A DNA stretch of 64,000 bases, taken from NCBI RefSeq assembly GCF_036588685.1, contig NC_086379.1, positions 31,744,001 through 31,808,000 on the forward strand, written 5' to 3'. The notes beneath the pieces were generated by a model that saw nothing but the letters and a program-made list of their open reading frames with translations, searched no databases and was not told where the DNA came from. The DNA is from Mytilus trossulus. Its lineage: Eukaryota. A program made the position numbers and the translations under genes. Below, in pieces: positions 1 through 64,000 of the stretch. Every line of letters starts with the position of its first letter. Positions within the stretch are counted from its first letter, which is position 1.

Positions 1-493
1 ATGCGAAAATGGTTAAAAATCATAAGTAATAACTCCTATACTTAACCCTAGTCGACTGTCAATTTCGTCTGTTTCACCTTTTTTAAAGATAATAATAATG
101 TCATTCTGAAACTTTCTGCCTTTCACAGCCTTCTCTTTCTTCAAAATCGCACAGAGTTGAGTATAACGTCATTGAGGTGCAATATCTCCTATGTGTAGCA
201 GTTTCAGAGGAGTCAAATTTGGAAAAAATTAATAGACGACAAACAACGATGGTCGACGAACGCAAGGTGATGGCAGAATATAACATTTTCTCTTTGGACC
301 AGGGGAACAAAAGTGTAATCTATCGTTTACCCTCATATACTGGTCATGTGATCACGCATTTGTTATATCAGATAAAATAACAATCAAATACTTTTTCGCT
401 CGCTCGTCCTTAAATTTCATGGAAAAGCAGTGTAATAAACAATTCCTTTGCAGTATGTCTTCACAATGAAATAATTTTATAAATAATGTATAC

Positions 494-676
494 CTGGTAA
501 ATTGTTTCTGCTGTGTGTTTATATTCTTTATCGTTGGAATGTATGAAAGTTATCTTTTTCCAGTTGAAAGTTTTCAGAATTGACACAACACTTTGTGAGA
601 TCTGAGAATCTGTTGGTTTTGTCCTCCCAAATGTTGGATACTGGATCTTATTGCTCACATCAGACTCTGAACAATA
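494..676 (-). CDS. Gyc32E: Gyc32E-like guanylate cyclase, next coding exon (YCSESDVSNKIQYPTFGRTKPTDSQISQSVVSILKTFNWKKITFIHSNDKEYKHTAETIYQ)
   Basis: Acceptor TTTTTTCAG ends at 677; donor CAG|GTATAC at 493; 183 nt, phase 0-0. Joins in frame to the upstream exon to give MISY|YC...SNK..YPTF.RT.P.D.QIS.SVV..L..FNW, as in Gyc32E-type cyclases. Confidence 0.9.
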
Positions 677-1744
677 CTGAAAAAAATATATCTAAAGATC
701 AGAAAATCGCAAATAACAAAGGAGTATGGATTTTCAGGTAAAAGATTTTAAGAGATAATAAAAAATATCTATGACAGCAAATTTGACGATTATCCCTGTC
801 AGTGAAATTGAAATTGTTTTCAAAACAAATCTTAAAACAACTGAAAGTCAAGAAAGTCAACCAAACAATTTTTGTCAGTTTAAAGAAACAAAATGCAATG
901 AAGCCAGCACTAACCATAACAATTGTGTTATGTTTCTGTACTCACAACACGACATTGTGAGATAAACTTTATAAGTTACGATAGACGCCACAAGTTTTGA
1001 AAGTAAATAAATTAAACAATGTTGGAGAGCGCAGAAAGAACCAGAGCAGCAAATCCTATTTAAGGTTAACTTTGTCCCTAGGTAGCTGCAATCTAAGCTT
1101 CAACACAATTACATTATTTTATCAAAAGGAAATTGACAGTTCAAATGTATAATATGATTCATACCACTATTGAGACAGCGGCAACTAGACGATAAGCGTG
1201 TCGATAATTGCAAATAAACACACCGGTATTGTCGACATAACCCTTACTTGAAAATTGAAACTAGAGAAAAAAATTTGACTGTCTTTTTATATTCAAGAGG
1301 AAATATTTGTCATTTCCAAAGCGCCTGATTCTTGTGTAACTCAATTGTTTTTACAATAATGTCACAGTGTTTCCGTTGCTACATGATGGTATGATGTTAT
1401 TTCGTATCTATGTTGTAGTTTATCTTGTCATAAACGATTATCGATTTACAATAGAGCAATGTCATTGACATATGGTCTACTATTACAATAAAGAACCGTC
1501 ACTTATATTATGTCAAATAAAAACTAATAATCTCCCCAATGAACTGTGTAATAGAAAAGTCACAACGTAACTTCCTTATAGAAACCACAACATAAAATAC
1601 AAGAAGAAAAGCCAACGAAAAGAAACAAGCTAGGCGCTTATCTTGATTTACCATCGTCGGGAAAACATAAACTTAACAACTTAAGGAGCTATGAACAGGA
1701 TGAGAGTTTGTATGCTTTTACTTTTATAGCTAACAACGCACGAA

Positions 1745-1960
1745 ATTTATACCGCCGCTGTTTGACGGTTAGTCCTCGGGGATATCACCAGCGTAGAAGT
1801 CAGAGCTTCAAAAACGATACTGACATGACTTATGATATACTTAATAGTATATGAAATTCCCCGTTCAAAGATTAGTGAACAAATGTTGCAGACAAATTAA
1901 ATCATTCATAAATTTGGCTACTTATTTTTTTTAAGTCCTCTATGGACATAAAGCTCCCGA
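1745..1960 (+). repeat. Degenerate retrozyme fragment without the hammerhead
   Basis: GTCCTCGGGGATATCACCAGC...GACATGA is the reverse complement of the unit body near 5460-5520 / 5815-5868. Confidence 0.6.
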
Positions 1961-3272
1961 AATAAGACCCAAGCATTTTATTGAAAAGAAATTGGCAGAA
2001 AATGACTACATTCGCAATGATCGAAAAATAAATAAATAACAAAAAAAAGCTTAGAATTTTAAAATAGAAATCACCGGGTATTGTGCATTAAGGCGATATC
2101 TTTTTTGCGCCAAAAATGAATTCATTTGCACCACAACTTATTTGCGCAAATACTGCGTCAGCGCAACTATTTAAAAAAAACACTATATGCATCAATTTTT
2201 ACCATCAGAAAAATGAGTGGCACAATTTATACCCTTTCAGAACTGTAATTGGTGCAAATTAAGTATGCTTGTGTATTATTTCATGACATCGGGTCGCAAC
2301 ACAAACTTTACGACGGAAAAAAAAACTTATGCTAAAAGATCAATATGGCGGCCTCTAGCACTAATTTATAATAAGTGGAATTTTAGGTTAACATATCACC
2401 AAAAGTCTTGTTTCACTTTAAAAATATTGGAGAACAGTCATTTACTTATTATAAAAACACAAATTAATGGTATATCTATCCATGACGCAAATTAGAACAT
2501 GTACAAAAAAAACCCACACAAATAGCACTCTTATTATGTATTTTACGTCAGAGAAAAAACGAAATGTTTCTGTCGTTCTCTGGAAAGACGATGTTTTAAT
2601 GGTAATAACATTATAAGTAACAACTAAAGGAATGTGTGAGAAAAATTATTCAGAATTTAATTCAATAGAAGCAACAAAACAAATGTGGTAAACACACTGA
2701 TACAAAAAAGTACACGTGAAAGTATTCCTCCAATGTCTTTTGCACTCAATAAAAACATACTAATTAGTCTTAAACTAATATTTTGTATATATAATGGAGA
2801 CAGGTAATACCTTTCAACTGTTGAAAAAGACAAGATGCATGATAACTTAGTTTTCACAACCAACGAAAAGAAATAAAAATTGGATTCATATACAGTTTGC
2901 GATTGGACAAAAGCAATTACATAGTACAGTACATATATTGTATTTGCCTTTTTAAAACTTCGGTTGAAAACTTTTTAAATTTCTCATTTCCTTTTAAAAT
3001 CAAATGATTTACATAATTTTACTTTACTTTATTAAATGCATCCTTTATGTCAGCATACGTTTTTGTGAAGTAAAACTCCAGTTCAAACGTTTTGAAACCA
3101 AAGATGACGATAGAGTGAATACTTTAATCATCTCGCCTAAAATCAGAAATACTTTTATTTTCATTTATCATATGATTTGATTGGCTAAACCTTCTAATAT
3201 AAATTGATAAAAAAATGCTACTGAAAATACAAAAATTGAAAATCTATTCTAATTTGAGTTGGTTGCACTTCG

Positions 3273-3394
3273 TTTTTTTCAGATTTCATACTGGAAATTT
3301 CAGCATGCTGTCTTTTTTCAGATTTCATACTGGAAAATACAGCATGTTGTCTTTTTTTCAGATTTCATACTGGAAATACAACATGTTGTCTTTT
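3273..3394. repeat. Tandem repeat, 39-40 bp x3
   Basis: CAGATTTCATACTGGAAA at 3280, 3319 and 3359. Confidence 0.9.
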
Positions 3395-5230
3395 GAGAAC
3401 CAAATCAGTCAAGACTTAATGCAGCTTTCCATGATTATCATTCATATCTTTTCTTATGGATGACGTAATCTATCTTGTTAAATTTAGAACAGAAATAACA
3501 CTATTAGATAGCGAATACCGTATAAATGGTAATCAAATGATCCAAAAGCGTCATTATCTTGTAACAAATCTTCAAATAGTCAAATAACAATTGTGGAAAT
3601 AGACTTTTTGTTTTCCACCCAATATCGTGGATATGACAAAAGGGTAGTATGATATTGCATTAATGATTGTCATTGATACACAATTGACATAAGATCAAGG
3701 CCTTGAGAAAGCAAATAGGTTGCATCTCAACCAAAAGACAAGAGGAAAATCATATTAAGAAATACTTTTGTTTTTTATTTTACATATGTTATGAACGTTA
3801 TATTCAATGTTTATAAGTATTGAGAAATTCCCACGAATGTTAAACTAAAACACAAATCGCTGAGAACCCCGTTGAGAGCTAATATCTATAGGTATAAAGT
3901 TGCATTGACTTCTGTCTAAGCATGATAGCCTTTGATACCTATAGTAATGATTTTACCAGACAAAACATACTAGTATTTTTAGCCATCTGAAGGAATATGA
4001 CACGACCTTCATCATCAACGCTGAGACATCTCTTTAATTATAGAAAAGTAAGTATTTATGTTGGTTTTCTTGAACTGATATAACAACTGGAATAATAAAC
4101 TATCTTTAGAAGCAATACAATCAATTCAGGTTTATGTATTTCTAAGTGGGTGGTATATGCATTTATGACGTCTTTAAAATATCATAAGTAGAACATTCAT
4201 TGACCCATTGAATATAAAAAAAACATAAAAATGATCATATTTATCTGATGTTAAAATGAAGACTTAATCACTGGCAATTGATGAGAAAAAACTTTTATTT
4301 AAAAAGATAAAGATGAATAAATATTATGGGTCATGCATAATTATAAGCGTGAACAAATCATCACAAAATCTAAAACACATATCTTAAAAGTATTGCAACA
4401 AAACTATATGATGGACTCTTGATTAAAGATAAAAAAAATATTTCATTTCAGTTACGCCTCGCCTTACAGAATAAATATGAAAGTTGATAATAAAACAAAA
4501 GTTATTTGTGATATGCTGAGAAATCTATTTTGAAATTATATACTTTCAAGACTAATCAACATGCAGTTGATTAATGTTCCTATACATGTAGTTGTTTGAT
4601 TAACGCACAATGGCCAATACATCACGCATATTTAGTACGATATTCTGATAAAAAGATTATAAGGTTTCATGTAGTTAGGTTCCACAAATGAAATCGTGTG
4701 GATAGAAGCCCGGACATTTCGGACGGCCATTTACAACTGAGATGCTGAACGTTCTTACATAACGTAGCTATGAATTTATAAATCCCACTCAGCTAAACGA
4801 ATGGGTTGTTATTTAATTTACTTCAAACCCATTAAATTATGCAAATTTAATCTGTTGTATGACTGGTTCATGTACTTCCAAAAGAGGATCAATTAATTCA
4901 ATCAAGATGAAATTATATGAAATATTTCATAGTTGCATATTGACACAAAAATATTCTTTCCCCTTGATCCCTTTTATTTTAATGCGCTGAAAAATTCTTC
5001 CACCCAAATTGATGTTTTTACATAGTTTAAAGGGGGAACGCTAATTTTCTCGAGTATAACAATGATAACTTACAAAAATCTGAATAAAACCTGCAAAAGA
5101 ACGACAAGTGTTATTAAGTTGCTAACAATTGATTTTAATTTTGATGGATCACTTTACTTTTCCATTTTAAAAGCAATTAAATGAATTTGATTTATAATAG
5201 TTATCAAAAGTCCCTGGATTATAATTAAAT

Positions 5231-5274
5231 ACGCCAGACGCGCGTTTCGTATTCATAAGACTTGTTAGTGACGC
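5231..5274 (-). ncRNA. Type I hammerhead motif with mutated core
   Basis: Minus strand GCGTCA CTAACAA GTCT TATGA ATAC GAAAC GCGC GTC TGGCGT. Confidence 0.7.
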
Positions 5275-5586
5275 TAATATCAAAATAGCTATAAAGCCAA
5301 GCAAGAACAAAGTTGAGGAGCATTGATGACCCAAAATTTTCAAAAAGTTTTACCAAATACGGCTAAGGTAATCTATTCCTGGGATGAGAAAATCCTTAGT
5401 TTTATCGAAAAATTCAAAGTTTTCTAACAGGAAATTTATAAAAATGAACATATAATTGATATTTATGTCAACACCTAACTGATGTCTACTGGACTGGTGA
5501 TACCTTTGGGGACGAAACTTCCACCGGCAGTGGCATCGACCTAGTGGTGTAAATAGTTATCAAAGGTACCAGGATTATAATTTAAT

Positions 5587-5630
5587 ACGCCAGACGCGAG
5601 TTTCGTCTATATAAGGATCATCAGTGACGC
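5587..5630 (-). ncRNA. Type I hammerhead ribozyme motif (core intact, stem II weakened)
   Basis: Minus strand GCGTCA CTGATGA TCCT TATAT AGAC GAAAC TCGC GTC TGGCGT. Stem I is GCGUCA/UGGCGU; cleavage triplet GUC. Confidence 0.8.
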
Positions 5631-7361
5631 TCAGATCAAAATAGTTATAAAGCCAAACAAGTACAAAGTTGAAGAGCATTGATGACCAAGAATTCCAAAA
5701 AGTTGTGCCAGATATGGCTATGGTAATCTATTCCTGGGATGAGAAAATCCTTAGTTTTATCGAAAATTCAAAGTTTTCTAACAGGAAATTTATCAAAATG
5801 TCCATATTATTGATATTCATGTCAACACCGAAGAGCTGATTATTGGGCTGGTGATACACTCGGGACGAATGGATGTGGTTTTGAACCCTCCAAAAACTTT
5901 GAAAAGAAACATTGGTTTCTCACATATTAAAATCACTGTATACACCTCCGGATTATGTATTCGTTGGCTACTTCAAAATTATGATACAATAAATACTAAA
6001 ATCCAAAGTGTTTTGTTATTCAATATGAACGGGAACACATTTGTACAAAGTACATTGGAAAACAGCAACGATAAAACACACACATTTTTGAATGTAATGT
6101 TAATCCAAACGAAACGTCCTCTTTTCTAAATGATACTTGGAAAAATACACGATAAAGGATAACGCATCTCTTTTCATGGAAGCATAATTGTTTGTCGGCC
6201 GTTTTATTGTTGAAATGTCAGTGTCCACACAGACAACCATGGAGAATGGAATCTGTTATGTAACACTTGGCATATAGAAACATTATTATATCGGTCGAAT
6301 TGAAGAACAACGTGGAAAACTTGATCATGGCATTAGATACGATATGCTATAACCAACTTGTTTTTATGCAATATATATGTGCAATTTAAATATTTATTTT
6401 ATGAATTTTTCTTCCTGTTTTTCTCATTTTGAAATGAATGACTTAAGGCACGAGACCCAATTGACTGAACTCTACAACTAACGGGTTAACGAATGATATA
6501 CCAAACAAATTCAACTGCACTTGCATTTCCTCTGATGCTCAGTTTGAAAAGATCATAATAGAACTATAGCTTTTATGTAATCTTAATATCAAATGCATGA
6601 TTAATTGAAAAAAATCTTTTCATTTCCGTTCAGTATCCAGTAGGTACTGTGAAAATTTAACCAATTACTAAAAGCCACCTTTTGGAAATTTCAATTACAA
6701 CTTTCATCCGCTTGTACAATATATTGCGTAAGTAATTATTGGAAACTTATAAATTGAAGTTCATGTAAGCAATTTATAAAACTGCTGTGATTTATTCCGT
6801 GTATGAAATTTATTAACACAAAAGATGACGTTCCGATATAAATAGACATACATTTTCTATAAAGCTATGAACTGATGAGCAATATCTTAATTGACATCTG
6901 AAATAGTTCTAAAAATCTAAGCATTTCCGCTAGAAAATGGAAATATAAGTTTAGTATGGATTTGTATATGTCTGTTGCAGGATTATACAATATAAAACAG
7001 TTATATGTATGGAAAAGTACATGTGCTTATTGAAAAATTGAAAGAGTTTAAGATCAATTTCAATTTCTAAGATTTCAAACCAATCACAAACCCTTTAAAA
7101 GATTTTGATTACTTGCACATAGCAAAAATGACAATATGATACCTACAGTACTCTATGTTTGAAACAATTGTCCCAACAACATAGATGTTAATCTAATGCA
7201 ACACTTGTTTTGATTGTCATTATATTAAACTGATCGCGATTAATTACAATTCGCTTAAGCATTTCGACACATGTGTCATGAAAGTGATCTCAATCTTTAA
7301 TTTAACCTTGTAAAAAGGATTGTCTTAAAAGATCAATTCGAATTATAGAATTCATTTAAAT

Positions 7362-7496
7362 ATTAAATGAAAATAGTCTTTGCACATTAAATGAAATGAA
7401 AATAGTCTTTGCACATTAAATGAAATGAAAATAGTCTTTGCACATAAAATGAAATGAAAATAGTCTTTGCACATTAAATGAAATGAAAATAGTCTT
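7362..7496. repeat. Tandem repeat, 29 bp x~4.6
   Basis: ATTAAATGAAATGAAAATAGTCTTTGCAC; TGCAC at 7381, 7410, 7439 and 7468. Confidence 0.9.
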
Positions 7497-8340
7497 AACA
7501 ATCACCGACTGAATGTTTAAGGAAATACAATCAGTGTCTATAATTGACTTGTTATCTGAATGTCAAAGTTTGGTTATGATGACAAAAATGTCTTCCCTCC
7601 AAACTTTACAAGAAAATGTTTTGAACAATAGCTTAACAATATTTTTTTTTCTATATATAATGTTATCTTATTATTTCCTTTTAAAATAAGAAAAGAGAAA
7701 AATTGCAAGCTATTGAACCAAAATACTATTTATTTCCTTTTGAATGTTTATGTCACAGAAATATGGACATGCTTCGTACACTGTATATAGCTAGACCATC
7801 GAAGTCAAGAGAAATGTACAAAACCAGAATTGAATGCTTCAGCTGTAAAGATTAACAATTTCGTAATTAAAATTAATAAGCAAATTTTAAGAACAATTAT
7901 ATTGATGCGAATGAATATATTGGTTGATTGGTTATTTGGTGTTAACGCAACTATTTGCTAATATTTACAGACATATTTTATTGGTGAATGAATTTTACGA
8001 ACACACATAATAAGTAAAAAATTGATTCCTGAAGAAACTAGACACTTTTGTCCAGGTAATTTGGGATTGTAGAGAGCTCACAAACATGTCTAACCGCACC
8101 ACATTGTTTATCTAAAAATAAGTAGATTTAGTATGATATACAACGAGACAATGATCCATAAAAGTGCAAATGAAGTACATGTAAGCCTTTATAGGCAACC
8201 GTACGGCCTTTATCAATTAGGGAAAATATCCCAACGGCTATAAAAGACCCTGACATGAAAAATATGAAATAGTTCAATTTAGAAATCAGGGTAACAGTTA
8301 GAAGACTTTTGAAAAGGGACCCATGCTTAAATGGGTTTAA

Positions 8341-8720
8341 TTATTAAATATTCGAAAGAAACCATCAGATATAAATTCAGGAATTCGATATACCAGATAA
8401 AAGATAACCCAAATCCATTGAAATCACTCGTAATATTTCCAATGACTCCAGATTACCTTCGTTATACAAATGAAGATAAATTGTAAGACAAACTAAATAA
8501 TAATCATAATAAAAAACAACAAATAGTAAGTTTGAATTTTGGCAATTTTTTGTCATGGATTTATTAGGACAGTTCAACTATATATCAACCGGCCTATGAA
8601 TTTGCATTCATCGACAATGTATCATTAATGTCCAAGATAAAAACATAGAAGGGCAACCATCATATGTTTTCTCCAAATGGCAACTGGGCTACCAGACGCC
8701 AACTGTAATAAATTCAGCCA
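8341..8720 (-). repeat. Split direct repeat B2 (380 bp), 3' end of the element
   Basis: Identical by eye to 9048-9427. Confidence 0.95.
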
Positions 8721-8838
8721 TTCAGTAAATCAATACATTCAGATCATATTCTGTCCAATCCATGACGCTTCTTTAACGATATCTGAAAATATACAACAGA
8801 GAGCAGAAAATATTCTCAAGGGTGGGATAGGGTGGGTT

Positions 8839-9047
8839 TTGTGTTCCTTCAGTTGAAATCACGCAATGAACAAATCACGAAAAGCATGCAATTTTATACC
8901 AAATAAAAGCGGGAAAACCGCTTACGAAATTATGTAGATAAACAAAAGACGCTCAAGTCCTTCAAAATTAAAGAAAAGATAACTCTAGTTTAGCAGACGA
9001 TAATCTTAATTTATTAAATTGATTTAATGCTTAATGATTAAATCTTA
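8839..9047 (-). repeat. Split direct repeat A2 (209 bp)
   Basis: Identical by eye to 14897-15105; abuts B1. Confidence 0.95.
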
Positions 9048-9427
9048 TTATTAAATATTCGAAAGAAACCATCAGATATAAATTCAGGAATTCGATATAC
9101 CAGATAAAAGATAACCCAAATCCATTGAAATCACTCGTAATATTTCCAATGACTCCAGATTACCTTCGTTATACAAATGAAGATAAATTGTAAGACAAAC
9201 TAAATAATAATCATAATAAAAAACAACAAATAGTAAGTTTGAATTTTGGCAATTTTTTGTCATGGATTTATTAGGACAGTTCAACTATATATCAACCGGC
9301 CTATGAATTTGCATTCATCGACAATGTATCATTAATGTCCAAGATAAAAACATAGAAGGGCAACCATCATATGTTTTCTCCAAATGGCAACTGGGCTACC
9401 AGACGCCAACTGTAATAAATTCAGCCA
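9048..9427 (-). repeat. Split direct repeat B1 (380 bp)
   Basis: Identical by eye to 8341-8720 (offset 707; the same 66-aa ORF appears twice in the ORF track). Confidence 0.95.
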
Positions 9428-9565
9428 AATGCTAGCAAACTTGTTTGTAAGCATCGCCAAACAAAATTTATCAATCCATGACAAAAAATTAACTTTAACA
9501 CACAAAACAAATTAAAAATTTAGGTTTTGAACAAACATATTAATTGAACTGAGTTTAACAACTAA

Positions 9566-10604
9566 ACATTAGTTCGTCGAAGTATATCAACTATACTAGA
9601 CATTAGTTCAACGAAGTATATCAACTATACTATACAACAGTTCAACGAAGTATATCAACTATACTATACAACAGTTAAACGAAGTATATCAACTATACTA
9701 TACAACAGTTCAACGAAGTATATCAACTATACTATACAACAGTTCAACGAAGTATATCAACTATACTATACAACAGTTCAACAACGAATATCAACTTTAC
9801 TTACAACAGATCAACGAAGTAATCAACTTTACTATACAACAGATCAACGAAGTAATCAACTTTACTATACAACAGATCAACGAAGTAATCAACTTAACTA
9901 TACAACAGATCAACAAAGTAATCAACTATACTATACAACAGTCCAATGAAGAGTATCAACTAAACTATACAACAGATCAACGAAGTAATCAACTTTATTA
10001 TACAACAGATCAACGAAGTAATCATCTTTACTATACAACAGATCCACGAAGTAATCAACTTTACTATACAACAGAACAACGAAGTAATCAACTTTACTAT
10101 ACAACAGATCAACGAAGTAATCAACTTTACTATACAACAGATCAACGAAATAATCAACTTTACTATACAACATATCAACAAAGTAATCAACTTTACTAAA
10201 CAACAGATCGACGAAGTAATCAACTTTACTATACAACAGAACAACGAAGTAATCAACTTTACTATACAACAGAACAACGAAGAATATCAACTATACTATA
10301 CAATAGTTCAATGAAGAATATCAACTAAACTATACAACAGATCAACGAAGTTATCAACTTTATTATACAACAGATCAACGAAGTAATCAACTTTACTATA
10401 CAACAAATCAACGAAGTAATCAACTTTATTATACAACAAAACAACGAAGTAATCAACTTTACTATACAAAAAAACAACGAAGTAATAAACCATACTATAC
10501 CACAGATCAACGAAGTAAAAAACTTTACTAAACAAAACATCAACTAAGTTATCAACTTTACTTAACAAAAGATTAACGAAGTAATCAACTTCACTATACA
10601 ACAG
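9566..10604. repeat. Minisatellite of ~31 units of 33-34 bp (CAACAGATCAACGAAGTAATCAACTTTACTATA) inside the Ngaro element
   Basis: Tandem array seen directly; 34-bp variants on the left, 33-bp variants on the right. Confidence 0.95.
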
Positions 10605-10799
10605 TACAAATATAAACAACGTGCACAGCAAAAATAAGATTTTAAAACTTTGTATTTACAACTAACAACAAAACTGTTGTATATTCAACAGAGCTGTTCA
10701 ACTTGATGCATTAGTTTAACAAATGAAATAAATTATTCAACTGACATACGACTTCATGTGTCCATGCACGATGGCTTGCAACTTTAAATAGGTTAAAAT

Positions 10800-10995
10800 T
10801 CATTTGGGTATAAAAATCTGTTTGGATCTTAATAAACAACTCTAATGCTGACTGCATAGCATTAATAAAAATGTCACTGCCAATATATGACAGATTCGCC
10901 ATGATCAGCGAAAAGAGTTGGGTGGATATCATCAAAATCAGTATGTTTAATAGCCTTGCCCCCAACTTTGTGTAAGTAAGATCTAACCCCCTTTG
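10800..10995 (-). pseudogene. C-terminal remnant of the SGNH-hydrolase ORF known from Ngaro elements
   Basis: GVRSYLHKVGGKAIKHTDFDDIHPTLFADHG/(frameshift)NLSYIGSDIFINAMQSALELF resembles the D-G-V-H-L-S..G block V region of SGNH hydrolases. Confidence 0.65.
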
Positions 10996-11720
10996 TTTAA
11001 AACAGTCTGAAACTGAAATCTTGACAATGATTTCCCATTTATATGGCAAAAATGAGGACCATCATATCCAGGTCTTATTTGCAAAAAGGCTTTCAAACTT
11101 TGTAGAGGACAAATCTCATTTGATTCATTTTTATTTATTTTACAACTAAAGTAGTGGATCTCCCTTTTTGATCAGTTTTGAAAAAAATAAAATAAAATAT
11201 TTTAATAAACAGCTAATTTAAGATGGTCAATATAAACATCCCGCCTATGTAAAACATGCTCTTGCATAACATTCGTTGTAATGGCAAATTCACTCACACG
11301 TAAAAATGCAGCAAGCGAAGTTAAATGCTGTTTGAAACAATATTGTTTCATAATAAGAGCACACGTGCCTCAAAGCCACATTTAATCTAATCAATATCAA
11401 TGGTCAAAGGTGCCCGAAGATCTTAAGAATTGTAAAGTCTATTACAACCACCCAAAAGTTTCTGAATGATAAAAGATTTAGTTAAATCTTCATTCCCTTG
11501 AATTTTCAATTTGTAACTTATTCCAGATATATATGATCTAATTGTAACGATGAATAATGATTTAGTGACAAAAAACCAATGTAACCAATAATTTGTCTGT
11601 TACTTGGTGGCCAACTAAGGGGAATAGAATATTCCATCCTGAACATATTGAACGAATGCAATGCATTTTTATAAACATTTCTGGTACTTTGAGAAATTGA
11701 ATAATTCAACAATTTTGAAG
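10996..11720 (-). pseudogene. Tyrosine recombinase, N-terminal and middle part only
   Basis: SISQSTRNVYKNALHSFNMF; KTDQKGRSTTL; ICPL..LKAFLQIRPGYDGPHFCHINGKSLSRFQFQTVLNK. No downstream HSFRIGAAT / GRW / catalytic Tyr motifs were found. Confidence 0.8.
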
Positions 11721-11749
11721 CTTCTATAACAAAAGATCTAAGAACTCAT

Positions 11750-13200
11750 GTAGAATAGTTTGTGGCGTCCGGTCGGCATTGCGCGTTACTTCTCTGAACT
11801 TCTTCATCTGTCCACGAGATAAAGCATCAGCAATAAAATTGTTTTTGAAAAAATATGCAACGCTTTAAATTAAAAATTAGATAATAATGTCCACAAAACT
11901 ATTTTTCTTAACAAAAAAAAAAAAAAAAAAAAATAATCCTATCATTTTTTGAAGATTTTGATTTAAAAATGTAACAACAGCCATATTATCACAATGAACA
12001 ATTATATTCTTATTCATAAACCTTTGTTTCCATAAAAAGATGGCCAAAGCAATAGGTATAATTTCCAATTAAGTAATGTCACTTAATAAAACTTTGCCCC
12101 AATTATGGCCATTGTAAAATTGCCCATGGTCCATTTAAATAAGCTGCACAAACCAGTGAATGACCACCTGCACTGTCAGTATACAAATGTAAATCAGCAT
12201 TTTAAACCCAATTCAAATCTTGGATATATGTTTAGCCATTAAAACATATTGCCACATATGCAAATCATCTCGTATTCCTTTGGTCAATCTTATAAAATGA
12301 TGAGATATTTTAACATTTTTTAAAAGAGCCAAATAGATGCCTCATAAATGCCCTTCTGGAGGGAAGAGCCCTTGCACAAAAAGCCAATGAACCTGTTAAA
12401 GACGCACTTCTTTCAGAGTAACTTTTCTTTTGCTATAGGAACATCCAAGTTTGAGCAAACTTTTGAAAATGCAGTCGCAAGACAGAGACAGTCATCTTTA
12501 TGAGCTTCTCCAACAAATATAAAATCATCAAGATAATGATCCAAATTTCATAATGCGTTTTATTTTTAACTGACCAATGCAAAAGGTTGAAAATTTTTCA
12601 AATGTAGCACAACTAATAGAACATCCCATGGGCATTATTTTTTGGATATAGTAAAGACCATTTAGTTTCAGATACCTAGTAAATCAAAATCACCAGGATA
12701 ACATTTAAGTAAAGGAAAATGCCGATTTAATATTCATATTTGCCATTAAAGCCGAATTCTCCATTTGTTTTACAATTTTGACTGCATTGACAAATGATGA
12801 ATAAGTGACGTTGATAAACTGAGTATCAATAAAATCATTGATACTTTCATTTGAAAGTAAGACAAATAAGTTATCAATCGAAGTCCACCAGTTTTCTTAG
12901 GAACTAAACCAATAGGAGAGCACCGAAGATTTGAAATAGGTTTATGTTTGAATGGGCCTGCCATTCGACCTAATGATATCTCATTATTCCACTTCTTTTG
13001 AGCTTCAAAATGGTTTTTCAAAACAGACAACAAATTTCTATATTCACAATTCACATGAACGTGTAGACCTAATGAATTTTAAAACCATATTTAAATCCAT
13101 TCAAAAGTTCAACAGCGCATTGCTTATCATGATATAGTTCCAGAAGCTTAGAGAGTTCATTTACATTAACCGGAGATGTTCATAGGGCCCAAATATTAAA
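11750..13200 (-). pseudogene. Ngaro reverse transcriptase / RNase H, disrupted
   Basis: GRMAGPFKHKPISNLRCSPIGLVPKKTGGLRLI; HYLDDF at ~12521-12538; RNase H motifs LYTDSAGG, EIIPIALAIFLW...HCDNMAVV and NFIADALSR. Several frameshifts and stops. Confidence 0.88.
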
Positions 13201-13229
13201 CTGGTCTGGATGTAGTTCTGAAAAATTAT

Positions 13230-14179
13230 AAATTATCTTTGCTTAAAACCTCTTTTTTGGTTTTGTCTATTAGCAGAGTTGTTAACAAAACGTGAAATGT
13301 TATTTCTCTTAAACCTAGATGGACCAGTATTACATTCATAGTCCATAAAGCAACGACAGCATAAAGCAGGATGATTAAAACCACATTTGAGACATGCATG
13401 CCTGTATGGGCAAATGCGTTTATTGGAAAAACCTTTAAAATTAAAATCACAGCATTTATATCCAACATTAGCCTGCTGTTGTTTTTGAGTATTGTTAGTT
13501 AAAATACGCAACAACAAAAAATAAATAAAAATCTATGGATGACTGTATGATCCCTTGATACAACTCAAACGAAATTATTGGTCATAAGAATACCATTTTT
13601 CGACAGGATGATCAGCCGCTGCACCGCTTATGATTGACATATATGAGAAAAGTTCACTTGCTTTTCCCGGATACCTTTCAATAAGGACCTGGACACAAGC
13701 AATACAACCATCAGTCCAATCCTCAACATAATTAACAGTATGGTTTTTCTAAACTTTGTTTTGTATAACCAGCATACCGTCATTAATTTCAATGGTGTTT
13801 TCATTTTGTTTGACTGTTGAAATTGTTTTGATGCATTAGGGACAAATCAATATATTCAATGCAAAAAAATTTTCCTTAAGCTTTTGAGTTATCAATATAA
13901 CAACCTCATTAAAACCAGGCAACATAGAGGTTCATCAAAAACATCAATAACCTCACCTAAGGCAGCTAATTCAGGTTCAATCTCTTGAATTCTACATCTG
14001 GTTGCAAGGCAACTAGTCGAGGTTCATCAACCCTCCGTCGTCTTACTACAGGGGCATCTTGATCAACTTTGGGACGCCTTTTTTCATTCCAAATGGTGGT
14101 TGAAGTTGTTCCCTGGGAGCCATTCTAAGACGAAGTCTAACCGTGCATGCCGACGACGCCTGCCTCTACCTCTTGGCAT
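13230..14179 (-). pseudogene. Ngaro gag-like ORF1, frameshifted
   Basis: Starts MPRGRGRRRRH. Contains KWYSYDQ*FRL (W..YD..FR motif, ~13570-13600) and a Cys/His knuckle CCDFNFKG..NKRICPYRHACLKCGFNHPALCC. Confidence 0.75.
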
Positions 14180-14896
14180 TGTTATAAACTATTATAATTA
14201 TTAAAACAGATTAGCTACATACATCAAGTCTTGAAAGCCAATTCATCTTTCAAAATATAAATTCAACTTCTTATTCTCTCATTCAAGTTAGATAAATAAA
14301 ATACCACATATAACCCACTACGTTGTCTTAAATAAAATTAATATATATTTGAATGCATTAAACAACTGAAGTTGGTAACAAAACACAATTAAAACAAGTG
14401 CAATGTTCCTTCAAACCAAATATAACGTCGATATAAACGATAAGTTAAATTAACAAGCTTATTTAATTATCCGCAAATCAAAAAACTTATAAAAGATGTA
14501 CGTGTAACAAATTAAACATTAGCGGGCATGTAAATGTTAAAACGGCTTACACTACAAACATGTAATTACCTGTTTAAAGAATATCGCTCATACATTACAA
14601 TCAAAACAAATATATCACCTGTATTAAAGCATTTTAAATTTAATGCTATTCAATGATTAATATATGTGTGCACAAATGTAACTATTAAATAATAGTCTAA
14701 TCAGTATAAATGCTATCCAAGTAAGCGATACATTGAATTAAGAATCAAAATTTTTGCAAGAACAACTTTCAAATAAAATAGAATTATTCTTTATAAATTA
14801 CAGAAATAAAATCTTTCGGAAAATTCAACTGCAACAACTATATCAATTTATCACTAAAACATATGAACTTATCTTATGTCTGAATCAGCCTATCCC

Positions 14897-15105
14897 TTGT
14901 GTTCCTTCAGTTGAAATCACGCAATGAACAAATCACGAAAAGCATGCAATTTTATACCAAATAAAAGCGGGAAAACCGCTTACGAAATTATGTAGATAAA
15001 CAAAAGACGCTCAAGTCCTTCAAAATTAAAGAAAAGATAACTCTAGTTTAGCAGACGATAATCTTAATTTATTAAATTGATTTAATGCTTAATGATTAAA
15101 TCTTA
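14897..15105 (-). repeat. Split direct repeat A1 (209 bp)
   Basis: Identical by eye to 8839-9047. Confidence 0.95.
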
Positions 15106-15313
15106 GTAAAAAAAAATCCCGATACACTGGTAGTAATAATCTGAATTATAGGCAACAAACTTCTAAATATGAGCGATGTTCAATCTTGAAATTTATTACG
15201 TTATGTCGGTTGAAGGAATCACCTTTCATTATAATGTTAAGAGTCTTAAAATCAAGATATTAATGTGTTGAATTATTCAACTAATGAATATTCATTAGTA
15301 ATTTGCATATTAA

Positions 15314-15472
15314 TCTCAGTGTGTATTTTTGAAATCTCATTGTGTAGTTAACAATTTTCAGTGTATGTTTTGCAATTTATTTCACCTCAGTGTGTCTTTT
15401 TAAAATCTCAGTGTGTAATTTTGAATTATCAGTGTGTGTTTTTTATTTTTTTAAATCTCAGTGAGTATTTTT
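15314..15472. repeat. Degenerate ~21-bp tandem repeat (CTCAGTGTGTATTTTTGAAAT)
   Basis: About 7 recurrences of TCAGTGTG-like units. Confidence 0.75.
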
Positions 15473-18400
15473 TCCAAAAACGGATTTAAACATAGTTTTG
15501 ACGAGAACGGCTTGCCATAAAATAACTTAAAAATTACAAACTAAGGTTTACCTAAACTTTTTCCTGATCATATTAACAGCAACACTAATATATATAGGCA
15601 GATTGTATTGTCTCAATACAAACGTAAAGCAATTTCCCCACGTCAAACTTTCGTGTACGAAATTCTTAACCTGTAAATTAACTTAGTCTATTTTAGTGTA
15701 CAGTAGATACGGTTGGCTATATTTGTAATGGCAGTGCGAGTGCCTCATGATTCGATCTTCCGAGTGTTATCAAACGGTGTCTTTATGTAAAAGCTTGTAT
15801 GTCATGTCTGACCCAAGGTTATCGTTATTTTTCTTTTACAATGCCTATAAAAGTCCACTGCTTCATAAATCATTCCGACGATTTAATCGTCTGCCTACAT
15901 TAGTTTTACAGGAATGGTTCGTAGTTATACTGACCCCTTGTAACTTATTTTGATGTCCAAACACCATAAGCATTCTATCACATGAAACCGGAAGTTAATT
16001 ACTTTGTTGAAGTAATCTGAGTTATCAAAACATTTGTTACAATCGTACTGGATTGTGCAGACATTTGTCTTATTTATATAGTCTTCAGAACAGACAAAGA
16101 TCATCAAAAGCCAATTAATCATTAAAAACCGATACGTTGTGATAATTTATATCATAAACCAAGAAAAATTTAATTAATCGTTTCCGAGTGAGAAAACATT
16201 TAAATCAATTTAGAAAAAGTTGTATGTATTCCTTAAAGTATTTTCGTCCAGATAAAGCGGTTACTCACATTTGCACTGTTACTAATCAGTCTATTTTCTA
16301 AAGGCTTTATAAGCAGTAAACTGTAGCTGGAATATCTCAAGTGGTTTTTAGCCAATTATTGTTCCGAACCAAAGAGTTATAATGGTTCCTGTATTCTATA
16401 ATAGCTAATCCTGTTAAATCACTGAAACGAAATGTATTGTACAAAGATGTTCTTATATCAAAGTTAATGTTTGCATTAGACGGGAGGATATTATCAAAGT
16501 AAAGTCAATTGCATTTAGTAGAAATAGTCATTCAGTAAAAATAATTCTTACTATGAAAGTAAGAAGATCTAGTATGATAATTTTCATGATCAACTCGATC
16601 TTTACCAGTGACAAAACAACTTAGATTTACATAAACGTTTTCGTAAATGTGAATTATACTAAAATCTAAACTCTTCAATAATTATAAAAAATAATTATCG
16701 CATGGCATGTTGTCATGTATCTTTTATATTTCTGTTAGTTCACATTTTAAAGGGAACCATTAACAGATCAAATATGGTCAGTAAACAATGCAAGTTTAGA
16801 CAAGCTTAATATTAGTTTAGCTATTGATAAAATCGATCTCACAAGGATACTCATGGGTGCTATCAAAAGTTTACAATAGACCACATCATGGCCATCAGCA
16901 ACAATTGAAAAAGGACAATAAGGGTTCATATACCAGCAACAAAACATTAAATTTAGCAATCCAAATGTCATAAAAAAATTAAGTTGATCTCGCGGAAATC
17001 AGAAAGGTAAAAAGATTTCTTCTTCGGTTGAAGGTCGTCGTGTTGTTGGGGCAAAACAAAATCAGATAATTAATGTTTTTTAATTTTAATTTAATTTTTT
17101 ATGAGGAACAGAGAACGGTATAAATCGTATACACCGTATGTGTATCTCAACGGTTAATTTTGCTTCTTAGATTTCTTGGTGTTTAATGCCATTTTCAGAA
17201 TATTGCGCCTTTTCTGGGAAGTCATTTTTAATAGGTGTAGAAAGCTAGAGTTCCCAAAGAGAAAATATAAGTTAAATAGGAAAATGGACAGACCGTGCAA
17301 GGGCTGTATAGCTGCAAGATCGTTAAAAACTTCCATAGGACAATTTACAATCCCAGTCAATTAAGATTGAGTCGAAAGCACCAAAGCGTACTGAGTTCAA
17401 ACTTACAACTCACTGTTAATAGGCTATTGATACAGTAGTGTCAGTTACTTAAACAAATTGAACTAAGTTCATCTACATTACAGATTTATTTTCATATTAG
17501 TCAAGTATCCTTTATTAAAAAAGACAGGTTTCCTATATGGTCTCAAGGATTGTGACCGGATTTATTTCTGTTCAAGAACAATTAAAAGCTGAAAATAGTG
17601 TGCCGACTTTCTTTAGGCAAAGGGTTTTGTTATCTTTGTTCTTTACTTTTAAAAATACGTATCTGGTTCCCTTGGCGAGTCAAAAATCATTTAGATTTTT
17701 CAAACATCAAAATTGCGTGTATTGTAACCGTCAATCGGTACATGAATTATATACTCTTTTTGGTCTCTTGAAAGCTTTCTCATTGACAATCATATCACAT
17801 CTTTTTTTTTATAGTTACAATAAATCATTTTAACACAAATTGAATTTCTCTCTACTTTTTGAATTTCGGCTGTTTAAGGTAAGTAAAAATCTCGTATGTT
17901 TTTATGTAGGTAAAATGTTTGGCACCTAGTCAAAATAATAACAGATAATTAACGCAAAATGATTCCTAAATTTGATTTGACTTCTTTGCTTTGGATAATT
18001 GATTCATATGTATATGACAGATGTTGTCCATTCGTTTGATGTGTTTGAGCTTTTGAGTTTGCCATTTGATTAGGGACTCTCCGTTTTGAATTTTCCTCGG
18101 AGTTCAGTATTTTTGTGATTTTACTTTAAACATCGTGAAAGGTTTAGTAGTCAACTTATCTTGAGTTTTTTTTATTACTCAGATTCCTTTTTTGTAATAT
18201 ATATCGAAATATCTGATTTATTTTTTCCCTGCATATCTGATTTTCATTATTTTTCATTTTACTAATTGTCTAGTTCTGAATGGCTTACTTCCTATAATCT
18301 TGGGTAATATTCTCTTGAAAGAATTGTTAATGGCCTCCACAAATCAATTAAACACGACTTTTAAAATGTAAAACTGATCCGTTCTTATTTTATCTTTGCG

Positions 18401-21135
18401 AATTTACTGAATAGAAAATCAACCTAGTTATTGAATTTTTTACATTTATTTACAAACCCCATATGTCTGATAGAAGTGGAAGACATGCAAATGTAGTAAT
18501 TTAAGATAATGTCAATCAGCGCATCTTTATTTGACATAATACGTTAGAAATTTCAATTTCCGAGAATTCGAATTCAATTCTGAAGTTTGTATCATGATCA
18601 GTCATAGTAATAGGAATTCACAAGAAAATCACTTCCCAATGAATACAAATACCAAATATTAATATCCGTACGTAGAGTTCAACACTTAACGTTAAGCTAT
18701 CAATTTGCTTTTAAGTTTAAAGAATATTTTCACTTAAAACTAACTTTATCACCATGTAAGTATATGTATCCCAGTTTATTATCAAACAAATCATTCTTTA
18801 ATCGGATAAACTTACGCTCGAAGTTACTGTTCGGTGGCTGAAGTCTTAAATTGTAGATGTAATATATGGAGACTTATATAGTATCACCCTAGTTAAACTA
18901 CTTATATCTGACCTTGCCGATTATACTAAATTACACGAGTCTACGAATTGTAAAAAATAAACGGAGGAATTTTTTAGAACAGAAGAAATTATGCAAACAT
19001 GACTTATTTTGTTTTTATTTAGAAGGCTTTAAAAAGATAGAAATATTTTAATTTTTAAGCTATCTGTTTCCATGAATACTTAACTAGTTACTGACAGACA
19101 TCACAAACTCTTAGCTTTTTAGATCTTTTAAAATAAAAAAACCAATTGATATCATTGTAGACAAAAAAAAAGGAAATAATTATTATGGGGACGAAGTCCC
19201 CAATAACAATAGAAAAATCAAAAAAAAATCAAAAAAAGCCCAAAATGTTCATTGTACTAAGAACTCAAAATCGTTCATTTTATTTAAGGTCATGTTTTGA
19301 ATTCCTGCATTTGCGCAGAAATCTACAATGTTCTTCCCTTATCCGGTCTCGTTTGTATGAAACTTTGAGTAAAATATATATTTATCAGTCTAGTATAAAA
19401 TAGGAAGAAACGCAATACCAATTTCATTTTTAATAATTTCTTGATATGAAAAACGTTACCTGATGATAGCGTTTCTTTGTTTACATTGCATAAGTCGTCA
19501 TAACTTAAATAACTTCACAACTTAAATCCAACAACAGAACCAAAATCGGAAACGGTATTTCCGTTTCTTTTTTTTTTTAACAAATATTTAAGATACAAAA
19601 AGAAATTCATACAGACTTTGTTCCCATTTACAGGTAATGCCTGCCTCATATTATAATGCTTTTTAGTAATATTAATGACAGGTTGGCACAGTCAAAAGAT
19701 GACTATGATATTGATGATATTTAATCGACGGGGATTTCAAAGGGGAATGAGAAACTTCAGTCAAAACTGAAAAGCAAAACTATAATGTCTCATTGGCCAC
19801 ATCTTTTTTTTATATTTCATATTGACATATATGATATATGTTACACTTTATAACTTAAGTAAAAGCTGTTGTAAAACATCAATGAAACAAGAAAAAATAT
19901 CCAATTAACATATTTATAAGGATTTTCTACAATGTATGTCTAATTCAGAATCATTACGTATGAAATTGGTTCTACTTCTAACGCAATTAAGTCTTTATGT
20001 GAGTAGAATAATAACCCATAAAAACGTGATGATAAGCAGACGATTTATAATAAAAATACATGTTCTTAAACTACTCATGATAACAAAGGCTACCCAAAAG
20101 ATTTTACGGTTTTATGTCAATGTAAAATTAATAAAATTGTTTGATGCGCTGAATTTTCATTATGATTAAATGCTTATTTTGTGTATATTTATAGGATGAT
20201 TGTACAAAAATGAGATGTGTGATAGTTGGCAATATAGAATCTCCAAACAAATATTCCCGGTAAAATATAATTATGATTCGACTGTTTTAATGACAAACGG
20301 AAATTAATTTGTTAAAGTGTGAGATACATATCTCGTCATAGACAAAAACCATATAATTAAAGAACATCAGAAAAAATGACAAAAACTTATATTTATCATT
20401 ATGACGGAAAGCCATAAAACATATCTATAGAATAACAATTAGAAGCCCTGTTGTTGCATCTCATCAAATGAAGAAAAAAATATGACAACGATGTTATAAT
20501 GCCACGTATTTCTGGTGTTATCAGGAATGATTGAAATCAAACAAACCGTTATATATATGATTTCCAAATTTTTAAGCGAATGTAAACATGCAAAAAAGTA
20601 TAAAAATCACTGATCACATTATCAGAGGAAGTTGTCGCAACTGAACAAAAAATAGTAAGACTAGTCTTTATTTGTGCAAAAAATACTGAAGTTAGATATA
20701 ATTTTTCCTGTGTTTTTTTTGTGTCTCATTGACACATACACAGCATATATCTTTGATTGTACATTGATTTTCTAATAATAAAATGAAATACATGTATATC
20801 CTAAATCCAACAACTAGTCAACAATTGAAATCTCTATTATGGATCTGAGGACAGGGGGCACTTGAGGTCATTTGATGTGTAATGTGTTTAATGTTTTGTT
20901 TTACGTAAATATAAATGTCATCATTATATTTTTGTTCATACATATAATTGTTATGCCTTTGACCCTCTTGCATGTCTTATGGGTGTAAATTGTACTTTAA
21001 GTTAGTAAAGTTAGATAACTGCAGGTAGTGCCACTTGTTTTAAATCGTAATTTGTCGATTAGCGTTGAAATAAATCATATATATATATATGTGTAAATCC
21101 AGTCTACTTCTAACATATTGAGACCATTCCAAATT

Positions 21136-21222
21136 TCGTTACTGATAAGTATTTTGTGGACGAAACGCGCGTCTTGCGTTAATATAAAACGTCAATCCTG
21201 GTATATGTGATGCGTTTATTTA
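21136..21222 (+). repeat. Retrozyme fragment with degenerate hammerhead
   Basis: TCGTTA CTGATAA GTAT TTTGT GGAC GAAAC GCGC GTC TTGCGT...AATCCTGGTA. Confidence 0.75.
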
Positions 21223-21539
21223 TGTATATTCATTCATTTGCTTTTGCCAACTATTATTTCTAGTACACAAACAGTTCATCGAAAAAGGTACGTAGAACAT
21301 GTATTTTCTATTTAGTTAGCCACAAATAGTAATAACATACTAAATAAAATAAGTAACATATGAAAGGGGACAAAAAAGTGACTGAAAACCCAATGGTTAA
21401 ATGCAGAGAAGACACAATGACAAACATGAGTCCTTCAAAACACCACACACACACTTAGTTGTGCATGTTTTGCGTGTGATTTCATCTTTCAGTTTTCCTA
21501 GTGGTGCATATACTTTACATTAGATAATAAATTACTTAC

Positions 21540-21905
21540 ATATGAAATCATCGGAAGATTGAATGCAGAAGCTATCCTTCCTTCGTGTATACATGTTTCC
21601 TGAGGTCCGATATAAACGGAAATATTATGTTTTAATAATTCCACTGTTTGGCGAATACTCTCCTTTTCACTACCATATGTTTCTGCAGATGTGAAAACTA
21701 GCATATGATTTGGTAATAATGTTGAGTCTGAATTAATTTCGTCCAATGCAAAGGTTAGTGCACCTGATATAGATTGACCAGGGCGCTGGTAATATTTACC
21801 TAATTGTTCCGATCCGGTTAAATATCCTAAACGGATAACGTCACTTCCAAAAGTAAATGTCACAAATCTATAACACATTACCAGAAAATAAATAAAATTT
21901 ATCAT
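21540..21905 (-). CDS. Gyc32E: Receptor-type guanylate cyclase (Gyc32E-like), first coding exon: signal peptide and start of the ANF-receptor-type ligand-binding domain
   Basis: MINFIYFLVMC...GYLTGSEQLGKYYQRPGQSISGALTFALDEIN...AETYGSEKESIRQT...YIGPQETCIHEGRIASAFNLPMISY matches recalled insect Gyc32E motifs (GYLTGS, RPG.TISGA, AETYG, YIGPQETCVHEGR.AAAFNLPMISYYC). Hydrophobic N-terminus. 366 nt ending at a GTAAGT donor (21539-21534), phase 0. Confidence 0.9.
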
Positions 21906-21962
21906 TTTCGTTAACTTTCATTATCCATATATGCAATCACAACATTATTTCTGTAGCTTCAT
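21906..21962 (-). other. 5' UTR part of the first coding exon, implying an unlocated upstream non-coding exon
   Basis: Pyrimidine tract plus AG (TTTATTTTTCAG) ends at 21963; an in-frame TGA lies just upstream of the ATG at 21905. Confidence 0.55.
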
Positions 21963-24900
21963 CTGAAAAATAAATATAAACTTATTCACGCCACATTCAT
22001 GCATGCATATTGGGTAATTATCGAAAGACGCAGAAAAATTTGCCGCCCCGCTAATTTGTTTCTGTGGCGTATGTAACTATAATAACTACTTTTTAACGTC
22101 CTCAGAGAAAAGCAAACGAAGTCAGCATCACTGATGCAGGAGATTATATAGACTATCGAGTTAACGTGAACTTTGATTTTTAACAAATGGCAAATTAAAT
22201 TACTGTTTTTCTCCAACAGAGTATAAAGTAAATGATCCGAAGCATTAGTTGCTTGATAACTTTGTTTTCTCGTGGAAATTAATTAGCTGTTAAACTGTTA
22301 TTTCTGAAACGTTTAATCTATTTCTGAAATAAGAAACAAAATTAAATAGATTCTTTTTCATAAGTCACTTAACACACGTAGTGTAGATACAGTTTAATTA
22401 ACTTTCCAGAGAACTTTCTGGCTTTTTCACTGAGATTTCACTGAGATATATGTAAGCTCCCAGTGTGCAGATACATTTTCGATATTGCTCTCCGAGACTT
22501 CGAAGATAAAAATTCGCAGCATAAGTTAACCTCCTGATAGTTTTACTTCCTAGTGAGACTTAAACTATCATTGCTTGCAAGGTTATAATCAGAGGACAGT
22601 TCTAAACCCCCTCTATTGTTTAAAACAGGACTGAATTATGTGTTATATATCGAAAGTAAATCATAACACCGACTGATTATTACTGATGCTCGTGCATTTG
22701 TTGTATCAAAAATAAAAAAAACAGGCAGAAACAACGCTCGAAAATAATTTTGTATTTGCACAAGTACCAGTTAAGATAATATTCTGAACGATTAAATGTA
22801 TAGTCTGGAGCCTTCGATTTAGTGGTTGTTGTTGTATATTATATATGTTTTTCGTTCATTATTATTTTTTTCTCTTTTGAAATGTTTTACATTTGTCATA
22901 ATGTCTGAACCTTTTTTAGCGGACTATGCGGTATGAGTTTAACTGTATGTTGAATGCCGTTCAGTGACCTATAGTTGTGTTTGCTGTGTCAATATGGTCT
23001 CTTGTAATGAGTTGATACTAAAGGGCAATCATACCACATCTTTTTATTTCTATAAAAAAAATAACAATTTTAACGTTACACAAAAGGTTAAAATGATTAG
23101 CAAGGTGCAGTTCATTCTGAAGTTATAACTGTAGTGATGTTTTTGATGGATTAATGATCACTTAGAATGAAAGCAAATAATGTTGTGGTTTCAATAAGCA
23201 TGTTTTACTCTTTTTAAATAAACCATAAGTTATGCAATTGGTTTATGCTAGTTTAAACTAAGTGGTAAACTTTATAGCATATGTAGGCCTAGAGGAATTT
23301 ATCATTTTGATTGAAGTTTGCAGTTGCTTGTAATAAGTGTTCATATCTTCAAACATCATGTTGTTTCTCTGCTGAAAGTTGCTTGTAATGGGGTGAAATT
23401 TTCATGACAAGAGAAACATTATGGCATGATTACGATCCGTCTCCGGTTTTTTTGTGTAGTTTCTGTTGCGAATCATCAGATTTATGTTTAGGGGTTTATT
23501 GGCGTTAATTTTTATAGTCGTCTTATGTCACTCAGTTGGTTTTTTTTCTTGCCTTGGTCCGTTGGTATTTTTTTTTGCACCTTGAGTCAATACTATATAA
23601 CAGTAGGATAGTCTGATTTGACTATTCAACTTGATATTAAGAAACTCGATTTCTTTTAAATTTTCAATACATCTGTATTGTCACACCGTATTGATAAGAA
23701 ATAGACATGATTATGTACCAGATAAAATAAAATGGAAAAAAACCCATCAACATTTAGTCACTGTAAGGATACCGTAAAACTCTTATATTTCGATGAGTTT
23801 TTAAAGTGTGTTTTATTTTAGTTTATGAGCATGTGATTTTTTAAATATCTATTTAATGTCCTTAACACTTCGTTCCGAAAAAAATATCACAGAAAAATTG
23901 TTTAAAACTTTCAAACAGATTTTCACAACTGCAAACAACAAACAGACAACCAGACAAACAAACAATCAGTTTAAACTGAGTTTACGGTAGGGAGTTTGCT
24001 TATTGTTGAAGGCCGAACGTAGTAATTGCATGTATCCACATCATTTCAATACTCTGGTAGATAGTTGTCTCATTAGGTATCACATCACATCTCCTTACTT
24101 TTTCAGCCATTTAATCTAGAACTTGTCATTATTAGTTTAAAGACATTATAACACATTATAATGTCTGCATATTAAATTTATGAAGATATTTATTTTCATT
24201 TTTTAAGTCAAATTAAAACAATAAAATAAATATGAGGGAAAAAAAACAATCTATCACATATGGCAAACTATTTTAAAAAGTTTGAAGAATTTTACACATT
24301 GTTTTCTATAAAGAATTAATGCTCATAGTAACAGACAATTCAGATATTATACATGTAGTGGCAGTGAACCAACCGCAGAAACATTGAAGACAACATTCAT
24401 ATTGAAAAAAACAGATATTTCACTTCTATAAACATGAAGTCGTGTCAATTTCAAACACGATATCCAACACTCGAAGAAACTTGATAGGACATATACGTTT
24501 CAGTCTCGATGTTTTTAATGACAAATTAAGTGGTAGTTATATGAGACTGGGACACTAAATACTAAATTAAGGCAGAAAAAAACTGCTTTGGTTCGTGCAA
24601 TGACATAATAGTGATAGTATTATGTTGCCAGAAATCGAACAATTTAGCTTTTTATTTATCTACATAAAACCTGATTGCTTTACGTTGAAAAAAAGATTGC
24701 AGTCACTTTATTCAAAACTCAAATAAAACGGAAGTTGTAGGACATTCACACTGATATGAACTTCCTAAATATTATTTCAGCACGCCATTCCATCATCACA
24801 TACATTTTCATTAACGAGAGAACTTATAGGACTTGCTTGGAAAAATACAGATTTTATAAGACATTGTCATCTAAATAGCCCGATAATTTAGAATTGGAAG

Positions 24901-25130
24901 TTTATGTTTTGTAGTTTGATAAGGACATACAAGCGTTGATTGAAACATATTTTGTATGAAGCGCGAAAGCGCTCTAAACTAAAGATTTGCGCCTTATGAA
25001 ATTATAAAAGAAGCCTAAAAAAAAAATTGTTTGGGTTCTATTTGAATATTTGATATTGATATTTCAATAATTAAACAGTTCACGAGAAAAAGAAGGGATT
25101 AAGTTCCAATTGTAAATTACGTTAGTTGCA

Positions 25131-25212
25131 CTAATGAATGATCCCATGTTGTAGACGAAACGCGCATTTGGCGTATAAAAATTTAATCCTAGTGAATATA
25201 ATGAGTTTCTTT
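25131..25212 (+). repeat. Retrozyme fragment with degenerate hammerhead
   Basis: CTAATGA...GTAGACGAAACGCGCATTTGGCGTA...AATCCTAGT. Confidence 0.65.
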
Positions 25213-26645
25213 AAGAGTCTATCAAGGAACAATGCTGATATTAGCTGATCAAAGTTTGAGCTATTATACTTAAAGATAGTTTTATTTTTACCAGACTTTT
25301 CAAACATTCACTTTGATTTTAGTTTTAAGACTGAGATTGAATCTCCCTAAAACCAACATTGATCTACCTTGTGTAGGCTGTTCTATTGAGGTCACTATCT
25401 AGTTTTAAAGAGATTTTTCTTGCCAGTATTACTATGTTTTCTACAAAAGAATTAGGCGTTTCGAAAAAATTATTTCAGTCAATTATATATTTATTGGCTT
25501 TGACGATGAACAACCGAAGTAATGATGTTTCGATTCAAAACTTTTAAAAGTAAAATAAATAAGTAGTACATCATTATATTCATAGACAATCAAGAATGTA
25601 ATACCTGCTACTGCCTATCATCTTCAAAACTGTAAGATATTAATAACCACTTTTTAAAGCAAAAATTATCAGCAAACAGAGTTCTTCATAAAAGTAACCT
25701 TTTACCAAAATTGTTTGCTTACTTTTTATACAAGTTATTGACTTGAAATGATGATTATTACCTTTTTTGTGATTAAAGCAAAAAAGTTAAAGAACATGGA
25801 GAGAAATCGTAATAAGAAACAAATATCAGCACTACAATATCGACAAAAAAAAAGAGATTATCATCATGAAGTCTATTCTAGTCCACATTGTTGAAGTTTG
25901 TTCATTTTTGAATATGCATATATTCTTAGGGGCTCATATTTGATGAAGTTGTCAGATAAAAAAAAGTTATCAAAGATACCAGGATTATAATTTAGTACGC
26001 CAGATAAATGTCTGCTAAAACTGTATTGAAATGATAACTGATAGCTTTATTGTTCTGCTTCGTGTAAAATATATCAAAACTATTATTGTTAATTTCCTCA
26101 TGTCAGAAACGATAGACTGACGAGTAAATAACAAGTGTCGTTCACTTGTCAAATTTTGATCAGTCTATGAAATAGGTTGCCTTTTCTTGAAAAATCAGTA
26201 GTACAACATATGTTTAAAATCACGTAAATGTACTGAATATGCCTTTTATCAATAACGCTAAATGCTTCAAAGTTGATAGTGAAAACTTTGAAATTAGAAG
26301 ACCTGTTATGTTGATTAAACATAGAATTTGCAGGCACTTGTGTACTAATCGTAAAAAACATATATATAAATAAGATGATGTGGTAAACAACATCTCTCGT
26401 CAAGAGACCAAACCAAATGACACAGAAATTAACATCTTTAGAGGGCTACCGTATAGCCTTCAACGATGAGCAAAATGCTCATATATATAAACCTACACTG
26501 ACCATTTAAGGAAATCAGTAAATAAATAAATGTACGATTTTAAAATTAGGTCATTTGCCCATATTTTCAATATTATATCTTTATTCCTTTTATGGAAAAA
26601 TATTTGTTCCAAAACTCCCCACAGAGATATATATATATAGTAGAA

Positions 26646-26805
26646 CCCAGGTGGTCGTGTGGTCTAGCGGGACGGCTGCAGTGCAGGCGATTTGGTATCA
26701 CAATATCACAGTAGCATGGGTTCGAATCCCGGCGAGGGAAGAACCAAAAATTTGCGAAAGCAAATTTACAGATCTAACATTGTTGGGTTGATGTTTAGAC
26801 GAGTT
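26646..26805 (+). mobile_element. tRNA-derived (Leu/Ser-like) SINE-like module ending in (TA)n
   Basis: A box TGGTCGTGTGG, B box GGTTCGAATCC, tail hairpin AAATTTGC-GAAA-GCAAATTT; flanked by TA repeats. Confidence 0.75.
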
Positions 26806-27185
26806 ATATATATATATAATTGGTCTTTTGGAAAATGTTGTTTGTGCTGTTTTTAGACCCTTCTACAACGAAATTTGTTTGACATGCACACGTATAAAAA
26901 TTGCGATTTTTATCCAACGCAATCATAGGTTTGCACGTAGTTTTCAATTTAGACTCGTATATATATATTATATATATACAGCCATATATCACCACCATTG
27001 ATAGCGATCCGATGGATACATCTGTTGTAGAGTTGTCACTGACTCAGACGTACTTATGAATATAATTTTTTTCTGTGACTGTATCTTACATTAATTTGTA
27101 GGATCCTTTATTATAGATAATTTATCTGATCTGTAACAATAATATCTTCATGCCTTATATATCATGTACTGTAGTACGCCGCTAG

Positions 27186-27401
27186 ATTAAAACTGACGTA
27201 GAATGGTAACACATGGCCAGCGAAAGCTCTTATTTTGAGAGCTCAGGTGGTCGTGTGGTCTAGCGGGACGGCTGCAGTGCAGGCGATTTGTTGTCACGAT
27301 ATCACAGTAGCATGGGTTCGAATCCCGGCGAGGGAAGAACCATAAATTTGCGAAAGCAAATTTACAGATCTAACATTGTTGGGTTGATGTTTAGACGAGT
27401 T
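27186..27401 (+). mobile_element. Same tRNA-like module (27241-27401) with a 5' extension shared with the 55.6-kb copy
   Basis: Near-identical to 26646-26805; upstream ACTGACGT.GAA.GGTAACAC..GGCCA.CGAAAGC is shared with 55577-55633. Confidence 0.75.
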
Positions 27402-27865
27402 GTATATATATGTATATATATATACAATGACAAAGCATCAGATTTATTAGAGCACCTTATTTTACTGTCAACTGAACGATTCACCTCTTCAAAAGGATAC
27501 GTCACTCTTTTTTAAAATTTATATTACATTATTAGTGTCAAAGAAGTCTATACAAAATTCAACATGTTTGTCGATTATTCCGTTGAATGTGACAAATTGC
27601 TTTTATGATATTGAACTGTTCTGTGACCTTGCTCTAGAAAAGTCAGACAGACTTAATTAAGGTCATTCTATGTTTTAATATTGTTCTTTATCGTAATGTC
27701 ATTGTAGTTCTGTATTTTACAAACCAACAATATAATGGTGTACAAGATACAGTAGATTTTAGAGAACAAAAATAGAGCATTCATTTGCAATCTTAACTTA
27801 ACGTCAGAAGTGTTTTTCCAGATTTATAATTATGATTGAAAAATACAACAAACACATTACGTCAT

Positions 27866-28330
27866 ATATAGATAGAAGAAGATGTCGTATGAGTGGCACT
27901 CACTGTGACAATTCTATCCAAATAACAATTTGTAAAAGTAAACGATTATAAAACAGAGTACGGAATGCAAAACGGAGCTTTAAAGGGCCCATATATTACT
28001 AAAAGAAAAACCAATCAAACGGGAAAACCCACGGTCTAATCTTTCTAAAAACAAGAAACGAGAAACACATCAACAAGTGCCAACCACTTAACATCAGGTT
28101 CCTGACTTCATACAGGTGGACACAAATGAAGCGGCTTTTAACATTTTAATATGCACCTACCCCCACCTTAGCATTAAACAATAGAGTAACATCACAACAT
28201 AGAAAGACACACTATTGAGTATAAATTGAAATGGCTTTATTCAATCAAAAGACATATAAACAAATCAAGTGAACACATACGGAACGAATATATTTGATCT
28301 ATGACACAATATTCATACACAATTAAAATA
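27866..28330 (-). mobile_element. Older 3'-UTR-only copy of Penelope-like family 1
   Basis: Reverse complement is colinear with ~31100-31579. Confidence 0.75.
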
Positions 28331-29928
28331 CACAAAACCCACCCTAGATAAAATTGTCCTTGCTTGAAAGTGATCTTGTTATAGAAGGAATCTACAAATA
28401 AACATTAAGAATAATAACAAAAAAGAGGCGCAATGCAAACAAAAATAACGACAAAAGTTGGTTGCATTCCAAAGAATTTCATCTCCAGTAATGAATATGC
28501 TGTTCTAGATATACAGGTGACTTGTTTAATAGTTTTTTTTAATTTCTTTTCCCATTTCCCTTTAACCCCAGGATTGATTTTGGGGAAAACAAAAGAATGC
28601 GATAGAATTAATTCTTTAATTTTTATATTAGATAGCGATAGAAGATGACTAAAACAAAAGAAATCAGTTGTTAAATTTGAACCGACGCTTTAAAGGTTAA
28701 AATAGAATCAATTTAAATTGGTTAAAACAAATGTGTTATTGCCAATCTTGTATCAACGCAAATGGTTCATTTTCCACGTTTGTCATTGTTGCCGTTACAA
28801 TCTTTTTTTCGACGACAAACGGTTATATATTCAATAATGTAAGATTCTAAGTTTAAATTTTTTAACATAATTTTATGTTATTTACATGATATATATATTT
28901 TTTTTCAGGTGTTTAATATACTAGAGATTTTCTTGGGGAATAAATACATACTAAAGTTCAATATCCTAATAAGGTTTCAAAGATAACCAATTTATGAATT
29001 ACCAATATATATTATTATTTACACGAAAATAGATACATCCTGGGAATATGCTGACCGCAAGACTATTAATAATATCATATATAATATTGAAAACAATCAA
29101 TAATAAATAACTAACCTGGTCACCACTCTTAATTTGTCATTTCATTTCCGTGAACATATTATTAATTTTCAGGTATTCACTTTGATTTTTAAATGTAAAA
29201 TTCACAAATACTGAACTTCAGTTTAAACGACAAGTTAAAACTAAAACTCTAACTATCTTCAATGGTAGATTAGATAAACACATTACAGTGATACAGTGTT
29301 TAGCTACAAATGCTTTTGTTTGAAATGAAGTAATTTCCGATAATGCGTTTGGTGTTTACGCAGAGTTGTTCAATGACTGTTCATGCAATTCAATTGAAAA
29401 CCTTTAGCTTACTAGGTGAAATAAAACGATCACTGAACACTGTGATGATATACTAAGCAGTTAGCAAGCAAACGATTTGAGAAGAATGGACTTTTCTGCA
29501 GTCGAAATGTGCATGTTCATGTATGGAAACCGTTATATCAACTTGTGTTCATAAATATTTTTTTCTAACGACAGCACTCCGCAAACATTTTCTAATTTTT
29601 AACTACACCAGTTATGGCATGGTCGAAAAATTAAAGACAACACGAGAAGTAAAATTAAAACAGTAGATTATCGATGTTGATATCTCGTAAATCAATTAAG
29701 AAGACAAAGCAAGGCAACATGCATAAACTGAGGAAAATCGTATAACCTCAAAAAGGAGCGAGACAAGGTGCGTCAGAGTAGTCACCGCTATATGTGAGCA
29801 TAATCCGCCATGTAAATCCACAATCAGTGAACATATCGCAACCGGGAATATGACACAATTGATAAATTACCGATTAGACAATTATTTTGTTTTTTTAAAG
29901 ATCTAAGACTGTCAAAATGAACTAGCCA

Positions 29929-30566
29929 ATTTTTTCGTTGAATAATCCAGAGTTCTCTAAATATACTTCAGAAATTTACTCAAACGAACTTACTTTAACT
30001 AAATCTAACCTAAACAGCAGCAGTTGTCCTTTTCTAGATTTAGACATTTCAATTTCAAACGGGAAACTTCACACTAAAATTTACGACAAAAGAGACGATT
30101 TTTCATTTCCTATTGTTAATTTTCCTTTTTTAGACGGCGATGTGCCTTTGGCTCCATCATACGGTGTTTATATATCGCAACTCGTTCGGTTTGCCCGTGT
30201 GTGTTCTGATGTCATAGATTTTAACGAACGTAATCAATGCATCACTGGTAAATTGTTGTGTCAGGGATTTCGATACCATAAATTACTTAAAACTTTTACT
30301 AAATTCTTTCATAGATACAAAGATTTGATTAGTAAATTTGGCTATACCTGTAGAAAGCTTATTAAAAATGGTATTTCTCATCCTAAATTTTATGGTAATA
30401 TTGTACTTAAAGCGAGGAAATCACTATGTGATCTTGTAAACTCATCGAACCTTTAAACAAACTTATAAGTAAGGGTTATCGTACCAATATTGTAATTAGA
30501 TCTCTGAATATAGTTCACATTGGCACTAATATTGATTTTGTCATTAGAAAATTAAAACATAACTAA
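29929..30566 (+). pseudogene. Penelope-like RT C-terminal/thumb region with one frameshift near 30433
   Basis: CPFLDLDI...TKIYDKRDDFSFPIVNFPFLDGDVPLAPSYGVYISQLVRFAR. After the frameshift it continues CKLIEPLNKLISKGY...KLKHN* (TAA 30564-30566). No C-terminal GIY-YIG. Confidence 0.85.
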
Positions 30567-30701
30567 ATTTCATTATCTTTTGAGGCGAGATGTATAGGGG
30601 ACACAGCCACGTTTACTTTTATTTCTATAGAAGTCGCTCTTCACTATACTACTACCTGTCGATACATTTATTTTTGGCATTGCACAAGTCATGTCTTCTT
30701 T

Positions 30702-30759
30702 GACTATTAATGACGTTAAAATACTAAATCCCTGTGATGTGTTTTAGTCGATTTTAGTC
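30702..30759 (+). promoter_or_regulatory. Putative SECIS element
   Basis: GACTA tta ATGAC GTTAAAATAC t AAA tccctgtgat GTGTTTTAGT CGAT tt TAGTC: helix I, AUGA core, 10-bp helix II, AAA 12 nt after AUGA, 3' NGAN. Confidence 0.75.
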
Positions 30760-32191
30760 TCTGATGCATGATTTTTTACTATTAATTGGTTTTGGCTTTT
30801 AACTAGCTGTCAGTAACTGCGAGTACTCTCAAATCGTAATATCTTGTTAATTCGACCTGTTGATACTGTTTATAATGCTTTTTTGTCATTTTTTATTTAT
30901 ATGGATCTTTGCTGTATACCAGCTTTGATTATTTGTAATATCTTCAATTTTTCACTTATTCTTACAACATTTGTATAAACTTTAAGATTATAAAAAAACG
31001 TTTTTTTTCTAAAGTGAACATTGATTGGTTAAATATTTCTCAGTGTGTTTGAATTTGTTTGTTAGCCTTTTGGTCATGAATGTTTGTCTCTAATATTTAA
31101 TTAACTGTGCATTTGTATTCAGATATCGCAGATCAAATTTATTCGTTCATTGTGTAATCATACGTTTTTTGATTGAGTTAAGTCTGCCAATTGATATTTT
31201 ATCGTATGTTTTTATATGTTGTGATGTTATGCTATTGTTTCAGAAAAAGGGAGAAGGTTTGGGCCCATTAAAACGTTTATTCCCGCTGCAAATGTTTGCA
31301 CCTGTCCTAAGTCAGGAATCTGATGTACAGTAGTTGTCGTTTGTTTATGTAATATATACGTGTTTCTCGTTTCTCGTTTTGTTTATATAGATTAGACCGT
31401 TGGTTTTCCCGTTTGAATGGTTTTACACTAGTTATTTTGGGGCCCTTTATAGCTTGTTGTTCGGTGTGAGCCAAGGCTCCGTGTTGAAGGCCGTACTTTA
31501 ACCTATAATGGTTTAATTTTTGAATTGTTGTTTGGATGAAGAGTTGTCTCATTGGCACTCACACCTTATCTTCCTATATCTAGCCATAAATACAGATAGT
31601 ACAGAAATATTTTGCTACACGTATACAACTTTTGTCTTCATATTTTCGTTTTTCTTTTGAATAAAACAAACCATTTATTCATAAATTTATGTAATAATTA
31701 TGTCTACTATTTCATTTTCGCTTCAGTTATATCATCTTTAGTCCTCCTTCGCCTTTTTCATTCTTTTTTTTCCATCTTCTATTGATATGATAAAAGTTAA
31801 GAAAAGTATTAACCACTGAATTTCTAATAATAAACATCTTCTTTGAAAATCAGGAGCAATACTTTCTACAATCAGGATTAAATACTCGTAACATTTATTT
31901 GTATACTTTGAATGCCACAGACCATCTTGTATCCAGTATTGGTTGATGTTTGTACACGTCCAAATTACATTAGCTAAGACAAAGAAATACACATACAAAC
32001 CCAGACTCGAAATGAAACACATGAAATAGTATATGCTATGTTAGATTTCAATCAAGACTATATAAGCATTTTAAAATGGGCAAATTTAGCCCATTAATGT
32101 GGTGAACAGGACAAAATACTGATAGATGAGTGCTAACTAAAACAAAACTATATCATGATATCTCTAAAACAAATGTAAAGTATATCATATA

Positions 32192-32476
32192 TTTATAGAT
32201 TATCGTTGATTATCTCAACGAGATTGATTTTCTCGCTTGAGCTGGTACAGCGAAAGTGAGAAAAGCAATCGAGTTGAGATGACCAATGATAATCTGTTTA
32301 TCGCTATTTTACCTATGACGACGTAGTCAATTTCAATGTCAATTTCGTTAGCAACGCCACGTGGCCTCCTTAGTTTCTAGCGATAATTTTTCCATCTCAA
32401 GCGAGAAGCATGATAAGGAAATTATCACAAAAAAAAAAAAAAGATTAAAGGAAAAATGCACAAAATAGCGATAAAC
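32192..32476. mobile_element. Non-autonomous element: ~100-bp palindrome plus IR-bounded unit
   Basis: Hairpin 32197-32295; 15-bp perfect IR GTTTATCGCTATTTT (32296-32310) / AAAATAGCGATAAAC (32462-32476). Confidence 0.65.
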
Positions 32477-35400
32477 CCAGTTTATTAGTTACCTCTCAAA
32501 AAATTAGAATCAGGGATGCATACATACTGTTGATTCACAAGGGACTTCAAAAGAATTGCCAACTTCATTTATGGTAAACTTTGTCTAGATAAAAGAGAGG
32601 CGAAAGATACCACAGGGACATTCAAACTCATAAGTCGAAATTACAATGCTTGGAAAAGAAAAAGGTCAATAGACAAACAATAGTACGCAAAACACATCAT
32701 ACAAAAAAATAAAGACGAGCAACACGAACCCAATCAACAAATTGTTGGTTATCTCAAGTGCTCTGGAAGGGTAGGCAGATGTGACACCCGTTGTATTGCT
32801 TATGTAAGTATAAGCCAGCTGGTAATAAGTATAATTATGTAGGACATTCTGGAAAAGGGAAATGATGACAGATAAACAAGCCCTGGAATATCGTATGAAT
32901 TGGGGAAGATATATATACTCCGTATGCAGGGTTATCTAGACTGCTAAAACTTGTGCTGAAGATAAATTTTGTATTGCAAACTTTTCCCCCCATACACGAT
33001 CCGGTAAACAAATTCTCAATCAGTTTTTGGGTGTGAAATTGATTGAATAATAGAAAAAAAATAAAAGACTACTAAAAGAAGTAAACAAATGTAACGGCAC
33101 ATATACAAAAAAATTTGACAATTGCCAGTTATGTTATTACTTTGTTTATATTCAAAAGAACAACTTATTTTCCAACTTAAAAGACTTCTATGTATAAGTT
33201 GTAATAATGACGATGTTAACGATGCATTGATTCCAAGTAAAATTGAAAAGAATTAGTTAGTGGTTTTAACAGTTAAATGAATGTATGATATCTTCTTCAA
33301 ATCACTCAGTTGTATAAATGATCAAAGATATGAAACGAAATATGGTAGCATGCAGTTTAATGTAATTTTATTGGCAATTTAGTTATGAAGTGGCTGCTTA
33401 CTTTGATTGTTTGTTGCAATTGTGATATTTTATATTCAGTCTTGATGTGTTTTATTACCATAACAATATTAAAATATTGTGGTTAAATGACCACAATGAT
33501 CATTGAATTTTCCGAATTCGCCTTTTAAAAATTATTTCATGGAAACCTAGAATTTAGAATGAAATTATTGTAGCTTTAAAAAAAACCAATCAAAAGAATC
33601 CTGTGCTTGATTGTATACAAAGAATACACAGTAAGTACCAACATACACAATGCCAAATGTCTCTTGAAATCAGACAATGAAGAACGCAAAATTACTGTCG
33701 CTTCTAGACAAAATTATTAATCTTTGATACATACCATCATGTTAAAGGGATTTGAAGCTGTAATGATCAATCATGTGTTTTTTGTTTTACTTTTAACCAA
33801 GTATCAAATTGGTTCTTACCTATCTATATTGTTGATGTTTATTACCGTGATAACCTAAAAACATTTGAACTTTTTACGTAAAAAAGGATTAAATAGATAT
33901 AAGATTTTCCTCAACATTTATCATATTAAATTGTACAGTGAGTTAATGTCTATCCTTCGTTATAGTACTAATATAAAGCTGAAATTTAGAGATGCGTTGC
34001 CGTTTCGTCTTTTTCCAAAAAAGTAGATATGCATAAACTATTAATGTGTGAAAGTTTTTTGTACGCTTAACATCAAATGTTTAGAAATACAATCGAAACT
34101 CTTGAGGACATGAAATCTATAGCACTTTTTTGCAATTTTTATCCAAATCGAAACTAATGCCACTTTAAGATGAATTTTAGAACTCTTTTCACGGAACTAT
34201 CTAAACTGTTCATATTAGAACACTTACTGTCTAAACAAAAATCAGAAGATGCGGTACGATTTTCAATACGTCAACCTTACATCTGATATCCGCTAGAGAC
34301 CAATGTCTATTTATGCATATTTTGCTATTAATGTTTATATTGATTACGGGGTCATATAACCATCGTAATCTTCAGAGGTTATTGTAATAGTGTAAAAGGG
34401 GTATCGAGTCTCAAAATGTCTACTTCTGTGGTATCAAATGAATAATAAGAGTTTGAATCAATTTGGTTATGAATGTGGCAGTTTATGTAGCATGAAGTAA
34501 AATATTTCCGAGGGAGCTGAAACCTTGTTTATACGGTTAAACGTTAAATTTCCGATGAAAAGGGTTATCTGAATAATGTTGATACTGCCAACTGGCTACA
34601 TGGAGGATACGTAACTTCAACGTTCGTATCTCTTGTTAAAAAAACCACTTTGTCAGGCATTTGCCTGAACTTTTTAGCCCTTGTGACCATTGACCTTAGA
34701 TAAGCACTAAGCAACAACGTTATAAGTATCCTGTTTTTTTGTTTTTTAATATTTTTCAATAACATCTCCTCTATATAAATTTTTGAAATCAACATCAATT
34801 CTATGATGTAAACAAATACTAAAGTAGAACTAATAAACTGAAAGTCAGACAAGTGCATTACCCTAGTCAAACATTTAATAATGTCCAGCACTAAAGAAGA
34901 CAGGGAAATAAAACGTTCAAAAGTAATGCAATAAATTTAAGAGGTCCTCACTTAAAAATCCAGTTATGCGTTGTTTATTATATATCTTTCGTTGGAAATT
35001 CAATGCATGTAGCATTATCTCATAACAATTTGTCGAAATCCCTTTGTTAGACATGGTGTCGTCTAAAACATTACATAATTAATTAGCTTGCTATTTTTAC
35101 TGTGGCTCAATGACTCTTAAGAACAAAAAAGCATAGTTTGAGACTTAACTACATATATTTCATGTTCTCAACTCACTTATCATCATAAACGTTCATATTA
35201 ATGTAACAAAACAATGCAATTTAGAACCGCCAAGTACATTTATAGTCAATCGCTTTTGACAGCAATAATTTGCTATTCTATGATCGAACTGATGTACAAT
35301 CTTATATTTAAATATTGCATTGTTTATAAAATTATAAATAGTTGTAGAAGCTTTATATATATATATAGTTTTGAATAAAAAGTAAAATAACAACAACAAA

Positions 35401-36440
35401 AAAAGAACTCCAATGAAAATTATAGAAAGTTTATTATCAAATGGTCACATCAAACCCGCAAACAAATCACAATAAAAAATAGTTTAAAGAAATACGGTTA
35501 AATATAGTTTCTTATAGTTTCAATGAAATAGTTACAGAAATAATTGCATATGTCAAATTTGAATAATATTCTGTTTCAAACGGAAAAATTGATATAAGAG
35601 TGCCCTTGGGACTATTTTTCATTGAGGACTAACACAGTGTGTACATTTCTAACGGAATTTTAACATGTTTCCTCTGTTATTATACTTTCTCTCTCTATCT
35701 GTCTCTATGAGTGTATTTGAGAGTGTGTTCCCACACCAAATAACTGGATACTATTATTAATGATATCCTTTTTAGCTAACAATAGTATTCCGCTGTTTAA
35801 AAGTCATAAATCGATTCACTGAACACAACCCAAAACCGAGTTAAACACATCAACTATAGGAGGAAACCAACTGAATAACAAAAACACTGAACTGCTAAAA
35901 AAAAACCCAAAAAACGCCAACATAAAAGAAACGGACATCTATACTCTGACTTCGTATAGGACATTTTAAGAAAGATAATGGTTTGAACTTGGTGTTATAG
36001 CTAGCCAAACCTCCCGCTTATACGGTAATGTCAGAAAAAGTAAAACTCGTTTAATACCTACTTCAACCCGCATATTCGGTATTAAAAAAAAAACAAAAAA
36101 AAGAAAAAATATATTTTGTTTTGTTTTGGTCAACATCGTAGGTAATGTCTTTTTAATTTTATTGTCCCATTTAAAATTGTTGATGAAACTGAAAATACCT
36201 GACTTCAAAAATTGTGTTGACATCTTAAATATATACCTCAATACTAAAAGTAATTAGAAATTAGAAAAACTCAACTTGATAGGATGTATATTGAACCTAT
36301 GTGTATCTTCGAACCAATTTGATATATCAAGTTTATTGCCGTAAATAAAGTAGCCATATAGAGTTTATCATGTGATTTCGGAATATCGTTTTCCTAAATT
36401 TTGCATTCCTATACTTAAACCGAGTTCTTCTTCCTCAGTT

Positions 36441-36581
36441 AAATAATTCGTCAAGATGTTTTGTAGCTATGGAATCTAGAAATCATCAAATAATTCGTCA
36501 ATATGTTTTGTAGCTATTGAATCTAGAAATCATCAAATAATTCGTCAAGATGTTTTGTAGCTATTGAATCTAGAAATCATC
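36441..36581. repeat. Tandem repeat, 47 bp x3
   Basis: AAATAATTCGTCAAGATG... at 36441, 36488 and 36535. Confidence 0.9.
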
Positions 36582-38863
36582 AGCAAATCTTCTAGGAGAA
36601 CGAACCATGAAACTTTGAAATACTAATTTCAATGCAGAAGAACAACAGGAGGAGATAAACAATTATATACAAAAAATCAGATGTATGGAGTAACAATCGT
36701 CAACATAAATGACAAACAATTTAAACACTGTGAAGATTTTGATAACAAATACATGCCAGTCATATAGGCTAAGAACACACTGGTTCTAAATAAAAAAAAA
36801 AAGTTTAGCAACCAAACAAGTCTGAAATTTAACCAAACATATAATATACGATTTACATATTTAAACAAAATATTTATCAAAATTACTTGGAAATATCGTG
36901 ACGTTAAGTGATAGTTGACTGATTTAAATGTAACAAAAAAATAAAACTCAAGTTAAGATAGAACGCTATGCATCAGATGTGTCCGTCTAAAACTGTTTCT
37001 GTAGAATATCTTAATACAGACATGGTAAATTATGTGTGCTATATATCTCCCTGTATTGTTGTTTAAACCTTCACCGCGGTATCTATCTCATTTCAGGTGT
37101 TGCTTGAACGCTATAAAATGACATATGATAATTCTATTCAATTGATCAAATATTTACTTATTCAATGGATTCTCGAATGTTTAATATCAAAATGCAGTAA
37201 ATAGAATAATTTTACATTACCTGAAGTAATTTACCCTATATCCTGATTCCATGGCATTAATACTGTAACATTGCAGATAGAAAAAAAAGCCACTGTTTAT
37301 GTCTGTTTTATAAATCATTAACTGTGAAACTTAAAATACACTAAACTAGCTAGTTGTGTTACAAGAATATTTTATCGGCGTTTTTTTTCAATTTATTATA
37401 ATAGATTAGTTTAAAGTGTCTATTGAACTTGTAAACGGATCCTACCCTGGGAATAAACTGACCACAGGGAAGTCATAGATGTCATTTTCAATATTTTTAT
37501 AACAACATAACTGTCGTCAATCATAGACGGTTAACTAACTATTATTAACTGCAAAGGGAGATGTGATACAGTTGCCAATAAGACAACTATCTCCACAGAG
37601 TCAAAGCCGTGAATGTAAGCAAGTTTGTTATCCAAAAATTCTACAATTTCGAGGAAAAAGAACACAGAAAAAGACATACGCTTTCAATTTGATGTATTTT
37701 CTCACCTTCTGAAAATGCGTCATATGCTTGGGTGATTCAAGAATATTGAATGGGAATAGCTAGTTAAATGGTATAATTACGCAAAAATACCCATAAACAA
37801 GTCATGTCATATAACCATCTAACAGTCTTTCTTGTTTAACCTGCATTAATAATGAATTATTGTGCGAATGACTACCAAAATACAATAATGCCATTCAGGA
37901 GATTGCCAAAGATAAGGACGCCTGCAGCTGAGTATAAAGCAAACATTTAAACTTTGCAAATTAGACAGATTGTCCTATAAGAGAATATCAGTATAAAAAA
38001 TGACAAAAAAAACAAGGGAATACCATCGAGAAACCAAGAGAATAGATAACAACTAAGAAATGATTTACATACAACTTTTCGTTTCCTTCTCTTCGTTTCT
38101 CATTTCTTTTGAATCTACCGCTTTATACTATCCTCGAACGTTCTCGCGCTACTGCATTAAATGTCTTAGGTGTATTCGTCTAATACTCGAGAAAAGAAAC
38201 GGATATTCATATTCTCATAAGCAATTGCAGTCTTTTAATCGCTTAACCCATTTTTCAAACTATGATAGTATATTTTTCTTTAATTCTAAAGGTGTTTATA
38301 CATTTCACACTCTTCTACGACTATTTCTTTGGTTTTTTGTATCGAATGACAGTCTTTGACAAAAGGAGAGAGTTTTTTTTTTTTTAAATAACTTCAATTT
38401 GAAAAAAAAGGCAACAAATCGTTAAAACATTATCTTATAGATGAAAACTCTTCGTAGTAGCAAAGGTCTTTCAATTGAAATTGAAATATTGCTAAAAGTA
38501 TAGGATTTTATCTTCGATAAACGAGCCAAAATTTAAAACAAACACACACATACACCTGCAATCTATTGAAGGTTGCATTTACTGCGATGACAAAATTTTA
38601 AAACATAATTTTCTTTTTTTCAAACATTAATAAAAGCGATATGAAGATGGCTAAACTAGTATCCACAGTTTTTCTTAAAAAGATTGTGAAAATGGGGTTT
38701 ATATCAGTTTTTTTTTGTAAATATGAAAAAAAGTATTTTCACACTACAGGTAGTGCAAACGTGGCAAATTGTATAGAGTATGAATGAAAAACCCAGTTTA
38801 GTTCTATAAAAAGAAAAAACATATCATAAAATTTGTTGATATCATACCTTTAAATTAATAAAA

Positions 38864-39727
38864 ATAACAAATAAACTGCGTCATGAGCGCATGATACGCC
38901 CGTCGTCTTGTGTGACAGTTTTATGCAATAATCATAAATAGTTTCTGAGAAAGTTTAAAGCAATAACCATATATTGTTTTTGAGATACGGAGGGACATAT
39001 CCTTCTTTTTTTCAAAAAAACTAAATATCACTAAAATAAAATTTTGAATCAAAATCAAAAAGTATACAGATCTTAAGATTAATATAACAAAGAAGTGTGT
39101 AAAGTTTTAAGCAATAATCATAAATTGTTTTAGAGATACGGCGCGACATGTAAAAAACCCCTCCCCCTTTTTAAAAAAATACTAAATTACTGAAAAATTA
39201 TATTTTGAATCATCACCAAACAGTTAACAGATCTTTAGATTAATATAACAAAGAAGTGTGTAAAGTCTTAAGTAATAATCACAAATTGTTTTTGAGATGC
39301 GGCGCGACATGTAATAAACCCCTCCCCCTTTTTTACAAAATATTAGATAACTCAAAAATGAAATTTTGAATCATCACCAAAAAGTAAACAGATCATAAGA
39401 TTAGTATAACTAAGAATTGTGTAAAGTTTTAAGCAATAATTAAAAATTGTTTTTGATATACGGGCGACATGTGAACCCCCCCTCTTTTTAAGCTACAAAG
39501 TGCCGTAACTCAAAAAGTTTTAATCTTATTTTCACCAAAAAGTATATAGATCATTTGCCTGTCATAAGAACCAACTATAATGAGTTTCATGAAATTTGGA
39601 TAAGTCGTTCTCAAGTTACGGTGCGACATGTTAAGGCCCGACAGACAGACAGACGGACAGACGGACGGACACCGGATATATGTATTACATAATACGTCCC
39701 GTCAAAATCTGGACGGGCGTATAAAAA
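38864..39727. mobile_element. Helentron-associated (HINE / pearl-like) non-autonomous element with ~160-bp internal tandem cores
   Basis: Subterminal IR ATACGCCCGTC (38894-38904) / GACGGGCGTAT (39712-39722); cores start at ~38950, 39101, 39262, 39423; GACA/GACG microsatellite; terminal hairpin followed by an A run. Confidence 0.8.
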
Positions 39728-41488
39728 TGAGGTCATTTGACTCTTTTTCATGCTACATTACAAAAAAGGTAAAATTACAAATATTAACAAATATTATTTA
39801 TAAAAGTTACTTTATCTGAGTTATCTCTTCTTATGTGGCAAAGCTGAAAAAATATTCCCTTTTTTGTAAAATAAAGTCGGAAATATGATACAACACATGA
39901 ATAGTTTTCTATGTTGATATGAAAAGCCTTATTCATGAATGACATATTCTAGAAATTTGCAGATTTTTATGAAGATGATCAAGATTAATAGTTATTTTCT
40001 ATTTCAAACTCCAAAATGAGGAAGACACCCCAGATATCTCAGAAATAAAATTGCATTAGATAATGATAACGCATATGCTAAGCATGTTCGGTTATTAAAA
40101 GACAAGAATGACAATATTGAAATGTTAAACAAAGGGTACAACAGGAAGAACTCTTTCGTTGATTGATTCATCCCACAAATTATGATTCTGAAAGCAGAAG
40201 ACAATAACAATCAAAACCAAGGAGTAAACAAAGACTCACAAAACCAATTAAAAGGACATTTACATCAACAGTTATAAATGATAGTTAAGAAACAACACGA
40301 ACTCAACTAAAAACCGGGAGTGAAATCAGGTGCTCCGAAAGGGTAATCATTTCCTGCACCGTATACGGCACCTGTCGTGTTATTTCTTTGTTCAGTTCGG
40401 TAAGGATGGAAGGTTATTATGACTGAGGAAGAATATCAGTTATGATTTCTGACAAATTTCTTGAGTGATGACCTTAATTTGATTAATTCATTTGAGAAAG
40501 CAGTATTCCTTGTTCAACAAAATCAACGTACTTTGAGCTAGCCTTAGAGTAACGTATCAATTGAGACACATATACTCCATAAGCTGGTGTCGCTGGGATA
40601 ATGCTACACAGAATTTACAGGTTATTTTGCTGAAATGACGTCTGTTTTTATAAACAAGATGTTTACTTTCTCCGACAAACCTTTCCGAAGTTGCAACTAT
40701 AATCATCAAAGATGTTCCTGTATGTATTAATTCGATATTTACAAAAGATCCTTACAATAAAAGAAAAGTTGTTGATATATTCTATTTGTATTACAAGAAA
40801 TTATAAGTCTTGAGTCAAACACTTACTTTCAAAGGGTGTTATATTGGCTGGAACTATTAGAAAAAGATCTTCAAAAGGTTGTCACCATTTTTATGAGACT
40901 TATTATTGCTATCTTTACTGTTGTAGGGTGAAATTTAATTATTGTTGTACATTCATAAGATGATGACAGTTATTTCTGAACACTTTGAATTAGAGAAAAT
41001 ATCTTTTAGACATGATAAATGCTGCTAGAATTCTATTTCTGTTGCTTGCATCAATATGTAGAAACTGGTTTTTTTATGACAGTTATTTGTCGACATGCAG
41101 CCAATTACTATGTTAACGAAATCTTTTAAAGATAGTTATGCAACACGAATCAAAAATTATTAGAAGTAGAAACATTTATCTTAAAATTAGATATTATAAG
41201 ATGTGCTTAAAAGCATTAAGTAATTCTGTGAGTAATGTTTGCAACGTTACAATTTATTTGCATTATTCTTGATCACCGCGGCAATGTATGAAAACAGTTG
41301 TCATGAGTGTTTCTGGAGGAATCACAAACGAACTATGGCTTATCTCTAATGTGAAGACATTTTAATCGAACATTAGCTGATACATCAGTTGGGGGATTTT
41401 TTCTAACAGATCAGTAACAGATAACTTTATTTCGTGGATAGTTGTTTGAGATCAAGCAAGGTATTGATTTGATAGAAAAGGACACACG

Positions 41489-41955
41489 TAAATAAACTCA
41501 TTATAAATACCAAGTTTGAACTTTTGTATTAACGCCAGACGCACGTTTCGTCTACAAAAGGTTCATCAATGACGCACGAATCCAAAAAAATTCAAAAGGC
41601 CAAATAAAGTACGAAGTTGAGGAGCATTGAAGACCAAAATTCATAAAAGTTTTGCCAAATACAGCTAAGGTAAATAAAGGCAACAGTAGTATACCGCAGT
41701 TCAAAACTCATAAATCCACGGACAAGAAACAAAATCGGGGTAACAAACTAAAACCGAGGGAGACGCATTATATATAAGAGGAGAACAACGACACAACACT
41801 GAAATATAACACACACAGAAACGGACCAAGCATCAGACAAAATCCCACGAGAATAACAAATATAACATCAAAACCAAATACATGAATTTGGGATAGTATT
41901 TGAACCATGACACGTCTTATCCCTGAAGTAGAAAAGCCTTAGTATTTTAAAAAAT
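41489..41955 (-). mobile_element. Retrozyme copy (hammerhead 41532-41575, C3>T) interrupted by a nested insertion at 41674-~41914
   Basis: Minus strand GCGTCA TTGATGA ACCT TTTGT AGAC GAAAC GTGC GTC TGGCGT. The unit motif GCTAAGGTAA|TCT.ATCCCTG...CCTTAG is split by an ATAAAGGCAACAG-family repeat. Confidence 0.75.
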
Positions 41956-42754
41956 GCAATGAAATAAGATATACATATGAACCTATTTCCGTACACCTCC
42001 TTAAACATTGTTATATTAAGATAAAACCATGTTGATCACGAATTTAAATCTACTATAATTATTACTTTAGTTCACCTCAAGTTTAAGGTCGAACATTTAT
42101 ATTTAGGTTACATATATATTTTTTTATGCAAAGTATACATTTAACGAGTTTTTTTTTTCAATTTAGAAATGTTATTTGCTTTGTATATACAAACCTCAAA
42201 TCTGAAATCAAATATTGAAAGAGTCTATGGCATTGCTCAGCATTTATTACATTTGTTAGAATATAATCTTTATTATACAGAGTTTCATGTATATTCCAGA
42301 TACTAATATTATCCATATCAAGTTAACTGATTGGCGTTTCACGTGTTCTTTCATCACTATTGTCTACTGCGTGCCTAACAGTTTCGATGGAGGAAAACGG
42401 AGTGGACGGACAGACACATCTACATTCGACAGATAAAACACTGACTACCCTTGACAATTAATATTACAATTGAGCATACTTGCCACATGCGAAGTACATG
42501 TAACATAACATCGATCTTGACAGGCTAGTGATACAGTGGTTGAATTACTAAGACCGTTCGGCCAATGTCCCTCCATGTAATATCAATTTAAGGTAGATGA
42601 AATATAGAACTAGCTAATAAATAAGTCTCCTTTATTTACATATGATTTCAAAGATTTACAAACTATGGTTGATTGTTTGATGTTTTGATTGATTGTTAGT
42701 GTTAAATGGTGATTTTCTTTTTAAAAGTTTTTACTTATTTATTTCATCTGATAT

Positions 42755-42849
42755 TGGATTCGAGCGTAACTGTTGAGTCTTTTGTGGACGAAGTGCACAT
42801 CTGACGTGAGTGCTGAATTTAATACTGGTATCTATGATGAGTTTATTTG
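42755..42849 (+). repeat. Retrozyme fragment with degenerate hammerhead (42764-42807)
   Basis: GCGTAA CTGTTGA GTCT TTTGT GGAC GAAGT GCAC ATC TGACGT...CTGGTATCTATGATGAGTTTATTT. Confidence 0.7.
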
Positions 42850-42977
42850 ATCTGATAGCGATTTTAAGATAAAAGCAAAAAAGGCAAAAAAAAACCAAAA
42901 TGGTGAGAGAAAAATGTGGAAAAAAATACCATAAACTCCATTAACGAGTCAACTGAAGATTTAGGACATATACCAAG

Positions 42978-43330
42978 ACAACAGTAGTATACTGCTGTTA
43001 AAAAGACATAAATCGATTGAGAAAAAACCCCAAATCAGGGATAAAATTTTAACCGAGGGAAACACGTCAACTATATTAGAAAAACAACGAAATAGCAGAA
43101 CATAGAAGTGCAACATCAAACAAACAACAATGCAACATTCACAAGAATGAACTATTAGATAACAACTGCCATATTCCTGACTTGGTTCAGGACGTTTTAA
43201 GAAAGAATGGTGCTTGAACCTGTTGTTGTGGCTAGTCAACCTACGCGCTATATGTCAATGTTAAATATACCACTAAAAAGACAACATTACGTGACGGGAA
43301 TAGAGTACATATAAATGTAAAAAATACCAA
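42978..43330 (-). repeat. Interspersed ATAAAGGCAACAGTAGTATACCGCTG repeat family (also ~35780-36050, 41674-41914, 46329-46530, 59820-59960)
   Basis: Recurring terminal block CAACAGTAGTATAC.GCTGTT.AAAA..CATAAATCGATTGAGA. The minus strand carries CCTG.ACCAAGTCAGGA, so it is probably a retroelement 3' end. Confidence 0.65.
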
Positions 43331-43997
43331 AAACACAGAATATCAATAAGTAGTTTGAAGATTTCTTTATACAAAATCTATTAGTTATTGTTACAAGATA
43401 AAACGAAAAAAAAAAGAAATTTGGAAAAATCGACTTTAAAGGGCAGTTACTTCATACGAATCAAATATGTTACCTTTTTTGTAGACCTGACATGCTGATC
43501 ATCTTTTCTACTTTAGATTTTTGTCTTTTTATTATGGTTTTAGGGTTAGAAGGCAAAAAGGAAAGACAAAAAGGTAAGATTAGTCGTAAAAGACCAAAAA
43601 CGTCTATAAGAACTCGTTTGACAGTTTTGATGCAAATAAATATTTAAAAAGTAAACCTCTGCATTTTGAAAATTTTTGCACTATTCTTTTTTTCGCCATT
43701 TATAACGATATTAAGATAATTTCTGCCATGTTTGTATAATTTGGCCTGCAGTTTTTTGTTAGAATATTTGACATGATATTCATGCACGAGGTATCCTGTA
43801 TATTAATAATAATGTTCTGTACCAATCAACAATCTTTTGTGGCCTTATCGATGGTTAATCAGATGACAATAAGTTTCATATTCACACACAAATGTTTACA
43901 ATTTATAAATATTCATGAATTTATATACTTTTTCCTCTGGAGTTTTCGAAGTTATTATTTAATGTTTATAAGTTTTAAATATAATTGAGACTTTGAG

Positions 43998-44372
43998 TTA
44001 TATTTAAGAATTGAATGCTTCTTTTTGTAAATTTATTGGGGTGTAAAAGCGTTGACCGAAGTACATTTTGTATGAAGCGCGGAAGCGCTTCATACTAAAA
44101 ATGTGCGCACGGTCAACGCTTTTACAACCTTATAAAGTTACAAAAAGAAGCATTCAATACTTATAATTACATTTTTTAGCTATGATTATGAAAACACGAA
44201 GTTTTATAAATTTTGTATTTTATTCACCTGTGCACTTTATTGTGGGACCACGTGCTATCATGAATGAAAAGTGTTATTGAGTGATGCGATTGCCTACGGA
44301 ATAACACGTGATGTGCAGTTAGCCAATCAAAATAAAGTATTATAATGAAACATACATCTAATGTAATTATAA
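43998..44372. mobile_element. Non-autonomous element: ~160-bp palindrome plus IR-bounded unit
   Basis: Hairpin 44005-44163 centred on GCGC-GGAA-GCGC; 13-bp IR TTATAATTACATT (44161-44173) / AATGTAATTATAA (44360-44372); degenerate copy at ~24925-25020. Confidence 0.65.
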
Positions 44373-45359
44373 TTGCATATTAATTCGGCAGCTAAGGCTA
44401 CTTTACCATATTTCTTTTTTTTATTCATAAATCTTATCTTTTGCTTGCGTTTATAAATAAAAAAAGGTTAGGGCCATAACACTAACAAAATCAAACGTAA
44501 CCAACCAACGGAGCAAAATTAGAAAACAACTGTCATATTCATGATTTGGTACAGGCTTTCTCCAAAGAAAATTGTTATTGAACCTGAGTTTACAGCTTCC
44601 CATTACACTTTGAACGGTCAAAGCAAAAACGATATATGGATGCGTAATAAATATCAGGTCAGGTTAAGATTCATACGAACAAAGGATTGTTTTGGAAAAT
44701 AGGACGATTATGCTTCGGATATTATTAAGACTGCTGTCGAAAATTCCATCTTGTCAACAAATCAATTAAAGAATGTCTGTAAAATTTAATCAAATAATTG
44801 CTTACTTATAAAATATTGATTGAAATTCATTAGACAGAACGCGCTTTCAAATTACCAATTTCTATTAAACCATGTAGAATTTTTTCATGATTAACCTTAA
44901 TGGCTAGTTATATAGTTGCTTCATTTAGAGATTTGAAGTTCATTTAAAATCGAAATAACATCCTGTAGTTTTCCAAATGATCAATTATTCTAATTGAAAT
45001 GAAATGACAATGTTTTTTTTACGTTTATGAAGATTTGACGTGGACAACGCATTTGCTAGATTCATCAAAATCATGTTGATTGCAATATTTTAATCTACAT
45101 AAACAGTATCTAAATGTGAGATAAGCATGAAAATTTGGTTCTTGAACATACCATTAGATAATATGTTCGAGTTAAGGGTTAACGTATTATTCTTGTTATT
45201 TTCGCGATTACGTCTTAAAGCATTTGTAGGTTTATCTTGCTGCTTTCCTGGTTCATAGACGGTGTTCGCAGATTTTGCATCACTTTAAGGAATATTGCTT
45301 TACAAACTCTAAAACATCGTATTTGATTTAGTCTTCGAACTGTTATATGTTATTATACC

Positions 45360-45755
45360 GCCGCTCATGAGTCTGACGAGGACAAAACGCGCTTTTTTCA
45401 AACCTTATTATAAGCAATCTTTGCTTAAATAAGCACTTGCACGTACCCGGAATTATCACTATCTATTTATCCAGTACTGTTGATTTGACATCAAGTATCG
45501 TTAATATTGTCATTTTTTTTAAATAAGCTGTTGTTTAAATTTTGATTATTCTATACACTTAAGTTTTTTCGATTCCCAAGTACTCATGCCCAGATTTGGG
45601 ATTATTACTTATACGATTTCAAGTTTTAAAATATCTTCTACTACGTACGTAATTGATTGGGCCATTTGACTTATTGAATTCTACTATCCCTGATGAGTCC
45701 TATGTAGAAAACAAGGTCTTCTGATTTATCATATCATAAGCATGGTACCTTTATT
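45360..45755 (+). repeat. Old retrozyme unit bounded by two hammerhead relics
   Basis: CTCATGAGTCT...GGACAAAACGCGC at ~45364 and CTGATGAGTCCTATGTAGAAAAC at ~45690, followed by CATGGTACCTTT. Confidence 0.55.
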
Positions 45756-46719
45756 GATTGCAAAACCTATCTTTTGAAATCAGTTATTAACTGTTGACCA
45801 TATACAAATCAGCTTTTTAGCAAGAGTTTTTCTATCCTAAGTAATATATCTTTCAAGTGAAAAAAATGATATTCAATGTCATGAATGGTCGATTCGTTGT
45901 ATCACTTGTTTTCAACAAGTAAGTAAACCTCCGCGTAACATAGTACGATGTATTGTTAAGCGGTACATTTATATCCGTCATAAAATACAACAAATCAGGC
46001 CCTACACTCAGTCAAACAAGGATTCAATATTTCATAATTTTCTTCGAAGTAATAACATCTTCACAAAATTTAACATTGTAGGTGAATAAATTTGAGACAA
46101 CATTTCTTTGCCGATGTTGAATTCAATAAATCTGATAAGAAGATACACTATCATATCTTCATTTGTAAACAAAACATGTGGGTATCATATCGGTAGCCAA
46201 ACAGAACTGACCACTACATTGAATCTTACTTTTGACTTACATGAAAATAACAATTTAATAATTTTCATTTTCAATTCACACCTTTCGAAGTCAATGTTAC
46301 GGTAGATGTTCAATACATAGAATGTTGAATAAAGGCAACAGAAGTATATCGCTGTTTAAAAGTCATAAATCGACTGAGAGAAAACAAAATACGGGTTACA
46401 AACTCAAACAGAGTGAAACTCATCAACTATCAGAGGAAAATAACGAAATAACAGAAAGACTGAAGTGCAACAACAGACCAAAAACTCAACGCATAAACAC
46501 CAATACAAATATATAGCAACGAACTATGAAATTAATGGTCTAACTATTACTCTTGATCTAATCTAAGTACAATTATTGTGTAAATAGATTAATCATGTCT
46601 CAAAGATAATTATTCCCGAATTAATATGCAGAATTTTCTTTTGAAGAAAAAACAAAAAAATATAACTTGTTTCGCCACAAATATACAATTGGTGTCTTCA
46701 TGACTTACAATGTTAGTTT

Positions 46720-47065
46720 TAAAAGAGAGACGAAAGATACCAGAGGGACAGTCAAACTCATAAATCAAAAATAAACTGACAACGCCATGGCTAAAAATTA
46801 AAAAAACAACAACAGACAAACAATAGTACACATGACACAACATAGAAAACAAAAGAATAAGCAACACGAACCCACAAAAAACTAGGGGTGATCTCAGGTG
46901 CTCCGGAAGGGTAAGCAGATCCTGCTCCACATATGAAACCCGTCGTGTTGCTTATGTGATAAAAAATCTGGTAAATAGTTTAATTCGGTAGGTCACATTC
47001 ATGATGGGGAAAGGGATTGTACTTACGAATTAAGGAACATATCCGATATCATTAGTGATACGGTT
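46720..47065 (-). mobile_element. 3' end of the third Penelope-like family (other copies ~32590-32940, 40200-40660, 50300-50530)
   Basis: Shared AAGAGAGACGAAAGATACC...CAACACGAACCC...TCAGGTGCTCCGGAAGGGTAAGCAGATCC...CCGTCGTGTT block, also seen next to the RT at ~53630-53690. Confidence 0.7.
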
Positions 47066-47164
47066 CTAAAATTATCTTTAATTAATAAATAGGGGACAAT
47101 ATCAACAGCTCACTAAACCAAGAAAAACTTTTAACTGCGCAAACTGCAAATTAAAATGGAACTT

Positions 47165-47424
47165 TTGTTTTATTAAGCCCGACCTACGGACATTCTGTTT
47201 TTCTGTCTGTGCGTCCGTCTGTTCGTCTTTCTGTCCGGTTTCGGGTCAAGGTATTTTTTGATGAAGTTGAAGTCCAATGAACTTGAAAACGAGTACACAT
47301 CTTTCCTATGATATGATCTTTCTAATTTTGATTCCAAATTAGAGTTTTGACCAAACTTCAGTTCACTGTACATAGCAAATTAAAGTGCGAGTGGGACATC
47401 GATGTACTATGGACACATTCTTGT
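47165..47424. mobile_element. Short degenerate HINE-like element in the opposite orientation
   Basis: T run, then TCTG/TCCG microsatellite, a single core, and the terminal GGACACATTCTTGT. Confidence 0.55.
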
Positions 47425-50400
47425 AAACAATTATATTGATCTTTAAAATTTAGTTGTTTTTGCAATATATAATTACATCAAACTGATATGAAGAGAAAAC
47501 CGCCATTTCGATAACAATAATTTACTTATTTGCGTTTATGAAAAAGTGGATTTACAATGCATCTTTCTGGAAAATATGAAATCAAAAATCAGTCCGTTGT
47601 AAGTTCCTCTTTCGAATCATTTACTTAGATTGTTTAAAAACTTTAATATTCGATTATGGAAATGAATATACCATCGACCATTCATCTGCAGTGTCATATA
47701 TTTTTGTTAATCAAATGGGAGACAAATATATAAGTTTAAAAGGAAAATATCAATTTATAAATGTTCTGTATCTTCATATGTTTATATATATTTATTTATT
47801 GACTTTTTACAGGAACTACAACGATAAAATTGTTTAGAATCGTTTTTATAACTTTCCGAAATGTAAACTTCAAATTTGGTCTCTGGGTAGCATTGTCCTG
47901 TCGGCAATTATACCACAATTTCTTATGAAGAAAATTGAGGATTGAATCTGTGTTCATACTTGTCGCTAGCTAAACATCCCACTTGTTATGTCGATTACTT
48001 TGATTTTTTTTCTAAATGTTTTCACAAATTCCAATTTCACCGTACAATGCTATATTCATAGATAACTTGTATACATACAAATAGTACCTATACACTACCA
48101 AAAGGGCAAAAATTCAATGATTTACAATAAATTGTGTACATAATACAGTATCATATCATGAATGTTAAACACAAATAAACAACATCTCCAATACAATATG
48201 CATTCTCATCATCTTTACGACGCTAGCCTTCCTATATGTCTCTGAAGACAGAAAATACAATTATCACTTAATTACTGATACAGGACATTGTCAGTTACGA
48301 TTTATATTGTGCATGAGTAATGTTGTTGTTGATATTCTTGCATCAAAACAAACAAATATTTCCTAAAATATTCTAAGTAATTGATACAAATTCGATGCTA
48401 ATAAAGTATAGCGTGTTTATTGAAATACGAAAACTAGAAATGCGTTTGGGATTTGTCCGGAAATAATGTGCCACGATCACAATACTAATACAATATTTTC
48501 AAATCAGAATTAGCTTTCTCAAGTCATTCATTGCGTTTGTTGGAGGCAGTATATTATATATTTTATGTTAACGCATATACTAATTACTTCTTCTGATAGA
48601 ATGGTATTAAATTCTCCTTTTGCGCATCATAAATGAAGGTTCATTTCAAGTTCATTCTGAAACAAAATCACCATATAAATCAAAAAGTTTTTGAGATTAT
48701 CATAAATATCTAATAAGCTTGATGGCAACACATTGTCGGGTCTATTTGATAAATGAATTTCCATTTGCTCCTTACACATGTCAAAGTTATATCTTTGGGA
48801 CTATGAATGACTGTATGCTGTAGTCTGAATATTACATATTTGTTTTCACTTGTAATCATTTGTATGTAATTAATGTTGATTGTTCTGCTCCTTGTGTGCG
48901 CTTTGATTAGCTAGCAATACAATATATTGAATATTTGAATTTGTTTTACAATTAGAATTTACTCGTATGGTTTACAAAAATGTTTATACTGTGTAACAGT
49001 AAACATGAAATGATATTATAAACGTCGCACCCTTGCTATTTTAAAGAAGTGAGATATCATTTTCAATCAGCGTCTAAACATGTTTATGTACCCTTTACTT
49101 TGTCCATAATAAGCGTCAATTACAAAAGAAAAAACTATTATTTTGCAATTTTTTTACCTAGATTTTAGAGCTTTAAATGTTTCTATTTACATTTTTATAC
49201 AATGCAAAACATTAAAGGTAAAAAAGTAAATACCCTCGCAGCAATTGAAGTTTACAAATTCGTATGATAACCAGTGTTATATGTCGTCTCATTCAACATA
49301 TTGAAGCTCCATAAAACAAATCAGAACCATTTACCAACATCAAAAGATTATTTGAATGATATGCGAAAAAAAAGTATCCAACAAAGTCGAATAACATGGA
49401 TGTAAGCATTTAAGACCTTTCACCCTGAAAAAATCGTATAGTCAAATAAAGAAGGCTCCGAACATGAAAAATTGAGCAAAAGTAATCAAACGAATGTTCA
49501 ACTGCCTTTTGTATGACTTAACAATGAATATGACACACATTAACCAACTACAACTCCTAACGTTGGTTAAACACATTCGGACAGGTTGGTAAGTCTTCAA
49601 ACACTATTGGAACCCCCCCCAAAAAAAACCAATACAAAGGCAAGAGACATGAAGTACCTCCTAAAAGTACTAACAGATGTTACATTTACTATAAAATATT
49701 GAATATTGTTCAAATCCAAATACAACTGATATACAGATGATATTTTTCTAAACGAAAGTATCTATCCTTACACATCCAACGGATCTATTGGAATAGGTAG
49801 TATAGACATATTCGGAAGTCTGATATTAACATGTGTTCCTTTGTAATTACTGTGGATGATAAAATGCTAAAGTTGAAATTGGAGTTGAACACTTCTTTTA
49901 CAAAAATAATTTTCTTTATATATTCAGTTAAAGTTCAATGATCCAAAGTTGTAAGCAGACTTTTTACAAAGTCTGTGACAAGGATTTGTTGAACTTCTAC
50001 AAATGAACATGTTGTTTTTCGTGTCGTTTTGCTATTGTGTGAATGGTCATATTCTTCTTTTATAAATATGAAGATTAGTTTGCTTCTGTTTACTAACATT
50101 CTAACAAATAAACAGTAACCGACATTTTTTTGTTTCATAAATATGGCGTTTTATACATATTAATCGCCTAATTGGCAGCATTAACCGACTGATGAGGAAC
50201 AAAGGGAAGTTATTGTAGTTATTTAATCAATTAATTGTGTTTAGTGCCATTCTTTGAATTATGAAGCTGCATACCTTTCAACCATACCCACACACAAAGA
50301 GTTAAAGAGAAACGAGAACTACCAAAAAGAACATACAGAATCGAAAATAAACTGGCAACACCGTAGCTAAAAAAGAAAAAAAGGCAAACAGACAAACTAT

Positions 50401-50727
50401 AGTACACATAACACAACATACGCAACTGAAGATAAAGCACAACGAACCCCACCAAAATGTTGGAATAATGTCAGGTGCTCCGAAAACAAAGCATTTCTTA
50501 CTTTACATACGACACCCGTCGTATTACTCTTATGAACTCATTAATAAGATTTAAAGTTTGTATGGCATTACATAAAAGTATATTGGTAATTGATCCCCTA
50601 ACTATATATATATTACAGGCATTTTCTAAATTTAGGCATTTTGTAAAATGCCTGAAAACTTTAGGCATTTTCCAAAATGCCTGCAAGAATCACTCATTAT
50701 TTATAATGACAAAATTTGCTAGGCATT

Positions 50728-51635
50728 AGTAGCAATAAACAAAAAAACTATGTTAATGGGACATGCTTTGGTACTTTATATGCCCTTGAATTTTTACTAG
50801 ATAACATTTTTGTTCGCTTTGGGGATTCTGTATATCGGCAGATTATCGGAATTCCAATGGGGACTAACTGTGCACCACTTATTGAGGACCTTTTTTGTAT
50901 TGTTATGAGTTACAATTTATGACAAAAATAAGCAAAGACCCATCGAAACAACATCTGATAAACAAATTTAATAATACTTTTAGATATTTGGATGATATTT
51001 TGGCTCTCAATAATGACGACTTCAGTATGTTTATTAATGAAATTTATCCTGTTGAACTTACTTTAAATAAAGCTAATACTAACAATGACCACTGCCCTTT
51101 CCTCGATCTTGATATCTATATCACTGACGGAAAGCTGAATACTAAAATTTATGATAAAAGGGATGATATTTCATTTCCTATCGTTAATTATCCGTTTGTA
51201 GATGGTGACGTTCCCTTGTCACCATCTTACGGTGTTTATATATCTCAACTTGTACGATTCGCTCGTGTATGTAACAATGTTTTAGATTTTAACGAGAGAA
51301 ATTTATGTATTACTGAAAAATTATTATACCAGGGTTTTCGATATCACAAACTAGTCAAAACATTTACTAAATTCTATCATCGGTATAAAGACATCATTCG
51401 TAAATATAGCTCAACATGCAGACTTCTTATACGTTCAGGTATATCACATCCAATTATTTACGGAAATATTCTTTACAAAGCACAAAGGTGTCAGTATTCA
51501 CCTCAGAAACTTACAAAACCTTTGAATAGACTTATTAAGAAGGGATATAATTACGATACTGTTGTCAAGTCATTAAAGATTGCATATTTTGGCGTTAATA
51601 TTGAGTCACTGATAAGGTCTTTGCATCGGAACTAA
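50728..51635 (+). pseudogene. Penelope-like RT (GIPMGTNCAP, FRYLDD, IYDKRDD, SYGVYISQL) with one frameshift near 50895
   Basis: ORF-track entries 50716-50922 and 50895-51635 join via a 1-nt frameshift; ends RSLHRN* with no C-terminal endonuclease. Confidence 0.9.
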
Positions 51636-51685
51636 ACACATTTATTCTAAAAACAGTTGTTGGCATGACACGGGTTATGTTCTTC

Positions 51686-51752
51686 TCATATATGTTATGA
51701 TGGTATGACACTAAACCCCTAACGGGAAGGATTGTGCCTGATGTTCATATGA
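51686..51752 (+). promoter_or_regulatory. Putative type II SECIS element
   Basis: ATATG tt ATGAT GGTATGACACT AAA CCC ctaac GGG a AGGATTGTGCC TGAT gtt CATAT: AUGA core, helix II with 2 mismatches, AAA 12 nt downstream, apical mini-stem, 3' UGAU. Confidence 0.75.
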
Positions 51753-52599
51753 TGAAATCATAATCTTTCAGTCAGTTTAATTGAAGTCTGGAGCTGGCAT
51801 GTCAGTAAACTGCTAGTAGTCTGTTGTTATTTATGTATTATTGTCATTTTGTTTATTTTCTTTGTTTACATCTTCTGACATCAGACTTGGACTTCTCTTG
51901 AACTGCATTTTAATGTGCGTATTGTTATGCGTTTTCTTTTCTACATTGGTTAGAGGTATACGGGGAGGGTTGAGATCTCACAAACATGTTTAACCCCGCC
52001 GCATTTTTGCGCCTGTCCCAAGTCAGGAGCCTCTGGCCTTTGTTAGTCTTGTATTATTTTAATTTTAGTTTCTTGTGTACAATTTGGTAATTAGTATGGC
52101 GTTCATTATCACTGAACTAGTATATATTTGTTTAGGGGCCAGATGAAGGACGCCTCCGGGTGCGGGAATTTCTCGCTACATTGAAGACCTGTTGGTGACC
52201 TTCTGCTGTTGTTTTTTTTATTTGGTCGGGTTGTTGTCTCTTTGACACATTCCCCATTTCCATTCTCATTTTTTTTTTCCAAAATGCCTAGAAAAATTGA
52301 AAGGCATTTTACAAACTGCCTGAAATTATTTCATTTCATGGAATAAAATCTAAAGAAAAACAATTGAAAGCTTTGAACACCAGAGCTGTTTTATTTGTGA
52401 TAATTACTGAATTAAAAAAGAAGAGCTTAAATAATCCAGAATACAGTTTATTGTTTTACTACAATTCACACAAGCACAGAACTTGACATTGTTTTTTTTA
52501 AATTTCTTCACTGTTGGTTTCTGAAATACAGAGTGAGTACGTACTTAACATAGTTTCACTAAAAAGAACATACTCTTAGATCTGTTCATTGTTTCTTTT

Positions 52600-53065
52600 T
52601 GTTATCGGGATGTACGAGTACCTGGTCACGTCCACTTGCATTTTTGTCCATCTGATGAGTCAAACCGTTTTCAACTGATTTTTATATTTCGTTCTTATGT
52701 TGTTCTGTTATACCACTGTCCCAGGTTAGGGTAGGGTTGGGATCCCGCTAACATGTTTAACCTCGTCACATCATTTATGTATGTGCCTGTCCCTAGTCAG
52801 GAGCCTGTAATTCAGTGGTAGTCGTTTGTTTATGTGTTACATATTTGTTTTTCGTTAATTTTTTATATAAATAAGGCTGTTAGTTTTCTCGTTTGAATTG
52901 TTTTACATTGTAAACATCAGGGCCTTTTATAGCTGATTATGCGGTATGGGCTACGCTCATTGTTGAAGGCCGTACGGTGACCTATAGTTGTAGATGCCTG
53001 TGTCATTTTGGTCTCTTGTGAACATTGGTCTCATTAGCAATCATACCAAATCTTCTTTCCTATAT
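52600..53065 (+). mobile_element. 3' end of a related retroelement family (GAAGGCCGTACGGTGACCTATAG...CATACCA.ATCTTCTT tail)
   Basis: Shares the CCTGTCC..AGTCAGGA motif and terminal tail with 31240-31579. Partial copies at ~8135-8285(-), 22800-23050(+), 23990-24100(+), 26385-26480(-), 37555-37625(-). Confidence 0.7.
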
Positions 53066-53589
53066 ATCATAAGGCATAAAAAAACATCCGATCTGTTTTT
53101 TGGAGAATAAATTAGTTCTACTAAGCCATTAGTTTTTTTCTCTGTAAGATATTGTTTTTTGTCAACTTTTGTCATATGCATCTTAATGATATCCTTCTTC
53201 TACAAATTGTCTGAAACTCAACAGGCAATTTGTGGAATTTTGCATCAAAATTTCAGTCATTTTACAAAACTAGGTATTTTTAGTCATTTGGTAAAATGTC
53301 TGGCAAGGTTAGGCATTTTCTAAATTAACTGAAAATTCAGTCATTTATACAAAATGCCTAAATTTAGGAAATGCCTGTAACATATACAATATACATAGAT
53401 AACAACTGCCACATTCCTGACTTTGTTCGGGACATTTTAAGAAAATCTTGCTACATGACATTTAAAGAGAGACTTTTCCAATAACACACGCGTGTCATTA
53501 CAAAGAATTGACGAGACGGTTACTGGTATAAACAGCACATATATTCAAAAAGTAAAAGCCCCAAAGTACAACACTTAATCTAATAGCCA

Positions 53590-54300
53590 AAGCAACACAA
53601 ACCCCTTTTAAAACAAAATTAGAAGTGATCTCAGGTGGTCTGGAGTGATAAACAGATCCTGCTCTACATTTGGCATCCGTCGTATTTCTCGGGTAAGTAC
53701 AAACCCGTTTATAATTCTATATGTGTAGGACACATTCGACGAAAAGTGGACAAGATTGTAGTTACTACATTTGGAACACTTCCGTTGTCATCCTTCTTTT
53801 TAAGAAATCGTAATAAAAAAACAATCGCTGGAATATCGAATCAACCTGGAAGTATATACCCCGTATGCAGGCATTGTTTGAATGTTACTACATTGAAATG
53901 GGAATTTCACAATTGGGAAGCTGAAATAATCTCTTTTGTCGTAAAGTATTGTTTTAAACCGACCATCATTGTCAATTTATAGATTAAGTCAAGATATGAG
54001 GCAGACTTAACTGTATTTGTTGTATCCTTTTTTTCTGAACATCGATGAGATAGATACGTTCCACATAGTCACCAAATTTGGAATTACTTAGTTTGAGAAC
54101 ATTATCACAATATCGGAAAGTGGAATTAAATTATTCTGCTTTATTCTTTTTTTTCTTCGTAAGAAATTCCTGAATGAATCAACTTCATATGAATTAATAT
54201 CGGCAAGAAGAGGTGCACAGTTGGTTGTCATGGGACTGTCAATAGTTTGTTGAGACACACGTCCTCCCAAATCACAAATATGTTGTCAATAAAAATCCTT
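53590..54300 (-). pseudogene. Degraded Penelope-like RT fragment with 3' end (third family)
   Basis: IDNIFV..GGRVSQQTIDSPMTTNCAPLLAD; FRY; YDKRDYFSFPIV; PAYGVY read on the minus strand. Confidence 0.8.
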
Positions 54301-55576
54301 TTAATAAGATCAGGATTTTCAAATATTTTGGCCCCGAGCATTGATTGTCGAAATATGCATCTGGTGCAGAAAAATTGTACCGTTTATGTTATTTCAAATT
54401 TGTTTGGTTTTTTTAAATTCTGGAATCAAAGTGGTTCTAAACAAAGTACAATTGACCCCCCCCCCCTTTTTTTTTAGACAGCTTGTATTTACGTAGACAT
54501 TTATTTATGAAACAAAGTAAGCCTGACTCTTTCATTTTTTCTTTTAGATTTGAATAAGGAAATCAATTGTTTTAATACTATCGAAAGACGAAAAAAGCTA
54601 TTTAATAAGGTTTAGAAGATAAATGTGCACTTTTTAAAAATTATCCTTTCTTTCTGAAAGTTCTCAATGTACCACTTATAATACACAATATTTTGCCTTT
54701 GTTGCATGCTTATCTGTAGTATCTTTTCCCCCTCTACATGTTCGTGTTATGTTTGCTAGGATATTTGTCATATATCAGAAAAGTAGATACTTTCAAACAA
54801 ATTATTTTCATACTAGATGTCGCTAGAAGATATTCTTTTGTAATTGAAATTTCCTTTTTCGTTTACACTTTTAACCCATATTAATTTTGATCAAATGACA
54901 TACACAGAATTATCAAATGACCAAATTTATGAGGTCATTGTGTGATCATTTTTGACATTTTGTGTATACTGAATCGGCAAAAACTATATTAGTTCATCTG
55001 AGAATAAGATTAACACAATTTTCAATCAAAAAATGATTTAAACCACGGTTTCAAACATGAGAAAATGTGAACAATTTAATCATATCAATCATTTAAACGC
55101 TATCATCAAGTAACGGATGAAGACATACCGGTAGTTAGTAGTTATTTGGTCCATTAACTCCAGTGAATTTTCTGTTTTATAGATTTGATAGCACATTTGA
55201 AACCATTAATGACGGCCGTAATGTTAATTACATAGGATAGAGATATGTAGGAGTTCTACTGACTCTGACATTTAGTACTTTATATATATGTTTATAATCC
55301 AAATACTCTCTTTTAACTTCAGCAAAATTCTTTTTAAGATTGATTTATCTAACTATTGCACAAAATATCACGTAGGGGACAAAATTCGGTAGGAAGTGAG
55401 GGAGTACCATTTTTCAGATCACATACACAATAAATGTACATAGTCGGAAAATGTTAAAAAACAAAAGTATTTGTACGAGCTTTAGAAATAGGAGGATCAG
55501 TGGCGCTCGCCGTTCTTTCATCCTGTTTTCTTGGAGAGTTCAACTACATTTTATTATTTCGACAATGGATATATTA

Positions 55577-55794
55577 TTAACACTGACGTGGAAAGGTAAC
55601 ACCCGGCCACCGAAAGCCTCATTTTTATGTGAAGCCCAGGTGGTCGTGTGGTCTAGCGGGACGGCTACAGTTCAGGCGATTTGGTGTGACGATATCTCAG
55701 TAGCATGGGGTCGAATCCCGGCGAGGGAAGAACAAAAAATTTGCGAAAGCAAATTTACAGATTTAACATTGTTGGGTTGATGTTTAGACGAGTT
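55577..55794 (+). mobile_element. Third copy of the tRNA-like module (55634-55794) with 5' extension
   Basis: Near-identical to the 27.2-kb copy; followed by a TA-rich tract. Confidence 0.75.
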
Positions 55795-58700
55795 CTATAT
55801 AATCATATATGTATATATATATTTAAGTTTAAGTTGTTTATATCTAAATAGTTGAGTCTGAATGTTCAGTTCCACAGTCTTGTTCAATGCAAAAACGTTT
55901 AAATAACAAATCTAAACTGTTATATACAAAAAAAAATGAAAACGAAAATGGGGAATGTGTCAAAAAGACGCATAGTAAATAGCGATATATGATAAAACTA
56001 GAGATATTTAACGATGTTCTTAGTAATCAAAACTGGCTTTCAAATCTAACAATTTCATTCACATTTTTTTATAATGTAAATGATGTTTTTTTTTTCAAAC
56101 TAGCGCAAAAACGTCCAATTTCTGTAATTCTATCAAAATCGCGTTGATAAAGCTTTTCGTTCGTTAACCGTTCCCCAATGGTAAGACAACAGGATACATC
56201 TTTTGTAAGATTTTGACTATTATTTACAATTATAATACATGAGAAACGTTCTGAATTAAAAGAATGATGATCTAAATTACTGCTTTATTATGAAATATAT
56301 TAGACAAAAAATGTATTACTACAAAAAGCTCTTACAAAGAGAGGTCTTATCTGATAGAATAAATTTATAACAGTTTAACAAGGCTTTAAAAGGAAATTGT
56401 ACTGATGGAAGTTTCGTGTTAAACTAGAACAATACAACAGATTATCTTAGATTATAATTAATATACTTAAACGAAAAGAATACACTGTTTAAAGTCGAGA
56501 CACTTTGAACAAACACGATTTCCCCCTTCAGTTGAAAGTATTTTAAACCTTATAGAATCATATGGAACTTCAAAATTAAAAAAAAATCAATGTGTTTTAT
56601 GTCCTTTAATGGCTATATTTTCCTATAAAACAAGTGAACGTGCAGTTTCCTATAAAAGGAAAAGTTTAATTGACATTTTAGGAACGCATGAAATATAAAA
56701 CGATATAAAGGCTCTAGCAATTGACGTGTTCCGCGTACTCTGTGATGATTGTTTAAAGTCATGACTTATGTACATATACTTTTTTCTGAAGAAAATTCTT
56801 TAATTTGTTCATTTTTAGAAGAAGTTTACTTTATTTTAATTGTGGAAGGAAGCAATTTCCCGACATATTTTCCGAATGCAAAGTGACCCCAGTGAGACCG
56901 ATCGTAAAAATCCGGTGATCGCAATACGTATGGATGTCCTTGAAATGATTTATTATCTGATTGTACAAGTTAAACACGTGCACAATATCCATGCTTTTTG
57001 TTTCTTGTTAACAAACAGGTGACAATCGTTAAACTTTGGCTTCAAAACACGAACTTTAATAACCTGCCATATTTTCACAACATCACTGAGCGATTGAAAA
57101 AAAATTGACGATTGTACGAAATTTATGCGAAAAAAATGATAAAATCGTGCACATAAGACTAAGTTTATGATGTTTGTATGCATTAGTTAAAGAATTGAAA
57201 TAACATTATTTTCACCGGTAACTCATTTATAATGACTTTGATAATGTCACGGTCTGGTTAACTTCGGAAACAAACTTGAGAGATAATCAGCTTCCGATCA
57301 ACAATGACTAAATGAAATATTATTTGTCGATAATACGTTATAAATTTGTAATAAATTTAAAAAAAAACACGTGCATACAGGATTTAGTTTCATACATATG
57401 CATTTATTGGTTCAATTATTTCGATAACATTAAATGGAAAGATGATTTTAAGCTTAAATATATCTATTAACATATATGATAAAGATAGTTTACTAAAACA
57501 CAATCTTCAATAATTATGTGTAAAAAATGCATTTAAGACAATATTTTGCAATCTGTTAGTCAAAATCTCGTTTATTATATTCACGACACAAGAGATGACC
57601 TAAGTAAACTGAAAGCTTCGGCCATCACATGTAAATACGAAATTTTATAAGAACAGCTTTAAATTCCTTTCAAAATTCTAATTCACTTTATCTAATTGCT
57701 TAAAATGCTCTTTTTCAGATTAAACAAAAAAACACAGCTTAGTAGAATTATGACAAAGTAACATATGTGAATAGTTATGAGTTTCTTTTTAAGAGTTGAT
57801 GTGGCAAGAATATGTAATTGTTACTATAGAACTAGCTTAAGTATCTAGCAAATGGCAATGTGATAGACTGAAAACTCATTCATAAATGATTCAAATGGCA
57901 TAAATAATATATCAATTATCTGAAAATGGTATAATGTATGCAATTAATTTTTTATAGTCTTATGTTTGGGTTTTTTATGCAGTTTTGTCATTTAGACATT
58001 ATATCCTACTGATTACCATTTATTGAAACTTTTGCTTGACTTCTTTGTTACTAACCCATGTGAGGTTTTCTGTAAAATTTAATTCAGAGTTACTAGTATG
58101 TTATTTTGATTGGCTTCGCATGTGTCCATTTCATTGAATTATTTAAGAGAAAAAAATGCGATTACTGAAAAGTAAACAAGGGAGCCCTTAGACTCGTATC
58201 GAGACTGATTAGGGGTCTTACAAATCGTTCTTATACTGTTAAAGTGCTTGATTGTATACAAAGAAGTAAAACAGATAAAGAAAATTCGTTATTTTGTTAT
58301 AGAAAGACTAAATACTTTTCAAAGAGGCAAAAGTTAACAAGAGACACACTCTTGAAAACAATAAACTATGTGACAGTGCCACATTCTGTATGTGCCTGTT
58401 TAGTTGTTTAAATAACCGGAATGCCTACACACGATTGAAACCTGGCTTGGATGAATAAGATATTTTTTCAAGCAATCTGCAATTTTCTCGTGAAAAGCCT
58501 GATACGAGATATCCATTTGATTAACTGGTCTCTTGAATGAATTTAGTTTAATATTTTCGCTTCGTTTGATGAAACAAGTTACTTATGTTTACAACCGTAA
58601 AGTATGATCGCTCTTTTAAGATGCTAACAATTTTTCCGAATAGAAAGGATCAGAACTGGACTTAGAGTGGATTTGTTAAAGATGACCGAGTCGATACATA

Positions 58701-58959
58701 TTAAAATGATATCGTTAAGAGGTCCCAAAATGGATTGACAAAAAGCACTACACATAAGTGGTCAATAATGAGGATTTGAGTATGTTGTATAAAAAAACAT
58801 AGAAAATAAGGACACAAAATACATTCAAAAAGGATGACATAAATGACATAAATGAGTTCGCATAATGAATTAAGTTAATAAACGATAAACAGGGCACATT
58901 CACTTTGAACATAAGTTGAAGGTATTTGTTCATGCTATTGCAAGGACCTCTGGTATAAA

Positions 58960-59330
58960 TAACGAGACTCTCAGTAAACAAGTTAAGCGTAGATTTATAT
59001 TGGATGATCAGTAAAAAACGGAGAAACTTTTAAAAAAAGTGTTAGAAGGTAAAGGATTTGAAGTTGGAGCTTAGAGATTGTCATTTCATTAACAGTTTTA
59101 AAGTGTTAATTCATTTACAGGATTTTTGACGGCCAGAATGAATTTTGAATTATGATCATTTTAGTTTATTCATAATTCATTTAGGTGAGATGACCAGTAA
59201 GGGGTTGAAATCGATTATGAAAACATTTTAAAGTAAGGGACTGAAAGTGAATTTAGCGAGGAGATGATCATTGAAGAGATTAGGTACGGATTTATTATTG
59301 GAAAAAAAGAAGCTCAGAGAGAAAGTATAT
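58960..59330 (-). pseudogene. Possible highly degraded LINE (CR1/L2-like) 3' end
   Basis: Only weak resemblance to an RT C-terminal tail when read on the minus strand; many stops. Confidence 0.3.
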
Positions 59331-62300
59331 TTATAAGTTAATACATATTGTTATCAGATAGTCAGAGGTTAAGGTATTATGAGAGATAGGTTAGTCAGAG
59401 ATTAAGACTTGGAGAGAGAATGGTAATACTCGTCAAGAACAACAATTTATATATATAATAAACCAAATAATGTTGATAATTGTAACATTTGAAAACAACA
59501 ATACTGAATATTAAGTAGAGCCATTGTCCTTTTGTCCTTTCCGTTTTATGTTGTTGCGTTTGATCAAATGGAATATAAGCATGCAAGGTGAAGCATAGCT
59601 AAATATAAATTAATTAAATCAAAACACAACTTTTGAAATCTGATATGAAGCCAACAATGAGACTTCTAACATCAAATTAAAAGTATCTTCTTTATGGAAT
59701 TTCATTCGTTTTGCATACGTAAATAATTAACGAAAACGTGTTGCTTCGTGTCTTGTTTCAATCAAACATTTTTAACGACGTCGGACTCATGATGTAAATC
59801 TTAGAATAAATTAATGACTAATAAAGGCAACAGTGGTATACCGCTGTTCGAAATTCATAAATCGATTGAGAAAAATTAAATCCGGGTTACAAACTTAAAC
59901 TGAGGGAAACACATCAAATGTAAGTGGAGAACTACGACACCACAGCATAGAAATAGAATATAACATCTCTCTGTTTGTTAGTATTTTGAACAAATGAAAA
60001 CTAAGTGGTCATAAGCTCGCCCTTTTAAATAATGCTGCTTACTGCACATTTATTTAAAAAAAAAATCTTTAAGCGTTCAAACAAGTTTGAATACCTAAAC
60101 ATATTCTAAATGGGCCGAGTGCACATTCCATGTGCATTTTTTTAAAACCGCAAATGCAAATAAAAAAAATCCCTTTACCCGTGTCTTAATATTGATTGAT
60201 TGGTTGTTGGTTGCTTAACGTCCAGTGGACCGTGTCTAAATAAGACTTACAGTGTACTCTACTGTTGGGACAACTGATATCAATATTATAGAAAAAAATA
60301 TTAGCTTTAACTAAAAAAATGGACAATTTATATTAAGGGGTAATCAAATCATTTGGCCAGGGAACACAGTTATTTCGTAGTGCAATTTTTTTCGACCAAA
60401 AATGCAAATTTTAAATTGTGTTATCATCCAAATCATCAAAAAAATATTAATATTTTCTTGTTTTTTTTTCCTTTCAAATAATGAGCTTTTTGTGCTATAC
60501 ACTAGATTTTGTGTTCTCGTCTGCAAATTGTATGCAGGCCTTAAATTAAAGGCTTTTGGAATTTTCATAGCATTCCCTTTTTTAAGCAAATATATTTTAT
60601 ACATTGTGATCACTTGATATAAGTTTTGTAACTTTACGTATATTTTCCAAATATTTATGAATTTAAATACGTTTCTACTTCATGATTTTGTTTCGGTGCT
60701 ATACAACAGTATTGGCAAATACAATAAATTTATTAATGCTGTTTAGTATAATATGTCTTCAAGTCACTTTTGATTTTTTTTTACATTTAATAAATAATTC
60801 TGGATTGATGTTCATAGGCGTACATTAAATATTTTGGACAATTGTGGTCCCCTTCTTCGAACACTGAAATCGCACCTGCAAAATGGCTTTAGCAAAGTTG
60901 ACCTTCGCAGTTATGCGTGTGTGTTGAGATAATTAAAGATGAAATATGTAGGATGATACACCTATACAAAGAGAATTCACTTTCAGTTTTTACTTTCATG
61001 TCAGAGCAGTAAAGCATAACTTATAAATGCATACAATTGTATTGACGAATGCATTTTTGATACTACAAGTCTTTTACCTTATGCAAGTTATGAGAAAGTT
61101 CTACAAGAATTCTCCCGAATTCCGATAAATTTGAACTAGTAATATCTAATAATGAAATGTAATTTTTCGATATTAATAAATTGTTTAGACAAGGTCATAA
61201 ATACTACCCAAAGTAGCTGATCCCATTTCCTTAAGACAAGGTGTAAAATAACTGATAGAAATGTGACCTTTCATCTTACGAATATATATTAAATAAATTT
61301 TTCCAGTTAATTGGGTTTTCAAAAATATCAATACAATAACGACACAAATATGAATGATATATATTTTAGTTTGAGAGAATACTTTTATATAGAAGTACAC
61401 ATAAACCGTTTGATAATTACTCCGATAGACGTGCTATATAACATGGAAAAACCAACGTGTTATGTTATCTTTATGGTTACGTTATATGACAGTTATACAA
61501 AAAAAATGCAAGATTGTTTGCAGTTTATATTATTTATCAAAGAATCAAAGTCTGTGACGTTCTTGAAGAATTTGATAGAAAGGTAGATTAATTGGTAGTC
61601 TTGACCATAAATTATTAACAAATAATTACATATGTAAAAACCAAAAAAAACACGACCATTTGAGCAAGATGATATTTACAGAAAATAATTCTTGAGTAAT
61701 ATTCCAAAAGTTACAAAACGTTTGATCAGTCGATTTTGATCGAATTCGTGTTCCACATAAACAATTTAACATATTATTATAAACCAGAGAAAAATGTCAA
61801 AAAATCTGTTTAATGCCAGCACATATTCTATTATAATAAATTAATAGATGATTGAAATGACCCGCAGATAATCAAAGATTGTAATACCGACGATTCTAAG
61901 CTATCCTTTTAAATTAGTATGAAATTGAAAAAAAATAGTTAGTTTTGCAGTCTTTAAATTGAAGCCTGTAGGTATAAGATATGATTATATTTCATGCTAA
62001 AATTTCACGTTCAAATACCATTTATCACCTATCCATTATCAGGGAAGTAGCCAACTCACTGTACTACCGCATCTGTGGTATTTAAAAGAAGCACGCTACT
62101 CAACTAGATTCTAGAATGGATACATCAAGCTTAAAAGAGAAGGAGACTGTATTGAGCAGTACAAGTTCGTAAATCGGAGGGTAAAAAATAATATCACGGG
62201 CTAAAGATAGATTGGTGTTTTTCTTTCTAAATTCCATTTGCAAATATTTCATGTTAAGGATCAGAGCAGTTGGTCTATCGAAATGGATAAAGGACTGGGA

Positions 62301-62369
62301 ATTTGAACGTCACTGTATACAGAGTACAGGAAATAAAAGACGAAATTTTCTTTGCAACTGTCCACCTAA

Positions 62370-62986
62370 AGGGCATACGATACAGTTTTTGTTTTATATT
62401 GAAATTTTGATGTAAATTTGCATATAGGCTATTTTTTACCTGATGTAATTAAATATGTAATAAAAATATACCTTCATGTGCTACTTTTTATGGGAAATGA
62501 GGTATACATTTCAGATATTTGTTCAAAATTCGGATTTGTTGGCGTATTTTTCCTTTCAAAAGAATTACATAACTTTTTTGTTTATAAAGATAAACCCAAT
62601 CTGTTTTTGTTTAATTATTTGTAATATCTATTCTATATAAGTATCCTATACATAAGTGTATTGTTTTCATAGATATAACTCATTTTATCGAATATTCATG
62701 AATTTCGAAGAAATAAAACGTAATTTATCGATGTAAATTTATCAAAATTAAAAAACTACTGATTTTTTTTAATGAAAATTGGGACAAATACTCTTCATAT
62801 ATGTAATTAAACCAAATGTAATTTTTGAAAAAGGTGTCAATGAACTTGTTTTAAAATTAAATCAGTATGAATGGTAAGAATCAGTCGAAAATGCACCTTT
62901 TTATCGATATGTCAGTTTGACGTCGTGAAAATATAATTTTAAGTTAGCAACGTCATTACCTCCCCTGTAACTGTATCGTTTGTCCT
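62370..62986. mobile_element. MITE, possibly Kolobok-like
   Basis: 18-bp TIR AGGGCATACGATACAGTT / AACTGTATCGTTTGTCCT (2 mismatches) in a TAAA/TTAA context. Confidence 0.6.
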
Positions 62987-63315
62987 TAAGTTCTGTTGCA
63001 AGGTTAGTTTAACAAATAATACTGGATATTTCTTTCACTACAAAAGGTCTCGGATGTAAAATGATGAACTTCCGTAAGGCGTGCAAAATATACGTTTGCA
63101 AGAAGTCTATCTGACTAAGAAATAACATATGACAAAGAGTTAAATCAGAGTATATAAAAGAAAACATAGAAAACTGGATGTTGAGTGACACAACCCACAA
63201 TAAGGACTCAGACACGCCTTAAAGTTCAGAAGTTCTAGACCTGTTTAGTTCTTGGTTCGCATGTATTTAACTGCCTTGTGCTTTTCTGTATTTAGATGTA
63301 TAACTGATACGAAAC

Positions 63316-63705
63316 AATAGACGACTTTCGAGTTCATCCGTCACCGGAAAAAAAACCTCGTCAATTATGCGCGTCTTTATGACGTCATTTACCAGATAGA
63401 GGGGGTCGCCTGTATCCCTGCACTTTTTACGTTCATCAAGCGTATTAGTGATCGTCATTGTGCAGAATAAACTAGAAGTAATGGTTGTTCTGAAGGTCTT
63501 TAATGACAATTCCCTAATGACAGCAGTGCTAATTGTCAATTTTGAGAATTCAATTTGCCGAATAATTCGTACAATATAGATTTAAAGTTTTCCAACCACT
63601 CGCTCAACCTTTGAATGGAAGTGACGACGTCCCTAAACGCACAAATGACGTTCACTAAAACCAGAGTTTTTGCCGGAAATACATCGAACTCGAAAGTTGT
63701 CTATT
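63316..63705. mobile_element. MITE
   Basis: 20-bp TIR AATAGACGACTTTCGAGTTC / GAACTCGAAAGTTGTCTATT (1 mismatch). Confidence 0.7.
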
Positions 63706-64000
63706 AGCACAGCATTAATTTTAAAATCCTTGGAAATAGAAAAAAATGTTTGCCTCTTATTTTTTTTCTATTTATGAATTGACTTTCATTCTATTTTATA
63801 TAGTTACATGGTTCTTCTTAACTTATAAGAAAATAGAAGGTAGTAATACGATAACCAGTCAGTTAATAACACAGATAATGACTGTTTACATTACAGTATC
63901 GTAACTGTATTATTAGGTACAGTTTTAATTACTAATTAGTTAATGCGTTTAGCATGTTATGCCAGAACTGTTCGCAAAAGTTGAGAATGATTTTTATAAC

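What the first reader, a model, noticed from the sequence alone, without database searches (positions are those of the whole stretch)
5196..5868. 356-bp tandem retrozyme with type I hammerheads in the sense strand of a host intron
Seen: two hammerhead motifs exactly 356 nt apart, with stem I GCGUCA/UGGCGU, a minimal stem III around a GCGC palindrome and a GUC cleavage site. Established knowledge: metazoan non-LTR retrozymes, including in mussels, are short tandem repeats whose hammerheads release monomers that circularise, and palindromic stem III allows dimeric cleavage. These copies read in the same direction as the cyclase pre-mRNA, so active ribozymes would cut the intron and excise a 356-nt monomer. 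One copy has a mutated core and the other a broken stem II base, consistent with decay or selection against cleavage.
Basis: partly seen in the sequence, partly recalled or inferred. Interest (0 to 1): 0.7.

Follow-up and report, generated by a model that had tools for sequence, protein, structure and literature searches.

The report
Decayed mussel retrozyme carrying Naiad signal
This is a damaged, likely inactive copy of a very common mussel repeat, likely the family already shown to cut itself into small RNA circles, sitting in an intron of a guanylyl cyclase gene; the repeat carries a predicted RNA hairpin shared with Naiad jumping genes, which likely supply the enzyme that copies it.

Summary
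5196-5868 is 1.9 units of a 354-356-bp repeat with two type I hammerheads 356 nt apart, sense within a 20.9-kb intron of a receptor guanylyl cyclase. Copy B has G5A and G8A; copy A has two broken stem II pairs and has lost the palindrome. The genome holds 11,856 exact intact motifs, so this is likely one decayed copy of the published Mytilus retrozyme. Excision of a circle here is unlikely. Selection against cleavage is not supported: hammerheads changed no more than the rest (9/88 vs 41/481, p=0.55), and an orientation test in 1.36 Mb of genes was inconclusive (9 sense, 17 antisense). The interesting part is the family: arrays stop at a fixed 3' end (26 of 35) about 7 nt before a predicted hairpin that also starts Naiad Penelope-like elements, in the same register, with compensatory changes; a retrozyme-only model finds Naiad junctions and none of 11 other Penelope-like loci. 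Naiad reverse transcriptase is the likely helper; my paper searches found no such report. This scan noted the Naiad link before on other DNA.

The parts
5196..5868 (-). Retrozyme insertion, 1.9 units (674 nt), 90% identical to the family majority sequence; 5'-truncated at 5868, canonical 3' end at 5196
5587..5630 (-). Hammerhead copy A (first in the pre-mRNA): core intact, stem II pairs 10.1-11.1 and 10.2-11.2 broken, stem III palindrome lost; site after 5593
5231..5274 (-). Hammerhead copy B: G5A, U7C, G8A and a stem II mismatch; palindrome and GUC site (after 5237) intact
5237..5592 (-). 356-nt site-to-site monomer that an intact pair would release
5488..5545 (-). Naiad-type bulged hairpin (predicted copy-start signal), itself carrying five changes in this copy
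   Evidence: model hit 5475-5558, 76 bits; sequence
5829..5868 (-). 3' half of a second hairpin, where the insertion is 5'-truncated
   Evidence: 17 bits, E 0.066
5196..5205 (-). Family's fixed 3' end (monomer position 41 after the cleavage site); no target-site duplication found
677..21539 (-). Host intron (20,863 nt, GT-AG, phase 0) of a receptor guanylyl cyclase gene
494..676 (-). Downstream exon, ANF_receptor positions 79-139
21540..21917 (-). Open frame holding the upstream exon, ANF_receptor positions 4-89 (exon start not determined)

Best explanation
This is a 1.9-unit, 5'-truncated copy of a mussel hammerhead repeat inserted in the sense direction in a guanylyl cyclase intron, with both ribozymes mutated, likely by neutral decay, so it likely neither cuts the intron much nor releases a circle; it was likely copied in by the reverse transcriptase of a Naiad Penelope-like element. 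Steps. (1) Published for the likely same family: tandem transcripts self-cleave, monomers are circularised, circles accumulate. (2) Shown here: arrays end at a fixed point about 41 nt after the cleavage site and about 7 nt before a bulged hairpin; Naiad copies end about 7 nt before the same hairpin. (3) Inferred: the Naiad enzyme binds the hairpin, nicks AT-rich DNA, starts cDNA just 5' of the hairpin and runs round the circle (or along a multimer); here it fell off inside the hairpin on the second round, giving 674 nt. (4) Shown: each unit has since drifted about 7%, hitting both hammerheads and the hairpin. (5) Inferred: the locus is a dead passenger.
For: 11,856 intact motifs; unit 350-356 nt against 350-390 bp published. 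Lesions: 9/88 hammerhead positions against 41/481 elsewhere, p=0.55; chance that both copies are hit in 13 critical positions 0.40-0.47; 8 of 14 other copies at 6% or more divergence are broken too. Hammerhead fold energy -5.7 (family) against -1.1 (A) and +1.4 (B) kcal/mol. Fixed end: 26 of 35 array ends at positions 39-48; loose ends pile at 5548-5553 in 4 of 4 DNA runs; 12,253 copies of the 28-mer before the end against 7,040 across it. Naiad: 1056-aa frame with N-terminal GIY-YIG and DKA; 17 of 29 non-tandem rows end within -2..+7 of the junction; model built from retrozymes alone hits 5 Naiad junctions (E 4e-4 to 4e-3) and 0 of 11 loci of C-terminal-endonuclease elements; 6 of 20 pairs change on both sides, 4 in the outer helix; the motif stands at or near the start of 12 of 54 published Naiad consensus sequences, from bivalves, hemichordates and a fish; four hammerhead repeat families here carry it. 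Internal initiation 5' of a protein-bound RNA region is shown for another Penelope-like element (PMC11167929).
Against: No cleavage assay; copy A's core is intact and mismatches at 10.1-11.1 are tolerated in some natural ribozymes (PMC3088659). Identity with the published family was not tested by sequence (supplement unreadable). Plain alignment of monomer and Naiad unit scores only 41 against a shuffle maximum of 40, and controls reach 35; the model's E-values are rough; the covariation rests on one Naiad lineage and a fitted alignment. Shared sequence shows ancestry, not current use. A 575-nt hammerhead array lacks the motif. Young copies look scarce in genes (0 exact motifs against 12.4 expected copies, clustered), which leaves room for selection at insertion. 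Target-site duplications are mostly absent.
Confidence: 0.75

Rival explanations
1. Selection removed ribozyme activity because cleavage of the sense intron would harm cyclase expression.
For: All three sense-strand hammerheads in this gene are damaged (two here, one in L032). Fast intronic ribozymes block splicing (Fong 2009 as cited in PMC10919898). Retrozymes are depleted from Xenopus introns (bioRxiv 10.64898/2026.07.22.740005). Antisense insertions outnumber sense 17 to 9, intact ones 3 to 1.
Against: No excess of changes in the hammerheads (p=0.55). Orientation p=0.17, and ribozyme-free Naiad fragments lean the same way, 10 to 6. A sense two-hammerhead insertion with unbroken cores sits in a dynein intron (L213). 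At the published 0.1/min only 11-28% would be cut before the next exon is made (with borrowed polymerase speeds); slow ribozymes had no effect.
Confidence: 0.12
2. The locus is still partly active: copy A's intact core cuts its own site, or site B through a double hammerhead, or the abundant family circles cut the intact GUC sites in trans through the palindromic stem III.
For: Copy A keeps all 11 core bases; both GUC sites and stems I are intact; predicted stem III duplex -7.5 (A with B) and -13.3 kcal/mol (family with B); circles are abundant in mussel tissue.
Against: Copy A's stem II has two pairs left and its predicted pairing probability is 0.0 against 0.33-0.36 for the family; the family lacks the loop contacts and is slow even when intact; the family circle is predicted to hold its hammerhead unfolded.
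Confidence: 0.08
3. The repeat descends from a Naiad end but is now copied by another enzyme (a hammerhead-bearing Penelope-like element or a LINE), or spreads mainly as satellite DNA.
For: Intact C-terminal-endonuclease elements with their own hammerheads coexist; long arrays with higher-order periods exist; Xenopus retrozymes resemble ends of such elements.
Against: Fixed 3' end in the Naiad register with variable 5' ends; hairpin kept in four diverged repeat families and not found at 11 other loci.
Confidence: 0.15

Closest known systems
Mytilus galloprovincialis non-LTR retrozyme (Cervera and de la Pena 2020, PMC7229834; read parts 2-4 of 6; supplement unreadable)
   Same: Type I hammerhead in tandem units of about 350-390 bp, thousands of copies, low GC, a second family of similar ribozyme sequence; their construct is a 353-nt unit.
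   Different: This copy is mutated in both ribozymes. In the parts read, the paper names Penelope-like elements only as strong candidates for the helper and reports no fixed 3' end or Naiad motif.
Naiad Penelope-like elements (Craig et al. 2021, PMC8557442; passages, section 6, supplement passages and metadata sheet)
   Same: 5' truncation, partial tandems, fixed 3' end; same hairpin in the same register; the element here matches the start of their Mytilus consensus nearly letter for letter.
   Different: The repeat encodes no protein and carries a hammerhead, which Naiads are reported to lack; Mytilus Naiads have an extra 24-nt stem-loop inside the hairpin that the repeat and oyster Naiads lack.
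Poseidon element of Anolis carolinensis (Frangieh et al. 2024, PMC11167929; abstract and whole main text)
   Same: Copying starts inside the RNA, near a protein-bound region, at AT-rich DNA; genomic ends mark the start sites.
   Different: Autonomous, C-terminal endonuclease, two start sites; no sequence likeness tested.
Xenopus retrozymes related to Penelope-like element ends (Li et al., bioRxiv 10.64898/2026.07.22.740005; parts 1-3 of 5; supplements not seen)
   Same: Non-autonomous derivatives of element ends; depleted from introns; most tested dimers inactive (8 of 9).
   Different: Vertebrates only; Naiads not linked to retrozymes; no strand analysis or start signal in the parts read.

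Membership tests
Metazoan non-LTR retrozyme | Type I hammerhead in each unit | tested here: met
   Family copies score 33 bits on Hammerhead_1; both window units hold a recognisable but mutated motif
Metazoan non-LTR retrozyme | Short tandem units of 150-450 bp, GC under 50%, many copies, no protein | tested here: met
   350-356 nt, GC 0.39; 11,856 motifs; only short stop-to-stop frames, at most 115 aa, overlap it
Metazoan non-LTR retrozyme | Self-cleavage and circular RNA | not testable with these tools
   Published for the mussel family; only contigs were available; predicted lost at this locus
Active retrozyme (two complete hammerheads in tandem) | Both motifs complete | tested here: not met
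   Copy B G5A and G8A; copy A two stem II pairs broken
Published M. galloprovincialis family | Sequence identity to the cloned circles | not testable with these tools
   Supplement too large; inferred from size, motif type and the Mytilus-type Naiad in this genome
Non-autonomous partner of Naiad | Shared terminal cis element in the same register | tested here: met
Non-autonomous partner of Naiad | Intact autonomous Naiad in the same genome | tested here: met
   1056-aa open frames at many places; N-terminal GIY-YIG, DKA, RT motifs
Non-autonomous partner of Naiad | 5'-truncated insertions with fixed 3' end | tested here: met
Non-autonomous partner of Naiad | Mobilisation by the Naiad protein | not testable with these tools
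   needs biochemistry
Viroid-like RNA with ribozymes in both polarities | Hammerhead on the opposite strand | tested here: not met
   No plus-strand ribozyme hit; the look-alike at 5493-5519 is the reverse of the hairpin and lacks A6, stem I and stem III (sequence)

The most novel reading that the evidence does not exclude
Mussel retrozyme circles are specific parasites of the hammerhead-less Naiad clade: a bulged hairpin conserved at the start of Naiads from bivalves to hemichordates and a fish is the docking site of the reverse transcriptase, copying starts about 7 nt before it, and a circle is the ideal template because the signal always lies just past the start. This would name the helper of an animal circular-RNA retroelement and give a portable signal for writing circular RNA into DNA.
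Probability: 0.6. Interest if true: 0.68.

Novelty: new variant of a known kind. Interest (0 to 1): 0.47.

Why it matters
The locus itself is ordinary: one dead copy among thousands, with no sign of an effect on the cyclase. The family anatomy matters more: which enzyme copies animal retrozyme circles is open in the papers read, and Naiads were set apart as lacking hammerheads. A shared hairpin at a shared distance from the insertion end makes a named enzyme, a 60-nt RNA signal and a start nucleotide directly testable. Paper searches behind 'not reported': retrozyme+Mytilus, retrozyme/Penelope/target-primed (29), Naiad+retrozyme (47), Naiad/Penelope-like/non-autonomous/hammerhead (58), Mytilus+Naiad+repeat (91); the library lacks most subscription papers, Repbase notes and unread supplements.

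Tried and rejected
Rfam at gathering score over the window: 0 hits. A 29-nt match between the repeat's 3' end and some Naiad 3' regions looked like a shared terminus; it is a tiny nested retrozyme insertion, absent from the sister unit in the same element, and was dropped as evidence. Opposite-strand hammerhead: rejected (core and stems missing). Target-site duplication at this locus: none (best 5 nt; 1 clear 14-nt case among 35 arrays). Sequencing runs: no RNA holder listed; contigs could not show expression, cleavage or circles; no empty site seen; one contig of another organism label bridges the 5868 junction, one contig of run X1 matches copy B's lesions but may be the assembly's own sample. 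Folding in context gave stem I probability 0 even for the family sequence, so it does not separate active from dead copies except for stem II. Orientation test: 32 rows, 7 of them one array, so the raw p of 0.02 was discarded for 26 insertions, p=0.17; gene spans were taken from domain pairs and not checked for nested genes. Background sample: 12 of 30 loci dropped, and the 18 kept include repeated arrays and two second-family copies. Rfam has no family for the hairpin. Search for a paper with all core mutants gave 0; that G5A and G8A inactivate hammerheads is recalled, with G8C shown inactive in PMC11167929 and seen as a listing only. Look-ups of earlier notes by sequence and by place gave nothing.

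Full report
Observation. The stretch 5196-5868 is a direct repeat with spacing 354-356. On the minus strand it holds two hammerhead motifs, 5587-5630 (copy A) and 5231-5274 (copy B), whose cleavage sites lie 356 nt apart. Both keep stem I and the GUC site. Copy B has G5A, U7C, G8A and a stem II mismatch; copy A keeps the 11 core bases but has lost the first two stem II pairs and the stem III palindrome. Rfam barely sees the damaged copies but scores intact relatives at 33 bits, E 6e-5.

Host. Two minus-strand exons match consecutive parts of ANF_receptor and join in frame across a GT-AG intron of 20,863 nt. Kinase-like and guanylate cyclase exons follow on the same strand beyond the window. 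The insertion is therefore sense in a receptor guanylyl cyclase intron, 4.6-4.9 kb before the next exon. The same gene holds another sense copy (L032, also mutated at G5 and A9) and three older antisense pieces.

Family. The genome holds 11,856 exact intact 34-nt motifs, 0 for the reversed control, in dispersed arrays of one to more than fifty units. Units are 350-356 nt, GC 0.39. This fits the Mytilus galloprovincialis retrozyme: about 5000 motifs, 350-390 bp, cleavage at about 0.1/min from a single cloned repeat, abundant circles (PMC7229834). I could not compare sequences; the Naiad of this genome matches the published Mytilus consensus start, so the host is likely a Mytilus mussel.

Is this copy active? 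Likely not. Releasing the monomer needs two cuts. G5 and G8 are catalytic core bases (recalled; G8C abolishes cleavage in PMC11167929). The ribozyme fold costs -1.1 (A) and +1.4 (B) against -5.7 kcal/mol for the family. Residual activity of copy A is not excluded, since some natural ribozymes tolerate a weak stem II (PMC3088659 passages); a double hammerhead using A's core on B's site is possible on paper (duplex -7.5 kcal/mol).

Decay or selection? Hammerhead positions differ from the family at 9 of 88, other positions at 41 of 481 (p=0.55). The two units differ by 14.7%, about 7% each; at that level both would be hit in a critical base with probability 0.40. Of 14 other copies at 6% or more divergence, picked on another motif, 8 are broken (12 of 30 loci dropped, some rows share an array). 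In 34 dynein and myosin gene spans, 1.36 Mb with known strand, I found 26 insertions of four hammerhead repeat queries: 9 sense, 17 antisense, p=0.17; with a ribozyme 3 to 7; intact 1 to 3; ribozyme-free Naiad fragments 6 to 10. Young copies seem scarce in these genes (0 exact motifs against 12.4 expected copies, which cluster; 2 exact ends, both antisense, against about 5.5), in line with intron depletion in Xenopus. So selection at the level of insertion is open, but nothing points to selection on these two ribozymes. Even an intact copy would cut only 11-28% of transcripts before the next exon is made (borrowed polymerase speeds), and slow intronic ribozymes were reported harmless (Fong 2009 as cited in PMC10919898).

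How it got there. Arrays have variable 5' ends and a fixed 3' end: 26 of 35 end at positions 39-48 after the cleavage site, as does this one (position 41, base 5196). Independent of my locus sample, contigs from 4 of 4 DNA runs leave the repeat at that point into unrelated AT-rich DNA, and the 28-mer before the end occurs 12,253 times against 7,040 for the 28-mer across it (polymorphism not controlled). This is the pattern of target-primed reverse transcription from a set start.

The helper. Among loci fetched for GIY-YIG, elements with a 1056-aa frame, N-terminal endonuclease and DKA motif (Naiad; definition) begin with a sequence like positions 48-105 of the repeat. Both fold into the same bulged hairpin. 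Naiad copies end about 7 nt before it (17 of 29 non-tandem rows, 14 of 25 after merging overlaps, within -2..+7), the repeat 5-7 nt before it. A covariance model from 12 retrozyme sequences alone finds 5 Naiad junctions in 4 loci at E 4e-4 to 4e-3 and nothing in 11 loci of C-terminal-endonuclease elements (completeness of their ends not checked). Six of 20 pairs change on both sides, four in the outer helix (fitted alignment, one Naiad lineage). Exact-string searches of Craig et al.'s supplement show the core motif at or near the start of 12 of 54 Naiad consensus sequences: 8 bivalves, 3 hemichordate families, 1 fish, with other paired sequences in the stems by eye. Four hammerhead repeat families in this genome keep it; a fifth, of 575 nt, does not. 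Plain alignment alone is weak (41 against shuffle maximum 40). For a Poseidon element, copying starts inside the RNA near a protein-bound region and genomic ends mark the start, which supplies the mechanism by analogy. Binding and mobilisation are inferred, not shown.

Prior knowledge. The retrozyme paper calls Penelope-like elements strong candidates; a 2026 preprint links Xenopus retrozymes to their ends; Craig et al. say Naiads lack canonical hammerheads and wonder whether hammerheads parasitise these elements. My five searches found no statement of the Naiad link. I reached it; one search then showed that this scan had noted it on other DNA several times. Those notes are unchecked and not independent support.

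Verdict. Observation confirmed; interpretation partly supported. The locus is an ordinary decayed passenger (about 0.9); the Naiad helper model is likely (about 0.65-0.7 for use, higher for ancestry). Interest 0.47, carried by the family-level signal, not by this intron.

Noticed in passing
window 1725-1810 (+): A diverged copy of the Naiad-type hairpin (24.9 bits, E 3e-4) in the same intron, antisense, not part of the 355-bp family; likely an old related element.
   Followed up: partly
window 41532-41673 (-), 25961-26004 (-), 25150-25193 (+), 21137-21211 (+): Further short fragments of the hammerhead repeat families; 25961-26004 is only the last 44 nt up to the fixed end.
   Followed up: partly
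window 18012-18127 (+): Naiad 3' end fragment stopping at the canonical Naiad end.
   Followed up: partly
L085 825-888 (+): Weak twister-P1 match (20 bits against cut-off 67, E 0.11) in the conserved Naiad 3' region about 110-170 nt before its end; pseudoknot pairs not convincing by eye.
   Followed up: partly
L080, L081, L085 550-578; L107 748-776: A Naiad subfamily carries a 28-29-nt retrozyme 3' end inserted in its own 3' region and has spread with it.
   Followed up: yes
L285 about 1200-4750 (-): 575-nt tandem repeat with seven intact type I hammerheads, antisense in a myosin intron, without the Naiad hairpin; the same ribozyme occurs in L096, L112, L114. Possibly another helper.
   Followed up: partly
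L022-L025 (G000:C1:36012540-36015342), L135-L137: Arrays with a three-unit higher-order period, from a trimeric template or later DNA-level duplication.
   Followed up: no
L126, L145, L130: Third and fourth hammerhead repeat families with different ribozymes but the same hairpin about 40-50 nt after the site; the paper reports two families.
   Followed up: partly
L213 (dynein intron): Sense two-hammerhead insertion with both cores unbroken and a shortened unit; a better candidate than this locus for intron cleavage.
   Followed up: partly
window about 10700-13900 (-) and 9552-10604: Broken frames resembling a tyrosine-recombinase retroelement, and a 33-34-bp minisatellite, inside the same intron (resemblance recalled, not tested); 8331-8856 is duplicated at 9038-9515.
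   Followed up: no
L091, L113, L114: Minimal type I hammerheads beside C-terminal-endonuclease Penelope-like elements, unlike the retrozyme's.
   Followed up: no

Follow-up and report, generated by a model that had tools for sequence, protein, structure and literature searches.

The window, by which we mean the whole 64,000-nucleotide stretch of Mytilus trossulus DNA analysed, contains a Ngaro retrotransposon on the minus strand (15105→8341) in the order A1, gag, RT/RNase H (RT/RH), tyrosine recombinase (YR), hydrolase remnant, B1A2, spacer and B2. All parts are given on the minus strand unless stated otherwise. Repeat A1 (14897..15105, 209 bp) is 2 nt shorter at its inner end than in most copies and is followed by a 5' untranslated region (14180..14896) mapped onto a near-intact relative. 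The gag-like ORF (13236..14179), named by its position, is broken by frameshifts and stops and had no Pfam match, the intact relative's version included. The RT/RH ORF (11727..13242) is also broken and carries a 133-bp deletion at 12431/12432, directly past the YLDD motif. The broken YR ORF (10895..11826) ends at a deletion of approximately 583 bp (10894/10895), which took the C-terminal end of the recombinase including the GRW and RYIR motifs; about 100 bp are left of the SGNH/GDSL hydrolase ORF (10796..10894). An unstranded tandem array (9552..10604) of 33–34-bp units comprises about 31 units, versus 5 in near-intact copies. Repeats B1 (9048..9427, 380 bp), A2 (8839..9047, 209 bp) and B2 (8341..8720, 380 bp) were delimited by exact-match extension, and A2 is separated from B2 by a unique 118-bp spacer (8721..8838). 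The sequence at the B1|A2 joint is that predicted for a circle junction. At the inner edge of A2 lies a C-rich tract (8820..8836), with four GGG runs on the plus strand. The element interrupts an older host repeat, whose unstranded pieces lie at 8258..8340 (left) and 15106..15520 (right, about 90% identical to paralogs).

The initial annotation of a Ngaro element with split repeats and decayed ORFs was correct: the layout A1-ORFs-B1A2B2 was confirmed, and against a near-intact relative the window copy carries 38 frameshifting indels and 13 in-frame stops, counts that vary with the alignment. No stop-free stretch of at least 130 aa was present in any forward frame of the element. The reported identity of B1 and B2 was exact over 380 bp (8341-8720 = 9048-9427); the match extends one base further by chance. 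That of A1 and A2 held over 209 bp with 0 differences (8839-9047 = 14897-15105) and failed at the inner end, where a 2-nt loss in A1, common to the window copy, L021 and L022, prevents strict identity; the family's own boundary puts A at 211 bp.

Class assignment and near-intact relatives

Five copies (L039-L043) make up a near-intact clade in the same genome. RT and RNase H, then the tyrosine recombinase, are encoded on the same strand in these relatives, with RVT_1 above cut-off (E 4e-13), RVT_3 at E 5e-5 to 6e-4 and Phage_integrase at E 8e-4, below its curated cut-off. The fourth ORF, after YR, encodes an SGNH/GDSL hydrolase (Lipase_GDSL / GDSL_2, E 5e-7 to 1e-4, at or below curated cut-offs). 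ORF2 (549 aa) is filled by RT and RNase H, and no methyltransferase family was detected with Pfam in the four ORFs at E up to 1, a search that a divergent domain could escape. Lack of this domain separates Ngaro from PAT/DIRS1 elements, and its absence by Pfam places the element outside the PAT-like group. The internal repeats sit downstream of YR. No named Ngaro or PAT reference protein was among the 120 matches listed.

In one near-intact copy gag (324 aa), RT/RH (549 aa) and YR (332 aa) are open and the repeats identical; it carries a frameshift near the hydrolase start. No copy with all four ORFs open was found among those examined, which counts against a helper role. Compared with the window copy, A-spacer-B of this clade was 2.7–3.1% different (~97% identical) and the ORFs 6.5–11.1% different (89–94% identical; Fisher p about 1e-9 and 2e-8 for the contrast). 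The repeats diverged about three times slower than the ORFs, and the spacer, like the repeats, was also slower. Neither A nor B was shared by any of 20 loci of other families. By sequence, the five relatives are likely helpers. No clear mosaic of dead and helper sequence was found among the copies compared; L050 was rejected as such a mosaic, its apparent D1 lesions being misalignment around its own deletion as judged by tile-wise identity.

Shared lesions, insertion sites and repeats of the dead copies

The window copy belongs to a dead subfamily of 12 copies (clade D1), its 11 sisters lying at unrelated sites, and six further, more distant dead copies also carry nested common lesions. Of the 38 frameshifting indels, 24 recurred in ten or more other dead copies (12 of these 24 also outside D1), six were shared with 1–9 copies and eight were private; L050 was left out of this count. 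Eleven of the 13 in-frame stops were common to at least 10 copies. The ~583-bp deletion was present in all 18 dead copies aligned, and the 133-bp RT deletion in 11/12 D1 copies. Since the lesions are nested, dead copies gave rise to dead copies; and since most breaks recur in eleven sisters at unrelated places, the window copy likely spread when already dead. For changes that arose within D1 or along the D2 stem, pN/pS was 1.04 (neutral decay). The value of 0.64 for changes fixed in D1 counts against neutral decay and is based on small numbers (11 synonymous, 27 other). Contigs of other samples at least 95% alike bridged the 133-bp joint in 4/4 runs examined; among those listed, one such contig bridged the 583-bp joint. 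The deletion joints are therefore not assembly errors. Two dead clades, a gag-only lineage, solo units and the helper clade all occur within one genome; 4.2-kb and 3.4-kb lineages spread as well.

As expected of a non-autonomous subfamily, several independent insertions with common inactivating lesions were thus found, and the cis sequences were conserved and shared with a coding partner. When 300-bp flanks of 23 copies were compared, only 2 pairs matched, over 73–102 bp. Element ends were precise across copies, with T at -3 in 30/30 and A at -2 in 29/30. Eleven of 11 host-repeat paralogs cross the site of the window copy as an empty site without duplication, and relative to these no target-site duplication arose on insertion. 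Insertion without target-site duplication is a Ngaro feature. In four DNA runs inspected for an empty site, the unique flank was covered, the junction was bridged by 0 of the contigs listed, and loose ends matched host-repeat paralogs. None of the listed runs that contain the sequence is recorded as RNA, so that labelling any of them RNA is a guess.

Among 18 copies, 19 private variants were present in both repeats of one copy. Two are in A of the window copy, carried by both A1 and A2 and by 0/17 other copies. Nine of the 19 copies with all four repeats had no substitution in either pair. A2-spacer-B2 was missing from 4/12 D1 copies (single-B copies), and extra A-spacer-B units also occur. 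In a weakly supported tree, the 13 solo A-spacer-B units examined (707 bp) were scattered among full-length clades and did not group as a single clade, a pattern in favour of several separate origins from full-length lineages. Repeats within copies probably recombine.

Origin of the copy

We regard the window copy, with high confidence, as a recent member of a non-autonomous Ngaro subfamily that already had broken genes when it inserted and that was likely copied and integrated by proteins supplied in trans. The initial annotation had proposed recent insertion of an already dead copy through an active partner, to be tested by a search for copies with the same lesions and contradicted by a single copy with unique lesions. 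That search returned the sisters and distant dead copies described above, and nested lesions, unrelated sites and near-intact relatives all support the proposal; the trans step is what we infer from them. Gag, reverse transcriptase and tyrosine recombinase would be supplied by the near-intact sister clade. The dead RNA would be transcribed and packaged, both repeat pairs would be reset in each cycle from the internal B1A2 unit, and the recombinase would exchange the B|A junction with a short TA(A/T/C) target. Over 3,866 body columns, 21 substitutions are private to the window copy, and their origin in place would predict 6.4 repeat differences; 0 were seen (P=0.0017). The DIRS-1 reverse transcriptase works in trans; in the same study cDNA of truncated DIRS-1 was made and retrotransposition was not completed (PMC7192593), the latter counting against mobilisation in trans.

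The copies could be older than they look if trans spread took place long ago and conversion kept the repeats of each copy identical, which we consider unlikely. Recombination of A1 with A2 and of B1 with B2 has often left products (the solo units, the four single-B D1 copies and the extra A-spacer-B units), and because of these losses and solo units conversion may contribute to the identity of repeats, giving copies a younger appearance. In several copies numerous private changes of the body are accompanied by no difference between repeats (L032: 84 and 0). However, under neutral change in place with conversion, 65.8 private changes per repeat set would be expected over 13 dead copies and 22.5 were seen (P about 1e-9; P=0.009 once the four most diverged copies were dropped), so that gene conversion alone, an alternative raised in the initial annotation, fits poorly. 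The rate of difference is also the same for A pairs, whose members lie 6 kb apart, as for B pairs at a distance of 0.7 kb (0.24% and 0.25%; 18 copies, excluding L035), and this explanation still needs trans-mobilisation.

It is very improbable that the dead copies spread in DNA form, either through segmental duplication or through excision and reintegration of circles by the recombinase, with no RNA step. DNA circles are, in principle, a possible substrate of a tyrosine recombinase, and neither intron loss nor cDNA was seen to prove an RNA step. Unrelated flanks and precise ends nevertheless exclude segmental duplication. Because an integrated copy is bounded by A and B instead of by two junction sites, simple excision would not be expected; the 19 doubly present private variants are as predicted for repeat pairs made from one template. 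That identical repeats or broken frames are artefacts of assembly or polishing is least credible of all: several private indels lie in homopolymer runs (for example a long stretch of A near 11910-11935), and errors may account for some of the eight private frameshifts, but most lesions, long deletions among them, are common across chromosomes, other samples hold the same deletion joints, near-intact copies of the same assembly have open frames, and consensus collapse, also suggested initially, would favour the family majority base over the two private variants of A1 and A2.

Candidate signals and comparison with known elements

In 12 families of the genome (RT 31–67% identical), the end of A2 is immediately followed by a C-rich tract, a candidate priming or strand-transfer signal. 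More speculatively, this tract may be the Ngaro RT priming or transfer site, placed as a primer-binding site would be after an internal 'B1A2 LTR'. The dead lineages (full-length, gag-only and solo) may then be a natural deletion series marking cis signals, and expansion of the array may maintain dead RNAs at a length close to that of the helpers; we put this combined proposal forward only tentatively. Other candidates were rejected. Sequence after A1 was complementary to the C-rich tract over 8 nt in D1 only, not in the near-intact clade or other families. A perfect four-run G-quadruplex motif was present in the family of the window element and in 1/20 other-family loci, and is thus not a general signal. 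The longest exact complement between the spacer and the region before B1 was 7–9 nt (z -0.6 to -0.8 versus shuffles, 3 copies), which lends no support to such pairing in this family, and a junction hairpin had z about 0 in this family (one 80-nt window). A strict length constraint on dead RNAs was rejected since the 4.2-kb and 3.4-kb lineages spread too.

No report of a full-length decayed Ngaro subfamily was found in the literature; non-autonomous elements of the order are known (TOC1, SIRE). TOC1 is not known to carry genes, whereas the subfamily described here still carries readable pseudogenes, and decay steps can therefore be ordered. TOC1 of Chlamydomonas reinhardtii is a non-autonomous version of the tyrosine-recombinase retroelement TOC3, with newly inserted copies (PMC5613634); Toc elements belong to the PAT group (PMC4157794). 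SIRE of the SIRE/VIPER system of Trypanosoma cruzi consists of A2, about 30 bp of unique sequence and B2, like the solo units here, and the authors leave open whether it is mobile or a remnant (PMC6681497). A difference is that the 13 solo units here fall among full-length clades, in the weakly supported tree.

As far as the consulted sections describe them, Xenopus Ngaro elements (DIRS-53_XT, DIRS-54_XT) share with the present one A1...B1A2B2, gag, RT/RH, YR and an SGNH hydrolase ORF, and lack a methyltransferase (PMC9210276). The present element differs in coming from a bivalve, in having a 118-bp spacer that separates A2 from B2, and in being represented mostly by copies of dead subfamilies with common lesions; those sections describe degenerate Xenopus copies and no subfamily spreading in trans (PMC9210276). 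Ngaro of Cafeteria burkhardae likewise has this repeat layout and solo AB units, and its multi-copy deletion variant type 2b, without ORF1, resembles the dead subfamily (PMC8547959). Type 2b lost gag by one deletion (PMC8547959), whereas in the present genome decay has affected every ORF yet left nearly the full length in place, and gag alone survives in a separate lineage.

The genomic evidence suggests that the entire Ngaro cycle, with its integration step, is likely to proceed in trans; the DIRS-1 assay could not show this (PMC7192593). With helper, dead, gag-only and solo lineages in one genome, cis signals can be read from what survives, and the C-rich tract at the A2 edge is a concrete place to look for the Ngaro primer. 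For annotation, broken ORFs do not imply an old or immobile copy.

Structure and identity of the element

The Ngaro element studied here (window copy) is 6,765 bp long and runs from 15105 to 8341 on the − strand. A1 (15105–14897, −) is followed on the same strand by the 5′ UTR, four decayed ORFs and a 33-bp tandem array, then by B1 (9427–9048, −), A2 (9047–8839, −), a unique spacer of 118 bp and B2 (8720–8341, −). Each repeat matched its partner exactly (A1 and A2, 0 differences in 209 bp; B1 and B2, 0 in 380 bp), and 130 open codons were not found in any forward frame of the copy, confirming the initial annotation of decayed ORFs between identical split repeats. Repeat A measures 211 bp when the family boundary is used; 2 nt are missing at the inner end of A1 in the window copy and in copies L021 and L022.

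Judged by sequence, the element fits Ngaro because it joins split direct repeats to RT, RNase H, tyrosine recombinase (YR) and SGNH hydrolase without a methyltransferase, features set out in sections of PMC9210276, PMC4157794 and PMC8547959. In near-intact relatives, RT scored above its Pfam cut-off; RNase H, YR and SGNH/GDSL hydrolase scored near or below theirs, and Pfam returned no methyltransferase match. Mussel, scallop and clam proteins are among the named relatives within the 120 RT matches listed, and two sequencing runs containing the element carry the label mollusc metagenome; a bivalve host is thus likely.

The window copy interrupts an older host repeat (8258–8340 plus 15106–15520). 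All 11 host-repeat paralogs examined continue across the insertion site, with no duplication. The host repeat is ~500 bp long, has internal 21/71-bp subrepeats and is abundant (at least 40 copies, 84–90% identity). Elsewhere in the window, 42-bp inverted repeats with 29-bp subrepeats (50607–50648 and 53345–53386; 93%, 2.7 kb apart) possibly belong to a DNA transposon, and a 54-bp inverted repeat (44005–44163; 91%, 51-nt loop) is MITE-like. Further interspersed repeat families and a 161-bp tandem array were located at 35778, 41673, 42971, 46328 and 59820; 26642, 27238 and 55631; and 39007–39489.

Clades, inherited lesions and separate insertions

Genome searches scored the best 22 of 217, 40 of 197 and 40 of 155 candidates, so that counts are lower bounds. 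Forty loci of the family were retrieved; 24 copies, window copy included, were aligned, and 17 other loci (partial, interrupted or short) were kept out. The ORF tree contained a near-intact clade (L039–L043), two dead clades, D1 (window copy and 11 sisters) and D2 (5 copies), and the singles L035 and L050. Every ORF is open in one or more near-intact copies, and one copy combines open gag, RT/RH and YR with identical repeats; all four ORFs were open together in none of L039–L043.

For lesion analysis, 38 frameshifting indels were scored that are present in the window copy and absent from all five near-intact copies. Of these, 24 recur in 10 or more other dead copies, and 12 of the 24 extend beyond D1; 6 are common to 1–9 copies and 8 are private. 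Eleven of 13 in-frame stops are common to at least 10 copies, although three of the 11 adjoin indels and may be alignment effects. A ~583-bp deletion, which removed the YR end and most of the hydrolase, was present in 18/18 dead copies, and a 133-bp RT deletion in 11/12 D1 copies, the twelfth being unscored at that site. Lesion sharing is nested (18, 12–13, 3, 2 and 1 copies), so copies that were already dead were themselves the source of later dead ones, through several rounds. Changes within D1 and on the D2 stem gave a pN/pS of 1.04; the ratio was 0.64 on the D1 stem, where counts were small, and 0.54 when near-intact copies were compared with all dead ones.

Each copy stems from an insertion of its own. 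Of the 300-bp flanks of 23 copies, only 2 pairs match, over short stretches; start and end positions are identical in all copies, preceded by T at −3 (30/30) and A at −2 (29/30). Inherited nested lesions, separate insertions and near-intact relatives together support the earlier proposal of a dead copy that probably inserted recently, mobilised in trans.

Other forms were also recovered. A separate 4.2-kb lineage (L051 1225–5402; also L052–L059) has lost most of RT and YR but keeps A1=A2; the gag frame of L051 is open (333 aa, 76% identity to near-intact gag), and L055–L057 have a further 5′ deletion in common. Thirteen solo A-spacer-B units (L093–L105; ~707 bp), precisely bounded and sitting at the same target motif, are dispersed among the full-length clades; either chromosomal recombination or a circle resolved at its two junctions would produce this form. 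Copies with a single B (lacking A2-spacer-B2) or extra A-spacer-B units are L027, L028, L030, L033, L053, L057; L059, L075, L082 and L091. Relative L081 (778–8112) has three repeat pairs in an odd order, with X Y Z at its 5′ end and Z X ... Y at its 3′ end. The 33–34-bp array (window 9552–10604) has 5 units in 5/5 near-intact and 22–50 in 18/18 dead copies. Dead copies with four repeats measure 6.4–7.4 kb versus 6.76 kb in near-intact copies, though 0.6–1.3 kb was lost elsewhere. Array growth possibly offsets the lost length; the existence of shorter mobile lineages argues against a strict length limit.

Repeat identity, age and gene conversion

Neither repeat pair carries a substitution in 9 of 19 copies having all four repeats. 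For the window copy, 0 differences in 589 repeat positions limit divergence to 0.5% at most (95% upper bound). Had its 21 private body substitutions arisen in place, 6.4 repeat differences would be expected (P=0.0017), so most of these substitutions are older than the last repeat reset.

Gene conversion between a copy's own repeats could produce the same identity in old copies. Recombination between repeats probably occurs, as A2-spacer-B2 is missing from 4/12 D1 copies, solo A-spacer-B units make up 13 of the 41 matches listed in one genome search, and extra units occur in some copies. However, in-place neutral change with conversion predicts 65.8 private repeat changes in 13 dead copies and 22.5 were observed, an indication that the repeats are under selection when copies are made; moreover, A pairs (6 kb apart) and B pairs (0.7 kb apart) differ at the same rate. 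The lesions are no assembly artefact, because contigs of other samples carry the deletion joints: contigs at least 95% alike from four runs of four studies (three presumed RNA) span 24–30 of 30 bins of 10660–14890, and listed contigs cross the 133-bp joint in 4/4 runs and the 583-bp joint in one.

Likely helper and candidate signal

For recent mobilisation in trans, the near-intact clade would be the best candidate source of proteins for dead copies, because A-spacer-B is alike across clades (differing by 2.7–3.5%, versus 6.3–13.9% for UTR and ORFs) and neither A nor B was shared with other split-repeat families in 20 loci of the same genome; 56 bp of spacer are common to one of these loci. 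DIRS-1 RT acts in trans, a full trans cycle not being demonstrated there (PMC7192593, section 21). Non-autonomous relatives in the same order are described in parts of PMC5613634 (TOC1), PMC6681497 (SIRE) and PMC8547959 (Cafeteria type 2b). Among the papers listed in a literature search outside key reviews, Repbase and supplements, none described a Ngaro subfamily that is decayed yet full-length and spreads in trans.

In the window copy's family, a C-rich tract opens the spacer (8836–8820, −). The A2 end was resolved in 13/20 other-family loci; the tract begins there in 12 of them, and the thirteenth has it 10 nt further on. Of the remaining seven, two carry a comparable tract downstream of the ORFs; the other five, which include L087 with its shortened A match, show no tract at an A2 end. 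L081 lacks the tract at an A2 end. The 12 families with the tract, window copy's included, have RTs 31–67% identical. The tract holds 11–12 C per 16 nt, and windows with 9 or more C make up 0.1–0.4%. Among 79 metagenome loci, 26 were long enough and 7 had resolved repeats, with the tract in 7/7; these seven loci represent about four families in a single assembly. Since A1/A2 homology ends at the tract, it likely marks the start of synthesis or a template switch as a candidate signal. The DIRS primer is given as unknown in part of PMC7192593, and the tract varies so much in sequence that no single fixed primer is obvious. Folding of B1|A2 junction ssDNA (sense strand, one 80-nt window, 60 shuffles) was more stable than shuffles in 7/9 other families (L073–L089; z −2.3 to −6.3); the same 80-nt test found no extra-stable fold in the window copy's family.

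A search of the genome with the RT gave 144 matches with E values no higher than 1e-30. Many of them lie in open frames 500–630 aa long and fall into sets of equal score; many young families of this kind are thus present in the genome.

What the first reader, a model, noticed from the sequence alone, without database searches (positions are those of the whole stretch)
51660..51822. Second, sequence-divergent Penelope-like family with the same SECIS fold on a shared larger helix
Family 2 has a type II SECIS (ATGA 51697-51700, AAA 51713-51715, TGAT 51739-51742) with different helix sequences but the same spacing as family 1. In both families the SECIS is enclosed by an extra stem (AAGTCATG/CATGATTT vs GGGTTATG/CATAATCT). 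Both also have an upstream TGGCA able to pair with a downstream conserved TGTCAGTAA(A)CTGC.AGTA.TCT block. Structure kept across divergent sequence argues for function. The enclosing multi-helix scaffold is not part of a standard SECIS and may be undescribed.
Basis: partly seen in the sequence, partly recalled or inferred. Interest (0 to 1): 0.8.

Follow-up and report, generated by a model that had tools for sequence, protein, structure and literature searches.

The report
Retrotransposon SECIS with a long basal stem
The flagged stretch is the selenocysteine-insertion hairpin (SECIS) left in a dead, shortened copy of a Naiad-type Penelope-like jumping gene, a kind described in 2021. Its "extra stem" is a real, conserved lengthening of the normal SECIS lower helix, and the proposed outer TGGCA/TGTCA closure has no support.

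Summary
Window 51660-51822 is the start of the 3' tail of a 5'-truncated Naiad Penelope-like retroelement (copy 50726-52273, + strand). Full-length units of this family elsewhere in the genome carry four in-frame TGA codons at conserved cysteine positions. The SECIS therefore belongs to the known kind of selenoprotein-coding Naiads (Craig et al. 2021). This scan has already reported it several times on other DNA of this genome.

- **SECIS:** Rfam SECIS_1 scores 30.1 bits, below its gathering score of 35.
- **Outer stem:** It is real. It forms in single-sequence folds of the 8 near-clade lineages folded. It covaries among 14 related sequences, and 4 of its 8 pairs change on both sides. An equivalent outer helix appears without guidance in 17 more distant Sec-coding lineages. 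I read it as a two-tier extension of SECIS helix I, not a new scaffold.
- **TGGCA/TGTCA pairing:** It shows no covariation, and every observed change breaks a pair.
- **Conserved block:** It is a small separate hairpin with a conserved loop. Its role is unknown.

This copy has no UGA codon left, so its SECIS is a relic. Verdict: new member of a known kind, modest interest.

The parts
50726..52273 (+). 5'-truncated copy of the family-2 Naiad retroelement (end of the RT gene plus a 638-nt 3' tail)
   Evidence: blastn of 30 genomic copies against the window copy gives shared ends at L001:591-2138, which is window 50726-52273. RNA-read depth drops to zero after 52273.
50895..51635 (+). Remnant ORF for the C-terminal part of the reverse transcriptase; stop TAA at 51633-51635
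   Evidence: ORF list. 94% identical to the RT part of a full-length unit.
51660..51669 (+). Conserved upstream motif TTGGCATGAC (TTGGCATTGC in family 1 at 30674-30683); partner unknown
   Evidence: Conserved in 9 lineages. The proposed pairings are not supported.
51672..51679 (+). Outer stem, 5' strand (GGGTTATG)
   Evidence: Forms in the MFE fold. 90.3% of cells paired, 4 of 8 pairs with changes on both sides, covariation score reached by 0 of 500 shuffles.
51683..51691 (+). SECIS helix I, 5' strand
   Evidence: Rfam alignment. 8 of 9 pairs change on both sides.
51697..51700 (+). AUGA of the SECIS core (kink-turn quartet)
51702..51711 (+). Helix II, 5' strand. The window copy has C at 51709 where nearly all RNA reads have T, which would pair with A.
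   Evidence: 10 of 10 pairs covary. Polymorphism.
51713..51715 (+). Unpaired AAA
51717..51726 (+). Apical mini-helix III (CCC / GGG), which makes this a type II form
   Evidence: Helix III also covaries in the distant group.
51729..51738 (+). Helix II, 3' strand
51739..51742 (+). UGAU, the 3' side of the core
51747..51756 (+). Helix I, 3' strand
51759..51766 (+). Outer stem, 3' strand (CATAATCT)
51793..51817 (+). Downstream hairpin: stem GCTGGC / GCTAGT around a conserved 13-nt loop ATGTCAGTAAACT.
   Evidence: RNAalifold on an unguided alignment finds it. 93.6% of cells paired, 2 of 6 pairs with changes on both sides.
30670..30839 (+). Family-1 counterpart: motif 30674-30683, outer stem 30686-30693 / 30767-30774, SECIS 30702-30759, hairpin 30802-30807 / 30819-30824
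   Evidence: Model R1 scores it 62.9 bits.

Best explanation
**What it is.** The stretch is the proximal 3' untranslated region of a Naiad-type Penelope-like retrotransposon. Its single gene has an N-terminal GIY-YIG endonuclease and a C-terminal reverse transcriptase. The gene needs UGA read as selenocysteine at four conserved cysteine positions.

**The hairpin.** The SECIS is the distal part of a hairpin of about 95 nt (51672-51766). From the base upwards it has:
- an 8-bp outer stem;
- a small internal loop;
- helix I;
- a larger internal loop with the AUGA/GA kink-turn core;
- helix II;
- the unpaired AAA;
- a short apical helix.

The outer stem is a second tier of helix I.

**Inferred role of the outer stem.** It most likely keeps the SECIS folded and accessible to SBP2 within a long, highly structured tail. 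This step is inferred, not shown.

**Other conserved elements.** The upstream motif TTGGCAT(T/G)(G/A)C and the downstream hairpin with the loop nnnCAGyAACU are separate conserved elements of unknown role. They may be recognition sites for the element's own reverse transcriptase.

**This copy.** It is 5'-truncated, keeps no UGA codon, and carries a mismatch in helix II. Its SECIS is an inherited relic with no job here.
For: **Element identity**
- Tandem full-length units of about 4017 bp exist elsewhere in the genome.
- Their ORF has TGA at four sites: CHAKKuLTC, ITuKTNSIIY, LLTuNKPGC and DKAANNIIIVu (u marks the TGA codon).
- It also has the GIY...YVG, CxC, GxKY, DKA and YLDD motifs.
- These are the selenocysteine sites and the domain order described for Naiads in PMC8557442.

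**SECIS**
- Sub-threshold but end-to-end SECIS_1 matches occur at homologous places in the window.
- The same holds in 13 of 20 other lineages, at 26.6-38.8 bits, with one above the gathering score.
- A SECIS-like hairpin accompanies every lineage with TGA at the site 8 residues after DKA.
- The far Cys-coding Naiads (40-46% identity) have none.

**Structure**
- Among 14 related sequences, 89.4% of cells are paired against 74.2% in shuffles. 25 of 36 pairs change on both sides. Slid controls give 34-47%.
- The outer stem alone has 90.3% of cells paired, and 4 of 8 pairs change on both sides. No shuffle of 500 reaches its covariation score. Slid controls give 22-58%.
- All ten single-sequence folds, eight near-clade lineages and two distant loci, form an outermost stem.
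- An unguided MAFFT plus RNAalifold run on 17 distant lineages also predicts an 8-bp outer helix around helix I. Pair types there include AU/CG/GC, CG/UA and AU/GC/UA.
Against: - The Rfam score is below the family's gathering score (30.1 against 35).
- The near-clade covariation count was made on an alignment fitted to the model's structure, which leans towards that structure.
- Only about ten independent lineages were available in the near clade.
- Three of them (L070, L087, L112) have a weakened outer stem.
- Six near-clade lineages (L053, L057, L070, L087, L091, L112) have a Cys codon at the one Sec site I could see, yet keep the hairpin. The link between the hairpin and Sec use is therefore not one to one.
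- No experiment shows Sec insertion or SBP2 binding.
- RNA reads show transcription from both strands, rising towards the 3' end. This fits passive transcription of many dead copies and says nothing about function.
Confidence: 0.8

Rival explanations
1. The upstream motif pairs with the downstream block. The pairing would be either TGGCA with TGTCA, or GCATTGC with GTAA(C)TGC in the hairpin loop as a pseudoknot. It would close a multi-helix domain around the SECIS that is new for SECIS elements.
For: - Both elements are unusually conserved while the SECIS helices between them change freely.
- In 7 of 8 lineages the block region is among the four best duplex partners of the motif within 620 nt.
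- With a different gap placement, one pair of the second pairing reads UA, GU and AU in different lineages, and another reads GU, AU and GC.
Against: - TGGCA/TGTCA: 85.7% of cells paired against 84.8% in shuffles, no covariation, and every change breaks a pair.
- GCATTGC/GTAAcTGC: 88.9% against 88.4%, and no pair changes on both sides.
- Duplex energies of -7 to -11 kcal/mol are ordinary for a best-of-620-nt search. The family-1 block is not among its top four partners.
- The two pairings cannot both form, and the second overlaps the hairpin stem by two bases.
- L057 and L088 break it.
Confidence: 0.12
2. The long hairpin is mainly a structural or recognition element of the retroelement tail, for example for its reverse transcriptase. 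On this reading its SECIS-like core is incidental or no longer used.
For: - Several near-clade lineages have Cys at the visible Sec site but keep the hairpin. Some of them have altered cores: UUGA in L088 and L091, GUGA in L070.
- Rfam scores are mostly below the gathering score.
Against: - The AUGA/GA core and the AAA are the most conserved letters of the hairpin, while its helices vary.
- All lineages with TGA at the site after DKA have the hairpin.
- The far Cys-type Naiads have no such hairpin.
- Intact units need four UGA codons decoded to make any protein.
Confidence: 0.05
3. The shared outer stem is only common descent of two related repeats, with no constraint on structure.
For: - The two families are homologous (69% column identity over the tail).
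- Related sequences can exceed shuffles without any structure.
Against: - Pairs change on both sides and stay paired: GC, AU and CG at one pair; CG and UA at another.
- Slid controls drop to 22-58% paired.
- An equivalent helix with a different sequence is found without guidance in the distant group.
Confidence: 0.03

Closest known systems
Selenoprotein-coding Naiad Penelope-like elements of clams and spiders (Craig, Yushenova, Rodriguez, Arkhipova 2021, PMC8557442)
   Same: - Same domain order: GIY-YIG, then CxC, then RT.
- In-frame UGA at the cysteine before GIY-YIG, at the first CCHH cysteine, in the CX2-5CxxC finger and 8 residues after DKA.
- SECIS just after the stop codon.
- Tandem units and 5'-truncated copies.
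   Different: - A new host (a mussel-like genome with 14 large chromosomes) and new families.
- All four site classes occur in one element. The paper reports the first CCHH cysteine as a UGA site in clams and the CX2-5CxxC finger cysteines in spiders.
- The SECIS is 52 nt (family 2) or about 137 nt (family 1) after the stop, not 1-21 nt.
- The form with an apical mini-helix (type II) replaces the type I reported.
- The paper does not mention the conserved second-tier basal helix, the upstream motif or the downstream hairpin in the sections I read.
Canonical eukaryotic SECIS (Rfam RF00031; parts helix 1, core, loop 1, helix 2, apical A's, optional helix 3, as listed in PMC3753652)
   Same: AUGA/GA core, helix II of 10 pairs, unpaired AAA, optional helix III, and a helix I below an internal loop.
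   Different: - Helix I continues below a second internal loop into a further 8-bp stem, giving a hairpin of about 95 nt.
- In the distant Naiad group the 5' strands of helix I and of the outer helix are the stop codon and the last codons of the gene.
3' UTR stem-loops recognised by the reverse transcriptases of non-LTR retrotransposons (from general knowledge; a lead only)
   Same: A small conserved hairpin with an invariant loop in the tail of a retroelement that copies its RNA by target-primed reverse transcription.
   Different: - No binding has been shown.
- The hairpin lies about 450 nt from the 3' end.
- Penelope-like RTs are closer to telomerase.

Membership tests
Eukaryotic SECIS (RF00031) | AUGA ... 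GA core able to form the G.A/A.G kink-turn quartet | tested here: met
   ATGA 51697-51700 and TGAT 51739-51742, aligned to the model's core. The same holds in family 1.
Eukaryotic SECIS (RF00031) | Helix II of about 9-12 pairs followed by unpaired A's; optional helix III | tested here: met
   10 pairs, all covarying, then AAA 51713-51715, then the CCC/GGG mini-helix.
Eukaryotic SECIS (RF00031) | Score at or above Rfam's gathering score | tested here: not met
   30.1 and 28.4 bits against 35. One related lineage reaches 38.8. Twelve others score 26.6-34.7.
Eukaryotic SECIS (RF00031) | Lies in the 3' UTR of an mRNA with an in-frame UGA at a Cys/Sec position | tested here: met
   Met for the family: four TGA codons in full-length units, and TGA after DKA in all SECIS-bearing distant lineages. 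Not met for this truncated copy, which starts downstream of the last TGA.
Eukaryotic SECIS (RF00031) | Binds SBP2 and directs Sec insertion | not testable with these tools
   Needs a binding assay and a read-through reporter.
Naiad clade of Penelope-like elements | One ORF with an N-terminal GIY-YIG endonuclease, a CxC linker, the GxKF/Y and DKA motifs, and a C-terminal RT | tested here: met
   Read directly in the translation of L048:2320-6336: IIY...YVGET, SCNCS, GPKY, DKA, FDFSTLY, GIPMGTNCAP, YLDD. Pfam gives no hit for either piece at E <= 0.01, so this rests on motifs and on the paper's description.
Naiad clade of Penelope-like elements | Tandem or partial-tandem insertions and 5'-truncated copies | tested here: met
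   Tandem units with a period of 4017-4037 bp. Copies are truncated at many different 5' points and share one 3' end.
Naiad clade of Penelope-like elements | Placement inside the Naiad clade in an RT/EN tree | not tested
   No tree with reference Naiad, Chlamys and canonical PLE sequences was built.

The most novel reading that the evidence does not exclude
The invariant upstream motif and the invariant loop of the downstream hairpin contact each other or one protein. Together with the two-tier basal helix they would make a retroelement-specific SECIS domain. Such a domain could couple selenocysteine decoding to recognition of the same RNA by its own reverse transcriptase.
Probability: 0.1. 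Interest if true: 0.65.

Novelty: new member of a known kind. Interest (0 to 1): 0.3.

Why it matters
- It extends selenoprotein-coding transposons, first described in 2021 in clams and spiders, to further very abundant families in a mussel-like genome.
- It shows that their SECIS sits on a conserved, covarying two-tier basal helix across lineages that share only about half of their RT residues.
- Thousands of 5'-truncated copies scatter ready-made SECIS hairpins through the genome. This is the route to new selenoproteins that the 2021 paper proposed.
- The structural detail is useful for annotating such SECIS elements, most of which fall just below Rfam's threshold. It does not change how SECIS elements are understood.

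Tried and rejected
I could not fetch the many other 60-80% lineages seen among protein hits.
- **Own-genome protein searches** with three foreign lineages returned only families 1 and 2. The genome adds no further near-clade lineages.
- **Viral contigs** gave nothing.
- **Genome contigs** gave only contaminant contigs of distant lineages.
- **Rfam at gathering threshold** finds nothing in the window.
- **Pfam** finds nothing in the ORF pieces.
- **RNAalifold on the unguided near-clade alignment** found helix II and the downstream hairpin. It missed helix I and the outer stem because the 3' strands were misaligned by indels. I therefore used a covariance model (R1).
- **A duplex scan** for any partner of the motif gave only ordinary energies.
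- **A hammerhead reading of the block** was considered at the start and dropped. The core boxes are absent and Rfam gave no hit.
- **A dimerisation role** for the palindromic loop CAGTTAACTG was dropped because the palindrome is not kept in L112, L056 or L057.
- **RNA reads** show no sharp ends near the SECIS or the block. Both strands are covered, so the reads do not show autonomous expression.
- **The far Cys-type tails** could not be aligned.

Full report
**Setting.** The window is AT-rich animal DNA with about 31% G+C. The genome has 1.3 Gb in 541 contigs, 14 of them chromosome-sized. The finding lies just after the stop codon (TAA 51633-51635) of a 246-codon ORF remnant. I compared 30 genomic copies with the window copy. 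The repeat spans 50726-52273, is cut off at its 5' end, and shares its 3' end with all other copies. The family has hundreds to thousands of copies at 96-100% identity.

**What the element is.** Longer copies occur as head-to-tail tandems with a period of about 4017 bp. One unit is L048:2320-6336. It has a single long reading frame broken only by four TGA codons, written u below:
- CHAKKuLTC, in the CX2-5CxxC finger;
- ITuKTNSIIY, the cysteine before GIY-YIG;
- LLTuNKPGC, the first cysteine of the CCHH finger;
- DKAANNIIIVu, eight residues after DKA.

The frame also shows GIY...YVG, a CxC motif, GPKY, and the RT motifs FDFSTLY, GIPMGTNCAP and YLDD. Craig et al. 2021 (PMC8557442) describe exactly this domain order and these selenocysteine positions for Naiad Penelope-like elements of clams and spiders. 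They also describe a SECIS just after the stop codon. Pfam recognises neither ORF piece, so the assignment rests on motifs and on the paper. Other agents of this scan reached the same reading on other pieces of this genome.

**The SECIS.** Rfam SECIS_1 aligns over its whole length to 51687-51751 (30.1 bits) and to 30702-30759 in family 1 (28.4 bits). Both scores are below the gathering score of 35.

I collected 80 related loci from metagenome contigs and 32 from contaminated bacterial assemblies. In 13 of 20 lineages tested, SECIS_1 is the match at the homologous place, at 26.6-38.8 bits.

The codon eight residues after DKA reads as follows:
- TGA in families 1 and 2, in L056 and in every locus of the group that is 50-58% identical. 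All of these carry the hairpin.
- TGT or TGC in every locus of the 40-46% group, where neither my pattern scan nor model R1 finds a SECIS. Their tails do not even align.
- A Cys codon in six near-clade lineages (L053, L057, L070, L087, L091, L112), which still keep the hairpin. Their endonuclease sites were outside the contigs, so I cannot say whether they still use Sec.

**The outer stem.** In single-sequence folds the outermost stem forms in all ten sequences tried. These were eight near-clade lineages and two distant ones.

I built a covariance model from four family-2-type lineages with the hand-drawn structure. It aligned 14 near-clade sequences. On that alignment:
- The whole structure has 89.4% of cells paired against 74.2% in shuffles and 34-47% when partners are slid. 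25 of 36 pairs change on both sides.
- The outer stem alone has 90.3% of cells paired. Four of its eight pairs change on both sides (for example GC/AU/CG and CG/UA/UG). Only 4 of 500 shuffles reach that count, and none reaches the covariation score.

This alignment is fitted to the structure, so I looked for an independent test. MAFFT plus RNAalifold, without any guidance, was run on 17 lineages of the distant group. It predicts helix III, helix II, helix I (GTAC/GTAC and variants) and an 8-bp outer helix (ATGACAGG with CTGTCGT and variants). 20 of 25 pairs change on both sides.

In that group the 5' strands of helix I and of the outer helix are the stop codon and the last codons of the gene. 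The extra stem is therefore real and old. It is best described as a second tier of SECIS helix I below a small internal loop. Helix 1 is a standard SECIS part (PMC3753652). SBP2 contacts helices I and II and needs them stable (PMC1874613). That the tier serves SECIS stability is my inference.

**The proposed closure.**
- TGGCA (alignment columns 6-10) with TGTCA (columns 164-168) gives 85.7% of cells paired against 84.8% in shuffles. There is no change of any kind that keeps a pair, and all departures are broken pairs.
- I noticed a second possible pairing, GCATTGC with GTAA(C)TGC. It fares no better in the tool: 88.9% against 88.4%.
- With another gap placement one of its pairs reads UA, GU and AU. 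L057 and L088 break it, and it overlaps the hairpin stem.
- A duplex scan puts the block among the four best partners of the motif in 7 of 8 lineages. The energies are ordinary.
- The upstream motif is strikingly constant (TTGGCATTGC in five lineages). In the distant group its position corresponds to codons near the end of the gene. That correspondence is weak, at 9 of 18 bases.

**The block.**
- Stem RCWNGC/GCNWGY: 51793-51798 with 51812-51817, and 30802-30807 with 30819-30824.
- It encloses a conserved 11-13-nt loop, nnnCAGyAACU.
- Cells paired are 93.6%. The first pair runs AU/GU/GC. The third pair switches UA to AU in L087. The fourth pair is mismatched in five sequences.

The distant group has, at the matching place, a longer covarying hairpin flanked by ACAGTTACTC and GAGTAC. 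The near-clade block looks like its shortened relative. Its function is unknown, and a role in recognition by the element's RT is a guess.

**This copy.** It begins downstream of the last TGA, so it cannot make a selenoprotein. It differs from most copies at two places:
- 51709 is C in the window and T in 25 of 44 sampled copies. T restores a helix II pair.
- 51807 is A in the window and T in 30 of 44 sampled copies.

About 97-99% of RNA reads carry T at both places. RNA-seq depth rises towards 52273 on both strands and then stops. This fits many dead copies transcribed passively. No sharp RNA ends were seen near the SECIS or the block.

**Limits.**
- The twister-like fold that other agents report further down the tail (window about 51962-52028) was not tested here.

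**Verdict.** This is a real SECIS of a known kind in new families and a new host. It has a genuine but unsurprising extension of helix I. The multi-helix closure is not supported.

Noticed in passing
L059-L090, L111, L113 (for example L073:3190-3290, L080:3300-3400): In Naiad lineages 50-58% identical to family 2, the stop codon and about the last ten codons form the 5' strands of SECIS helix I and of the outer helix. A terminating ribosome must therefore unwind the base of its own SECIS.
   Followed up: partly
L053, L057, L070, L087, L091, L112 (codon before the RT match): Six near-clade lineages have TGT or TGC instead of TGA eight residues after DKA, yet keep the SECIS hairpin. Some have altered cores (UUGA in L091, GUGA in L070). 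This could be Sec-to-Cys reversion in progress or mixed Sec/Cys use.
   Followed up: partly
L145-L176 (for example CBDDTI010000653.1, NZ_WACP01000033.1 Paenibacillus tengchongensis, FXLX01000049.1 SUP05, JACCHT010000015.1 Bathymodiolus symbiont): Contigs filed under bacterial genomes and MAGs encode Naiad reverse transcriptases, some with TGA at the Sec site. They look like animal host DNA that contaminates those assemblies.
   Followed up: no
window 51962-52028 and 52130-52180: G+C-rich conserved stretches lie further down the same tail. Other agents of this scan read the first as a rearranged twister ribozyme. Rfam gave no hit at gathering or E <= 10 in 51300-52300, and RNA reads show no sharp start there.
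   Followed up: no
L094, L104, L107, L115, L117, L120, L121 (about 100-170 nt after the stop): Tails of the Cys-type far Naiads share a conserved motif, ACGACGGGTGnn...GCAGGAnnTGCTTACCnnnCCGGAGCACCTGA. It may be a structured RNA of its own.
   Followed up: no
L049:209-1271 and 9487-10000: A 60-bp tandem satellite flanks a Naiad tandem on both sides. This fits the microsatellite and satellite insertion bias reported for these elements.
   Followed up: no
window 51709 and 51807: The window copy belongs to a minor subfamily (C and A at these places). About 97-99% of RNA reads from three RNA-seq runs carry T at both.
   Followed up: yes
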